Assembly: GCA_965365165.1 (NCBI GenBank)
Contig: CBDUAP010000001.1
Span: 1-55,114 of the forward strand
Source: an uncultured Flavobacteriaceae bacterium
GTDB lineage: Bacteria; Bacteroidota; Bacteroidia; Flavobacteriales; Flavobacteriaceae
Reading direction: 5' to 3'
DNA length: 55,114 bases
Numbering within the stretch: position 1 is the stretch's first letter; each line of letters starts with the position of its first letter. Below, piece by piece: positions 1 through 55,114 of the stretch. Both the position numbers and the translations under genes were made by a program. Below the pieces are notes generated by a model. It searched no databases, was not told the origin of the DNA, and saw nothing but the letters and a program-made list of their open reading frames with translations.

Positions 1-67
1 AAACAAATATAAAAAAGAAAATGCTTAAATCACTTATTTAAAAACAAAAAACTCAAAAAATTACGAA

Positions 68-403
68 TTATTGTCTTGTGAGTTCAGTATTTGGATCCCA
101 AAATAAATTTTCGAATTCAACAATCTTGTTGTTTCTGACTACAATTTTTTCGTTTTCCAGCAGTTGCTGCATCAGGTTTGTCCCATTGAAATGGTGCTTA
201 CCTGTTAAAAGCCCTTTCCTGTTCACAACGCGATGCGCGGGAACGGAATGATTCAAGTGTGATGCATTTAGAGCCCACCCAACCATGCGGGCGGACCGGG
301 GTGTTCCCAGGAATCTTGCAATGGCGCCATAAGAGGTCACCCTGCCGAATGGAACTTGTTTGGTTACCTCGTATACTTTTAAGAAAAAGCCTTCGTTTTT
401 CAC
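68..403 (-). CDS. Alkyltransferase-like (ATL/MGMT-family) DNA-binding protein
   Basis: VPFGRVTSYGAIA...ARMVGWAL...VPAHRVV; the MGMT active-site PCHR is replaced by PAHR; GTG start. Confidence 0.85.
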   Translation of the reverse strand: MKNEGFFLKVYEVTKQVPFGRVTSYGAIARFLGTPRSARMVGWALNASHLNHSVPAHRVVNRKGLLTGKHHFNGTNLMQQLLENEKIVVRNNKIVEFENLFWDPNTELTRQ

Positions 404-447
404 AAGTTATTAATTAAATGAACAGATAGACTAAGATAAAGTAAATT

Positions 448-1119
448 TTAATATTTGGTTCTGAACCTTACATAGGTGATTGCCTTTTGCTGTTCTAAAT
501 ACTGTTGCTCATAAAAAGTCTGTATGGAGGTAGCCTCCATGGGCGGACTTGAACTTTTATAGATGTCGTGATGTGCGAATAAAACCTCATGAGAACCTTC
601 ATGAAGCAATCCAAGGAGGTAGCCGTGTAAAAACTCGCTGTCTGTTTTTAAATGAACGACTCCCTCAGGTTTGAGAATTGACTGGTATTTTTCCAAAAAG
701 GGTCTTGTAACAAGCCTGTGTTTGGTTCTTTTGTATTTGATCTGAGGATCGGGAAAAGTGATCCAGATCTCAGCGATTTCATCAGCAGCGAAACAAAGGT
801 CTATAAGCTCAATCTGGGTTCGAAGAAAGGCCACATTATTCAAATTATTTTCCAGGGCAGTTTTGGCACCACGCCAGAATCGGGCTCCTTTGATGTCAAT
901 ACCTATAAAATTTTTATCGGGATGATTATTGGCCAAAGCGACTGAATATTCACCTTTTCCACAACCGAGTTCCAAAACAATGGGATGGTCGTTTTTGAAA
1001 TGTGTATGCCACTTACCTTTGAGTGAAAACCCTTTTAAAACCTGCTCGCGACTGGGCTGAATGACATTATCGAAGGATTCGTTTTCTTTGAAACGCTTTA
1101 ATTTGTTTTTGCTACCCAA
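448..1119 (-). CDS. trmB: tRNA (guanine-N7)-methyltransferase
   Basis: LELGCGKGEY SAM motif, ITFPDPQ, HLKTDS, TFYE motifs; TTG start. Confidence 0.95.
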   Translation of the reverse strand: MGSKNKLKRFKENESFDNVIQPSREQVLKGFSLKGKWHTHFKNDHPIVLELGCGKGEYSVALANNHPDKNFIGIDIKGARFWRGAKTALENNLNNVAFLRTQIELIDLCFAADEIAEIWITFPDPQIKYKRTKHRLVTRPFLEKYQSILKPEGVVHLKTDSEFLHGYLLGLLHEGSHEVLFAHHDIYKSSSPPMEATSIQTFYEQQYLEQQKAITYVRFRTKY

Positions 1120-1143
1120 TGGTATTTGAGTTTAGAAGGCAGG

Positions 1144-1341
1144 TTATTCTGAATTTGTTTTTCTGAACTTTTGCAATTGTCCCAGCCAGTAAATAAATAA
1201 AAAACAAGTTATTGAAAAGAGAATGGCATTAAAAAAGTTAGAGGCCCACCAATTGTCAATTGATCCAATTGCTTTGTAGGGTGCGAACAAAACCTCTGTA
1301 AAGAATTCTGCCAGTGCTCTGAAAAAATTATTTGCAATCAT
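1144..1341 (-). CDS. Small membrane protein (DUF6341-like, Flavobacteriaceae)
   Basis: 65 aa, NWWASN followed by one hydrophobic helix; A-rich start context; TATATTTG box upstream at 1415-1422 (-). Confidence 0.7.
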   Translation of the reverse strand: MIANNFFRALAEFFTEVLFAPYKAIGSIDNWWASNFFNAILFSITCFLFIYWLGQLQKFRKTNSE

Positions 1342-1465
1342 ATTTTATTTTTTAAAATCAACTTAAACCTTTGGGCTTATGTTGTAAAGTTTTTACATTA
1401 GCTTAAACTTGCAGCAAATATAACTGAGATTCAACAATCTCGGGGCAAAAATAAAAAATATCATC

Positions 1466-2389
1466 ATGATTGCCAATTTTTTTAATCAAACCAGGCCAAT
1501 AAATTTTTTGGTTCTGTCGACAATGGTCTTTGTGATATTTGTGATTGCGCTAATCAATTTCAATGATGAACCGGTCAATTTTTTCTTTTTCATTAAGAAC
1601 GGCTCCTTCCTGGCCCTGGCAATTCTCATCGTTTTTGTTCTTAATTTCATCATTAGAAAAAACTCGATGAGTGAAGACAATTCTTATGCCATTTTCTTTT
1701 ATATACTTTTTTGTGGTTTTTTCCCCAATACCTTTTCCAACGGGAATATTTTTGTATCGAATTTTATTTTACTGTTTGCCTTCAGGAGAATTTATAGCCT
1801 GAGATCCGGACTCAGAACAAAAGAGAAATTATTTGACGGAGCATTCTGGATCGGTGTTGCAAGCTGGTTTTATATTTGGAGCCTGTTGTTCATGGTCTTG
1901 GTATATGTTGGAATATATATTTTTAGAAAGGCCGATTTGCGTAACGCGATCATTCCTTTAGTCGGTTTTGTCACTCCGGTATTTTTGTCGTTTACCTATT
2001 TACTTGCCTTTGACGATTTGGATAGTTTCTATAATATATGGACCATGGATTATGAATTGGGGCTTGCATTTTATAATTCGGTTTCATACCTCTTACCACT
2101 GACTTTAATAGGATTGATGCTGGTTGTTTCAATTTTTCCCACGACAAAGAAATCATTGCTCGCTAAAATTGATTTTAAATCGACCTGGTTTCTGTTGCTC
2201 GCCCACATTATTGTCGCATTGCTCGTAGTGCTTATCGCACCTTCCAAGACCGGTGCCGAAATCACGTTTCTATTTTTCCCGTTGAGCATTTTGTTCGCAA
2301 ACTTTCTGCAAATCATAAATAAATATTGGGTAAAGGAAGTCATTATTTACCTCTTTATTCTGGTATTTTTAGGCGGATTTTTTCAATGA
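1466..2389 (+). CDS. Multi-pass membrane protein (DUF6427-like)
   Basis: 307 aa, many hydrophobic segments, RRIYSLRS...KLFD..FWI motif; next to upp. Confidence 0.75.
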   Translation: MIANFFNQTRPINFLVLSTMVFVIFVIALINFNDEPVNFFFFIKNGSFLALAILIVFVLNFIIRKNSMSEDNSYAIFFYILFCGFFPNTFSNGNIFVSNFILLFAFRRIYSLRSGLRTKEKLFDGAFWIGVASWFYIWSLLFMVLVYVGIYIFRKADLRNAIIPLVGFVTPVFLSFTYLLAFDDLDSFYNIWTMDYELGLAFYNSVSYLLPLTLIGLMLVVSIFPTTKKSLLAKIDFKSTWFLLLAHIIVALLVVLIAPSKTGAEITFLFFPLSILFANFLQIINKYWVKEVIIYLFILVFLGGFFQ

Positions 2390-3039
2390 CTTAATTTCGT
2401 GCCATAAGAAAGGTCCCCGGCGTCACCAAGCCCCGGAACAATGTACCCCTGGGCATTTAATTCAGGGTCAACCGTAGCAACCCATAAATGTGTGTTATCA
2501 GGAAAATGCGCTGCAACATGGTCAACACCTTCTGAGGCTGCAATTACCGCAACAATATGAATTTCCCTGATCTTGCCCAGGTCTTTCAATATTTCGTATA
2601 CCGTGGTCAAAGAACTTCCGGTAGCAAGCATCGGATCCGCCAGAATCAAAATTTTGTTTTCAAGTGACGGGGAAGCCAGATATTCTGTCCTGATCTCAAA
2701 TGTTTCAGGTGAAGTATGGTGCCTGTAAGCTGAGATAAAAGCATTTTCAATTTTATCAAAATAATTCAATATTCCCTGATGCAAAGGCAAACCTGCCCTT
2801 AAGATCGAACACAAGACAAGTTCATCTGAAATCAAGGGGATTGTTTTTTCACCCAGGGGTGTTTTGGTGATGTGATCGGAAAAGTGGAGTTCCTTGCTCA
2901 GTTCATAACTCAATACTTCACCGATGCGTTCTATGTTTCTCCTGAAACGCATGGGGTCCTTCTGGATTTCAACATCCCTGATTTCTGATATAAATTGATT
3001 CAAAACCGAATTTGAAGCCTCTAAATTATGTATGATCAT
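2383..3039 (-). CDS. upp: Uracil phosphoribosyltransferase
   Basis: ILRAG, DPMLATG PRPP-binding loop, YIVPGLGDAGD. Confidence 0.97.
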   Translation of the reverse strand: MIIHNLEASNSVLNQFISEIRDVEIQKDPMRFRRNIERIGEVLSYELSKELHFSDHITKTPLGEKTIPLISDELVLCSILRAGLPLHQGILNYFDKIENAFISAYRHHTSPETFEIRTEYLASPSLENKILILADPMLATGSSLTTVYEILKDLGKIREIHIVAVIAASEGVDHVAAHFPDNTHLWVATVDPELNAQGYIVPGLGDAGDLSYGTKLSH

Positions 3040-3233
3040 GGTTGACAGAAAAAGAATTAAAAAAGTAATGATATTCCAGGCACACAGGAATTATAAACAA
3101 CCTTGAAAATGACCTACTCATATTATTGTTTTACCAGGCTTCATCTATGTTTCAGGCGATTGGTTTTCAGGCCATCTCAAGGATCCTTTTACAAAGATAA
3201 GAATCCTTAAGAATAATAGGTACCTGACATGAA

Positions 3234-4319
3234 TTATCCGTTGATAATATGTTCCTGATGAGCGATGGATTCTTCGTGAATGGCCTTAAATATTTTTTCA
3301 ATAAAACCCTTTGACAAGCCGTGTTCTTCACCTTTTTCAATAACCTTTGCCAATATTTCCTGCCATCTTGTGTTTTGAAGAACAGCTACGTTGCTGGCTT
3401 TTTTTGCTCTCCCGATATTATCAACGATCAGCATTCTTTCTGACAGTGTTTCAAGAAGCTGGTCATCTTTTGCGTTAATCTCCTGTCTTAAAGCATTTAA
3501 AGCAGAAACCGATTCTTTTTCTTCGAACCTTGGTTTTCTGACTTTAAGGCCGTCCATGATTTCTACAAGTCTTGCCGGGGTGATTTGTTGTTTGGCATCA
3601 CTCCATGCCTTATCAGGGTTACAATGCGTTTCGATAATAAGCCCGTCCATTTTGAGGTCAAGAGCCGTCTGGGAAACTTCAAATATTCCTTCCCGGTTGC
3701 CACAGATATGTGACGGGTCATTGATAATGGGCAGCGAAGGGTACTTGCTTTTCAGATCAATAGGAATTTGCCAGCTTGGGATATTGCGAAAGTTTGATTT
3801 TCTGAAAGTTGAAAAACCTCTGTGGATGGCACCAAGATTCTTCACTCCTTTTTTATGCAACCTTTCAATGGCTCCTATCCACAAAGCAAGATCGGGGTTT
3901 ATTGGGTTTTTTACAAGAACTATTTTATCGGTTCCCTGAATGGCATCCGCTATTTCCTGCACAGCAAAAGGGTTGACCGTCGTACGGGCACCAATCCATA
4001 AAATATCTATATCGAATTCAAGGGCCAGTTTGGCATGTTGTGCATTGGCCACCTCTATTGCAATGAGCAATCCTGTTTTTTCTTTGACCTTTTGGAGCCA
4101 TGGAAGTGCCTTAACCCCATTTCCTTCAAAGGTTCCGGGTCTGGTTCTTGGCTTCCATACACCTGCCCTGAATACTGTAGCATCCGTATTTTTAAGTTCT
4201 TCGGCAATCTCAAGTACCTGAGCCTCGCTTTCTGCACTGCAGGGTCCGGCAATTACCAGCGGATGAGATAATTTCATGTCATCCAACCAGGTTCTAAAAT
4301 TTTTGTTTTCCATTATCAT
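3234..4319 (-). CDS. Bifunctional DAHP synthase (type I beta-like)/chorismate mutase
   Basis: IAGPCSAE, KPRTRPGTFEG, IGART, DPSH; C-terminal AroQ-like domain (LRQEINAKDDQLL...ER); start 4319 (ATGA overlap) or 4313. Confidence 0.92.
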   Translation of the reverse strand: MIMENKNFRTWLDDMKLSHPLVIAGPCSAESEAQVLEIAEELKNTDATVFRAGVWKPRTRPGTFEGNGVKALPWLQKVKEKTGLLIAIEVANAQHAKLALEFDIDILWIGARTTVNPFAVQEIADAIQGTDKIVLVKNPINPDLALWIGAIERLHKKGVKNLGAIHRGFSTFRKSNFRNIPSWQIPIDLKSKYPSLPIINDPSHICGNREGIFEVSQTALDLKMDGLIIETHCNPDKAWSDAKQQITPARLVEIMDGLKVRKPRFEEKESVSALNALRQEINAKDDQLLETLSERMLIVDNIGRAKKASNVAVLQNTRWQEILAKVIEKGEEHGLSKGFIEKIFKAIHEESIAHQEHIING

Positions 4320-5173
4320 TGATTTTTAATTCCAGCCAAAACATCTTTAATTCTATTCGTGTTTCGCATGATGTTCAGCACATCATCGGCAGATTTTCGG
4401 GTTAATATTTCTTTAAATTCATTTAAATTTTTAATGTACTCGTCAAGAGACTTCAGCAAATTTTCACTGTTTTGCATCAATATGGGCGTCCAGGTTTCCG
4501 GATTGCTTTTGGCAAGTCTTACAGTTGAGGCAAACCCACTTCCAGCCATATTGAAAATGTTTTTTTCATCTTGTTCGATTTCGAGAACTGTTTTACCGAG
4601 CATAAAGGAGCTGATATGGGATAAGTGCGATACATAGGCGATGTGCTTGTCATGCTGTACAGCAGAATCCATGAATACGTTTTTCATTTTCAGGTCTTCA
4701 AATATTTTAATCGCACGATCAATCATGGAGTTTCCACTCAGTTCTCTTTCACAAATAATATTTACTTTTTCAGTGAACAAGTTGTAAATAGCCGCATCAG
4801 GGCCTGAATACTCAGTTCCTGATATGGGGTGAAGTGCTACAAAATTCTTTCTTTTCGGATGGTTCCTGACGGCGTCGCATACCGCAGCCTTTGTTGAGCC
4901 AACGTCAAAAACAAGGGTGTCTTCACCAATAAGGTCCAACACCCTGAGCGATATTTCAGGAATGACATCAACAGGAACGGCAATGATGACCACATCTGCT
5001 TCCGAGACAATCTCAATAGTGGCCTTTTCATATATGATGCCAAGCTCCAAGGCCCTATGAAGGTGATTTTCATTTTTATCGATTCCATAAATCGTTGCCC
5101 AGGAAGATTTTTTCAATTCCAGGGCAAGTGATCCGCCAATCAGACCCAATCCGATTACAGCTATTTTATTCAT
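4316..5173 (-). CDS. tyrA: Prephenate dehydrogenase
   Basis: GLGLIGGS, DVGSTK, HPISGTE, HD...AYVSHLSH, RLAKS. Confidence 0.93.
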   Translation of the reverse strand: MNKIAVIGLGLIGGSLALELKKSSWATIYGIDKNENHLHRALELGIIYEKATIEIVSEADVVIIAVPVDVIPEISLRVLDLIGEDTLVFDVGSTKAAVCDAVRNHPKRKNFVALHPISGTEYSGPDAAIYNLFTEKVNIICERELSGNSMIDRAIKIFEDLKMKNVFMDSAVQHDKHIAYVSHLSHISSFMLGKTVLEIEQDEKNIFNMAGSGFASTVRLAKSNPETWTPILMQNSENLLKSLDEYIKNLNEFKEILTRKSADDVLNIMRNTNRIKDVLAGIKNQ

Positions 5174-6318
5174 GATGTACTATATTTAGACAATCGATTC
5201 GACACTTGTAATATTTTTTCCACATCCACACAAAGTGAAAAACGGATATAACCTTCGCCCTGATCTCCGAAAACAGTACCAGGAGTGATAAAGACATCGT
5301 ATTCGTAAAGGATCTCATCTGTCATTTCACTTGCTGTTTTCCCTGCAGGAATTTTTGCCCATACAAAGAGGCCCGTGCTGTTCTTGTCATAAGTACAATT
5401 GATTTTATCACAGATCTCCCAAACCGCTTTTCTTCTTTTTTCATAGACCTTATTCATTTGAGTAAACCAATCCCCTGATAAATTAAGGGCTTTGACCGCA
5501 CCTTGCTGTATACCATAGAACATGCCTGAATCCATATTGCTTTTTACTTTGAGAACAGACTCGATCAAAGTTGATTTACCAACAACCATTCCAACCCTCC
5601 AGCCTGCCATGTTAAATGTCTTACTCAGTGAATTCAATTCAATAGCGACGTTTTTGGCTCCGGGCACAGCCAGGATACTTTTGGGCTCATTGTTTAATAT
5701 AAAACTGTAAGGGTTGTCATTGACAATCAAAATTTGATGTTTTTTACCAAAGGCAATCAATTCCTCGAACAAGGAGTTACTGGCATTGCTGCCAGTTGGC
5801 ATGTGCGGATAATTTACCCACATGATCTTGACCTTGCTCAAATCCTTTTTTTCAATTTCTTTTAAATCGGGCCACCAGTTTTTATCCTCTGCCAAAGGAT
5901 AGGAAACAGGTTCTGCTTCAACCAACTTGGTCACCGCCGCGTAAGTGGGGTAGCCCGGGTCAGGAATTAAAGCTTGGTCTCCCTGGTTCAAAAAGGCCAT
6001 GGAAATATGTAAAATCCCCTCTTTTGAACCCATGAGCGGTAAGATTTCATTCCTGTAATCAAGGCTTACCTCATAATATTTATGGTAAAATTCTGCAATT
6101 GACTTTCTTAATTCAGGAATGCCCTGGTAACTTTGATACCCATGTACGTCTGCACTTTTTAAGGCGGTAACAACCTCCTCGGGCGGATCCAGGTCAGGAC
6201 TTCCAATACCTAAATTGATAATGGGTTTACCTTGATCCATCAGATGCCTGACTTCTCTTAATTTAATTGAGAAATAGTATTCTTTGACGTTATTTAATCT
6301 ATTGGCAGTCGGTAACAT
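5170..6318 (-). CDS. PLP-dependent class I/II aminotransferase (aromatic amino acid operon)
   Basis: LGIGSPD, NYPHMPTG, DNPYS, SLSKTFNMAGWRVG; ATG at 6318 follows the pheA stop after 1 nt. Confidence 0.9.
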   Translation of the reverse strand: MLPTANRLNNVKEYYFSIKLREVRHLMDQGKPIINLGIGSPDLDPPEEVVTALKSADVHGYQSYQGIPELRKSIAEFYHKYYEVSLDYRNEILPLMGSKEGILHISMAFLNQGDQALIPDPGYPTYAAVTKLVEAEPVSYPLAEDKNWWPDLKEIEKKDLSKVKIMWVNYPHMPTGSNASNSLFEELIAFGKKHQILIVNDNPYSFILNNEPKSILAVPGAKNVAIELNSLSKTFNMAGWRVGMVVGKSTLIESVLKVKSNMDSGMFYGIQQGAVKALNLSGDWFTQMNKVYEKRRKAVWEICDKINCTYDKNSTGLFVWAKIPAGKTASEMTDEILYEYDVFITPGTVFGDQGEGYIRFSLCVDVEKILQVSNRLSKYSTS

Positions 6319-6319
6319 G

Positions 6320-7156
6320 TTAATATTTATTTTGATGGTATTCACCCAGCACCTTTAAATGGGTCACTTTTTTTGAAATCAGGTGCATCGCGTTCTTGTA
6401 CAATAGAAAATCATCAATGACCAGGTCGATGAAAAAAGCATAGCTCCATGGTTTGTCAATAATTGGAAGTGACTGGATTTTGGTTAAATTGATGTCGTGT
6501 TTTCCAAAGATATCCAATATCTCGGCTAGACTTCCGGCATCGTGTTTTGTAATGAATTTGATGGAGGCCTTGTCTTTCACCCATTCCAGTTTACTCGGGT
6601 GATAAGGGCTGTCATGACCTTTTTTCAAAACAAAAAACCTTGTTGAATTATTTTTGATGGTCTGAATGTCATCGGCAATTACATCGAGCTCATAATATGC
6701 TGCCGCCATTTTACTGGCTATGGCAGCAACTCCTGATATTTCGTTTTTTTGAATTCTACGAGCCACTTCTGCCGTGTCTTTTTCTTCGATCAATTTGATT
6801 TCAGGCTTGTTCCTGAAGAATTTTCTGCACTGTAAAAGTGCCATAGGATGAGACCAGACCTCTTTTATGTCTTCCAGAGATTGACCCTTTAAAGCCATTA
6901 AGTGGTGATGGATCTGTACATAAACTTCCCCTTCAATGTTTAGATCAAATTCATCGATCAGGGCATAATTGGGCAAAATGGCTCCTGCTATAGAATTTTC
7001 AATAGCCATAACCGCACTATCTGCTTCACCAGAGTTGAGCAGGGCGGGAATATCTGTAAAAGACATACATTCCAGCAATTGGATATCATCACCGAAATAT
7101 TGTTTGGCGACAATGTCATGGAAAGACCCTTTAATTCCCTGAATGGCTATTTTCAT
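6320..7156 (-). CDS. pheA: Prephenate dehydratase
   Basis: MKIAIQGIKGSFH, IENSIAG, SHPMALLQC, NSTRF, ACT domain INLTKIQSLP. Confidence 0.94.
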   Translation of the reverse strand: MKIAIQGIKGSFHDIVAKQYFGDDIQLLECMSFTDIPALLNSGEADSAVMAIENSIAGAILPNYALIDEFDLNIEGEVYVQIHHHLMALKGQSLEDIKEVWSHPMALLQCRKFFRNKPEIKLIEEKDTAEVARRIQKNEISGVAAIASKMAAAYYELDVIADDIQTIKNNSTRFFVLKKGHDSPYHPSKLEWVKDKASIKFITKHDAGSLAEILDIFGKHDINLTKIQSLPIIDKPWSYAFFIDLVIDDFLLYKNAMHLISKKVTHLKVLGEYHQNKY

Positions 7157-7180
7157 CCTTTTGCAATTCAAATTTGTTGT

Positions 7181-7207
7181 AAAAAAAAAGCCTCGTTATA
7201 CGAGACT
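7181..7207 (-). terminator. Attenuator terminator hairpin upstream of pheA
   Basis: Minus strand AGTCTCGT-ATA-ACGAGGCT followed by a T run. Confidence 0.85.
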
Positions 7208-7231
7208 CACTATGTTGTTATCAAATTTAAC

Positions 7232-7312
7232 CTATACATAAACAGCCCCTGCTTTTATTTTGTAAAAAAAATAAAAGTAAAACCAGTTCACTATTTGTAC
7301 AGAATTTGTCAT
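7232..7312 (-). CDS. Aromatic amino acid leader peptide MTNSVQIVNWFYFYFFYKIKAGAVYV
   Basis: Hand-translated 26-aa ORF with 8 consecutive aromatic codons, between a promoter box and a terminator ahead of pheA. Confidence 0.85.
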   Translation of the reverse strand: MTNSVQIVNWFYFYFFYKIKAGAVYV

Positions 7313-7331
7313 TAAAATCAAAATTAGTCAG

Positions 7332-7339
7332 CAAAAGTA
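7332..7339 (-). promoter_or_regulatory. Bacteroidota -7 promoter box for the pheA operon leader
   Basis: TACTTTTG matches TAnnTTTG, about 20 nt before the leader ATG. Confidence 0.7.
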
Positions 7340-7511
7340 TAAATTAATTTTTCAATTACAAGTGTTTTTTAGAAAAGTTTGATGATAATTCAATTAATTT
7401 TCAATAATACGGTGATGCCTGAAGATTTAAAGGGTTTATATGTTCTTTTAGTAATCAAAGGATTGTATACCAAAATTTTGTTTATTTGTACCGTAAATCA
7501 GTAAGGTATTT

Positions 7512-8405
7512 ATGTCTATCAAAGTTGACACCGTTGTTAAAGAGTATGGTCATCAAAAAGCCCTTGACCAGGTAAGCTTTAAGATTGATACAGGAGAGAT
7601 TGTAGGGTTTCTGGGTCCGAACGGAGCCGGTAAATCCACTTTGATGAAAATTATCACCACTTACATTGAGCCTACAAGCGGAACAGTTAATGTCAATGGG
7701 TTTGACATTATTGAAAGCCCGATCCGTGTTAAAAGATCCATAGGGTATTTACCTGAACACAACCCCTTGTATCTGGATTTTTACGTTAAGGAATATCTCA
7801 AATTTCACGCCGATATACATAAAATAGGAAATGAAAGGATTAAGAAAGTAATCGACCTTGTTGGCCTGATAGATATAAAAGGAAAGAAAATCAGTCAGTT
7901 ATCCAAGGGCTACAGGCAACGAGTTGGCCTGGCCGCGGCGCTTTTGCATGATCCGGAGGTATTGATCCTTGACGAGCCTACAACTGGCCTAGACCCTAAC
8001 CAATTGAAAGAGATCAGAGACTTGATTAAAGCAATAGGAAAGACCAGGACAATTCTGTTATCAACCCATATCATGCAGGAGGTTGAAGCCATGTGTGACA
8101 GGGTGATCATCATTAACAAGGGTAATATTGTGGCAGATGAGAGGCTGGGGGATTTACTTACAGATAAGGGCCAGGTCATACAGGTAGAATTCGACGTAAA
8201 ATTTGACGAGCATTTATTGAAGCAGCTGCCATTTCTAAAAGCTGCAGATAATGATGATGAGAATCATTGGGACCTCGTTTTTGAAACCGAAAAAGATATG
8301 CGTGCAGAGGTTTTTGATTTTGCCCGTGACAATGGAATTAGAATTTTGAACTTAAATCGAAAAATTATGAGTCTGGAATCGCTGTTCCAGAACTTAACAA
8401 ATTAA
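7512..8405 (+). CDS. gldA: Gliding motility ABC transporter ATP-binding subunit
   Basis: GPNGAGKST, GYLPEHNPLY, LSKGYRQRVG, DEPTTGLDPNQ, STHIMQEVEA. Confidence 0.88.
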   Translation: MSIKVDTVVKEYGHQKALDQVSFKIDTGEIVGFLGPNGAGKSTLMKIITTYIEPTSGTVNVNGFDIIESPIRVKRSIGYLPEHNPLYLDFYVKEYLKFHADIHKIGNERIKKVIDLVGLIDIKGKKISQLSKGYRQRVGLAAALLHDPEVLILDEPTTGLDPNQLKEIRDLIKAIGKTRTILLSTHIMQEVEAMCDRVIIINKGNIVADERLGDLLTDKGQVIQVEFDVKFDEHLLKQLPFLKAADNDDENHWDLVFETEKDMRAEVFDFARDNGIRILNLNRKIMSLESLFQNLTN

Positions 8406-8415
8406 ATTATTTGAC

Positions 8416-9609
8416 ATGCGCAGATTAGTTATTCTTGTTTTGGTTGGTGTTTTATGGGCTTCAAATACCTTTTCTCAGGAAGTAGAAAAAGATGACACAA
8501 CAGATTTTTATTTAAAAAAAGGAAAGGGTTTTGAATTCCACTTCGATCAGGACAGGTATATGTTCTACATAGATTTCAGGGGTCAGTTCAGAGCATCTTA
8601 TCCGCACAACAACTTTCCTACACAAGAGGATGATTTTAGTGATGATGACATCAATATGGGCATCAGTCGTGCGAGGATCAAATTCGGGGGGTATGTAGGA
8701 CAACCCGAGTATAATTTTTATCTTGAACAGGACATCAGGGGTGGAAATTTACTAGATTTCAGGGCTCAGATCGAAAAACTTCCCTATTTGAAATTTCGAG
8801 TGGGTCAGTGGAAGGCCAGATATTCACGTGAAAGGGTCATCTCATCAGGAAAACAAACCGGCCTGGAACGATCTCTGATCAACAGGGTTTTTACAATCGA
8901 CAGGCAACAAGGGGTTTCTCTCTATGGAAATATTGATGGAGGTGGTGCCGCTAATTTCAATTATTGGGCAGAAATGCTGACCGGAAGCGGTCGTGGAGGA
9001 TCAGTAGGTGATGATGACAACTTAATGTACATGCTAAGGCTGCAATGGAACCCGAATGGCAAAGAGCTGGGCTTTTCCGGATCCGATTTGAAATTTCATG
9101 AAAAGTTTGTATCATCCATTGCGGTGGCTGGAGTAACCAATACGTCTCGCTATACAAGGTTCTCAACAAGTGGAGGGGGACAGCTCTATGGATATGAAAG
9201 TGGCGTCGACGGACAGTACAAGATAGATCAGTTTTTGTTTGAAACAGCCTTTAAATACCGAGGGCTCAGTTTTGATCAGGAATTGCATTTCAAGAATATT
9301 GATGACAGGGTGAATCTTGAAGAAACCATGCTAATAGGGAACTATTTTCAAGTTGGGTATTTCTTTCATTATCTTTTTGACAAGTTTCCAAAACCACTTG
9401 AGGTTTTTGCGCGTCAGGCATTTTTTGACCCGGATAATGATATTTCAGGGAATAACAATTATGAGTATACCTTCGGGTTAAACTGGTTTTTCAAGGGACA
9501 CAAGAATAAATTAACCATTGATTATTCCTTTCTCGATTACAACCAGTTCAAGATTGAAGACAATACAGACCACATGGTCAGGATTCAATGGGATGTTTCC
9601 ATATTTTAA
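8416..9609 (+). CDS. Outer membrane porin (OprO/OprP-like)
   Basis: Signal peptide, RARIKFGG, RVGQWK...SRERVISSG, beta-strand pattern, C-terminal Phe. Confidence 0.75.
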   Translation: MRRLVILVLVGVLWASNTFSQEVEKDDTTDFYLKKGKGFEFHFDQDRYMFYIDFRGQFRASYPHNNFPTQEDDFSDDDINMGISRARIKFGGYVGQPEYNFYLEQDIRGGNLLDFRAQIEKLPYLKFRVGQWKARYSRERVISSGKQTGLERSLINRVFTIDRQQGVSLYGNIDGGGAANFNYWAEMLTGSGRGGSVGDDDNLMYMLRLQWNPNGKELGFSGSDLKFHEKFVSSIAVAGVTNTSRYTRFSTSGGGQLYGYESGVDGQYKIDQFLFETAFKYRGLSFDQELHFKNIDDRVNLEETMLIGNYFQVGYFFHYLFDKFPKPLEVFARQAFFDPDNDISGNNNYEYTFGLNWFFKGHKNKLTIDYSFLDYNQFKIEDNTDHMVRIQWDVSIF

Positions 9610-9629
9610 AGCAATAGTTGGTTAAATCG

Positions 9630-9637
9630 TATCTTTG
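9630..9637 (+). promoter_or_regulatory. -7 promoter box for kdsA
   Basis: TATCTTTG about 20 nt before ATG 9657. Confidence 0.65.
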
Positions 9638-9656
9638 CCCCAAATTTTTACCACAG

Positions 9657-10475
9657 ATGAATTTAGATCGGATACCCAGAATTAAACACCTTGATCAAAA
9701 CAACTTTTTTCTATTGGCAGGGCCATGTGCCATTGAGGGAGAAGAAATGGCCATGCATATCGCAGAAACAGTATTGAAAATTACTGATAAATTAAAGATT
9801 CCATTTATTTTTAAAGGAAGTTTTAAAAAAGCGAACAGGTCAAGAATTGATAGTTTTACGGGAATAGGTGATGAAAAGGCATTAAAGATTCTGGCCGCAG
9901 TTGGCAGGGAATTTGATATTCCGACGGTAACGGATATCCATGATGAGAAAGATGCAGTAAAAGCCGCTCAATATGTTGATGTACTTCAAATCCCTGCATT
10001 TTTGGTAAGACAAACAGATCTCGTTGTGGCAGCTGCCAAGACAGGCCGAACCATTAATTTGAAAAAGGGGCAGTTCATGAGTCCTGAAGCCATGAAACAT
10101 GCCGTGAAAAAGGTTGAAGATTCAGGGAATGAAAAGGTGTTGATTACAGATAGAGGAACCATGTTTGGCTACCAGGATATGATTGTTGATTTTAGAGGGA
10201 TTCCTGTAATGCAGAAATTTGCTCCAACGATTTTAGACATCACACATTCCTTGCAACAGCCGAATCAGGCCAGCGGTGTGACCGGCGGGAAACCGGAACT
10301 GATAGAAACCATTGCAAGGGCCGGTATTGCTGCTGGAGTAGATGGTATTTTTCTGGAAACACACCACCATCCTGAAATTGCCAAATCTGACGGTGCAAAT
10401 ATGTTGAAACTTGATTACCTGGAAGATTTACTGACCAAATTAGTGGCTATCAGAAAAACCGTCAATCAGTTTTAA
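9657..10475 (+). CDS. kdsA: KDO8P synthase
   Basis: AGPCAIE, KANRSR, QIPAFL.RQTDL, KKGQF, D.THSLQQP, SDG. Confidence 0.96.
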   Translation: MNLDRIPRIKHLDQNNFFLLAGPCAIEGEEMAMHIAETVLKITDKLKIPFIFKGSFKKANRSRIDSFTGIGDEKALKILAAVGREFDIPTVTDIHDEKDAVKAAQYVDVLQIPAFLVRQTDLVVAAAKTGRTINLKKGQFMSPEAMKHAVKKVEDSGNEKVLITDRGTMFGYQDMIVDFRGIPVMQKFAPTILDITHSLQQPNQASGVTGGKPELIETIARAGIAAGVDGIFLETHHHPEIAKSDGANMLKLDYLEDLLTKLVAIRKTVNQF

Positions 10476-11198
10476 TTACCTTCTGAATTCACTTAAAAAG
10501 ACTGCGGCAGCCATGGCAACATTCAAACTCTCGGTCAAGTGTTTTTCTCCAAACTGAGGGATAGTAATTTTTTGAGTCACATAGGCTTCCACGGCTTTTG
10601 AAATGCCATTGGCTTCATTGCCAAGTACAAGCACTGCATCAGATTCCAAGGGGGTGAGATAAACGTTGTCACCATTTAGAAAAGTTCCGTAAACGGTTCT
10701 TTTTTCATTTTTAAGATAGGAAACAGCATCAACATAGGTCACGTTGACCCTGGCCAGAGAGCCCATACTGGCTTGCACAACTTTCTGATTATAACAATCT
10801 GCAGTGTTTTTGGAACAGACCAGCTGATCTACCCCAAACCAGTCACAAAGCCTTATAATCGTCCCCAAATTTCCCGGATCATTGACCTCATCAAGCAGTA
10901 CGGTGAGCCCTTTGTGAACAGGCTCCTTGAATGCGGGAATTTCAAAGATACCAAGGACTTGATTAGGGCTGGAAAAATCACTGATCAATTGAAGTTCCTT
11001 GTCGGTAATTATTTGGTAATCAGTTACATTATATTTATTTAAATAAGCATTTGTAAAAAACAGTTTTCGAACCTTCAGTTTGGATCCCAACAATTCCTCA
11101 ACGACCTTAATTCCTTCGGCGATAAAAAGATTTTCTGACTGGCGAATTTTTTTTTTCTTTAAACCGTGTATTAATTTTACCTGATTTTTGCTTAACAT
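10476..11198 (-). CDS. TrmH/SpoU-family RNA methyltransferase
   Basis: DPGNLGTIIR, GNEANG, ESLNVA SPOUT motifs. Confidence 0.92.
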   Translation of the reverse strand: MLSKNQVKLIHGLKKKKIRQSENLFIAEGIKVVEELLGSKLKVRKLFFTNAYLNKYNVTDYQIITDKELQLISDFSSPNQVLGIFEIPAFKEPVHKGLTVLLDEVNDPGNLGTIIRLCDWFGVDQLVCSKNTADCYNQKVVQASMGSLARVNVTYVDAVSYLKNEKRTVYGTFLNGDNVYLTPLESDAVLVLGNEANGISKAVEAYVTQKITIPQFGEKHLTESLNVAMAAAVFLSEFRR

Positions 11199-11237
11199 TT
11201 AAATAGTGTTACTTTTGAAATAGTTTTAAATTTTTAC

Positions 11238-13754
11238 TTGTTGCATTCAATTTTCACCAAAATACTGTTATGTGTATGGATACTTATACTTTTGGTGTCA
11301 TGCAATAGTATTAAATATGTCCAAGAAAATGAAAATTTGCTCAAAGAAAATAACTTACTGATCAATGGGGAGAAGAATAAGGATGAGGAAATCAATAAAT
11401 ATTTTGCTCAAAAACCTAATCGCCGGACTCTTGGAATGCCCCTTGCGCTATACTTTTATAATTTCGGTGATCCCGATTTTGAAATGACCTTCGACGAGTG
11501 GATCGAAAACAATCAAAAAAAATACCTGAAGTACCAAAATGTTTTCTCTAAAAAACAGACTTTTGCCATTTACAATAATAAAAAGGGAGTGAATAACTGG
11601 TTCCTGCGAAAGGGTGAAGCTCCTGTTATTTATGATGAGACAAGGTCTGAAAGAACATCCAATACACTTAAAGATTATTTTATTTCAAAAGGATTTTTCG
11701 AAGTAGAAGTTGGTTATGAAACCAAAGAGGTCGGCGAAAGAGAACTTTCTGTTGATTATAGCGTTAACACAAATAGCCAGTATTATATCGATTCCATAAC
11801 AACTGAGATCGAATCTCCCGTGCTGGATTCCATTTACTACGCGAATAAGGAAAAGGCGATCCTTAAAAAAGGAAAGCCCTTTGTTTTTGACGATTTTGAA
11901 ATGGAGGAAGCCAGGCTTGTCAAATTGTACAGGAACTCCGGTATCTATCATTTTAAGAATTACAGTATGGGCTTCTGGACAGATTCCATAAAACAGTCTT
12001 ATATGAAAGACGTGCTGCTCAAAATACCGGACAGGGTTGTGAACAGAAATGATTCAGTACTTAAGGTACCTTATAAGGCACAGTCAGTGAACAGGATTAA
12101 TGTATACACTGATTTTTCGATAAAAAACAGAGACAGAGAAGTCAAAGATTCAGCAAGCTACCAAGGGTATAATTTTTACAGTTTCGATAAAATGAAGCAC
12201 AAGCCCAAATACCTGGTGAATTCGCTTTTTATCACGCCAAAAGGATTGTATAAGGATTCAGAAAAATCCCAAACACAGAATTATATCAGAAACCTTCAAA
12301 CATTCTCCTCATCGGTTGACATTTCTTACCAGGAGAATGAAGATGAGTCACTTACAGCTGACGTTTATCTCAGTCCGCTCAAAAAATATGCATTGACCGT
12401 GGATCTCGATGCAACTACCTCAAACATTAAACCTTTTGGAATTCTTGGGAAATTTTCTTTTTTAGGCAGAAATATGTTCAAGGGTTCCGAAATTTTGGAA
12501 CTGTCTTTCCAGGGTTCTTTTTTCAACGTGGCCAATGATGCTTCCAACAGCGACAAATTTTTTAATGCCTGGGAGGTTTTGTCGAGTGCCTCTTTGCGGT
12601 TTCCAAGGATTTTGTTTCCCATTAACACCACTTCTTTGATTCCCAAGTATATGGCCCCAACAACAAATATTGAGGGGAGTGTCAGCTTTCAAAAGAATGT
12701 GGGTCTTGACCGGCAAACCACGACAACAGGAATGGCTTATGCATGGAAAAGCTCTAAGAAAGTAGGGCACAGGGTGGACCTGATCAACTTGCAGTACATC
12801 AAAAATCAAAACATTGATAATTATTTCAATATCTATGATTCTGAATACCAAAAACTGAATGACGTCGCCCAAGACGTCTTCGACCAGGCACTTCCCAATG
12901 ACAATGATGACATTCTCACGTTTATGGATTTTTTCCTCGATCCGGCTAATGGCTATAACCAGACCAATCCAGATGAATATGATACGGTGTCTGACGTAGA
13001 AGAAAGAAGGGATATTCTGATAGAAGATTCATTCGTTCCTGCGATAACCTATTCTTTTATCTATAATACACGGGAAAATGTCAAGGACAATAATTTCTCC
13101 TATTTTACAAGCAGATTCGTTTCTGCAGGTACCTTCACGGACCTTATTTTCAGGAACCAGAATCAAGCAGGTCAAAGAACTCTTTTCGACGTGCCGATTG
13201 CCCAATTTTTTAAAGCCGAATTTGAGTACAAGAAGTATTGGGAGTTGCGTGACAACGCAATTTTGGTGTTCAGGACCTTCTTGGGAGCTGCAATTCCTTA
13301 CGGGAATTCTTCGAATGTGCCTTTCAGCAGGAGTTACAGCGCCGGGGGGAGCAATGAATTGAGGGCCTGGAGAACTTTCGATCTTGGGCCTGGTTCAGAA
13401 ATAAACAACCTGGAATACAAGGTGGCTACTTTCAAATTGGTGAGCAACCTGGAATACAGGTTCAGGCTGACCAATAAAATTTACAGCGCCCTTTTTGTGG
13501 ATGCAGGAAATATTTGGGACATTACCAATTCCAACCTGGTTACTGAGGAAGGAAAATTTACAAGTCTGGGCTCCTTAAAGGATACCGCAGTAGGGTCAGG
13601 ACTGGGAATCAGATATGATTTTGGGTTTTTGGTTTTCAGGTTCGATGTCGGTTTCAAGACCTATGAACCTTATTTGCTATCGAGTAATAAATGGTTTGTG
13701 AATTACAATTTCGGCAATGCCGTTTATAATATAGGTATAAATTATCCATTCTAA
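11238..13754 (+). CDS. tamL: Omp85-family translocation and assembly lipoprotein
   Basis: Lipobox LVSC, GEAPVI, POTRA-like region, GGSNELRAW, C-terminal GINYPF; TTG start. Confidence 0.85.
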   Translation: MLHSIFTKILLCVWILILLVSCNSIKYVQENENLLKENNLLINGEKNKDEEINKYFAQKPNRRTLGMPLALYFYNFGDPDFEMTFDEWIENNQKKYLKYQNVFSKKQTFAIYNNKKGVNNWFLRKGEAPVIYDETRSERTSNTLKDYFISKGFFEVEVGYETKEVGERELSVDYSVNTNSQYYIDSITTEIESPVLDSIYYANKEKAILKKGKPFVFDDFEMEEARLVKLYRNSGIYHFKNYSMGFWTDSIKQSYMKDVLLKIPDRVVNRNDSVLKVPYKAQSVNRINVYTDFSIKNRDREVKDSASYQGYNFYSFDKMKHKPKYLVNSLFITPKGLYKDSEKSQTQNYIRNLQTFSSSVDISYQENEDESLTADVYLSPLKKYALTVDLDATTSNIKPFGILGKFSFLGRNMFKGSEILELSFQGSFFNVANDASNSDKFFNAWEVLSSASLRFPRILFPINTTSLIPKYMAPTTNIEGSVSFQKNVGLDRQTTTTGMAYAWKSSKKVGHRVDLINLQYIKNQNIDNYFNIYDSEYQKLNDVAQDVFDQALPNDNDDILTFMDFFLDPANGYNQTNPDEYDTVSDVEERRDILIEDSFVPAITYSFIYNTRENVKDNNFSYFTSRFVSAGTFTDLIFRNQNQAGQRTLFDVPIAQFFKAEFEYKKYWELRDNAILVFRTFLGAAIPYGNSSNVPFSRSYSAGGSNELRAWRTFDLGPGSEINNLEYKVATFKLVSNLEYRFRLTNKIYSALFVDAGNIWDITNSNLVTEEGKFTSLGSLKDTAVGSGLGIRYDFGFLVFRFDVGFKTYEPYLLSSNKWFVNYNFGNAVYNIGINYPF

Positions 13755-13809
13755 TTACTAGAATTTCGTACTTTTGTCGACTAGTTATATTCAATAAAAC
13801 CAAATAAAA

Positions 13810-14877
13810 ATGTCACAAAAAATTAAATCAGGGGTAGCTACCGGAGATACTGTGCAGCAAATCTTTCAATTAGCGAAAGAGAAGGGTTTTGCACTTCCCG
13901 CAGCCAATGTTATCAGTTCAAGCACAATAAATGCTGTAATTGAAGCCGCTAAGGAGCTTAACGCACCGGTCATTGTTCAATTCTCAAATGGAGGAGCTCA
14001 TTTTAATGCAGGAAAGGGTTTGAGCAATGAGAATCAAAAGGCAGCGATTGCAGGAGCGATTGCAGGAGCCAAGCACGTGCATGTTATGGCTGATGCCTAT
14101 GACGTCCCTGTTATTTTACATACAGATCATTGTGCCAAGAAGTTATTACCCTGGATTGATGGTTTACTTGACGCCGGAGAGGCGTTTTATAAAGAAAATG
14201 GAGTTCCTTTATTCAGTTCACACATGATCGATCTTTCTGAAGAGCCGATAGAAGAGAACATAGAAATCTGTAAGGGATATCTTGAGCGAATGGATAAATT
14301 GGGAATGACCCTGGAAATTGAATTGGGGATTACAGGAGGAGAAGAAGACGGTGTTGACAATACAGACGTTGATGTTTCCAAATTATACACACAGCCTGAG
14401 GAAGTTGCTTATGCTTATGAAGAGTTGCTCAAAGTAAGCCCTCGTTTTACAATTGCAGCGTCATTTGGTAATGTTCACGGAGTGTACAAGCCCGGAAACG
14501 TAAAACTGACACCTAAAATCCTTGACAACTCACAGAAATATATTGAAGAAAAGTACGGTACTGAAAAGAATCCTGTTGATTTTGTATTTCATGGCGGATC
14601 AGGATCTTCTTTAGAAGAGATCAGGGAAGCCATTGGATACGGGGTGATTAAAATGAATATCGATACAGATCTTCAATACGCCTACATGGCAGGAGTTAGA
14701 GATTATATGGTAGAGAAAAAAGATTACTTGCAGGGTCAGATCGGGAATCCTGACGGTAGTGATGCACCGAACAAGAAACATTATGATCCAAGGGTTTGGG
14801 TGAGATCAGCAGAATTGTCTTTCAAAGCAAGGATCAAGCAAGCTTTTGAGGATCTGAATAATATTGATACGCTGTAA
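13810..14877 (+). CDS. fbaA: Class II fructose-bisphosphate aldolase
   Basis: HTDHC, SSHMIDLSEE, GNVHGVYKPG, FHGGSGS, KMNIDTD; TACTTTTG box at 13769-13776. Confidence 0.97.
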   Translation: MSQKIKSGVATGDTVQQIFQLAKEKGFALPAANVISSSTINAVIEAAKELNAPVIVQFSNGGAHFNAGKGLSNENQKAAIAGAIAGAKHVHVMADAYDVPVILHTDHCAKKLLPWIDGLLDAGEAFYKENGVPLFSSHMIDLSEEPIEENIEICKGYLERMDKLGMTLEIELGITGGEEDGVDNTDVDVSKLYTQPEEVAYAYEELLKVSPRFTIAASFGNVHGVYKPGNVKLTPKILDNSQKYIEEKYGTEKNPVDFVFHGGSGSSLEEIREAIGYGVIKMNIDTDLQYAYMAGVRDYMVEKKDYLQGQIGNPDGSDAPNKKHYDPRVWVRSAELSFKARIKQAFEDLNNIDTL

Positions 14878-14894
14878 AAGAAGACTTACAGAAT

Positions 14895-14930
14895 TGGAGT
14901 ACCGTTTATACCGGTACTCCATTTTTTTTT
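14895..14930 (+). terminator. Intrinsic terminator after fbaA
   Basis: TGGAGTACCG/CGGTACTCCA stem plus T9. Confidence 0.85.
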
Positions 14931-14999
14931 CTAACTTGCCAGTTATAGATAAGTTTTTAATATTTGTGCACGAAATGTGACAAGCTAAAATGAGCATAT

Positions 15000-15866
15000 A
15001 TGAGTTCATGGTTTAAAAGAAAACACAAGGGCATCCAGACGCCAACAGATGAGAAAAAGGACACGCCTAAAGGCTTGTGGTATAAAACACCCAGCGGTAA
15101 GATTATTGACTCGGATGATTTGAAGGCTCATTTGTATGTGAGCCCTGAAGACGGATACCACGTGAGAATAGGAAGTGCAGAATATTTTGAAATCCTTTTT
15201 GACGATAATAAGTTCAAAGAGCTTGATGCAAAATTAACGGCAAGGGATCCGCTTAAGTTTGTTGACACCAAGAAATATACAGACAGGATCAAAGAAGCTC
15301 AGCAAAAGACCAATCTACAGGATGCCGTAAGGACTGCGGTTGGGAAATCCTTAGGAAAGGATTTGGTTATTGCAGCAATGGATTTTAGTTTTATCGGGGG
15401 TTCCATGGGGAGCGTTGTTGGTGAAAAGATTGCAAGGGCCATTGAATATGCCATCAAAAAGAAGACACCTTTTTTAATGATATCAAAATCAGGAGGTGCA
15501 AGAATGCAGGAGGCTTCGTATTCGCTGATGCAATTGGTAAAAACTTCTGTGAAACTGGCTCAGTTGGCAGAAGCCGGAATTCCATACATATCCTTATGTA
15601 CGGACCCCACTACAGGAGGTACAACGGCCTCTTACGCCATGCTGGGAGACATCAATATAGCTGAACCAAATGCTTTGATCGCATTTGCAGGCCCAAGAGT
15701 TGTTAAGGATACCACAGGAAAGGATCTTCCTGAAGGCTTTCAACGGTCTGAATTCCTTTTGGAACATGGCTTTCTGGATAAAATTGTAGACAGGAAAAAT
15801 CTAAAAGAACAGATCAACCTTTACCTTGATTTGATACAGAACAATCCGATTCGCAAACCTGAGTAA
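15000..15866 (+). CDS. accD: Acetyl-CoA carboxylase carboxyltransferase beta subunit
   Basis: [39 protein letters not shown]. Confidence 0.97.
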
Positions 15867-16032
15867 AGTTGTAATTTTGATTGGCATATTGTAAATATCA
15901 ATGGCTTACCCTTAACAGTGCATTAAATCTTTTTAATTTAGATTTCATCGCTCCTGATCATTAAAATAATCCGGTGAATTTCATTCTTTGATAAGAGTTT
16001 AGATAAATTATTGTCAATCAAAATAATAATGG

Positions 16033-16040
16033 TATCTTTG
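16033..16040 (+). promoter_or_regulatory. -7 promoter box for rpsO
   Basis: TATCTTTG about 55 nt upstream of rpsO. Confidence 0.65.
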
Positions 16041-16094
16041 CCGCCTAATAAAATATTAGTACATAAAAATTATTAATTCAAATTTAATGTTAGC

Positions 16095-16364
16095 ATGTAT
16101 TTAAGTACAGAAAAAAAACAGGAGATTTTCAAAAAACATGGAAAATCTGCAACAGACACAGGTTCTTCTGAAGGACAAATTGCCTTATTTACTTACAGAA
16201 TCAACCATCTTACAGCTCACTTGAAGAATAATCGCAAAGATTTTAATACCCAGAGGGCTTTGGTGAAACTAGTAGGTAAACGTAGAGATTTATTAAACTA
16301 TTTAATTAAAACGGATATCACGAGATATCGTGCGATAGTTAAAGAATTAGGTTTAAGAAAATAA
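16095..16364 (+). CDS. rpsO: 30S ribosomal protein S15
   Basis: DTGSSEGQIA, HLK, LVGKRRDLLNYL, LGLRK. Confidence 0.98.
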   Translation: MYLSTEKKQEIFKKHGKSATDTGSSEGQIALFTYRINHLTAHLKNNRKDFNTQRALVKLVGKRRDLLNYLIKTDITRYRAIVKELGLRK

Positions 16365-16370
16365 AATATG

Positions 16371-16394
16371 AGAGAGGCGTTATGCCTCTCTTTT
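16371..16394 (+). terminator. Terminator-like hairpin after rpsO
   Basis: AGAGAGGC/GCCTCTCT stem plus short T run. Confidence 0.75.
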
Positions 16395-16613
16395 AGTTTA
16401 TAAGTTTTGTTATAAAACTAGGATTTAGAATAAAAGTTATTTAAATTCGTTCAAAATCCGAACTACCTGTTTTTAAATTTAAAAAAACAGCAGAACTAAA
16501 GTAATTCATTGGCAAACTATACTCTTGAAAACAAGGGTTCAACAACACAACTACAAGTTTAACCATGAATTAATTTATTTACTTTGTCATGAAGTAAAGT
16601 CTAAAGAAAAATT

Positions 16614-18833
16614 ATGATACCAAAAGTTTTTAAAGAGGTCATTGACCTCGGTGATGGAAGAGAAATTTCCATTGAAACCGGAAAGTTGGCCAAGCAGGCG
16701 CACGGTTCGGTAGTAGTACAAATGGGTAACGCGATGTTGCTTTGTACTGTAGTTTCAAACTATGATCCCAGTCCGGTAGACTTTTTACCGCTTACTGTTG
16801 ATTACAGAGAAAAATTTGCAGCCTCAGGGAGATATCCTGGTGGCTTTTTTAAGAGAGAGGCCAGACCAAGTGACGGAGAAATCCTTACGATGCGTTTAGT
16901 GGACCGTGTATTACGTCCGCTTTTCCCAAAAGATTATCATGCTGAAACTCAGGTGATGATACAGTTGATGTCTCATGACGATCAAGTAATGCCGGAAGCC
17001 CTGGCCGGTTTGGCTGCATCTGCAGCAATTCAGTTGAGTGATTTTCCATTTGAATGCCCGATTTCTGAAGCGAGAGTCGCCAGGGTAGACGGGGAGTTCA
17101 TTATCAACCCGAGCAGAGCACAACTGGAACAATCTGATATCGACATGATGATAGGAGCTTCAGCTGATTCAGTGATGATGGTTGAAGGAGAAATGGATGA
17201 GATTTCAGAAGAAGAAATGGCTGATGCCATTAAATTTGCACATGATGCCATTAAAGTTCAGATAGAGGCTCAGGTGCGATTGGCAGAAGCTTTTGGCAAA
17301 AAAGAAACCCGTGAATATGAAGGGGCTGAAGAAAATGAAGAACTGGCAAAAAGAATTCATGATGCCGTTTATGATAAGTGTTATGCCATTGCTAAAAAAG
17401 GAACCTCAAAAAATGAACGTTCAGATCAATTCAGTGAATTGAAGGAGGAACTGATTGCGACTTTTTCAGAGGAAGAAATGGAAGAATTTGGTCATTTGAT
17501 CGGCGGATACTTCAGCAAGGCCCAGAAGGAAGCGGTTAGAGAACTGACACTGGCAGAAGGCTTACGACTGGATGGACGTAAAACTGATGAAATAAGACCA
17601 ATATGGAGTGAGGTAGATTATTTACCATCTACGCATGGTTCATCAATTTTTACCCGTGGAGAAACTCAGGCTTTGGCAACAGTGACTCTGGGAACTTCAA
17701 GAGATGCAAATAAAATAGACATGCCTTCCTATGAAGGAGAAGAAAGTTTCTATTTACACTATAACTTCCCTCCGTTTTGTACGGGAGAAGCAAGACCTTT
17801 GAGAGGAACTTCTCGTAGGGAAGTGGGTCATGGTAATTTGGCTCAGCGTGGATTAAAAGGAATGATCCCTAAAGATTGTCCTTATACTGTCAGAATTGTT
17901 TCTGAAGTGTTGGAATCTAACGGTTCTTCGTCCATGGCAACTGTTTGTGCAGGTACCATGGCCTTGATGGATGCCGGGGTTCAAATGATACGTCCCGTTT
18001 CAGGGATTGCCATGGGATTGATTTCTGATGGTGATCGTTATGCTGTATTGTCTGATATTCTGGGTGACGAAGACCATTTGGGAGACATGGACTTTAAAGT
18101 GACCGGAACTACCGAAGGAATCACTGCATGTCAGATGGATATTAAAATTAAAGGATTGTCCTATGAAATTTTGGTGAATGCACTAAAACAGGCCAGAGAA
18201 GGACGTTTGCATATTTTAGGAAAGATTAATGAAACGATTAGTGAACCAAATGCAGATGTGAAACCTCACTCTCCAAAAATGGTGACCAGAGTTATTCCTA
18301 ATGAATTCATTGGTGCGTTGATCGGACCTGGAGGTAAAGTGATTCAGGAATTGCAGAAAGCAACCGGTTGTACCATTGTAATTAATGAAGATCCTGTAAC
18401 CGAGGAAGGAATTGTTGAAATTTTAGGAACAGATCAGCAAGGAATAGATGCCGTAATTGCTAAAATCGATTCTTTGATGTTCAAACCTGAAAAAGGAAAT
18501 GTTTATGAAGTACAAGTCATTAAAATATTAGATTTTGGTGCTGTGGTTGAATATACTGAGGCTCCTGGTAACGAAGTATTACTTCACGTAAGTGAGTTGG
18601 CCTGGGAGCGTACTGAAAATGTTACTGATGTTGTTAATATGGGTGACGTATTCGAGGTGAAGTATTTTGGATTAGACCCTAGAACCCGTAAGGAAAAAGT
18701 ATCTCGTAAGGCTATTTTGCCAAAGCCTGAAGGCTTTGTTGAAAGACCTCCAAGAGAGAATAATGACAGAAGAGGAAGAGACAATCGAGGTGGAAACCGA
18801 GACAAACGCAGAGATGACAGAAGAAGAGATTAA
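16614..18833 (+). CDS. pnp: Polynucleotide phosphorylase
   Basis: Two RNase PH domains ([31 protein letters not shown]), KH (IGPGGK) and S1 domains. Confidence 0.98.
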
Positions 18834-18855
18834 TGATAATCTTTCCTCATGATTT

Positions 18856-18890
18856 AAAACCTCAAAATTAATTTTTTGAGGTTTTTTTTT
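18856..18890 (+). terminator. Intrinsic terminator after pnp
   Basis: AAAACCTCAAAA/TTTTGAGGTTTT stem plus T run; the right arm is tandemly duplicated with a 13-nt period. Confidence 0.8.
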
Positions 18891-18970
18891 GAGGTTTTGT
18901 AACATTTAATGTAAATCTTACGTATAATAGTATACACAACAGAACGTAAAACTAAAATCCCAAATTTTTA

Positions 18971-19834
18971 ATGAGACAACTAAAAATAACGAAGCAGGTA
19001 ACCAATAGAGAAACTGCTTCATTAGACAAGTATTTGCAAGAAATAGGTAAGGTTGATTTGATTACGGCTGAAATGGAGGTTGAGTTAGCGCAAAGAATCA
19101 AGGCAGGAGATCAGATAGCATTGGAAAAATTAACCAAGGCAAATTTAAGATTCGTTGTTTCTGTGGCTAAACAATACCAAAATCAGGGGCTTACTTTACC
19201 CGATTTGATCAATGAAGGAAATCTTGGATTGATAAAAGCTGCCAAAAGATTTGATGAAACGAGAGGATTTAAGTTTATCTCTTATGCAGTATGGTGGATC
19301 AGGCAATCGATTTTGCAAGCCTTGGCTGAGCAATCCAGAATTGTGCGATTGCCCTTAAATAAAATTGGTTCTATTAATAAGATCAATAAGACCTTTGCAA
19401 GGCTGGAACAGGAAAATGAAAGACCTCCGTCTGCTGAGGAAATAGCGAAGGAACTTGATATGACAGTCAGTGATGTAAAGGAATCAATGAAAAATTCAGG
19501 TCGTCACGTATCGATGGATGCTCCTTTGATCGAAGGGGAAGATTCCAATTTATATGATGTACTGAATTCAGGAGAATCACCAAACCCGGACAAGAGTTTA
19601 CTGCATGAGTCACTTAAGGTGGAAATTTTAAGAGCACTTGAGACGCTGACACCTCGTGAAGCTGATGTAGTGAAACTGTATTTTGGACTTGGAGATGCAC
19701 ATCCGATGACTTTGGAAGAAATTGGAGAAACTTTTGACCTTACTCGTGAAAGGGTAAGACAAATCAAAGAAAAAGCCATCAGGAGGTTGAAGCATACTTC
19801 AAGGAGTAAAATCCTTAGAACCTATCTGGGTTAA
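18971..19834 (+). CDS. rpoD: Primary sigma70 factor, Bacteroidota type lacking region 1.1
   Basis: [14 protein letters not shown] start, [33 protein letters not shown]; only 287 aa. Confidence 0.93.
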
Positions 19835-19854
19835 TTTACTTGGACAAATTAGAG

Positions 19855-19888
19855 AATAAAAGCCTGCCTTAATACGCAGGCTTTTATT
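19855..19888 (+). terminator. Intrinsic terminator after rpoD
   Basis: AATAAAAGCCTGC/GCAGGCTTTTATT 13-bp stem followed by Ts. Confidence 0.85.
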
Positions 19889-19918
19889 TTTTGTGTTAGT
19901 TTTGTAAAAAAATACAAC

Positions 19919-20575
19919 ATGTCACACCTTATAGCACCTTCTATCCTGGCAGCTGATTTTGCCAACTTGCAACGAGATATTGAAATGATCAATGCCAGCG
20001 AGGCAGACTGGTTCCATATTGACGTGATGGACGGGGTTTTTGTTCCGAATATATCTTTTGGAATGCCCGTTATCGCAGCCATTAAAAAGCACGCTGAAAA
20101 ACTTATGGATGTACACCTGATGATCGTCGATCCAGACAGATTCATCAAAGATTTCAAGAAAGTAGGTGCTGACCTGCTGACAGTCCATTATGAGGCTTGC
20201 AAACATCTGCACAGGACCGTCCAGGCCATAAAGCAGGAAGGAATGCAAGCAGGGGTTTCCTTGAACCCTCATACGCCTGTATCAGTGCTTGAAGACATTA
20301 TAAAAGACCTTGATCTTGTACTGATTATGAGTGTCAACCCGGGTTTCGGGGGGCAGAGTTTCATTGAAAACACCTATAAGAAAATAGGGCAGTTGAAAGA
20401 AATGATTGAAAAGTCAGGTTCAAATGCCGTGATTCAAATTGACGGAGGGGTCAATGATAAAAATGCAGAAAAGCTCGTTGCGACCGGTGCCAATGTGCTT
20501 GTTGCCGGAAGTTTTGTTTTTAAAAGTGAGCAGCCCTCCACTACGATTCATGATCTTAAACATTTAAAATACTAA
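19919..20575 (+). CDS. rpe: Ribulose-phosphate 3-epimerase
   Basis: IAPSILAADF, HIDVMDG, DVHLM, MSVNPGFGGQ, IDGG; TAGTTTTG box at 19897-19904. Confidence 0.97.
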   Translation: MSHLIAPSILAADFANLQRDIEMINASEADWFHIDVMDGVFVPNISFGMPVIAAIKKHAEKLMDVHLMIVDPDRFIKDFKKVGADLLTVHYEACKHLHRTVQAIKQEGMQAGVSLNPHTPVSVLEDIIKDLDLVLIMSVNPGFGGQSFIENTYKKIGQLKEMIEKSGSNAVIQIDGGVNDKNAEKLVATGANVLVAGSFVFKSEQPSTTIHDLKHLKY

Positions 20576-20580
20576 CAGGT

Positions 20581-22281
20581 TCAGGTGTCTTCCTTTAGGT
20601 CCTTGATGTTGAGTTGTAGTGAAGTGATGCCATTCCAGTGATTTTCTTCGATGGTAAAAACGGCCTTAAAGGGTTTTCCGTTGCGAATCAGCTCATATTT
20701 ATCTCCCAATCGAAATCCGATGGCATTGTAAGTCTTTCTGTCACTTCCTGATACCATGTTTATTTTTAGATGGTCCCCATTTTCACCTATCCTTTTACCA
20801 TATCCGTTATCCCTGAGTCCGGAAGCCATAAATACCGGCTTCATATTTTGAGGGCCAAAGGGGCCGAGTTGTTTGATGAGTCTATAAAATTTGGGTGTAA
20901 TATCTGACAAATATATCTCTGCATCAATATTTAACTCAGGCGTCAGCAATTCTTCAGGGATGCTCTCAGTAACCACATCTTCAAACTTTTTTTTGAATAG
21001 GGCATAGTTCTCAGGATTGAGGGTAAGGCCTGCAGCATACTTATGTCCGCCAAACTGGTCTATCAGCTCACTGCACTCCTGCAAGGCCTCGTAAACGTCA
21101 AAGCCTCTGACCGAACGTGCTGAAGCTGCCAGCTTATCACCGCTTTTTGTGAAAACAAGAGTGGGCCTGTAATATTTTTCAATTAGTCTTGAGGCAACAA
21201 TGCCAATAACCCCCTTGTGCCAGTCTTCCTGATAAACCACTGTTGTAATCTTAGTCTCCTCTCTGTTCAGTTTGATCTGATCAAGTGCCTCAAGTGTAAT
21301 ACTTTTATCAAGTTCTTTTCTCTCAGAATTATAGGAATGAATGGCCCGGGCATAAGACAGGGCCTGTTCGAAATTTTCCTCGATCAATAAATCAACGGCA
21401 AAAGAACCGTGTTTCATTCTTCCTGCAGCGTTGATCCTTGGAGCAATCATAAAAACAACATCTGTAATGTCAAGCGCTTCTTTTTTGCTTTCATGGATCA
21501 ATGCCCTGATCCCTGCCCGTGGTGATGCATTGATCACTTTTAAACCAAAATAGGCTAAAATCCTGTTTTCCCCGGTTACGGGAACGATATCGGCGGCAAT
21601 GGCGGTGGCCACCAGGTCGAGATACGGAAGCAGGTCTTCAGGTTTGCCTCCCCTTTTGCTCTCCAAAGCCTGAATTAATTTGAATCCGATGCCACAACCG
21701 CAAAGTTCATCATAGGGGTAATTACAATCCTCACGCTTTGGGTCCAAAACGGCTATGGCCTCCGGAAGGGTGCTTCCGGGTCGGTGGTGGTCACAAATGA
21801 TAAAATCAATCCCTTTTTCACCCGCATAGTTTATTTTATCGATAGCTTTGATGCCACAATCAAGTGCGATGATAAGACTGATGTCATTGTCATGCGCAAA
21901 ATCGATTCCGGTATAGGAAATACCATATCCCTCTTCATATCTGTCTGGGATATAAGTGGTAATATTTTGATAATGCTTGCTTAAATAGGCATAGACCAAT
22001 GACACGGCCGTAGTGCCGTCCACATCATAATCACCAAAGATCATGATGTTCTCATTTTCTGCTATGGCTTCCTGGATTCTCTGGACGGCCTTGTCCATAT
22101 CGCGCATCAAAAAAGGGTCGTGAAGCGATTCCATAGACGGTCTAAAAAAATGTTTAGCCGCATCGAAATTATCTATGCCCCTCTGAACCAGAATGCTACT
22201 TATAACCGGATCAACACCAAGAGACCTCGATAGTTCTTTGGTTATGATAGGATCAGGTTTGTTTTTAAGCTTCCAACGCAT
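20581..22281 (-). CDS. recJ: ssDNA-specific exonuclease RecJ
   Basis: GDYDVDG, PDRYEEGYG, DCG, DHH, PRINAAGR, GGHKYAAG. Confidence 0.97.
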   Translation of the reverse strand: MRWKLKNKPDPIITKELSRSLGVDPVISSILVQRGIDNFDAAKHFFRPSMESLHDPFLMRDMDKAVQRIQEAIAENENIMIFGDYDVDGTTAVSLVYAYLSKHYQNITTYIPDRYEEGYGISYTGIDFAHDNDISLIIALDCGIKAIDKINYAGEKGIDFIICDHHRPGSTLPEAIAVLDPKREDCNYPYDELCGCGIGFKLIQALESKRGGKPEDLLPYLDLVATAIAADIVPVTGENRILAYFGLKVINASPRAGIRALIHESKKEALDITDVVFMIAPRINAAGRMKHGSFAVDLLIEENFEQALSYARAIHSYNSERKELDKSITLEALDQIKLNREETKITTVVYQEDWHKGVIGIVASRLIEKYYRPTLVFTKSGDKLAASARSVRGFDVYEALQECSELIDQFGGHKYAAGLTLNPENYALFKKKFEDVVTESIPEELLTPELNIDAEIYLSDITPKFYRLIKQLGPFGPQNMKPVFMASGLRDNGYGKRIGENGDHLKINMVSGSDRKTYNAIGFRLGDKYELIRNGKPFKAVFTIEENHWNGITSLQLNIKDLKEDT

Positions 22282-22465
22282 TTTCTTCGCTTATTTTTTC
22301 GTTTTCTGAGGTAAAAAAATCGTCGTGAAGATAATTGAATTTCGTGAAATCCACTGTACAATCATCTCTGAACACAGAATTTTCCTTTTTGTATCAAACC
22401 TTTATAAATGTAAACAGCTTCATGAAAAACAGCAAAGAAAATCCAGGTTTAAAATATGTTTTTAC

Positions 22466-22506
22466 AATAAAAAAAGGTCAGGTTTTTTACCTGACCTTTT
22501 TTTATT
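22466..22506. terminator. Terminator after the ABC permease (symmetric A/T tails)
   Basis: AATAAAAAAAGGTCAGG/CCTGACCTTTTTTTATT inverted repeat. Confidence 0.85.
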
Positions 22507-22532
22507 AGGTCCAATTTTTTATTCCGGTGATA

Positions 22533-24938
22533 TTATTCATATTTCAGGGCATTTACCGGATCAGAATTTGCAGCAAGATATGACTGGGTACTCACCGTGA
22601 TCAGTGCAATAATCAGCGCAATCAAAGTCGCAAATACAAAGGGTAAAATGGGCATATCAATTTGATATGAGAAATTTGACAACCAGTTCTTGGCAAGCAG
22701 ATAAGATACCGGCCAGGCAAAAACATTGGCAATCAATACAAGTTTCATAAAATCCTTGTTCAGCATATTCATGATCTGTCCTACAGAAGCGCCCAGCACC
22801 TTTCTTACTCCTATTTCTTTTGTTCTTTGCTCGGCAGTATAAGAAGCCAGTCCGTAAAGGCCCATTGAGGAAATGATAATCGCCAAAATGGTCAGGTATA
22901 AGAACATGGTTCCGAAATTTTCCTGCTGCCTCATCAATTCTCCAAATTTTTCATCTAAAAACCTGTAACGAAACGGGTGTGAAGGTTCCAGTTTATTCCA
23001 TTCTGTTTCCAGAAAGTCAATGGTGGCATTCATATTATCAGGAGCTATTTTAAAGGCAGTAAACCAAACATTATTGCTAACTGACAATATCATAGGCCTT
23101 ATGGGAGAATCAAAACCTTCAACATGAAAATCCTTTACGATACCGATGATTTCCCCGTATCCCAGATTACCCTGCTGGTCAATAAAAGTTCCCATCTTCT
23201 TACCTACGGCATTTTCAATATTGAAATTATTGATCGCCGCCTGGTTCAGAATATAAGTTGGAATCGAGTCATTATCTTTTTCTATATCAAATAGCCTGCC
23301 TTCAACTAGTTTTACGTCAAGGGTCTTAAAAAAGTCAAAATCGACAAACATGTTCCAAAGAGGCAACTGTTCTTCAGTTCCTTCAAGCATATACATGTTT
23401 TGCCATGGGCTATCACCTGGGAAATAGGAGGCTCTTGAAACAGAAAGGACATTGCTGTTCTTCGTAAAAATATTTTTATAATTTCTGAAATTCTGTTGCA
23501 TTGGATCTGTCTGAATAGGCACAATTAATACCTGATCACCTTTAAATCCTATATCTTTGTTGTGTAAGTAAGAGATCTGCTGGAAAATGATAATCATCCC
23601 TATGATCAAAATAATCGATGCGGCGAACTGTGTCACGACAAGTGACTTTCTTAACATGGCACCTCCTTTTGTCTTGGTGAGATCTCCTTTTAATACTGCG
23701 ACCGGTTTGAAACTTGAAAGGAAGAATGCCGGGTAGCTGCCTGCAAACAATCCATAAACTAAGGCCACGGAAACAGCAAATAAAATGGTTTGTGGTAAAT
23801 AATCGTTAAAAAGATAAAGATCAGTATCCATGATGTTATTAAAACCGGGAAGGAATAATTCAACCAATATAAAGGCCAGGAACAAGGCCAGAAAACTTTG
23901 AATAACAGATTCTGTCAGAAACTGAATGATCAGCATTTTCCTGGAAGCCCCGGTAACTTTTCTCACCCCCACTTCTTTGGCTCGTTTCCCCGAACGTGCT
24001 GTTGAAAGGTTCATGAAATTGATCCCTGCGATCAAGATCACAAGAATGGCAATCCCGATAAAAACATAGACGTAGATGATGTTTCCATTCTGCTGAATTT
24101 CCCATTCTTTATGTGAATAAAGATGTATACGCTCAATGGGTTGCAATTGGTATTCAAAAGAGTTTCCCTGCTCAAAAAATTCTTCTACGGTTATCTTGAG
24201 AAAAGCCTCTACATTGGGCTCAATTTTTTTCATGAAATTGGCCTTCATTTTCTCTTCAAATGCTGGAAAATCAACATTTTCCTTCAGCCTGAAATAGGTG
24301 TAAAAATTGTTGCTGATCCAAATGGGCTGAATATCGTTTTGTGCCATGAACATGTCAAAATGAAAATGGGAGTGTCCTTTGGGTTCCTTTACAATGCCTT
24401 TTACGATATAATCTCTTCTGTTGTCGTAATTAACGATTTCACCAATTCCATTCTTATGCCCGAACAGTTTTAGTGAACTTTCTTCTGTCAACACAATGGC
24501 ATTGGGTTCGTTGAGAGCCGTTGCAGGGTCTCCGTGGGCAAATTCATAATCGAATACCTTAAAGAAGCTACTGTCAGCGAAAACTCCCTTTTGAATGTAG
24601 ACCTTTGTTTGTTCGTATCTTAATAGGATTTCTTGCCTGACAGGTTGAAACCTGGTTGCGTCTTCGACTTCATTGAATTCAGTTCGAAACGATTGAGCCA
24701 TCGGACTGGGCGATGAAGGTCCGTCCATTTTCTGACCCATCATATCTGCTTTTATCCCTGTGCGGTACATGCGGTCATACCCTGACCAGTGTTTGTCATA
24801 ACTTGTTTCGTCCTTTACGAACATGAATACAAGGATGGTAATCGTTAATCCCAGCCCGAGACCGAGTATATTGATAAATGCATACACCCTGTTTCTACTA
24901 AGGTTTCTAAAAGCGACTTTAAAATAATTCTTAAACAT
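22533..24938 (-). CDS. MacB/FtsX-like duplicated ABC permease
   Basis: MFKNYFKVAFRNL, two FtsX domains (RAKEVGVRK; RTKEIGVRKVLGAS), ending PVNALKYE. Confidence 0.92.
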   Translation of the reverse strand: MFKNYFKVAFRNLSRNRVYAFINILGLGLGLTITILVFMFVKDETSYDKHWSGYDRMYRTGIKADMMGQKMDGPSSPSPMAQSFRTEFNEVEDATRFQPVRQEILLRYEQTKVYIQKGVFADSSFFKVFDYEFAHGDPATALNEPNAIVLTEESSLKLFGHKNGIGEIVNYDNRRDYIVKGIVKEPKGHSHFHFDMFMAQNDIQPIWISNNFYTYFRLKENVDFPAFEEKMKANFMKKIEPNVEAFLKITVEEFFEQGNSFEYQLQPIERIHLYSHKEWEIQQNGNIIYVYVFIGIAILVILIAGINFMNLSTARSGKRAKEVGVRKVTGASRKMLIIQFLTESVIQSFLALFLAFILVELFLPGFNNIMDTDLYLFNDYLPQTILFAVSVALVYGLFAGSYPAFFLSSFKPVAVLKGDLTKTKGGAMLRKSLVVTQFAASIILIIGMIIIFQQISYLHNKDIGFKGDQVLIVPIQTDPMQQNFRNYKNIFTKNSNVLSVSRASYFPGDSPWQNMYMLEGTEEQLPLWNMFVDFDFFKTLDVKLVEGRLFDIEKDNDSIPTYILNQAAINNFNIENAVGKKMGTFIDQQGNLGYGEIIGIVKDFHVEGFDSPIRPMILSVSNNVWFTAFKIAPDNMNATIDFLETEWNKLEPSHPFRYRFLDEKFGELMRQQENFGTMFLYLTILAIIISSMGLYGLASYTAEQRTKEIGVRKVLGASVGQIMNMLNKDFMKLVLIANVFAWPVSYLLAKNWLSNFSYQIDMPILPFVFATLIALIIALITVSTQSYLAANSDPVNALKYE

Positions 24939-24953
24939 TTCTAAAAGATTTTA

Positions 24954-25649
24954 TTAAACGGCGGCTTGATTTAGATTACTTCTTTTTTCAGAAACAATCT
25001 GGCCATCCAGTAAGTTGATGATTCTTTGTGAATAACTTGCATCGTGAGATGAATGTGTCACCATGACAATTGTAGTACCTGATTCATTCAGATTACAGAG
25101 CAACTCCATGACTTCGTTACCGTGAGAACTGTCAAGGTTACCCGTTGGTTCATCTGCAAGGATCAACGGCGGTTTGGTGATCAGTGCGCGTGCCACTGCA
25201 ACCCTTTGTTGTTGCCCCCCTGATAATTGTTGTGGAAAGTGAGAGGCTCTGTGAGAGATCCCGATTTTATCGATTAATTCATTCACACGCTTTTTCCTTT
25301 CGGAGGAACTGATTTTATTGTAAATCAAAGGAAGTTCAATATTTTCAAATACCGTAAGCTCATCGATGAGGTTAAAGTTTTGAAAGACAAAACCAATGTT
25401 CTGCTTTCTAACTAAAGACCGGCCTTTTTCATTTAAGCCGCTTACTTCTTGTCCAAGGAATTCATAACTGCCACTTTCGGGCTTGTCCAGCATTCCAAGA
25501 ATATTGAGCAAGGTTGATTTTCCACAGCCTGAAGGGCCCATTACCGAAACGAATTCCCCTTTTTCAATTACGAATGAAACGTTGTTCAATGCGGTAGATT
25601 CGATTTCATCCGTTCGGTATACTTTGCTGAGTTTTTCTAATTTGATCAT
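24954..25649 (-). CDS. ABC transporter ATP-binding protein (MacB/LolD-like)
   Basis: [26 protein letters not shown]. Confidence 0.94.
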
Positions 25650-25659
25650 TTTGTATATT

Positions 25660-26904
25660 TTAATTAATTTCTATTGTTTCATAATTTTTAAAATCCTGGT
25701 AAGATGAAGTGATAAACCGTTCACCTTTTTCAAGTCCGTCCAGTACCTGGTAATAACTTGGGTTCTGATTGCCGATTTTGATATAACGCTTATGGGCTTC
25801 TCCTTTTCCATTGAGGACAAACACATACTGTCCGCCAGAGGCTTGAAAGTAGTTGCCTCTTGGGATCATCAGCGATTGTTGTGCCTTTGAAAGCTCTAAC
25901 CTCACCTGAACAGACTGACCAAGAGTGACTGTTTCAGGAACCTCATTCACAAAAACAAGTTCGATTTCAAATCTGCGGTTGACGACCTCCGGAAGTACTT
26001 TTTTAACTTTGAGGTCGACAATTTTTCCATCAAGAGAGAACCTGGCCAATTGATCCGGCTTTACCGAGCTTAAATAATATTCGTCTACCTGACCTTTAAT
26101 TTTAAATCCGGCTTGCACGTCTATTTTTGCAACGGTCTGGTTTCTTCCATAAGATTCACCAATAACGGGGTCAAATGAAGACAACATCCCGCTCACCGGT
26201 GCACGAACCATTAATTTTTCAATATTTTCATGAATCATCTCCAGATTTCGCTGCATCATTTCGATAGAATGGTTGATCTGCTTTATCTGGATCTGATTAT
26301 CCCTGCTGCTTTTGGTCACGTTGTCTTGTAAGAGGTTTCTTTTTTGACTTTCGTATTTAAAGCTTTCGCGAATATCGATATAGTCATTTTTTGCGATGAC
26401 ATCTTTGGTGAACAAAACAGAATCGGTTTTATATCTTCGAGTGGTTTCAGCGAGTTTATTTTCGCTGTCTATCAGAGATTCATCCAAACTTCTTTGGTCT
26501 TTTTCAAGAGATAACTTCAGGTTTCTCAGGTTATTGATCTGCTCTATAATGGCTGTCTCCTGATTTAAATAACCCAGGGTGGCAGTAGGGTTGCTCAATT
26601 GCAGAAGGGGCGTGCCTGCTTCCACATAGACTCCGTCTTCAATAAAGATTTCCTTAACGGACCCTCCTTCCAGCGTATTGACAAGAACCAGATTGATCGG
26701 TTCTATGTCTCCTTCTATTAAGATCATATCCTGGAACTGACCCTCGATTACCTCTTTTACATTGATCCGGGAAGCATCAACTTTGTATATTTTCTTGTTG
26801 AAGGATTTAAATCCAAAAAATAATAGTAATATTAAGAGTATTGATCCGGCTGTATACAAAGTTTTTTTACCGTCCCATTTCTTTTTTTCAATTTTCTTGT
26901 CCAT
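25660..26904 (-). CDS. Efflux periplasmic adaptor (MacA/HlyD-like)
   Basis: N-terminal anchor, EGGSV lipoyl-like half, coiled coil, RAPVSG; start 26904 (MDKKIEK) or 26919. Confidence 0.88.
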   Translation of the reverse strand: MDKKIEKKKWDGKKTLYTAGSILLILLLFFGFKSFNKKIYKVDASRINVKEVIEGQFQDMILIEGDIEPINLVLVNTLEGGSVKEIFIEDGVYVEAGTPLLQLSNPTATLGYLNQETAIIEQINNLRNLKLSLEKDQRSLDESLIDSENKLAETTRRYKTDSVLFTKDVIAKNDYIDIRESFKYESQKRNLLQDNVTKSSRDNQIQIKQINHSIEMMQRNLEMIHENIEKLMVRAPVSGMLSSFDPVIGESYGRNQTVAKIDVQAGFKIKGQVDEYYLSSVKPDQLARFSLDGKIVDLKVKKVLPEVVNRRFEIELVFVNEVPETVTLGQSVQVRLELSKAQQSLMIPRGNYFQASGGQYVFVLNGKGEAHKRYIKIGNQNPSYYQVLDGLEKGERFITSSYQDFKNYETIEIN

Positions 26905-26936
26905 ACCAAGTTGTCTCATTTCGACGTTTTGTTTTC

Positions 26937-27050
26937 TTAGAATTTATAATTTCTATAATCAGACCATTGCATCCTTTTGCTATTTCTAAAATGCATTTGG
27001 AATTCGTGATTTCTGGATTCTGTTGTGGTGTTGTATATAATTGTTTTCAT
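26937..27050 (-). CDS. Putative small ORF, 37 aa (MKTIIYNTTTESRNHEFQMHFRNSKRMQWSDYRNYKF)
   Basis: Hand-translated; A-rich start context AAATATAAAGTCATG; lies between the sigma54 promoter and the adaptor gene. Confidence 0.45.
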   Translation of the reverse strand: MKTIIYNTTTESRNHEFQMHFRNSKRMQWSDYRNYKF

Positions 27051-27092
27051 GACTTTATATTTTAGGGGGTTATTATTTTGTTTACGATGGTA

Positions 27093-27155
27093 CTATAAAA
27101 CACTTTCAAGAATTTTGATAATACTGATGACGATACTGATTAAAATGCTGATCAT
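27093..27155 (-). CDS. Putative small hydrophobic ORF, 20 aa (MISILISIVISIIKILESVL)
   Basis: Hand-translated; AAATAAATAATTATG start context; about 30 nt downstream of the -12 box. Confidence 0.45.
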   Translation of the reverse strand: MISILISIVISIIKILESVL

Positions 27156-27186
27156 AATTATTTATTTAGGTTCTGCCAAACCATGT

Positions 27187-27202
27187 TCAATCTGCATGCC
27201 AA
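27187..27202 (-). promoter_or_regulatory. sigma54 -24/-12 promoter
   Basis: TTGGCATG-CAGA-TTGA has the spacing of YTGGCACG-N4-TTGC, with GA in place of GC. Confidence 0.75.
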
Positions 27203-27228
27203 TTAAAAAATATTTTTAAAATACTGAA

Positions 27229-27241
27229 AATCAATAATTTA
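27229..27241 (+). promoter_or_regulatory. IHF-type binding site
   Basis: AATCAATAATTTA matches WATCAANNNNTTR and lies between the enhancer and the sigma54 promoter; AT-rich context lowers specificity. Confidence 0.5.
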
Positions 27242-27264
27242 ATTTTTATGGTTATTTTTGAAAG

Positions 27265-27304
27265 TGTTCATTATCGAACATTATATTGTTCATTATCGAA
27301 CATT
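27265..27304. promoter_or_regulatory. Tandem enhancer-binding-protein sites (UAS)
   Basis: Two identical 18-mers TGTTCATTATCGAACATT at 27265 and 27287 (22-nt period), each with the dyad TGTTC-N6-GAACA. Confidence 0.8.
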
Positions 27305-27341
27305 TTGTACATTTGGTGAAACGAATATTTGAATCTGCACC

Positions 27342-28727
27342 ATGGCCAAATCAGAAGCCACCATATTGATCATAGATGATGATGAGGACATCCTCTTGTC
27401 AGCCAGACTTTTATTAAAAAAACATTATTCAAATGTGCTGACACGAAACAACCCGAAAGGAATCAATCAGCTCCTTTCTTCAGAATCAATAGATGTGATT
27501 ATTCTGGACATGAATTACAGGATTGGCTTTAATGATGGTAAGGAGGGAATGTACTGGTTAAAACATATCATGAGCATCAAGCCTGAAATGGTCGTTATTC
27601 TAATGACAGCTTACGGGCAGGTTGAACTGGCTGTAGATTCCATAAAAAAGGGTGCTTTTGATTTCATTTTGAAGCCCTGGAGCAACGAAAAGTTTTTGGC
27701 AACCATCCAGGCCGGGTTGCAATTGAGCAAAACCCAACATAAAGTCAGGATACTGGAATCTGCCAAGGAGGCACTTGAAAAAACCATAGATCAGAAGTTT
27801 GGCCCTGTTATAGGTAAATCAGATGCCATGAAAAGCGTCATGGATGTGATTGACAAAGTGAGTGTGACCGATGCCAACATACTGATCCTTGGAGAGAATG
27901 GAACCGGGAAACAGCATATTGCCCGTGAAATTCACAGACGCTCAGAATTTAAAAGCGGACCTTTTGTTCATGTGGATCTGGGGGCCCTTTCCGAAAGCTT
28001 GTTTGAGAGCGAACTGTTTGGCCATAAAAAAGGAGCCTTTACTGACGCTCATGAAGACAAACCCGGACGGTTTGAAATGGCCGAGGGAGGAACTTTGTTT
28101 CTTGATGAAATAGGAAATCTTCCCTATAGCCTGCAGTCAAAATTACTTACGGTGCTTCAAGACAGAAAAGTGTCGCGACTGGGTGAAGGGATTGAGCGCC
28201 CGTTCAATGCAAGGCTTTTGTTTGCGACAAATGCACCCTTGAATCAATGGGTGGCTGAAGGAAAATTCAGGCAGGACCTTATGTTCAGAATTAATACCGT
28301 CGAGATAGAGATTCCTCCTATAAGAGATAGGCCCGAGGATATTGAGGAATTCGTAAGACACTTTCTGAACAGCTATAAACTCAAATATCATAAATCGCAT
28401 CTTACAATTGACAAAGAAGCCCTTGACATGCTCAATACACATCTTTGGCCTGGTAATGTCAGGGAAATACAGCATACCATGGAAAGAGGGGTGATCATGT
28501 CTGACGGAAATGATATTAAAATTGATGACTTCAACCTCAGTAAAGCTACCGTCCAGTCAGGAAACAATGATATTGGAGAGTTTGACAGCCTGAACCTGCA
28601 GGAAATTGAAAAGGTCCTTGTAGAAAAGGCCATTGAAAAGCATCAGGGAAACATATCAAAGGCAGCAAAAGAATTGGGTTTAACAAGAGCCGCCTTGTAC
28701 AGAAGACTTGAAAAATTCGATCTTTAA
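27342..28727 (+). CDS. sigma54-dependent (NtrC-family) response regulator
   Basis: Receiver domain (IIDDD, LDMN, KPW), GENGTGK, ESELFGHKKGAFTDA, LFLDEI, WPGNVRE, Fis-type HTH; TACATTTG box at 27308-27315. Confidence 0.95.
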   Translation: MAKSEATILIIDDDEDILLSARLLLKKHYSNVLTRNNPKGINQLLSSESIDVIILDMNYRIGFNDGKEGMYWLKHIMSIKPEMVVILMTAYGQVELAVDSIKKGAFDFILKPWSNEKFLATIQAGLQLSKTQHKVRILESAKEALEKTIDQKFGPVIGKSDAMKSVMDVIDKVSVTDANILILGENGTGKQHIAREIHRRSEFKSGPFVHVDLGALSESLFESELFGHKKGAFTDAHEDKPGRFEMAEGGTLFLDEIGNLPYSLQSKLLTVLQDRKVSRLGEGIERPFNARLLFATNAPLNQWVAEGKFRQDLMFRINTVEIEIPPIRDRPEDIEEFVRHFLNSYKLKYHKSHLTIDKEALDMLNTHLWPGNVREIQHTMERGVIMSDGNDIKIDDFNLSKATVQSGNNDIGEFDSLNLQEIEKVLVEKAIEKHQGNISKAAKELGLTRAALYRRLEKFDL

Positions 28728-28737
28728 ATAAAAAGTT

Positions 28738-30138
28738 GTGATAAAAAGGTTTACCATTCAAGTAACATTGCGAATCCTCCTGATACTCATTTTTTGTGTC
28801 CTGCTTTCGTATTTCATTGTCAAAAATATTTGGTTCAGTACCGCAGGGATAGGCGCTCTGGTAATTATTCAGGTCTATTATTTGATCCGCTACGTGAACA
28901 ACACCAATTATTCTTTGGTGAAATTTTTAGATGCCCTTAAAACAGAGGATTATTCTGTTTACTTTTCACCTTCTAAAAAAGGGGATTCCTTTGCAAAGGT
29001 TTATGACGATTTCAATTTGATCATCAAGATGTTTAAAAGGAACAAGATTGAAAAGGAAGCCCAGTTCAAGTATTTCAAATATATTCTGGAACACGTCAAT
29101 CTGGGTATTATATCAATTAAAAAGGAGGATCTGTTTAAAGAACATTCGGAGGCAGAGATCCTGTTTTTGAACAAGGCAGCTTGCTCAATTCTGAACCAGC
29201 CTCAACACAAATACTGGCATAGAATAGCCAACAATTTACCATGGCTGGTCAGGGAAATAAAGAAGATATCTGACGGAGGAAAATCCCTTGTCGACTTTGG
29301 GGATGATTCAGAACGGAAGCAGTTGTCTCTGGAAGTGGTTGAGATCAAACTACTTGATTCAGACTATCTGATCATTGCTTTTCAGGATATCAGATCAGAG
29401 ATTGAACAAAAGGAAATAGAGGCCTGGCATAATGTGATTAGGATTCTGGCACATGAAATGCTCAATTCATTTACCCCGGTCAGTTCTTTGGCTTCTACCA
29501 TAAAATTGATTACCGAACCGGATGAAGTAGGTAAATGGAACGTCGATCAATTGGATGAGGAAGACCTTCATGATATCAATATTGCAGCCTCCACTATTAA
29601 AAAGCGATCAGACGGGTTGTTGGATTTTGTAAAAGATTACCGGACGATTTCAAATGTCCCTGTACCTCAGTTGCAACCTGTCAATGTCAAACAATTTTTA
29701 TCTGAAATGAAGGTGTTGATGTCTGCTGCCGCAGGTGAAGCAAAGGTAAGGATCAATATTAAGCCCGTGCCTGCCAATGCCATTATTTTTATAGATACCA
29801 AACTGGTTGAGCAGGTCTTGATCAATTTGATCAACAACAGTATACACGCCCTGAACGGCATAACAGAGCCATTGATCACTCTCGAATGTGTCGTCGAACC
29901 TTCTAAAACTGTCATAATGGTGACAGACAATGGTAAAGGCATAGAAGAAAAGATCCTGAATCAGATCTTTATCCCTTTTTATACGACCAAAAAGAACGGT
30001 TCCGGCATTGGCCTGAGCCTCTCCAAAAACATCATGAAAAAGCACGGAGGGAATTTATTGGTAAATTCAGAAGTAGGAGTCAAAACTACTTTCTCTTTAA
30101 TATTCAGGCCCAAAGGAGCCATAGCCAATATGAGTTAA
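28738..30138 (+). CDS. Sensor histidine kinase (NtrY-like)
   Basis: Two N-terminal TM helices, PAS-like region, AHEMLNS H-box, N box, DNGKG, FYTTK, GSGIGL. Confidence 0.92.
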   Translation: MIKRFTIQVTLRILLILIFCVLLSYFIVKNIWFSTAGIGALVIIQVYYLIRYVNNTNYSLVKFLDALKTEDYSVYFSPSKKGDSFAKVYDDFNLIIKMFKRNKIEKEAQFKYFKYILEHVNLGIISIKKEDLFKEHSEAEILFLNKAACSILNQPQHKYWHRIANNLPWLVREIKKISDGGKSLVDFGDDSERKQLSLEVVEIKLLDSDYLIIAFQDIRSEIEQKEIEAWHNVIRILAHEMLNSFTPVSSLASTIKLITEPDEVGKWNVDQLDEEDLHDINIAASTIKKRSDGLLDFVKDYRTISNVPVPQLQPVNVKQFLSEMKVLMSAAAGEAKVRINIKPVPANAIIFIDTKLVEQVLINLINNSIHALNGITEPLITLECVVEPSKTVIMVTDNGKGIEEKILNQIFIPFYTTKKNGSGIGLSLSKNIMKKHGGNLLVNSEVGVKTTFSLIFRPKGAIANMS

Positions 30139-30215
30139 AGTTTTGATAAAATTGATGATCCGGCGGTTATGACATCCTTGATTATTTAAATTTGTTTGAG
30201 CAAATTGGATAATAA

Positions 30216-30722
30216 ATGAAGTATTTCATCATTATTTTGGGTCTATTTAGCCTCATTTCCTGCAAAGGAAAAAGGAATGATATACAGGCGCCGAATGAAA
30301 ATGAGGAAATAGAAGTCTATAATTTTGCCGAACTGGAGCCTTTGTTGAGTGCAGATGACGACCTTACATACGTCGTAAACTTTTGGGCTACATGGTGCAA
30401 GCCCTGTATTGAAGAACTCCCTTATTTTGAAGCACTCCAGGCGGAAAATAGCGAAAGCATCAAAGTAATCCTTGTAAGCCTTGATTTCCCTGAGAAACTA
30501 AAAAGTCAGGTGAAGCCGTTTGTTAAAAAAAGAAATATAAAGTCCCAGGTTATATTATTGGATGATCCCTATGAAAATGAATGGATCCCAAAAGTTGATG
30601 AAGCCTGGTCAGGAGCCATACCGGCAACCTTAATATTCAACAAATCAAAAAAAGCCTTTTATGAAGGATCCTTTACCCTGGAATCCTTAAACGAGGAAAT
30701 CATTAAATTCACTAAAATATAG
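30216..30722 (+). CDS. TlpA-family thiol:disulfide oxidoreductase lipoprotein
   Basis: Lipobox LISC, NFWATWCKPC, cis-Pro AIPAT. Confidence 0.9.
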   Translation: MKYFIIILGLFSLISCKGKRNDIQAPNENEEIEVYNFAELEPLLSADDDLTYVVNFWATWCKPCIEELPYFEALQAENSESIKVILVSLDFPEKLKSQVKPFVKKRNIKSQVILLDDPYENEWIPKVDEAWSGAIPATLIFNKSKKAFYEGSFTLESLNEEIIKFTKI

Positions 30723-30726
30723 CATC

Positions 30727-31368
30727 ATGAAAAACAAACATTATTTTCTTTTATTGATGGGGGTATCCCTTTTGACGATATTTTCGGTATTTGCTTTTAC
30801 AGGTGTCGATACCGGTGTTTCAAAAATCATCATGAGTTATGGAATTGGCGATAAGGCTTCAGATTTCAAATTGAAGAATGTTGATGGCAAGCAGGTATCT
30901 TTGTCCGATTATTCAGAAGCCAAAGGGTTCATAGTCATTTTTACCTGCAATACGTGCCCTGTTTCAGTGGCCAATGAAGACAGGATCATAGCCCTTGATA
31001 AAAAATATAAGCCATTGGGGTTTCCCGTAGTGGCCATCAATCCGAATAACCCTGAGTCATCACCAGGCGACAGTTTCGAACTGATGCAGAAAAGGGCAAA
31101 GGAAAAGGACTTTACCTTTCCTTACCTCTTCGATGACAAGTTAAGTGTTTATCCGGAATACGGCGCCTCGAAAACCCCCCATGTGTATGTACTGAACAAA
31201 GAAAATGAGAATCTCATAGTGCGGTATATTGGCTCCATTGATGACAGTGCCAGAAACCCTGATGCGGTGAAGACCAAATATGTGGAAAATGCAGTTGATG
31301 CCTTGATTCAGGGGCAACAAATAGAAGTGGCCAGTACCAGGGCCATTGGTTGTTCAATAAAGAAATAA
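30727..31368 (+). CDS. Thioredoxin/AhpC-TSA family protein
   Basis: FTCNTCP, FPYL.D, YGASKTPH, C-terminal GCSIK. Confidence 0.88.
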   Translation: MKNKHYFLLLMGVSLLTIFSVFAFTGVDTGVSKIIMSYGIGDKASDFKLKNVDGKQVSLSDYSEAKGFIVIFTCNTCPVSVANEDRIIALDKKYKPLGFPVVAINPNNPESSPGDSFELMQKRAKEKDFTFPYLFDDKLSVYPEYGASKTPHVYVLNKENENLIVRYIGSIDDSARNPDAVKTKYVENAVDALIQGQQIEVASTRAIGCSIKK

Positions 31369-31390
31369 GCAAGACCAAAAATGAACCAAT

Positions 31391-31423
31391 AAGCATTCAC
31401 AACATCATGTGAATGCTTTTTTT
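31391..31423. terminator. Terminator between the convergent thioredoxin gene and hutU
   Basis: AAGCATTCAC/GTGAATGCTT stem plus Ts. Confidence 0.8.
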
Positions 31424-33446
31424 ATAGTTCCAGATCGTTCAAGAGGTCTTGTTCAACCAGGTTTGGAAGTGTTATGTTTAAGTCAGGAGTTCTTTGCATT
31501 TCTCTTTTGATGGCAAACAAGGCTCCTTCATTTCTTGCCCAGCTTCTCCTGGCGATACCATTATTCACATCATAAAACAAAAGAGATTTCAATTGCCTGT
31601 CTGCCCGATCCGATCCGTCGAGAACCAAACCAAAACCACCGTTCGATACTTCGCCCCATCCAACACCACCACCGTTGTGAATGGAGACCCAGGTAGCCCC
31701 TCTGAAGCTGTCGCCGATAACGTTGTGAATTGACATGTCAGCCGTAAATTGACTGCCATCGTAAATATTACTCGTCTCCCGGAAAGGAGAATCTGTTCCG
31801 CTCACGTCATGATGATCTCTCCCCAGTACAATAGGGGCTGAAATTTCACCCTTTAGGATGGCCTGGTTAAAAGCAGCAGCAATTTTTGCACGCCCTTCTG
31901 CATCGGCATATAAAATGCGCGCCTGAGAACCGACAACAAGTTTGTTTTTCTTTGCATCCTTGATCCAAATGATATTGTCGTTCATTTGCAGTTGAATCTC
32001 CTTGGGTGCAGTTTTTTGGATTTTACTTAGAACCTGCATGGCAATAGCATCAGATTTGTCCAGGTCATCAGGATCACCGGAGGTACAAACCCATCTGAAG
32101 GGCCCGAATCCGTAGTCAAAACACATTGGTCCCAAGATGTCCTGAACATAGGTTGGATACTTGAAATTTTCATTTTTTTCGTCCATAACATCGGCGCCCG
32201 CCCTTGATGCCTCCAGTAAAAAGGCATTTCCGTAATCAAAGAAATACGTACCTCTTTCTGCGTGTTTATTGATCGCATTAGCTTGACGCCTTAAGGATTC
32301 CTGAACTTTTTGTTTGAATAGTTCCGGGTCATTGCTGATCATTGCATTGGATTCCTCAAAACTTAGTCCAGCCGGATAATAACCTCCTGACCAGGGATTA
32401 TGCAAGGAAGTCTGATCAGACCCCACATGCACAAAAATAGCTTCTTTATAAAATGTTTCCCAGACGTCTACAATATTTCCGTGAAAGGCTATCGAGAGGA
32501 CTTCTTTCTCAAGTTGGGCTTTTTTAACCCTTTGTACAAGGGTGTTCATGTCATGGATCAAAATATTAGCCCAGCCCTGTTGATGCCTTTTCTGAGCGGC
32601 TTTTTCGTTTACTTCCGCGCAAACCGTAATGCATCCTGTTATATCTCCCGCTTTGGGCTGCGCACCGCTCATGCCCCCTAGCCCTGAGGTTAAAAACACT
32701 TTTCCTTTGGTTGTTTCCTCCTTGTTTAAAATTTTCCGAAAGGCGTTCATTAGCGTGATGGTGGTCCCGTGAACAATACCCTGAGGCCCTATATACATAT
32801 AAGACCCGGCAGTCATCTGGCCGTACTGTGTAACGCCCAAGGCATTGAATTTTTCAAGGTCATCAGGTTTTGAATAATTGGGAATCATCATCCCGTTGGT
32901 GACAACTACCCGTGGAGCCTCTTTATTTGAAGGGAACAAACCCATCGGATGGCCCGAGTACATATGCAGGGTTTGCTCGTCGGTCATCATGGCGAGGTAT
33001 TTCATGGTCAGCAGGTATTGGGCCCAGTTTTGAAAAACGGCACCGTTTCCGCCATAGGTGATCAGTTCTTCAGGATGTTGGGCAACAGCAGGATCCAGAT
33101 TGTTCTGTATCATGAGCATGATTGCGGCCGCTTTTTTGCTTTTGGCAGGATAGGTATCGATGGGCCTGGCGTACATATCATAATTTGGTTTGAACCGATA
33201 CATGTAAATCCTGCCATAGGCTTTAAGCTCTTCAAGAAACTCATGGGAGAGGGTTTCATGCCAGGCAGCAGGAAAATAACGCAGCGCATTTCTGATGGCA
33301 AGTTTTTTTTCTTCCCCGGATAGGATATCCTTGCGTTTAGGTGCCCTGTTGGCTCCTGCAGGATAAGCTTTTTTTGCCGGGAGTTCGGCCGGTATGCCCT
33401 GTAAGATTTCCCGATGAAATGTTGTATTGCTTTTTGTTGTTATCAT
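31422..33446 (-). CDS. hutU: Urocanate hydratase (long form)
   Basis: NNLDPAVAQHPEELITYGG, GQMTAGS, GLGGMSGAQP, DQTSLHN, GRDHHD, HNGGGVG. Confidence 0.97.
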   Translation of the reverse strand: MITTKSNTTFHREILQGIPAELPAKKAYPAGANRAPKRKDILSGEEKKLAIRNALRYFPAAWHETLSHEFLEELKAYGRIYMYRFKPNYDMYARPIDTYPAKSKKAAAIMLMIQNNLDPAVAQHPEELITYGGNGAVFQNWAQYLLTMKYLAMMTDEQTLHMYSGHPMGLFPSNKEAPRVVVTNGMMIPNYSKPDDLEKFNALGVTQYGQMTAGSYMYIGPQGIVHGTTITLMNAFRKILNKEETTKGKVFLTSGLGGMSGAQPKAGDITGCITVCAEVNEKAAQKRHQQGWANILIHDMNTLVQRVKKAQLEKEVLSIAFHGNIVDVWETFYKEAIFVHVGSDQTSLHNPWSGGYYPAGLSFEESNAMISNDPELFKQKVQESLRRQANAINKHAERGTYFFDYGNAFLLEASRAGADVMDEKNENFKYPTYVQDILGPMCFDYGFGPFRWVCTSGDPDDLDKSDAIAMQVLSKIQKTAPKEIQLQMNDNIIWIKDAKKNKLVVGSQARILYADAEGRAKIAAAFNQAILKGEISAPIVLGRDHHDVSGTDSPFRETSNIYDGSQFTADMSIHNVIGDSFRGATWVSIHNGGGVGWGEVSNGGFGLVLDGSDRADRQLKSLLFYDVNNGIARRSWARNEGALFAIKREMQRTPDLNITLPNLVEQDLLNDLEL

Positions 33447-33458
33447 GTCAAGAGGGAT

Positions 33459-35006
33459 TTAATAAGATTCAAATAATTCATCGTGCTCACTGTAGCTTTC
33501 AAAATGGAACGCGGTGGTCGACAATAATTCTCTGTCCCGGATCAATTTTACGGCCTTTTTAATATCCGTTGAAAAAATCCGGTCTTCTGTTGCAAAATCG
33601 ACCTTTTCACGGATCAAAATGTGCACATCATCAAGCACTTCACTTGATTTCAGCGGTTTTCTAAAGTCAAATGCCTGTGCGGCACATAACATTTCAATGG
33701 CCAGGATCTTTTCAAGGTTATCAATGACACGAAGTGCTTTTCTGCCACCTATGGAGCCCATGCTCACATGATCTTCCTGGCCCAGGGAGGTTGGAATACT
33801 GTCTGCGCTGGCAGGGAAGCATAAACCCTTGTTTTCACTGACCAGGGCGGCAGAAGTATATTGCAGGATCATAAACCCAGAATTCAAACCTGTTTCCTCC
33901 ATGAGCAACCTGGGCGTGCCTTCATATTTTCCCTCCAGGGAAAGATAGGTCCGGCGATCTGAAATACTTCCTATTTCGGCTGCGGCCAAACAGGCGTAAT
34001 CTAAGGGCAACGCAAGGGTTTGTCCGTGAAAACTTCCTCCGCTGATGATGAGTTCCTCAGAAATGATCACAGGATTGTCAGTGACTGAATTGAGTTCTAT
34101 CTCCACACTTTCTTTCAAATGCAACCAGGCGTTTCTTGAACTTCCGTGAACCTGGGGCATGCACCTGAGAGAATAGGGATCCTGTACCTTTCCGCAAAAG
34201 AGGTGTGATTTACCGATTTGGGAATCCTGAAGAAACTGATTGATTCTTTTCGCCACATGAATATTTCCTTTAAACGGCCTTGTTGCGTGAAGTAACTCGT
34301 GAAAGGGCATTTGTGAGCCCATCAGTCCTTCGATCATCAAACTTCCTATCAGATCGGCATGAGAAAGGCAATTGTACAATTTATCAACAACCATCACGGC
34401 ATGCGCCAAAATAAATTGTGTTCCGTTAATTAATGCAAGCCCTGCTTTGGGGTGCAATTTTAAAGGTATCATGCCCTCTTTCTCCAGAACTGCTTTTGTT
34501 TTTTCGATATTGTTTTTATAAAGGACCTTTCCTTCTCCGATAAGCGGCAGAAATAAGTGAGACAAGGGAGCCAGGTCTCCAGAAGCGCCAACTGAACCTT
34601 GTTCAGGAACCAAAGGAATGATGTCATTTTCGATATGCCATTGAATCCTTTCAAGCACCTCCATAGAAATCCCTGAATAGCCCTGTGCCAGGGAATGCAT
34701 TTTTAAGATCATCATGAGTTTGGCCAGGTCTTTGTCAATGGGAGCACCGACCCCTACCGAATGGCTCAATAGGATTTTCCTCTGTAGCTCACTTGTATCT
34801 TTTTTAGAGATGATTGTATCACACAAGGGTCCAAAACCGGTATTGATACCATAGACTGCCTTGTCTTTCAGGGCGGTCTTCAAAACGATCTCATGAGATT
34901 TCCTAATGTTCTCTTCAGCTTCACTTGATAAAGTGCCTTTTAAGTCTCCATTGAGTATTGAAATTGCCTGTCCTGCAGTAAGATGGTCCAATCCGTATCT
35001 GAACAT
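33459..35006 (-). CDS. hutH: Histidine ammonia-lyase
   Basis: YGINTGFG, GSVGASGDLAPL (ASG MIO triad), QDPYSLRC, QEDHVSMG. Confidence 0.97.
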   Translation of the reverse strand: MFRYGLDHLTAGQAISILNGDLKGTLSSEAEENIRKSHEIVLKTALKDKAVYGINTGFGPLCDTIISKKDTSELQRKILLSHSVGVGAPIDKDLAKLMMILKMHSLAQGYSGISMEVLERIQWHIENDIIPLVPEQGSVGASGDLAPLSHLFLPLIGEGKVLYKNNIEKTKAVLEKEGMIPLKLHPKAGLALINGTQFILAHAVMVVDKLYNCLSHADLIGSLMIEGLMGSQMPFHELLHATRPFKGNIHVAKRINQFLQDSQIGKSHLFCGKVQDPYSLRCMPQVHGSSRNAWLHLKESVEIELNSVTDNPVIISEELIISGGSFHGQTLALPLDYACLAAAEIGSISDRRTYLSLEGKYEGTPRLLMEETGLNSGFMILQYTSAALVSENKGLCFPASADSIPTSLGQEDHVSMGSIGGRKALRVIDNLEKILAIEMLCAAQAFDFRKPLKSSEVLDDVHILIREKVDFATEDRIFSTDIKKAVKLIRDRELLSTTAFHFESYSEHDELFESY

Positions 35007-35075
35007 AATAATAAATTTGCTTCTATCAAATTTACGATTATATTTGATGCTTTATAATACCATTATAATTAATTA

Positions 35076-35096
35076 TTGATAACTATGAGTAATCAA
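35076..35096. promoter_or_regulatory. LysR-type T-N11-A dyad
   Basis: TTGAT-AACTATGAGTA-ATCAA overlaps the LysR start codon; divergent -7 boxes at 35027-35034 (-) and 35039-35046 (+). Confidence 0.6.
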
Positions 35097-35978
35097 ATTG
35101 AATTGCGTCACCTCAGGTATTTTCTTGCCGTTGCTGAAGAATTGCATTTCAGGAAGGCTGCCGACCGCCTTTTCATTTCGCAACCGGGCCTGAGCCGACA
35201 GATCAAACAGATGGAGCAGGAACTCGGCCTGGACCTTTTTGAAAGATCAAACAAAAAGGTTTATTTGACCAAGGCCGGAAAGTACCTTCAACACGAGGCC
35301 GAACTGATCATGAAGAATATTGACCATACCTTTAGCCATGCCCAACTTATAGACCAGGGCAAAGAAGGCGAGATCAGTTTCGGTTACGTGGGATCTGCCA
35401 TGCAAAATGTGATTCCTGAGTTCATTTTGAGGATAAAAGATGACTATCCCAACATCCATTACAATTTGAAGGAAATGGAAAACCCTGATCAGATAGACGC
35501 CTTGTTCATGAAAGAGATCGACCTTGCATTCGTGAGACTGGACAAGGTCCCTAAAGGCTTGAATATACATCCTGTTTTTGAAGATACTTTTTCACTGGTG
35601 CTTCCAAAATCACATGCTTTGAGCCAGCAGAATTTCAAGGGCCTTTCCGCCTTGAAAGAGGAGCCATTTATCCTTTTTGATCAGTCGTACAGTCCGGCTT
35701 ATTACGAACAGGTGATGCAAATATTTGAACAAAGTGGATTTCATCCTTTGATTTCTCATAATACGGTTCATGCCAGTACCATTTTCAGATTGGTTGAAAA
35801 TAATCTTGGGATATCCATCGTTCCGAGTTCCTTGCTCCTGGGCTATGACATGGACATCAAAAGCATCGAACTGGGAGAGATCCCCCAGCGCACAGTGTTA
35901 TCTGTTGCCTGGAGTTCTTCAAACAGAAATCCAATTCTGAATAAGATTCTCTCATTTGTTCTCAACAAAAGAAGCTAA
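35085..35978 (+). CDS. LysR-family regulator divergent from hutH
   Basis: ELRHLRYFLAVAEELHFRKAA...SQPGLSRQIK HTH. Confidence 0.94.
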   Translation: MSNQIELRHLRYFLAVAEELHFRKAADRLFISQPGLSRQIKQMEQELGLDLFERSNKKVYLTKAGKYLQHEAELIMKNIDHTFSHAQLIDQGKEGEISFGYVGSAMQNVIPEFILRIKDDYPNIHYNLKEMENPDQIDALFMKEIDLAFVRLDKVPKGLNIHPVFEDTFSLVLPKSHALSQQNFKGLSALKEEPFILFDQSYSPAYYEQVMQIFEQSGFHPLISHNTVHASTIFRLVENNLGISIVPSSLLLGYDMDIKSIELGEIPQRTVLSVAWSSSNRNPILNKILSFVLNKRS

Positions 35979-36070
35979 GGCATCATGATTTTTCCCCTTA
36001 AAGGATAACCGATTTTGATACCACGCAAAAGGTTTTTTTAACGTATTTTTGATCAAAATAATTGATATCC

Positions 36071-36979
36071 ATGGAAAATAACAAACCAACCCTGGTCATT
36101 TTGGCTGCGGGTATTGGCAGCCGGTATGGAGGCCTGAAACAGCTTGATACTTTTACTCCCGAAGGCGATACGATCATTGACTTCTCAATTTATGATGCCC
36201 TCAGGGCAGGATTCGGAAAATTTGTTTTTATCATTCGAAAGAGTATTGAAAAGGAATTCAGGGCCGAGATTGACCGTAAACTGGAAGGAAAGGCAGCAGT
36301 GTCTTATGTGTTTCAGGAAATTGACAAGGTACCTGAAAAGTTTAAAAATCCTGACAGGGCAAAACCCTGGGGAACTGGTCATGCCATGCTGATGGCCAAG
36401 GATGCTGTAAAAGAGAATTTTGCCATTATCAATGCAGATGATTTCTATGGTCGGGAGGCCTTTGACACGATGGCTGCCTACTTAAGGTCAGTTGATAAGA
36501 ATTCCTTTGATTTCAGTATGATGGCCTATTTGCTGAAAAACACGGTTTCGGAACATGGTTTTGTATCAAGAGGAGAATGTACTGTTGATGAAGACGGGTT
36601 TTTGAAGGAGGTTGTGGAAAGAACGCATATCGAAAGCATTGACGGAAGGTTAATGCGAAAAGATGAAGCAGGTAATTTGCTTCCAATAGACGAGAATACG
36701 GTTGTATCAATGAATTTTTGGGGATTCACCCCCAGATGTTTTGATTATGCAGAAACATTATTTGAGACTTTTCTGGAAGAGAATAAAGATAATTTGAAGG
36801 CGGAATACTTTATTCCGCTTATTGTAAACGGATATCTGAAAAACAGGACCGCAACCGTTAAGGTACTTACCTCCGGGGCCAGATGGTTCGGTGTAACTTA
36901 TAAAGAAGACAAAGCCTTTGTACAAAAAGAAATACAGGCCCTGAAAAAGAAAGGCGTATATCCGACTCACTTGTGGTAA
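36071..36979 (+). CDS. Sugar-phosphate nucleotidyltransferase
   Basis: LAAGIGSRYGGLKQ, KPWGTGHA, NADDFYG, WFGVTY; TATTTTTG box at 36044-36051. Confidence 0.88.
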   Translation: MENNKPTLVILAAGIGSRYGGLKQLDTFTPEGDTIIDFSIYDALRAGFGKFVFIIRKSIEKEFRAEIDRKLEGKAAVSYVFQEIDKVPEKFKNPDRAKPWGTGHAMLMAKDAVKENFAIINADDFYGREAFDTMAAYLRSVDKNSFDFSMMAYLLKNTVSEHGFVSRGECTVDEDGFLKEVVERTHIESIDGRLMRKDEAGNLLPIDENTVVSMNFWGFTPRCFDYAETLFETFLEENKDNLKAEYFIPLIVNGYLKNRTATVKVLTSGARWFGVTYKEDKAFVQKEIQALKKKGVYPTHLW

Positions 36980-36980
36980 A

Positions 36981-38042
36981 ATGTTAGAAATAAGAAAAGA
37001 GGTATTGGCAGCATTTCTTCCTGACAGAAAAATAATGGCTGTTAAAGAACTTACCTCAGGACATATTAACGACACTTTTCTGGTCAAATCAAATGACGGG
37101 TTCCAATCTGTGGTTCAAAAAATCAATAAGGGTGTTTTTAAGGATGTCCCGGGCTTGGTCAGGAACAAGGTTCTCGTAAGTCAGTACCTTCATTTGCAAA
37201 TGCCTGAATTGTCGAAGCAAGAGAGGCAAAGAAGGATTTTGACATTTCTGCCAACGGTTTCAGGGGCCTACCATTTTGAAGATGATCGGGGCGATTTTTG
37301 GAATGCCATGATCTATATTGATCAAAGTCAAACTTTTGACATTGTCCGTGACAAAACCATCGCCTATGAAGGCGGAAAGCTGTTTGGGGAGTTTTTAAAC
37401 CTGACAGAAGGTTTTGATACCTCAACATTGATTGAATCTATTCCCCATTTTCACGATATGTCTTTCCGGTTTTCACAGTTTGAGCACGCGCTGAAAAAAG
37501 CTTCTGCAGACAGACTTGAAAACTCAGACTCAGTGATCAAGAAAGTTTGGCTGCTGAAAGAAGAGATGCATATTTTACAGCACCTGAAGGAACAAGGCAA
37601 GATCAGGCTCAGGGTGACGCACAACGACACCAAAATTTCAAATGCGCTTTTTGATTTACAGGGCAGGGGCCTTTGTGTCATTGACACCGATACCATTATG
37701 CCGGGGATTGTCCACTATGATTTTGGAGATGCCATCAGGACAATTTGTAATTCAGCTGCGGAGGACGAAAGGGATCTCGAACGGGTATATTTCAAAAAAG
37801 ACCTGTATGAGGCCTATGCCCGCGGCTTCCTTGAAAAGGTGGGTGGCTCAATTACAGATTTGGAAAGGAAATACCTTCCCCTTGGGGCCAAGACCATGAC
37901 CTTTATTATGGCCTTACGCTTTTTAACGGATTATTTGAATGGAAACATTTATTATAAAACCAAATACCCTGAACATAATTTAGACAGATCTAAGAATCAA
38001 TTAAAGCTGATTCAAAGTTTTTCCGAAAAAATTAGCGTTTAA
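36981..38042 (+). CDS. APH-fold anomeric sugar kinase (N-acetylhexosamine 1-kinase-like)
   Basis: GHINDTF, QKIN, HNDTKISN, IDTDTIMPG, DFGDAIRT, RFLTDYL. Confidence 0.8.
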   Translation: MLEIRKEVLAAFLPDRKIMAVKELTSGHINDTFLVKSNDGFQSVVQKINKGVFKDVPGLVRNKVLVSQYLHLQMPELSKQERQRRILTFLPTVSGAYHFEDDRGDFWNAMIYIDQSQTFDIVRDKTIAYEGGKLFGEFLNLTEGFDTSTLIESIPHFHDMSFRFSQFEHALKKASADRLENSDSVIKKVWLLKEEMHILQHLKEQGKIRLRVTHNDTKISNALFDLQGRGLCVIDTDTIMPGIVHYDFGDAIRTICNSAAEDERDLERVYFKKDLYEAYARGFLEKVGGSITDLERKYLPLGAKTMTFIMALRFLTDYLNGNIYYKTKYPEHNLDRSKNQLKLIQSFSEKISV

Positions 38043-38189
38043 TAGCAGGTGGATTTTTAAAAGAATAGTTGGAGAATACTGGTTTAAAATTTGTTTTGAG
38101 TACAGGAGAAATAACATTCAAACTGAAATAACCTTGTACAAATCATCATTTCAAAATGCAGATTTTAGAGAAGTCAAAAAAAAACAAAG

Positions 38190-40481
38190 ATGAAAATAGC
38201 GGGATTTAAAAGAAAAATGACATTATCAGCAGGTATTCTCCTCTTGGGGTTACTGATAGGTTGCACTAGTGGCGAAACAAAACTTGAGGAGGAAATAGAT
38301 GTCTTGACCTATGTTGATCCTTTTATTGGAACGGGTTTTCATGGCCATACTTTTCCGGGCCCTGTATTGCCCAATGGAATGATTCAGTTGAGCCCTGACA
38401 CAAGGCTAAACGGGTGGGATGCGTCAAGCGGTTATCATTACAGCGATGAAACTATTTATGGTTTTAGCCATACGCATTTAAGCGGAACCGGGATAGGTGA
38501 TCTTGGAGATATTCTCCTTCTTCCTTTTACAGGGGAGCCAAAAGAAAAACCTGTAGCAAAATTTTTAAAAGTCAATGAGAAGGCAGAAGTAGGTTATTAT
38601 GCCGTAAAATTTGACAACTATGCGGTGGAAGCAAAATTAACAGCTACCACACGTGTAGGAATGCACCAATACCACTATGACTCAAAGGAGACTAAAAAAC
38701 TATTATTGGATGTGGGTCATATTTTGCAAAGAACCTGGGGTCATGACAATACGTATAATGAATTGGAAATAATCGATGACCAAACCATCAGAGGAATCAA
38801 GCAATCCAGTGGCTGGGCATATGATCACAAGGTCTACTTTTATATTAAATTTTCGAGCCCGTTTGTTCTTGAATCGGTCTTTACAGATGATAAAGAATCG
38901 GATAATTCTGCAATCTATAAAGGGAAAGACATATATGCATATTTCAGTTTCGATGCGTTATCTGAACAGGAGGCCCTGCAAATAAAGGTGAGTGTGTCAT
39001 CGGTTGATCCGGAGGGTGCTGTTAAAAACATGAAACAAGAATTACCTGGCTGGGATTTCGAAGAAGTAAAAGAAAAAGCCAAGGATAGCTGGCGAATGGC
39101 ATTGAAAAAAATTGATATCGAAACCCGTGACAAGGAAAAACAAACAATATTCTATACGGCTCTTTATCACAGCATGATCGCACCCATGATCTTTCAGGAC
39201 GTTGATGGTCGGTATAGGGGAATGGACCAGGAAATTCATAGCACATCAGAGGGAGAAACCAATTATACGGTTTATTCTTTATGGGATACCTTCAGGGCTT
39301 TGCACCCTTTAATGACGATTATTGATGAAAAAAAATCTGCAGACTGGGTTAATAATCTTCTTCAAAAGTATAAGGAGGGTGGTTTGCTTCCAATGTGGCC
39401 ACTGGCAGCAAATTATACTGGAACCATGGTGGGTTATCCTGCCGTGGCCAATATTGCCGATGCCCTGAACAAAGAAATACCTGGAATTGACAAGAAACTT
39501 GCTCTTGAGGCTGCCATCAACAGCGCTTCTTATAAACCTTGGCTGGTAGAAAATTCTGATAACCTGAGGAAAAAATCACTGATGCCACTCTACAATAAAT
39601 ACGTTAATGAAAACCGCCATATTCCGGCTGACAAAATTATTAAATCTGTTTCTTTTGGTCTTGAAATGGCCTATTATGATTGGTGCATTGCAGAAATTGC
39701 AAAACTCAATGGAAACGATTCAATTGTTCGAGTTTTTGAGGAAAGAGCCCTGAATTATAAGCGGTATTTTGACGTTGAAACTGGCTTTATGAGGGGAAAG
39801 AATGAAGATGGTTCCTGGGTTACTCCTTTTAATGCAAAATATTCGAGTCATGACAGGTCTGATTATGTTGAAGGAAATGCCTGGCAATGGACCTGGTTCG
39901 TTCCACACGATATAGATGGTTTTAAAGATTTGTACGGGAGTGATTCCGCTTTTGTTCAAAAACTGGATACGCTGTTTAGCACTTCTTCCGAAATTCTTGG
40001 TGAAGATGCAAGTGGTGATATTACCGGGCTGATTGGTCAATACGCTCACGGAAATGAGCCGAGCCATCATATTACGTACCTGTATTCTTATGCCGGGGAG
40101 TCCTGGAAAACAGCGGAACTAATAGATCAGATTCTCAACGATTTTTACGCTGCAGATCCTGAAGGGATCATTGGCAATGAAGATTGCGGACAAATGTCTG
40201 CCTGGTATATTATGAATGCCATGGGGTTTTATCAAATGACTCCTGGCAGACCTGTGTATACGATTGGGCGGCCATTGTTTGATAAGGTCGACATCAATCT
40301 TGAAACAGGAAAAGTGTTCACCATCATTGCTGAAAATAACAGTGAGGCCAATAAATATGTTCAAGAGGTCTGGCTAAATGGAATAAGGCATGAGCGTTTG
40401 TTTTTCACTCATTTTGATATTAAAAATGGAGGAACATTGAAAATCATTATGGGAGATGAAGCCAATAAAAAATGGAATTAG
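38190..40481 (+). CDS. GH92 alpha-mannosidase, lipoprotein
   Basis: YVDPFIGT, GFSHTHLSGTG, SLWDTFR, YVEGNAWQ, HGNEPSHH, GNEDCGQMSAW; lipobox LIGC; alternative start 38217. Confidence 0.93.
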   Translation: MKIAGFKRKMTLSAGILLLGLLIGCTSGETKLEEEIDVLTYVDPFIGTGFHGHTFPGPVLPNGMIQLSPDTRLNGWDASSGYHYSDETIYGFSHTHLSGTGIGDLGDILLLPFTGEPKEKPVAKFLKVNEKAEVGYYAVKFDNYAVEAKLTATTRVGMHQYHYDSKETKKLLLDVGHILQRTWGHDNTYNELEIIDDQTIRGIKQSSGWAYDHKVYFYIKFSSPFVLESVFTDDKESDNSAIYKGKDIYAYFSFDALSEQEALQIKVSVSSVDPEGAVKNMKQELPGWDFEEVKEKAKDSWRMALKKIDIETRDKEKQTIFYTALYHSMIAPMIFQDVDGRYRGMDQEIHSTSEGETNYTVYSLWDTFRALHPLMTIIDEKKSADWVNNLLQKYKEGGLLPMWPLAANYTGTMVGYPAVANIADALNKEIPGIDKKLALEAAINSASYKPWLVENSDNLRKKSLMPLYNKYVNENRHIPADKIIKSVSFGLEMAYYDWCIAEIAKLNGNDSIVRVFEERALNYKRYFDVETGFMRGKNEDGSWVTPFNAKYSSHDRSDYVEGNAWQWTWFVPHDIDGFKDLYGSDSAFVQKLDTLFSTSSEILGEDASGDITGLIGQYAHGNEPSHHITYLYSYAGESWKTAELIDQILNDFYAADPEGIIGNEDCGQMSAWYIMNAMGFYQMTPGRPVYTIGRPLFDKVDINLETGKVFTIIAENNSEANKYVQEVWLNGIRHERLFFTHFDIKNGGTLKIIMGDEANKKWN

Positions 40482-40495
40482 ATAATTTTTATACA

Positions 40496-43069
40496 ATGAA
40501 ATATACCCAGCTTGCTTTAATCATTTTTTTACCCATTTTTTTAAATGGACAGGAAATGAAATACCCTTTTATGGACGACAAACTAGACCCTAATGAAAGG
40601 GTTAATGATCTTATCAAAAGATTGACACTTGAAGAAAAGGTAAGTCAGATGCAGGATGTAGCCCCTGCCATTGATCGATTGGGCATACCTCAATACAACT
40701 GGTGGAATGAATGTTTGCACGGGGTGGCGCGCGCCGGAAATGCAACTTCTTTTCCACAGGCCATCGGCATGGCTGCCACCTGGAACACGGAACTGATTCA
40801 TGAAGTAGCAGACGCCATCAGTACCGAGGCCCGGGCCAAATTTAATCATAGCGTGAGTTTAGGTCAGCGAAATAGATATCAGGGTCTCACCATGTGGACG
40901 CCAAATATCAATATTTTCAGAGACCCCAGGTGGGGCCGTGGGCAGGAAACTTATGGAGAGGACCCTTTGCTGACCTCTAAACTGGGTGTCGCCTTTGTAA
41001 CAGGCTTGCAAGGGAACGACCCTGATTATTTTAAGGTCATTGCCACACCCAAACATTTTGCTGTGCACAGCGGCCCTGAATTTAACAGGCACTATTTTGA
41101 TGCCTATACCGATAAAAGAGACCTTTGGGAGACTTATTTACCGGCTTTTCGGGCCACTGTTGTTGAAGGAAAGGCCTTTTCGGTGATGTCAGCCTATAAT
41201 CGTTATTTAGGAGCTTCAGCCACCGCCAGCCCGCTGCTGCTGGATGAGATCCTGAGAAAGCAATGGGGGTTTGAGGGTTATGTCGTTTCTGATTGTGGTG
41301 CTGTTGCGGATATTTATATGTATCACAAAATTGTTCCTACTGCTGAAGAAGCAGCAGCTTTGGCCGTAAAATCAGGTTGTGACCTGAATTGTGGTGATAC
41401 CTATTCACATTTGACCAAAGCCGTTGAAAAAGGTTTGATCGAAGAAAAAGAAATTGACCTGGCCATAAAAAGATTGTTTTTGGCCAGGATCAAACTGGGC
41501 CTCCTGAATATTCCGGACAGAATACCCTTTGCTGAGATATCAGGGAATTCACTTGAATCAGAGACGCATCAGAAGCTTGCCCTGAAAACCGCCAGAGAAT
41601 CGATTGTCTTGTTAAAAAACGAGAACAATACCCTTCCCATATCAAAATCAGTTAAAAAAATTATGGTGATTGGGCCAAACGCTAATGACAGGCAGTATTC
41701 GCTGGGAAACTATTTTGGAACACCCACTTTTAGTTCAACAATTTTAGAGGGCATCGAAAAAAAGGTGTCTGAAAAAACAGAAATAAGTTATTTTAAAGGG
41801 ACCAACCTGACAGATACAAATACGATTTTCGACGTGATTGGCCCAAACAGTTTTAAGGGTCGCCTGAAGGTGGAATATTTTGACAATTCAGGCTTTGAAG
41901 GAGAGGCAGTAGTGACCGAAGAAAAGGAATTCATTGATTATGACTGGGGAGGAGCCGTACCTCATGGCGTGCTGACCCCCGGAAAGTTCTCCGTAAGGTA
42001 TTCAGGGGTGCTACAGGCAGATTTTAAAGGGAACATATTGTTGGGTATCCTTGAAAAGGGCGGATCCTACAAATTGTTTGTTGATGACCAGGAAGTTCTG
42101 GCCGGATCCGGAGGAAATGCCATTGAGATAGAGTCAAGTGAATTTAGCCTGGAAAAAGGAAAGAAATATAAAGTAGTTCTTGAATACAGTTGTAAGAATC
42201 CATGGGAGTCGGCCATTCAGCTTCTTTGGAATCAGGAGGCTCTTAAAGGGAAGGATGAGATGATGAAACAGGTAAATCAGAGCGATATCATCTTTTATGT
42301 TGGTGGCATATCGGCACGGGTGGAAGGAGAAGAAATGCCCGTGGTAATTGATGGATTCAACAAAGGAGACAGGGTTCATATGAAACTTCCTGAGGCACAA
42401 TTGAATTTGTTAAAAGACTTACATGCCACAGGAAAACCGGTTGTATGTATTGTGGCCTCGGGCAGTGCCCTGGCCTTGAATTGGGAAAAGGATCATCTGC
42501 CTGCTTTATTGCACATATGGTATCCCGGGCAGGCCGGTGGAGCGGCTGTTGCCGATATCCTTTTTGGAGATTACAACCCCTCGGGGAAATTACCGGTGAC
42601 TTTTTATAAATCGATTGATGACTTGCCGCCCTTTGAAGATTATCACATGAAAGGAAGGACCTATCGATATTTTTCAGGAGAGGTCTTGTATCCTTTTGGA
42701 TACGGACAGAGTTACACCAAATTTTCTTATTCAAAACCTGAATTGGGCAGTCCTTCTGTGGCAATGGGTGAAAAGGTTAAGGTGAAGGTAAAGGTGTCAA
42801 ATGTTGGTGATTTTGACGGACAAACTGTTGTTCAACTATACGTCAAAGATATCGAAGCTTCAGTCGTCAGACCCATTAAATCTTTGCGTCATTTTAAAAA
42901 AATCTATTTGGCCAAAGGCAAATCCGAAGAAGTTGAATTTGAATTGACTCCGAAAGACCTGTCTGTTTTTGATGATAACGGGCAGCCATTTGTTGAAAAG
43001 GGTTACTTCGAAATATCGATAGGTGAAGATTCGTCAACAGGAAATAAGGTTATGCTGGAGGTCATTTAA
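40496..43069 (+). CDS. GH3 beta-glycosidase (xylosidase/glucosidase type) with PA14-like insert and Fn3-like domain
   Basis: WWNECLHG, RDPRWGRGQETYGEDP, KHF, VSDCGA nucleophile, EGEE, PFGYG. Confidence 0.93.
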   Translation: MKYTQLALIIFLPIFLNGQEMKYPFMDDKLDPNERVNDLIKRLTLEEKVSQMQDVAPAIDRLGIPQYNWWNECLHGVARAGNATSFPQAIGMAATWNTELIHEVADAISTEARAKFNHSVSLGQRNRYQGLTMWTPNINIFRDPRWGRGQETYGEDPLLTSKLGVAFVTGLQGNDPDYFKVIATPKHFAVHSGPEFNRHYFDAYTDKRDLWETYLPAFRATVVEGKAFSVMSAYNRYLGASATASPLLLDEILRKQWGFEGYVVSDCGAVADIYMYHKIVPTAEEAAALAVKSGCDLNCGDTYSHLTKAVEKGLIEEKEIDLAIKRLFLARIKLGLLNIPDRIPFAEISGNSLESETHQKLALKTARESIVLLKNENNTLPISKSVKKIMVIGPNANDRQYSLGNYFGTPTFSSTILEGIEKKVSEKTEISYFKGTNLTDTNTIFDVIGPNSFKGRLKVEYFDNSGFEGEAVVTEEKEFIDYDWGGAVPHGVLTPGKFSVRYSGVLQADFKGNILLGILEKGGSYKLFVDDQEVLAGSGGNAIEIESSEFSLEKGKKYKVVLEYSCKNPWESAIQLLWNQEALKGKDEMMKQVNQSDIIFYVGGISARVEGEEMPVVIDGFNKGDRVHMKLPEAQLNLLKDLHATGKPVVCIVASGSALALNWEKDHLPALLHIWYPGQAGGAAVADILFGDYNPSGKLPVTFYKSIDDLPPFEDYHMKGRTYRYFSGEVLYPFGYGQSYTKFSYSKPELGSPSVAMGEKVKVKVKVSNVGDFDGQTVVQLYVKDIEASVVRPIKSLRHFKKIYLAKGKSEEVEFELTPKDLSVFDDNGQPFVEKGYFEISIGEDSSTGNKVMLEVI

Positions 43070-43100
43070 AAAAGGAACTGTTTTTTAGAATTTGTCTAAA

Positions 43101-43191
43101 GCATTAGTAACAAACATATAAATTGATTATTGAAAATAACATACTGAAGGCACTTAGGGCAATCCTTATTGCACTAACCGTTAGTGGTCAT
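43101..43191 (+). repeat. attC-like degenerate spacer element 1
   Basis: Left ATTAGTAAC pairs with right GTTAGTGGT; right end CCGTT-AGTGGTC-AT with GTT 27 nt before the ATG. Confidence 0.5.
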
Positions 43192-43206
43192 TAAAACCAT
43201 CCAATT

Positions 43207-44382
43207 ATGAAGAAAATATTAATAGTTTGTACACTTATTCTCATTTGCGCTCAATCATATGGTCAAAAACCCAGAGCAAGAGATTTAGGAATCCCATTTG
43301 TCGGTAAAACAGGTGAATTTAATGCCATTACAGATGTGAAAGGTGTCGAGGTTGGATACAGCACAATTATATCCGGTGAAGGAGAAAATATCATAGGCAA
43401 GGGTCCAGTACGAACAGGTGTTACAGCAATATTTCCAAGAGGGAAAGCTAAGAAATTCAGTCCGGTTTACGCCAATTGGTATAGCCTGAATGGCAACGGG
43501 GAAATGACTGGTACCACATGGGTAACGGAATCAGGTTTTCTTGAAACCCCTGTTATGATTACTAATACTAACAGTGTTGGAGAAGTAAGACAAGCCGTTT
43601 TGAGATGGTTTGTTGATACCGATTGGTACAGTGGTGAAGATTGGTGGTACACATATCCTGTAGTGGCAGAGACATATGATGGTTTTCTGAATGATATCTA
43701 CGGATTTCACGTGAAGGAAGAACACGTATTGGAAGCCATCCACAATGCGTCGAACGGTAAAATAGAAGAAGGGAATGTTGGTGGTGGAACCGGGATGTTA
43801 ACTTTGGGTTTTAAGGGAGGGACTGGAACTTCATCAAGGGTTTTTAAAATTAAAGATTCAACATTTACTGTTGGAGCTATAGTGCAATCCAATTTTGGAG
43901 CAAAAAGGAATTTATCAATTGCTGGTGTCCCTGTTGGGATTGAGTTAAAGGACACCTTAAACTATGAATTTAAGTCACCTCCAAAATCGAGGAGGCAGGA
44001 AGGCGATGGTTCTATTATAGTAATAGTAGCAACAGATGTACCTCTTTTACCACATCAATTAAAAAGAATAGCCCAGAGAATTCCTTTAGGAATCGGCATT
44101 GTTGGAGGACGAGGAAGTAACGGCTCTGGTGATATTTTTTTGGCTTTCTCCACTGCAAATGAGAAGGCGTTTAATCGTGATGAAATGACAGTTGTTGAAA
44201 CAATGTCCAATGACTTGCTCATGCCGGTTTTTGAAGCAACTGTACAAGCCGTTGAGGAAGCGATTATTAATGCTATGGTGGCTGCTGAAACGATGGAGGG
44301 AATCAATGGAAATAAGGGGTTTGCCTTGCCTCACGATTTGCTCGTGGAAACATTAAAAAAATATAATCGAATTAAAAAATAA
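43207..44382 (+). CDS. DmpA/P1-family (Ntn-like) aminopeptidase, secreted
   Basis: RARDLGI, NAITDV.GV.VG, NGNGEMTG, EGNVGGGTG, GSII, NGSGD; signal peptide. Confidence 0.92.
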   Translation: MKKILIVCTLILICAQSYGQKPRARDLGIPFVGKTGEFNAITDVKGVEVGYSTIISGEGENIIGKGPVRTGVTAIFPRGKAKKFSPVYANWYSLNGNGEMTGTTWVTESGFLETPVMITNTNSVGEVRQAVLRWFVDTDWYSGEDWWYTYPVVAETYDGFLNDIYGFHVKEEHVLEAIHNASNGKIEEGNVGGGTGMLTLGFKGGTGTSSRVFKIKDSTFTVGAIVQSNFGAKRNLSIAGVPVGIELKDTLNYEFKSPPKSRRQEGDGSIIVIVATDVPLLPHQLKRIAQRIPLGIGIVGGRGSNGSGDIFLAFSTANEKAFNRDEMTVVETMSNDLLMPVFEATVQAVEEAIINAMVAAETMEGINGNKGFALPHDLLVETLKKYNRIKK

Positions 44383-44501
44383 CGTGATACAAGATTGTAT
44401 AATCGCAAGTAAGACGGATTCGAACAGAACTGAATGAACCGATAAAATAATCCCTAAATTAACTTGCAACTAATGGTTTTACGAAAACCTTTAACAATAA
44501 A
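44381..44501 (+). repeat. attC-like degenerate spacer element 2
   Basis: Starts in the stop codon; GTATAATC/GGTTTTAC and GCAAGT/ACTTGC nested arms; eroded right end CC-TTT-AACAATA-AA. Confidence 0.45.
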
Positions 44502-44502
44502 A

Positions 44503-46089
44503 ATGATAACTGCCATGTATAAACTACTATTATTAATTCTGCTGATACCTCACTTTTGCTTCTCTCAATCAAAAGTAAGTTCACAATTCATAGATTCCTT
44601 GGTAAATGTATCAATGAACCAATTTCCTCAGGCTGGAATTGCAATTGCAGTTATAGAGGATGGAGCATTATCTCACATAAAAGGTTATGGCATCTCTTCT
44701 GCTATAACTGGTAATAAGGTTGATGAAAACACTCTTTTTGCAATTGCTTCCAACAGTAAAGCGTTTACAACTACTGCATTGGGCATATTGGCTGATCAGG
44801 GAAAGCTTTCATGGGACGACAAGGTAATTGAATACATTCCCGAGTTTAAAATGTATGATCCATATATCACAAAAAATTTCACCATCGTTGATTTATTAAC
44901 GCATAGAAGTGGATTAGGTCTGGGTGCAGGTGATTTAATGTTCTTCCCTGACGGATCAAGTTTTACCATAGATGATGTCTTACGCAGTTTTCAGTTTCAA
45001 ACTCCTGTTTCAGATTTTAGGACCAAATATGATTATGACAATCTATTGTATGTAGTTGCTGGAGAAGTAATTAAAAGAGTTAGCGGTAAAGCTTGGGACA
45101 AGTTTGTCCAGGATGAAATAATGGGCCTGCTGGGCATGGAAAATTCTGTAGGGATTTATCAAAATATCAGTAATAACTCTAATGTTGCCTTCCCCCATAC
45201 CAGTGAAAATCAAAAAATTGAGCAAATCGACGTGTTTATCAAAAATGATGGTTCCCTTGGAGCAGCAGGAGGTATTTATTCGAACGTAAGAGATATGAGC
45301 AAATGGGTGCTCATGCATTTAAACGAAGGACTATTTGGAGAGAACCTGACAGACACTTTGATCTCAAAAAAGAATCACAGGGAACTTTGGAAGATCCACA
45401 CCAATCGATCTTATAATGCATTTGGAGGAGGAATGTACAATACTCATTACAGGGGGTATGGTCTGGGTTTTAATTTGAGAGATGAAAAGGGTTATACCGT
45501 TGTACAGCACTCTGGGGGTTTGCCGGGGATGCTTTCCATGGTTACGATGATACCCGAATTAAAAGCAGGAATCATTGTGCTGACCAATGCATCTCCAGGT
45601 GGATTAAGTTTGGTTACGCTGACAAATGAAATAAAGGATGAGATCTTGGAAGCGGAGGGGATAAATTGGTTAGAATGGGCCGAATCCAGGTTAAATGAAT
45701 CTTCAACCCATGCAGACTCAGTGATTAATGCAGTTTGGGAACAAGTCAAAAAGAATAAAGGCAAAACGCCTGAATTGAATTTTTTCACAGGAGTTTATGA
45801 AGATAATTGGTTTGGAGAAATGGAAGTATATCAGCAGGACAATCAATTATGGATAAAATCTAAAAAATCCCCCAAGCTTAGAGGCCCTATGTATTATTAC
45901 AATGCCAACACATTTGCTGTAGACTGGGAATATTCAAGAGATTCTGGAGTTGACAATTATGACGCTTTTGCCATATTTCAATTGGATGAAACGGGGAAGG
46001 CAATATCCTTTCGAATGAAAGGAATATCACCCATTATTGATTTTAGTTACGATTTTCAGGATTTAGATTTTAAAAGGAAAGGTAAATAA
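44503..46089 (+). CDS. Serine hydrolase (beta-lactamase/PBP fold) with DUF3471-like C-terminus
   Basis: SNSK (SxxK), YDN, HSG; signal peptide; start 44503 or 44515. Confidence 0.88.
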   Translation: MITAMYKLLLLILLIPHFCFSQSKVSSQFIDSLVNVSMNQFPQAGIAIAVIEDGALSHIKGYGISSAITGNKVDENTLFAIASNSKAFTTTALGILADQGKLSWDDKVIEYIPEFKMYDPYITKNFTIVDLLTHRSGLGLGAGDLMFFPDGSSFTIDDVLRSFQFQTPVSDFRTKYDYDNLLYVVAGEVIKRVSGKAWDKFVQDEIMGLLGMENSVGIYQNISNNSNVAFPHTSENQKIEQIDVFIKNDGSLGAAGGIYSNVRDMSKWVLMHLNEGLFGENLTDTLISKKNHRELWKIHTNRSYNAFGGGMYNTHYRGYGLGFNLRDEKGYTVVQHSGGLPGMLSMVTMIPELKAGIIVLTNASPGGLSLVTLTNEIKDEILEAEGINWLEWAESRLNESSTHADSVINAVWEQVKKNKGKTPELNFFTGVYEDNWFGEMEVYQQDNQLWIKSKKSPKLRGPMYYYNANTFAVDWEYSRDSGVDNYDAFAIFQLDETGKAISFRMKGISPIIDFSYDFQDLDFKRKGK

Positions 46090-46155
46090 TGTGTTTCAAT
46101 TACTTAAATCGGATAGAAAATGATATTATCAAGTCCGTTAAACTTCATTTAATTA

Positions 46156-46507
46156 ATGATAAAATTCTTTAGTTGAATTGCGTAACGACCTAACACAAGA
46201 CATTAAATTAATCAGAGAAAGGCTTCCATTTATTGAAGAACAATATAATTTGAATGAGTCTTTGAGAGCAAGAGTAGCCAATCCAAATGCGACCGTTGAT
46301 ACCCTCATTCAAATAATGAGATTTGAATTTAACCCAAACTGGGTCATACAAATTCCTTACAATACAAATGCGTACAATAGCCTGATTCAAAAAGGATTAA
46401 TTGAAAACCTAGCTGACCCTTTAAAAGTCAGTATTAAGAATTTCTACAGAGGAGAGAGTTTTTGTTTACTTCTTTATGACTCTCAACAACCATTGATATT
46501 CACTTGA
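46156..46507 (+). pseudogene. Deleted and frameshifted DUF6090-like gene remnant
   Basis: ATG ATA AAA TTC TTT AG (MIKFF) joins out of frame to LVELRNDL...AYNSLIQKGLI.NL...LK.SIKNFY. Confidence 0.6.
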
Positions 46508-46594
46508 ATTAACTACTTTAGTGTCTAGGTAATCAATCAATACTGATTGATAACAACCTTCATGCACTTACCCCTGTGTGTAATGCTAAAAAAG

Positions 46595-47008
46595 ATGAAA
46601 TATAGGATGCGAACCATTTTATTATTAATTGTTTTAAGTCTGAATTCTATCGTTTACGGACAGCAAGATGAAAGAATTAGCACAATTGATTTTGTGCAGA
46701 TATTGAATGAAAATAAAGCAGAAGCTTATTATTACTATCAGAATAACTGGAAAGCGCTTAGAAATAGGGCTTTGGAAAATGATTATATACATTCATTTCA
46801 AATATTGGAAACACCTTTCACTGAGGAGGATCCTTTTCAATTGATGCTGATAACAACATACGCCAATAAAGAACAATATGACTTGAGAGAAGATCACTTC
46901 AGGACATTGATTCAAGAGGCGGGAGCATTGAAGCTGATGAATGAGAAAAAACCGGGTGAATTTAGAAAAACCCTATTCAGCAAGGAAAATGTAGGTCATT
47001 GGAAATAA
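46595..47008 (+). CDS. Secreted hypothetical protein
   Basis: Signal peptide; EAYYYYQNNWKALR...LITTY; A-rich start context. Confidence 0.7.
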   Translation: MKYRMRTILLLIVLSLNSIVYGQQDERISTIDFVQILNENKAEAYYYYQNNWKALRNRALENDYIHSFQILETPFTEEDPFQLMLITTYANKEQYDLREDHFRTLIQEAGALKLMNEKKPGEFRKTLFSKENVGHWK

Positions 47009-47010
47009 AA

Positions 47011-48330
47011 ATGAAACGATATAGATTAACCTTACTGGTGTTTTTACTCATCAGTATTTCTTCATGCAGGAAGCAGAATGGGAACAATGAAACCAGACCT
47101 AATATTATTATTTTTTTCACTGATGATCAGGGTTATGCAGATGTAGGCTCTTATGACGCTAAAGGATTTGACACCCCGCATTTGGACCTGCTGGCATCCG
47201 AAGGCATCAGGTTTACCAATTTTTATGTACCTGCCACGGTTTGTACGCCTTCAAGAGCAGGGCTGCTGACCGGCCGTTATCCTAAAAGATATGATCTTCA
47301 TGAGGCTGTTCTTTTCCCATTTTCAAATGAAGGCCTCCCTGCCAAAGAATATACCTTGGCAGAAATGCTTAAGGAAAGAGGCTATAGCACCTCATGCATC
47401 GGGAAATGGCATTTGGGCCATAAAGAGGAATTTATGCCCATAAATCATGGTTTTGAGAAATTTTATGGTGTTCCTTACTCAAACGACATGGATAATTATT
47501 ATTATAAAGGAATTGATTTTCAATCGCCACCACTTCCTCTGTACCGAAATGCAGAATTGATAGAAAGTGGGCCTGACCAACAGTTCCTGACAAAAAAATA
47601 TACAGAAGAAGCCATTAGCCAAATAAGGAATCGGGGGGAGAAACCATTTTTTATGTACCTGGCACACAATATGCCCCATACCCCGCTTCATGCTTCACCA
47701 TCTTTTCAAGGCAAAAGCAAAAAAGGTCTTTACGGTGACGTGATCATGGAATTGGATTGGAGTGCCGGTGAAATCATAAGGGTATTGAAGGAAGAAGGCA
47801 TCTATGAAAACACTATTTTTATTTTCACTTCTGATAACGGCCCCGAAGTTGGCTCAGCAGAACCGCTTAGAGGCCGAAAAGCCCAAACATGGGAAGGCGG
47901 TCAGCGTGTTCCGGGAATCATTGCATGGCCGGATAAAATACCCAAAGGTATCGTTAGTGATGAAATTGTGAGTACCCTGGACTTGTTTCCGACTTTGGCT
48001 AAAATCTCATCTTCAAAGATTCCCGAAGGTTTGATAATGGATGGGACAGACATTAGTGGCGTTTTATTGTCTCCTGAAAACGTAAAACTACCCGAACGTC
48101 CAATCTATTTTTACGCCAGAAATGGCGATTTAGAAGCTATCCGTCTCGGGAAATGGAAACTTCACCTAAAAAAATCAGGGGGATGGGACGAAAAAACTGA
48201 AGGTATTTTTCAAGGAGCACTATATAATCTGGATCTTGATATTGCTGAAAAAAAGAATGTGGCAAGTCAATTTCCAGAGGTTGTAAAGAAACTGACAACT
48301 ATATTGGAGGCCTTTGATGATAGCTTATAA
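47011..48330 (+). CDS. Formylglycine-dependent (S1) sulfatase, lipoprotein
   Basis: PNIIIFFTDDQG, CTPSRAGLLTGRYP (Cys-type), GKWHLG, SDNG, EGGQRVP. Confidence 0.94.
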   Translation: MKRYRLTLLVFLLISISSCRKQNGNNETRPNIIIFFTDDQGYADVGSYDAKGFDTPHLDLLASEGIRFTNFYVPATVCTPSRAGLLTGRYPKRYDLHEAVLFPFSNEGLPAKEYTLAEMLKERGYSTSCIGKWHLGHKEEFMPINHGFEKFYGVPYSNDMDNYYYKGIDFQSPPLPLYRNAELIESGPDQQFLTKKYTEEAISQIRNRGEKPFFMYLAHNMPHTPLHASPSFQGKSKKGLYGDVIMELDWSAGEIIRVLKEEGIYENTIFIFTSDNGPEVGSAEPLRGRKAQTWEGGQRVPGIIAWPDKIPKGIVSDEIVSTLDLFPTLAKISSSKIPEGLIMDGTDISGVLLSPENVKLPERPIYFYARNGDLEAIRLGKWKLHLKKSGGWDEKTEGIFQGALYNLDLDIAEKKNVASQFPEVVKKLTTILEAFDDSL

Positions 48331-48402
48331 AATAGAAGGGTTCCTGTCATATGGCTCCCAAAATTAGACTAAACTGAAGCATATAATTCAAGAATTAAAA
48401 TC

Positions 48403-49674
48403 ATGAAAAATTTTAAAGTACTAATATATCTTTGCATAATGCTCTTATTGCAAGGATGCAGTGAATCTACCGGAAAAACGGAGGAGTTTTTAAGCAAGAA
48501 TTTAGACCAGTGGCTGGCTAAGGAAGTAGGGAAAAGAGAATCATTGGAAAGCCTTGAATTTGCTAAGGAAGCCCTGACAAAAAGCCAGGCAGAGAATGTA
48601 TTGGACCTGCTCTATGCAGACAAACAAGCAAGAATGGTAAAGGATTATGAATCGGAATGGGACAATGGCTCATTGAGTTTTAAGGGTTACACCATGCCTT
48701 TTTATTACAATATTTTCGGGGACAAACCTTCAGACGGAAGAAGTTTGTTTATCTCCCTTCATGGAGGTGGTGGAACAACGGCCGAAATGAATGACCAGCA
48801 ATACAACAATCAAAAGCATTTATATGATGCTGCCATGGAGAGCCTTGAAGGGGTGTACCTTTCACCACGAGCTCCAAGCAACACATGGGACTTATGGCAT
48901 CAGGATCACATCGATGATTTTCTGAATATCATCATACAAATGTCGGTCATTAAGCTAAATGTAAACCCGGATAAAGTTTATCTTCTGGGTTATTCGGCCG
49001 GGGGTGATGGCGTCTATCAATTGGCCCCAAGAATGGCTGATCGATGGGCAGCGGCCTCTATGATGGCCGGACACCCGAATGACGCATCGCCCTTGGGGTT
49101 GAGAAATACTCCTTTTGCAATCCATATGGGGGAATTAGACGATCCTTATGATAGAAATAGCGTAGCCAGGCAATGGGGGGAGGAACTTGACAATTTACAG
49201 CTCGAGGATCCTCAGGGCTACATACATGATGTTCAAATTCATGAAGGGCTGGGCCATTGGATGGAACTAAATGATGCGGTTGCTCTGGCATGGATGAAAG
49301 CTTATCAGCGCAAGCCTGTTCCTCAAAAAGTGGTGTGGAAACAGGACAACAGGCATCACAAAAGCTTTTACTGGTTGGGAATGCCTGAAAACAAGATTAA
49401 AGACGGTGATAAAATTGTAGTGGAGTACAATACAGGCCTCAATGAAATCAACATCATTGAAAACTCAGGTGACACGATTCAGTTATGGATGAATGATGAA
49501 ATGCTGAATTTAGAAAATCCCGTAACGATCAGATATCAGGGGAATGTCATAGCACAGAAGATTTTTAAGAGGTCGATTTTAAATATCTACCAGAGCATGA
49601 ATCACAAGGGTGATCCTGAGTTGTCTTTTCCTTGTGTGGTAACGGTAATCAACAATGAAGAAATCCTTGAGTAA
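48403..49674 (+). CDS. Alpha/beta-hydrolase (esterase-like) lipoprotein
   Basis: Lipobox LQGC, LHGGG, GYSAG nucleophile elbow, GELD, GHW. Confidence 0.8.
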   Translation: MKNFKVLIYLCIMLLLQGCSESTGKTEEFLSKNLDQWLAKEVGKRESLESLEFAKEALTKSQAENVLDLLYADKQARMVKDYESEWDNGSLSFKGYTMPFYYNIFGDKPSDGRSLFISLHGGGGTTAEMNDQQYNNQKHLYDAAMESLEGVYLSPRAPSNTWDLWHQDHIDDFLNIIIQMSVIKLNVNPDKVYLLGYSAGGDGVYQLAPRMADRWAAASMMAGHPNDASPLGLRNTPFAIHMGELDDPYDRNSVARQWGEELDNLQLEDPQGYIHDVQIHEGLGHWMELNDAVALAWMKAYQRKPVPQKVVWKQDNRHHKSFYWLGMPENKIKDGDKIVVEYNTGLNEINIIENSGDTIQLWMNDEMLNLENPVTIRYQGNVIAQKIFKRSILNIYQSMNHKGDPELSFPCVVTVINNEEILE

Positions 49675-49824
49675 TCAACGAACCTCCTTTTATGCCACTG
49701 GTACTTTCCCGAATTCAAGGTTTTATTCTGATCTGAAGAACAACAGTATAAATTCGCTTAAGATAATTCAAAGTGAACTTGTTCAAAGAGCCAACTGAGG
49801 CTGTTGATTGTGATTTAAATTACT

Positions 49825-49968
49825 AACGAAAGCATAACACCGTGTATAATTATGACTTGGGTCTGTGTTCTCATGTCATCCGACAGATTTTACTAAGGTT
49901 CGGATTGTATTTGCTAAATTAGATGCTTAAACAAGGAACTCATCTTTTACAAAGCCGTTGTGTTCTAT
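49825..49968 (+). repeat. attC-like spacer element, best-preserved copy
   Basis: AGCATAAC(49831)/GTTGTGTT(49957) outer arms, TGTATAA/TTTTACA inner arms, further ATGA/TCAT and CTTG/CAAG pairing. Confidence 0.6.
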
Positions 49969-50002
49969 TCATATTTGATGAGCATGATTTTAAAGTTAAA
50001 AC

Positions 50003-50452
50003 ATGAAAACATTAACATCCATATGCATACTATGTCTTTTACTTGCCTGCTCTGAAAACAGATTATCGAGAGTGGATTTTATTATAGGCACGTGGAAAAT
50101 GGAAGGAAAAGAGCAATATGAAAATTGGGAATTATCCAATAACAAAGAACTCATTGGATATTCATATAAGTTTAAGGATGGTCAAAAAATAATTACTGAA
50201 ACTCTTGCTATAAAAATATTGGAAAATACAGTCATTTTTGAAGCTACCGTTCCAGACCAAAATGAGGGAAAAACAATTACGTTTATTTTAAATAATGAAA
50301 TTAAAGACTATTTATCATTTGAAAATATGGACCACGATTTTCCAAAAAAAATTCAATACAAAAGAATAAGTGAAAATGTAATTGAAGTTACTGTTGCAGG
50401 AGATAAGGGCGAAGGGTTTTCTTACAGGCAAGTAAAACAAAGCACAAAATAA
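50003..50452 (+). CDS. DUF6265-like lipoprotein
   Basis: Lipobox LLAC, GTW, YENW, VPDQN, FENMDHDFPKKIQY. Confidence 0.8.
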   Translation: MKTLTSICILCLLLACSENRLSRVDFIIGTWKMEGKEQYENWELSNNKELIGYSYKFKDGQKIITETLAIKILENTVIFEATVPDQNEGKTITFILNNEIKDYLSFENMDHDFPKKIQYKRISENVIEVTVAGDKGEGFSYRQVKQSTK

Positions 50453-50514
50453 CAGCATTCAGCATTGTTTAAAAAGGCATTAAAAAGGTTTATAAACCAT
50501 CTGTTGTTAGAAAT
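50451..50514 (+). repeat. attC-like short spacer element
   Basis: Starts in the stop codon; GTTTAAAAA/TTTATAAAC inner arms; right end CTGTT-GTTAGAA-AT. Confidence 0.5.
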
Positions 50515-50576
50515 TTAAATAAAAATTTGTAACAAAACAGCAGACCCAAAGACCTATTGGTCATCAATTAATTTCT

Positions 50577-52265
50577 ATGAACCATTTTTTTAAAAACGTA
50601 ATTTGGGCATTCTTAATTGCTTCTGCCTTCAGCACCTATGCTCAACACAGCAATAAAGGAGTTTTTGATATATCCGAAACAGAGCGTAAAATTGATTCTT
50701 TATTTGGCGATTATGAAAACGAACCCGGAATTTCAATCGGAATTGTTTTTGGTGATTCCTTGATTTTTCAAAGACAATACGGACTCGCAAATTTGGAATA
50801 CAATATTCCTATAACCAATAAAACTTCTTTCCATGTCGCCTCTGTTTCAAAACAATTTACGGCTTTCGCTATTTTATTGCTTGAAAGAGATGGAAAGTTA
50901 TCGTTAGAGGATGATATACGAAAGTATATTCCCGAAATGAAGGTAAAAAACAAAAAAATATCTATTCAAAACCTTTTAAATCATACAAGTGGCTTAAAAG
51001 ACCAATGGAATTTATTAAGGCTTGCAGGTTGGCGGCTCGACGATATGATTTCGAATGAGCAAGTGTTAAACCTTATTTACAATCAGCAAAGTTTAAATTT
51101 TTCACCAAACGATGACTTTATGTATTGTAATTCAGGATATACGCTTTTGGCTGAAATAGTTTCGAGATTATCCGACATGTCATTTGCCGATTTCGCTCAA
51201 CAAAGAATATTCGCCCCGATCGGAATGAACAATACCGCATTTATAGATCAGGAAGGAATGGTGATACCCCATAGGGCACTCTCTTATTATAAAGAAGGAA
51301 ATGTTTACAGAGAAGACATGTTCAACAATACAAGCGTTGGTGCAACAAACTTATCTACAACGATCGAAGATTTAAGTAAATGGGCTCTTAACTTTAACAA
51401 ACCAAAAGCAGGCACAAATGAAATATTTGAAAAAATGGCGGAGCTTCATTATTTAAACAATGGGGAAAAGATAAATTATGGCTATGGTCAGGTTATTGAT
51501 ACATACAAGGGGGTTCCCAGAATTTCGCATAGCGGTTTAGACGCAAGTTATCAGGCGTATATCGGCAGGTTTCCGCAGCAACAAATCAGTTTGCTCTTAG
51601 TTTCGAATAATTCTTCAATAAATGGAGGAAGAACCGTACAACAACTCACAGAAATCTGTTTGAAAGGCCATTTAAAGATGGCTCCCGGAAAAAACAATGA
51701 GAAAGAAAGGATAACTAAGTCACCTGTTAAATTAAGCAACAAGGATCTTAAAATTTATCAGGGCCATTACTGGAATAAAAAAGACAGGTATTCAAGACAA
51801 ATCGTATTCGAAAATGACACATTGTATTATGCAAGAGAAAATGGAAACAAAACAGGATTAGTCCCTGTAGGCCGTTCTGAATTTGAAATGACGGGAGATG
51901 AATATATTTCTGTTGCTTTTAAGGATAATGGCTTGACCTTAATGTTTGATGATGGTTATACGATTGAATTCCAAAAGTATGTGCCGGCAAATCATAATTC
52001 AGACAGTTTGTCAGAATTTAAAGGAAAATATTTCTCTAAGGAATTGAATACTTTTTATTCTTTTAATGTTAAAGACGGGCTATTAATAGCAAATCATCAA
52101 AGGCTTGGAGACTTTAAATTAAAGCCGATTATGAAAAATTACTTTTTAGGATCAGGTTCATTCCGGGAGATTAATTTTACAAGAGATTCTATGGAAAAGA
52201 TTATTGGCTTTGAGGTTTCGAGCAGTAGGGCAAAAAATATTTTATTTGAAAAAATAAAGGAATAA
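50577..52265 (+). CDS. Serine hydrolase (beta-lactamase/D-aminopeptidase fold)
   Basis: SVSK, LLNHTSG, YCN, HSG; signal peptide. Confidence 0.9.
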   Translation: MNHFFKNVIWAFLIASAFSTYAQHSNKGVFDISETERKIDSLFGDYENEPGISIGIVFGDSLIFQRQYGLANLEYNIPITNKTSFHVASVSKQFTAFAILLLERDGKLSLEDDIRKYIPEMKVKNKKISIQNLLNHTSGLKDQWNLLRLAGWRLDDMISNEQVLNLIYNQQSLNFSPNDDFMYCNSGYTLLAEIVSRLSDMSFADFAQQRIFAPIGMNNTAFIDQEGMVIPHRALSYYKEGNVYREDMFNNTSVGATNLSTTIEDLSKWALNFNKPKAGTNEIFEKMAELHYLNNGEKINYGYGQVIDTYKGVPRISHSGLDASYQAYIGRFPQQQISLLLVSNNSSINGGRTVQQLTEICLKGHLKMAPGKNNEKERITKSPVKLSNKDLKIYQGHYWNKKDRYSRQIVFENDTLYYARENGNKTGLVPVGRSEFEMTGDEYISVAFKDNGLTLMFDDGYTIEFQKYVPANHNSDSLSEFKGKYFSKELNTFYSFNVKDGLLIANHQRLGDFKLKPIMKNYFLGSGSFREINFTRDSMEKIIGFEVSSSRAKNILFEKIKE

Positions 52266-52359
52266 AAAACAAACAGAGCACCAAAACTTATTGATCCGAA
52301 GGTTGACAACAACCTTTACAGATGGAATCTTTGATTGGTTTGTCTTTTATTCAAGTTGA

Positions 52360-52389
52360 GAGTGCTCTATCAAATGATCTAGAGCACTC
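52360..52389. terminator. Stem-loop between convergent genes
   Basis: GAGTGCTCTA/TAGAGCACTC 10-bp stem; second hairpin AAGGTTG/CAACCTT at 52299-52316. Confidence 0.55.
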
Positions 52390-52448
52390 AAGTTTTCCTG
52401 ATTTATTGAACTCCTCGTACAGCTAAAATTCCTGTTGCGGCTTTTAAT

Positions 52449-52820
52449 TTAGTTCCTTTCAAATCCAAAAACTTTTGGAGCAAAAGTGGCATTTAATCCC
52501 ATGCCGATTGCAGCTTGTTTCATCTCTTCAGGAATATCACCACAGAATAAAAATTCTCCGGGAACGGCTATTTTCAGTAAATTTTCGAAATGCCCCGCTG
52601 CAGTGGTTCCTAAATGAAAGCCCACCGCATTGGCATCTGAAAAAAGATCCATAACGACCAGGGCAGATGATGATTCTTCAAAATAGCATTGAACCTTTAA
52701 TGCTCCCGGTTCATTAGCATTCATTTGGCTTTCTACCTCTTTGTATATCGCCTTTAATTCTTCTGAGTTTCCTTCTTTGGCAGTCCATTTATATACTACC
52801 ATTACTTCTTGATTTGTCAT
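52449..52820 (-). CDS. Small ABM-like (dimeric alpha+beta barrel) protein
   Basis: VVYKWTAKEG...ANEPGAL...FHL pattern; TATCTTTG box at 52852-52859 (-). Confidence 0.65.
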   Translation of the reverse strand: MTNQEVMVVYKWTAKEGNSEELKAIYKEVESQMNANEPGALKVQCYFEESSSALVVMDLFSDANAVGFHLGTTAAGHFENLLKIAVPGEFLFCGDIPEEMKQAAIGMGLNATFAPKVFGFERN

Positions 52821-52955
52821 AATTATTGTTTTTTTATAATTGATTACACTACAAAGATATGTCTATAATGTATACTTAACAGGTGTCATTTTAGACTATT
52901 TACAGGGTTGTTTACGACAAGATATTTTTATACCTTTGCCAATAATCCTTATATT

Positions 52956-53948
52956 ATGAAACATATCAGTATCATCGTCCCTGTAGGAAGCAGCATTGTC
53001 GATACCATTATTGCACCGTTTAATTTGTTCAAAATGGCAAACACTTATCATCAGCGATTAAATAAATTGGCTGAACCATTGTTCGCCATTGATCTGGTTG
53101 GCATCAATGAAGACCCGGTTACCTATCAAAACCTATTTACGATAAACCCTACGGCAAGTATAGAATCTGTGCGGAAAACGGATTTGATCATTATATCTCC
53201 AATCAGTGGAGATCTCGAAAGAGGTGTAAATGTCAACAAAAGCTTTGTAAACTGGATAAAGAAACAGCGTATTGTGAATGATGCAGAGTTAGCAAGTCTT
53301 TGTAAAGGCGCGTTTCTTCTGGCCGAAACAGGATTGGTGAATGGAAAGAATTGTGCGACACACTGGACGGCTCATGAATTATTCAGGCGAAAATATCCTG
53401 AAGTAAAACTGGTTCCTGAAAGCATCATATGTGAAGACAATGGGATTTATTCAAGTGGAGGTGCTTACTCTATCCTCAACTTCACCCTGTATCTGATCGA
53501 GCGATATTTTGGAAGGGAAACGGCGATCTGGACATCAAAGATTTCGGAGGTAGAATACGATCGGGTTAGTCAGCTTGAATTCATCGTATTCAGCGGGCAA
53601 AAGGAACACTCGGATGAGCCCATCAAAACGGCCCAGGAATTCATTGAGAACAACTATGAACAAAAACTCAATATCGAAGCCATTGCAGAGCGTGTTCATC
53701 TGAATGGCAGAAGTTTTCTGCGAAGGTTTAAAAAGGCTACTTCCAACACGCCTCTTGAATACATACAACGGGTGAGGATTGAGGCGGCAAAAAAGAAGCT
53801 TGAATCTACGACGAACACTATTACTGAGGTGATGTACAGCATAGGTTACTTGGATGAAAAAGCATTTCGAGGCACCTTTAAAAAACATTCGGGAATGTCT
53901 CCGAAAGAATACCAAATGAAGTATAACAGAGAAATGGCATATGCCTGA
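52956..53948 (+). CDS. GlxA-family AraC regulator (DJ-1/PfpI plus HTH)
   Basis: SLCKGAFLLAETG, ATHW, SSGG, AraC HTH; TACCTTTG box at 52931-52938 supports the 52956 start. Confidence 0.92.
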   Translation: MKHISIIVPVGSSIVDTIIAPFNLFKMANTYHQRLNKLAEPLFAIDLVGINEDPVTYQNLFTINPTASIESVRKTDLIIISPISGDLERGVNVNKSFVNWIKKQRIVNDAELASLCKGAFLLAETGLVNGKNCATHWTAHELFRRKYPEVKLVPESIICEDNGIYSSGGAYSILNFTLYLIERYFGRETAIWTSKISEVEYDRVSQLEFIVFSGQKEHSDEPIKTAQEFIENNYEQKLNIEAIAERVHLNGRSFLRRFKKATSNTPLEYIQRVRIEAAKKKLESTTNTITEVMYSIGYLDEKAFRGTFKKHSGMSPKEYQMKYNREMAYA

Positions 53949-54031
53949 ATTTGAAAGAAACTAATCCGGACTATAAAGAAATAAAAATGCCAATCGCCCT
54001 CTTTTCAAACTCTTGGTCACAATAAGCAAAA

Positions 54032-54925
54032 ATGAAAAAATTATTATTAACTATTTTTATATTACTAAGTTGCAATTCACTTTTTTCCCAAACTGAGCAT
54101 AACATTAAAAATGCCGGCAATATTATACATTTAAAAGTGTACGGGGAGGGAGCACCTTTATTGATCATCAATGGCGGCCCCGGTATGAACAGTAATGGTT
54201 TTATACCACTTGCCCAAAAATTAGGAGCATCAAACAAAGCAATTATTTATGACCAAAGAGGAACAGGGTTGTCCAAAATATCCTCATTAAATTCAAGGAC
54301 CATAACCCTCGATTTAATGGTTGAGGACATTGAGATGATACGGGAATTTCTAAAGATCGATAAATGGGTAATATTAGGACATTCATTTGGAGGGATGCTT
54401 GCTTCTTATTATGCTTCTGAACACCCTAACAGGGTTAAAGGGCTTATTCTATCTTCTTCAGGAGGAATTGACATGGAATTATTCTCAAGAATTAATATCA
54501 CTTCCAGACTCACAAAAAAACAAAGAGACTCGTTAAGTTTCTGGAACGATAAAATTTCAAAAGGAGATACGACTTATTATACCAGGCTGCAAAGAGGAAA
54601 ATATTTAGCTCCGGCCTATCTTTATAATCAAGTGAATGTTCCGATTGTAGCTGAAAGGTTGACACAGGGAAATACAATGATTAACCGATTGGTTTATCAA
54701 AACATGAGAAAAATCGATTTTGATTGTTCGGAAGGATTAAGAAGCCTGGAAGCACCTGTTTTAATTATTCAGGGGAAAGAAGATATTATCGATAAAGCGA
54801 CTGCAGAAAAAGCGATGCATGTTTTTCAAAATGCAAGCCTGGTTATTCTTGAAAATTGCAATCATTATGGTTGGCTCGACAGGCCAAAAGCATATTTTGA
54901 AAGCATAGATAACTTTTTGAAGTAA
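54032..54925 (+). CDS. Alpha/beta hydrolase (proline iminopeptidase-like), secreted
   Basis: NGGPG, YDQRGTGLS, GHSFGG, QGKED, CNHY. Confidence 0.87.
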   Translation: MKKLLLTIFILLSCNSLFSQTEHNIKNAGNIIHLKVYGEGAPLLIINGGPGMNSNGFIPLAQKLGASNKAIIYDQRGTGLSKISSLNSRTITLDLMVEDIEMIREFLKIDKWVILGHSFGGMLASYYASEHPNRVKGLILSSSGGIDMELFSRINITSRLTKKQRDSLSFWNDKISKGDTTYYTRLQRGKYLAPAYLYNQVNVPIVAERLTQGNTMINRLVYQNMRKIDFDCSEGLRSLEAPVLIIQGKEDIIDKATAEKAMHVFQNASLVILENCNHYGWLDRPKAYFESIDNFLK

Positions 54926-54969
54926 AGCCGGATTACTAGCTTGATCCAGATACGGACCGTTTCTGCAAA

Positions 54970-54989
54970 CCTGCCCGTCCGGCAGGCGG
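54970..54989. repeat. GC-rich REP-like palindrome
   Basis: CCTGCCCGTCCGGCAGGCGG, with a CCTGCC/GGCAGG stem, in an AT-rich intergenic region. Confidence 0.45.
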
Positions 54990-55114
54990 ATTTGATATTC
55001 AAAAAAAAGTATTAATTTCGTGGAAGTTGTTTTGTTCATATGAAAAATTACACCTTAAATGATTCTACAGACTCTGCGGAGCAGTTTTCCAAGTCCTTGG
55101 AATTTTTGCTTCCG

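Follow-up and report, generated by a model that had tools for sequence, protein, structure and literature searches.

A decayed gene-cassette array in a Flavobacteriaceae contig, probably part of an integron-like gene-capture system of Bacteroidota

The DNA analysed here is the 55,114-nt contig CBDUAP010000001.1 of assembly GCA_965365165.1, from an uncultured Flavobacteriaceae bacterium, and is referred to below as the window. It carries a cassette-like run of about 12 kb of accessory genes (Table 1). The GH92/GH3 glycosidase pair and the array form a block of about 17 kb that is missing from the corresponding spot in the related genome G019, and in G016 the pair also lies immediately 5' of the cassette for a 141-aa protein. 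At the other end, 54969..55114 is 93% identical to G019 DNA located 1.6 kb 3' of an APH gene. The REP-like palindrome pattern found there has 14 copies in the source genome, where this separate palindrome is common and also occurs inside some sites. The array region has 37.2% GC versus 40.0% upstream, with three of 11 genes slightly above 41%. Its cargo by Pfam comprises hydrolases, DUF6265, DUF6090, ABM and AraC, with no orphan toxin-immunity set. A reading made earlier from the sequence alone had described unrelated genes all on the plus strand; the ABM gene (52449-52820), inside the run, is on the minus strand, and homology (26% identity) links the two serine hydrolases.

Table 1. Features of the cassette-like run and its boundaries, in window coordinates.
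Feature	Position	Strand	Remarks
GH92 and GH3 glycosidase pair	38190..43069	+	Upstream boundary of the array; no recombinase
Worn site S1	43109..43193	+	Right half with GTT at 43180; left half uncertain
Cassette gene, peptidase S58 (DmpA-like), 391 aa	43207..44382	+	
Worn site S2, internally shortened	44391..44492	+	Core AAC changed to AAG, GTT to TTT
Cassette gene, serine hydrolase (PF00144 and DUF3471), 528 aa	44503..46089	+	
Worn site S3	46098..46150	+	GTT at 46137; left end inferred
DUF6090 cassette pseudogene	46156..46448	+	5' part deleted, 3' part missing
Site S4, right part	46498..46585	+	CCT at 46573 is a worn GTT
Three-gene block without internal site	46583..49674	+	Also in G016
Site S5, 124-nt class, sole complete site	49836..49959	+	Covariance model and profiles
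Cassette gene, DUF6265 lipoprotein-like, 30% GC	50003..50452	+	
Worn site S6, 45-nt class	50461..50505	+	Short-class covariance model
Cassette gene, second serine hydrolase (PF00144), 562 aa	50577..52265	+	
Worn left end	52308..52330	+	Absent from the sequence-only reading
Divergent two-gene module	52449..53948	-/+	ABM monooxygenase-like (-) and DJ-1/AraC regulator (+)
Possible worn site S8	53969..54024	+	CTT at 54012; least supported of the sites
Last cassette gene, alpha/beta hydrolase, 297 aa	54032..54925	+	
REP-like palindrome and start of next backbone gene	54969..55114	+	Downstream boundary of the array

Genes of the window recur in other arrays, in other orders. Orthologues of the S58 peptidase (82-88%) are present in 5 of 24 genus genomes and, in G019 and G041, are located in eroded tails of arrays; several S58 homologues have no site in their flanks. 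The three-gene block encodes the 141-aa protein of no assigned function, a sulfatase (47011-48330) and a 423-aa alpha/beta-hydrolase-like protein. The DUF6090 pseudogene is 78-88% identical at the DNA level to intact genes of G016 and G054, and its 5' deletion lies between two 10-nt microhomologies. A candidate 3' remnant of this gene at 49675-49826 gave one weak match (E 0.08) and was not accepted. The ABM/AraC module is flanked by intact sites in G007 and by worn ones in G016, with none seen in G019, G041 or G043. Among homologues of the last gene, one of 13 is preceded by an intact site with a similar start and 12 show no site. The flanks obtained for five of eight serine-hydrolase homologues contain no clear sites, and these homologues are too distant for breakpoint mapping.

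Seven spacers had been proposed as attC-like sites sharing a right end of the form GTT-R-N6-AT, and all seven strings are present at the positions given. Elsewhere in the genome, just 9 of 1658 genes (0.5%) have in front of them C[CT]GTT-R-N6-AT, the form matched by four of the seven strings; GTT-R-N6-AT precedes 110 and a pattern loose enough for the three degenerate sites precedes 153 (9%). We scored the strings with a right-end profile trained on 52 intact sites from relatives, including near-copies from related genomes; the genome-wide background of best scores per gene has its 95th percentile at -2.3 and its 99th at 3.3. The scores are 6.9 at 43180 (p 0.006), -7.0 at 44490, 5.0 at 46137, 2.5 at 46573, 16.8 at 49957, 4.2 at 50503 and -5.3 at 54012. 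For S1, the short-class covariance model gives E 9.3 and library alignment is not significant; S3 is followed by a gene start typical of DUF6090 cassettes. The profile puts 44490 at background, but its homology to a class of intact sites (library score 50, versus a maximum of 45 in 250 control spacers) rescues it, and the left end of S2 is intact or nearly so in the G019 and G041 orthologues. The string at 46573 is likewise rescued, since its orthologue in G016 carries GTT in register, with homology beginning right behind it; a conspecific strain has one extra T at this position. The sequence at 54012 is itself inseparable from chance (library score 26.5, p 0.78), and in G007 and G016 the AraC gene is followed by a site. 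Thus one of the seven proposed sites is complete and five of the other six are backed by profiles or orthologues, but 54012 is weak.

The left ends ascribed to these spacers fared less well. Of four left ends read as (T/C)AAC-N3-5-GTATAA, the strict form occurs once in the region (49835); with 34 matches genome-wide, most within genes, this pattern is useless alone. Two TAAC strings read within stop codons (44380, 50450) are not cores; the worn cores lie 10-11 nt further (44391, 50461). An AAC at 46552, considered as a left end, reads better as part of a right arm. The additional left end at 52308 has a left-profile score of 6.7 (p 0.002) and a library score of 42 (p 0.012). Covariance models yielded end-to-end matches only at S5 and, weakly, S6. 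S5 (E 7e-5 in the window, profile scores 18.1 and 16.8) is the top of three matches genome-wide; S6 is the short-class model's top match (E 0.13; library score 40, p 0.016). Neither now folds into the full site hairpin.

Intact counterparts are found in related genomes, including the same genus, in line with the earlier proposal of a Flavobacteriaceae cassette system with its own site consensus. In G010, G019, G007, G016, G021 and G041, a dedicated tyrosine recombinase gene is followed by an attI-like half site at GTT and then by co-oriented cassettes between hairpins of 45-210 nt. When the 7 bases following GTT are compared with the 7 preceding AAC at the end of the same cassette, 67 cassettes give a mean complementarity of 5.87/7 (shuffled mean 2.74/7; maximum 3.45 in 5000 shuffles). 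The two flanks of one site match at only 2.9/7, as against 5.9/7 across a cassette, which argues against a repeat that moves as a unit. Only AAC and GTT plus R are conserved in the sites; the remainder varies and is complementary per cassette. The half site, a GTT lacking a left end, was seen in relatives only, most often 30-64 nt past the recombinase stop, and is absent from the window. Of 18 loci examined, 15 could be called, and the first cassette matches the half site at 7/7 in ten of these and at 6/7 in two. G019 and G041 have a common half site and diverge after GTT (GG, then different sequence), and G021 and G003 behave likewise. Cassette boundaries in relatives map to the GTT core.

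The consensus stem has 18 pairs, 14 of them with double-sided changes, and contains a conserved TAT/ATA; the arms lie 45-210 nt apart around a variable middle, with an asymmetric spacer of 3 nt. Of 95 sites, 78 are more stable on the bottom strand. Top-strand mismatches are A.C in 95 cases versus G.T in 4 (72 versus 4 in 65 distinct stems). An unbulged stem register fits best in 90 of 95 sites, and no bulge is conserved in the consensus stem. The sites are predicted to form a bottom-strand hairpin with an unpaired central spacer.

The recombinase lacks the IntI insertion: 89-90 aa separate the catalytic Arg from HxxRH, versus 131 in an IntI, and residues ~199-236 of IntI4 are unmatched. By sequence it is matched best by archaeal XerA. 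The array-linked recombinases do not reach the TIGR02249 cut-off and, in the quick tree on which all clade placements rest, fall outside the IntI clade and group with rAID-type recombinases of Bacteroidales. They carry an extra N-terminal domain of ~75-95 aa, for which Foldseek found no significant match and all VIA-align matches were below Z 8. The recombinase is present in 113 of 150 family genomes and one strict site pattern in 79 (reversed control, 1). Six or more sites occur in 19 recombinase-positive genomes and in no negative one. The strict pattern is nevertheless missing in 47 of 113 positive genomes and present in 13 of 37 negative ones (p 0.02, with kin not independent). A tyrosine recombinase heads the intact arrays of relatives, but sites and recombinase co-occur only loosely across the family.

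At this locus an array does exist, decayed to a greater degree than the sequence-only reading suggested. Start-versus-end complementarity over six window cassettes averages 2.67/7, which is chance level. No integrase was detected in the window, as already noted, and no working recombinase was found in the source genome, whose draft assembly (303 contigs, 95% complete) could have left an intact copy unassembled. A recombinase fragment riddled with stops (C85:2-112) heads another worn co-oriented run, which agrees with the suggestion that the array is decaying with its recombinase elsewhere or lost. In 15 of 26 genus relatives carrying the APH gene, the 2.4-15 kb inspected 3' of it gave no match to the recombinase set used and no intact site pair; G054 has at the same locus a recombinase-less satellite array in opposite orientation. 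A conspecific, co-occurring strain lacks three cassettes and passes from 43086 to 46498 by way of 64 other letters, so this within-species gain or loss did not occur at G|TT. The proposed G|TT breakpoints are therefore seen at cassette boundaries of relatives but not in the window's one such event. No circular or GTT-joined forms were seen in contigs from seven distinct runs, contigs in which rare forms are dropped. RNA run X4 contains near-identical contigs over parts of the region; these come from an oligo-dT library and do not show transcription.

We consider it likely, at roughly 80%, that the region is a decayed stand-alone cassette array of a Bacteroidota gene-capture system that is likely integron-like. 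In the predicted reaction, a dedicated tyrosine recombinase would cut the folded bottom-strand hairpin at the GTT/AAC core, and a cassette would be inserted at the half site just behind the recombinase's own gene. The substrate would be single-stranded, with circular intermediates and replicative resolution, and the extra N-terminal domain may take over from the I2 helix in reading the unpaired spacer. Most likely the window array has lost its mobility and is shrinking by ordinary deletion, with some enzyme genes retained. The intact arrays of relatives likely swap genes in integron fashion, with a different recombinase and simpler hairpin sites.

The same cassettes could instead move by a classical double-stranded reaction with two strand exchanges, the hairpin being a by-product, a cruciform or an RNA element. 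The archaeal XerA matches would suit such a reaction, as would a recombinase without the I2 insertion acting on sites without extrahelical bases, since it is to that insertion and those bases that the block on second cleavage in integrons has been ascribed (PMC4792948). We nonetheless think it unlikely, because the widely and variably separated arms covary as a stem and pairing favours the bottom, non-transcribed strand, whereas a structured top-strand RNA would favour top-strand G.U. Nor is the single-strand cassette system easily replaced by canonical attC sites served by an IntI from elsewhere (a CALIN). The AAC/GTT core and bottom-strand bias are common to both, but no IntI above the cut-off was found in the source genome, the array-linked recombinases are below the TIGR02249 cut-off and outside the IntI clade, and the unbulged stem is the best fit; this reading can be practically discounted.

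Two further readings would deny that the spacers are recombination sites. REP- or MITE-like repeats, or terminator or regulatory elements, with genes arriving by other routes, would accommodate the palindrome inside some sites and the window's own indel away from GTT. Yet a cassette start complements its own end and not the other flank of the same repeat, the half site behind the recombinase would go unexplained, and no Rfam family was found in 40000-55114, the Rfam search giving only two chance matches; this reading is very improbable and, for the relatives, largely refuted. Slightly less probable still is that the window motifs are chance matches in AT-rich spacers, unrelated to the relatives' arrays. 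The 9% frequency of the loose pattern, the background scores of 54012 and, by profile, 44490, and the chance-level complementarity in the window all fit this. For the array overall, though not for 54012 or the left half of S1, it is refuted by S5 being the genome's best covariance-model match, by orthologues that restore the worn cores at 44391 and 46573, and by the DUF6090 gene and ABM/AraC module being cassettes elsewhere.

To our knowledge, integrons are counted as nearly absent from Bacteroidota; in contrast, the recombinase occurs in three quarters and one strict site class in about half of the sampled family genomes. If the mechanism holds, it would account for many accessory-gene islands of marine and sediment flavobacteria and provide a concrete capture route for rAID immunity arrays and tet(X) neighbourhoods. 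It would also offer a natural setting in which to ask whether cassettes can recombine as single strands without the I2 domain, which PMC4792948 leaves open. The window would represent the end state, an orphaned array that keeps secreted-type hydrolases while its sites erode. The chances are evenly balanced that rAID clusters, the Flavobacteriaceae arrays and tnpF-tet(X3) form one phylum-wide second integron-like system, recombining folded single strands without an I2 helix or extrahelical bases and with an XPB-DRD/UvsW/HARP-like N-terminal domain reading the asymmetric unpaired spacer. If true, this would amount to a parallel, or an ancestral, answer to the chicken-and-egg problem of the integron I2 domain and extrahelical bases, and a system invisible to current integron finders.

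Compared with sedentary chromosomal integrons and CALINs as described (Cury 2016, PMC4889954; Neron 2022, PMC9024848; Bouvier 2009, PMC2727003), the system has in common one gene per cassette, co-orientation, AAC...GTT cores, cassette-end complementarity, a bottom-strand hairpin with unpaired spacer and variable loop, an attI-like entry site and integrase-less satellite clusters. Toxin-antitoxin-like gene pairs also occur among relatives' cassettes, judged by eye from ORF starts. Bounds at AAC/GTT, with the cassette boundary at the core, are found in relatives, but complementarity in the window is at chance. Unlike integrons, the recombinase lacks the IntI insertion, has the extra N-terminal domain and is co-oriented with the array; the sites lack extrahelical bases, have a 3-nt rather than a 5-6-nt spacer and a conserved TAT/ATA stem, and do not follow the RYYYAAC/GTTRRRY heptamers. 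The IntegronFinder 2.0 report lists one complete integron in Bacteroidetes, in Salinibacter (PMC9024848). A xerD/tnpF gene is reported to adjoin tet(X) genes, as adjacency only, with no cassettes or sites described in the passages concerned (PMC7473080, PMC11194056). The truncated recombinase 5' of tet(X3) on Acinetobacter plasmids falls in the same clade (51% identity); a GTT half-site-like sequence precedes tet(X3) and an AAC left end follows it, with start-versus-end complementarity of only 4/7.

The closest published system is rAID-1, the name under which clusters of this architecture have already been described from gut Bacteroidales (Ross et al., bioRxiv 10.1101/471110; Azhieh et al., 10.1101/2025.05.03.651265). 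As described there, a XerD-like tyrosine recombinase at the 5' end is followed by co-directional genes of low GC, and the intergenic motifs repeated among them are likened to integrons; the defining criteria are a recombinase >44% identical (E about 1e-100) to BF9343_RS08045 and at least two co-directional genes downstream with GC no higher than 41%. The accessible text of these reports gives no crossover point, strand bias or half site. Two rAID-type recombinases, from B. ovatus (L139) and P. distasonis (L140), fall in the clade of the flavobacterial ones, with 45-46% identity over a core of ~270 aa (E 1e-63 to 1e-65) and 40% over the full alignment. Their sites are hairpins of ~43-45 nt, and cassette ends complement starts at 6-7/7 in 7 of 10 and 4 of 8 cassettes, respectively. 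The upstream XerD-like recombinase, the co-directional low-GC genes and the repeated intergenic motifs are common to both systems, but the core letters differ, the right core being ATT in the rAID-type loci and GTT in Flavobacteriaceae. The window differs from rAID-1 clusters in having no recombinase and in its cargo of hydrolases, lipoproteins, regulators and DUF6090 instead of toxin-immunity genes, and the Flavobacteriaceae as a whole add site classes of 110-210 nt and arrays of tens of kb.

The array run at 43101..54032 is very likely (probability about 0.9) a remnant of a cassette system that relatives still carry, surviving here as a decayed satellite. The complete genome G019 carries an 88% identical orthologue of the S58 peptidase gene, 45 kb inside a long co-oriented run that begins at a tyrosine recombinase gene, and the same plan is found in G007, G010, G016, G021, G022 and G041. 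The sequence-only reading had proposed a Flavobacteriaceae cassette system with its own consensus, decaying here and with its recombinase elsewhere or lost, and is supported by intact arrays in relatives, a broken recombinase fragment on contig C85 of the window's own genome (G000) and the worn window sites. The host belongs to the Bacteroidota, its RpoD being 72-73% identical to proteins from that phylum. Flavobacteriaceae is the probable family, as the sites of the family closely resemble those of named Flavobacteriaceae loci. The G019 recombinase gene is itself broken; its array remains intact over the first ~15 kb, and site quality drops with distance over ~40 kb.

An intact site runs from AAC through three unpaired bases into a stem whose first hexamer contains TAT; then come a variable middle, the arm complementary to the first, and five to six unpaired bases before GTT. 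Among 95 sites, 10 measure 40-59 nt, 70 measure 110-129 nt and 15 are longer. Across 67 pairs of consecutive sites, the seven bases after GTT and the seven before the next AAC show a mean complementarity of 5.87/7 vs. 2.74/7 in shuffled pairs (maximum 3.45 in 5000 shuffles), and the two flanks of one same site reach 2.9/7. Base +1 after GTT already goes with the cassette that follows it (match 0.91). The recombinase stop is followed by a GTT half site that has no left end. In a survey of 18 loci, three of which gave no call, this half site agreed with the first cassette at 7/7 in 10 of the 15 loci called, at 6/7 in two and poorly in three. G019 and G041 possess an identical half site followed by different first cassettes, and in G021 and G003 the first cassettes differ and the half sites are one base apart before GTT. 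These data locate the exchange within the GTT/AAC core or at its edge, with G|TT not separable from the other positions in the triplet.

Alignment of 30 of the 46 distinct long sites gives a consensus stem of 18 pairs, of which 14 show changes on both sides, and an unbulged stem is the best fit in 90 of 95 sites. Folding with DNA parameters favors the bottom strand in 78 of 95 sites and the top strand in 13. Among stem mismatches, A.C on the top strand (G.T on the bottom) outnumbers the reverse by 95 to 4, or by 72 to 4 when each of 65 distinct stems is counted once. With this bottom-strand bias and covarying unbulged stems, the sites therefore look like single-strand substrates that lack extrahelical bases, and the system probably uses folded bottom strands.

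The cassette recombinase (374-432 aa) retains its catalytic residues and lacks the IntI insertion. Its best-scoring model is NF040815, its integron-integrase score lies under the cut-off, and a quick tree of 53 rows places it in a mostly Bacteroidota clade (SH-aLRT 95) separate from IntI (100). The full-length predicted model contains an extra N-terminal domain (pLDDT >90 over residues 11-70). Modeled alone, and more weakly (pLDDT 62), this domain has as neighbors the XPB N-terminal region, T4 UvsW and MotA at Z 6.8, 6.5 and 5.0, all below the tool's trust threshold; SMARCAL1 HARP scores Z 3.6. Folds of the XPB/UvsW/MotA type sense distorted or forked DNA. Weak DUF5710 matches to the domain occur in three of eight cases, and it seems shortened in rAID-type proteins.

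A protein search (E 1e-50) matched the recombinase in 16 of 24 genus genomes and in none of 16 genomes representing other families of the order. A profile search (E 1e-75) found it in 113 of 150 family genomes; in that same set, 79 genomes contain one strict site pattern, vs. 1 for the reversed control. All 19 genomes with at least six pattern matches are recombinase-positive and none is negative, but mere presence is only loosely linked (both 66, recombinase only 47, site only 13, neither 24). Outside Flavobacteriaceae, related recombinases at L171 (Ignavibacteriota), L149 and L148 are followed by repeats ending AAC...CCGTTA, some of them GC-rich and longer. Many cassettes near the gene-less tandem cassettes of G010 resemble toxin-antitoxin pairs, judging from ORF starts.

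Window sites and related features in G000 and other genomes
Feature	Position	Observation
S1	GTT 43180	putative site, right half supported
S2	44490	putative site, supported
S3	46137	putative site, supported
S4	46573	putative site, supported; CCT at GTT position
S5	49836-49959	complete site
S6	50503	putative site, supported
S8	54012	candidate from genomic context alone
Left end 3' of S58	44391	worn
Conspecific-strain joint	43086/46498	64 other letters between
Upstream genes	31422-43069	histidine utilisation genes, LysR, nucleotidyltransferase, APH-family kinase, then GH92/GH3
REP-like palindrome	54970-54990	14 pattern matches in G000
Recombinase fragment	G000 C85:2-112	stop-containing
Worn co-oriented run	G000 C85:2-11913	opens with that fragment; one site, E 2.6
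Recombinase gene	G019 C1:1171172-1172491	broken, one stop inside match
N-terminal domain, G016 recombinase	L059:1922-2149	predicted alpha/beta
Gene-less cassettes	L057 (G010 C11:227000-228200)	~254 nt, in tandem, repeated four times
Three DUF6090 genes	L251 (G054 C2:965000-984999)	inverted within array, against usual co-orientation
tet(X3) locus	L141:3632-5117	truncated family recombinase, GTT half-site-like sequence, tet(X3), AAC left end

The grading of the window sites combines profile scores, comparison with a library of 95 intact sites, and two covariance models. All seven right-end strings of the sequence-only reading are present where it placed them; the strict left end it counted four times occurs once. 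Its right-end motif is rare before other genes in the strict four-site form (9/1658), but a form that admits all seven precedes 153/1658. S5 is the top of only three covariance-model matches in G000, with 14-56 in four relatives and none in a fifth. In G016, the order is GH3, one worn site and the block of the 141-aa gene, with homology beginning directly after a GTT that aligns with the S4 CCT. The left end 3' of S58 is kept in G019 and G041. The ABM/AraC pair is flanked by intact sites in G007, lies in a different array in G016 and lacks sites in three other genomes.

The array cargo comprises an S58 peptidase, a sulfatase, a DUF6265 gene, a 141-aa unknown, two alpha/beta-hydrolase-type genes, two serine hydrolases distantly related to each other, the divergent ABM/AraC pair and a broken DUF6090 gene in the S3 cassette, its 5' part lost between two microhomologies and its 3' part also lost. 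Between the APH gene and the backbone gene that follows, the window contains DNA that G019 lacks, extending from GH92 to 54.9 kb; the window array is therefore bounded and lacks a recombinase. DNA 3' of APH varies widely among 15 relatives examined. The REP-like palindrome, which in G000 frequently lies close to tRNA genes or the ends of contigs, is also inserted within otherwise intact sites of G007.

Turnover made by an integrase, with gain and loss breakpoints at G|TT as the sequence-only reading expected, is not supported within the window. Three sediment runs, belonging to two studies, contain a conspecific strain that lacks S58, the first serine hydrolase and the DUF6090 remnant, and neither breakpoint of its joint falls at a GTT; we read this as an ordinary deletion in a dead array. 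Start-vs-end complementarity inside the window is at chance level (2.67/7), and many homologues of window genes stand without sites. Activity of the cassette system is a prediction from sequence.

G000, a 95%-complete draft in 303 contigs, encodes only two full tyrosine recombinases, both XerC/XerD-sized. The sole trace of the cassette recombinase is the C85 fragment (57-69% identical to G016 and G012 proteins), and the locus holding the intact gene in G016 has other DNA in G000. The C85 run is probably the former main array. Contigs C114, C141, C167 and C220 contain more worn site halves and cassette-type genes, with DUF6090 in C141 and C220; the C141 copy adjoins a tRNA gene, at a locus occupied in G054 by a large intact array.

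The literature consulted, in which subscription journals are thinly covered, describes neither this site anatomy nor arrays in flavobacteria, and the rAID motif logos may overlap with that anatomy. In the accessible portions of the sources, IntegronFinder 2.0 (PMC9024848) credits Bacteroidetes with one complete integron, Cury 2016 (PMC4889954) defines CALIN without mentioning Flavobacteria, Ghaly 2021 lists Bacteroidota among integron-bearing phyla, and xerD adjacency to tet(X) is noted with cassettes not described (PMC7473080, PMC11194056). In relatives, each feasible sequence test shows the system working like an integron, but it differs in the I2 insertion, heptamer consensus and extrahelical bases. 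Available sections report that the insertion is incompletely conserved within the integron-like subgroup (Smyshlyaev 2021) and that extrahelical bases steer strand choice in attC (PMC2727003). The gut Bacteroidales rAID-1 clusters are described, in the text available, as having a XerD-family recombinase, co-directional low-GC genes and integron-like intergenic repeats in 226 of 423 Bacteroidales genomes (Ross et al., 10.1101/471110), a definition restated in a 2025 preprint, as far as its accessible text goes (Azhieh et al., 10.1101/2025.05.03.651265). In two clusters of rAID type, the recombinases belong to the same clade and the sites have the same anatomy as in the flavobacterial system, which differs from rAID-1 in cargo and is either its sister or a wider form of it.
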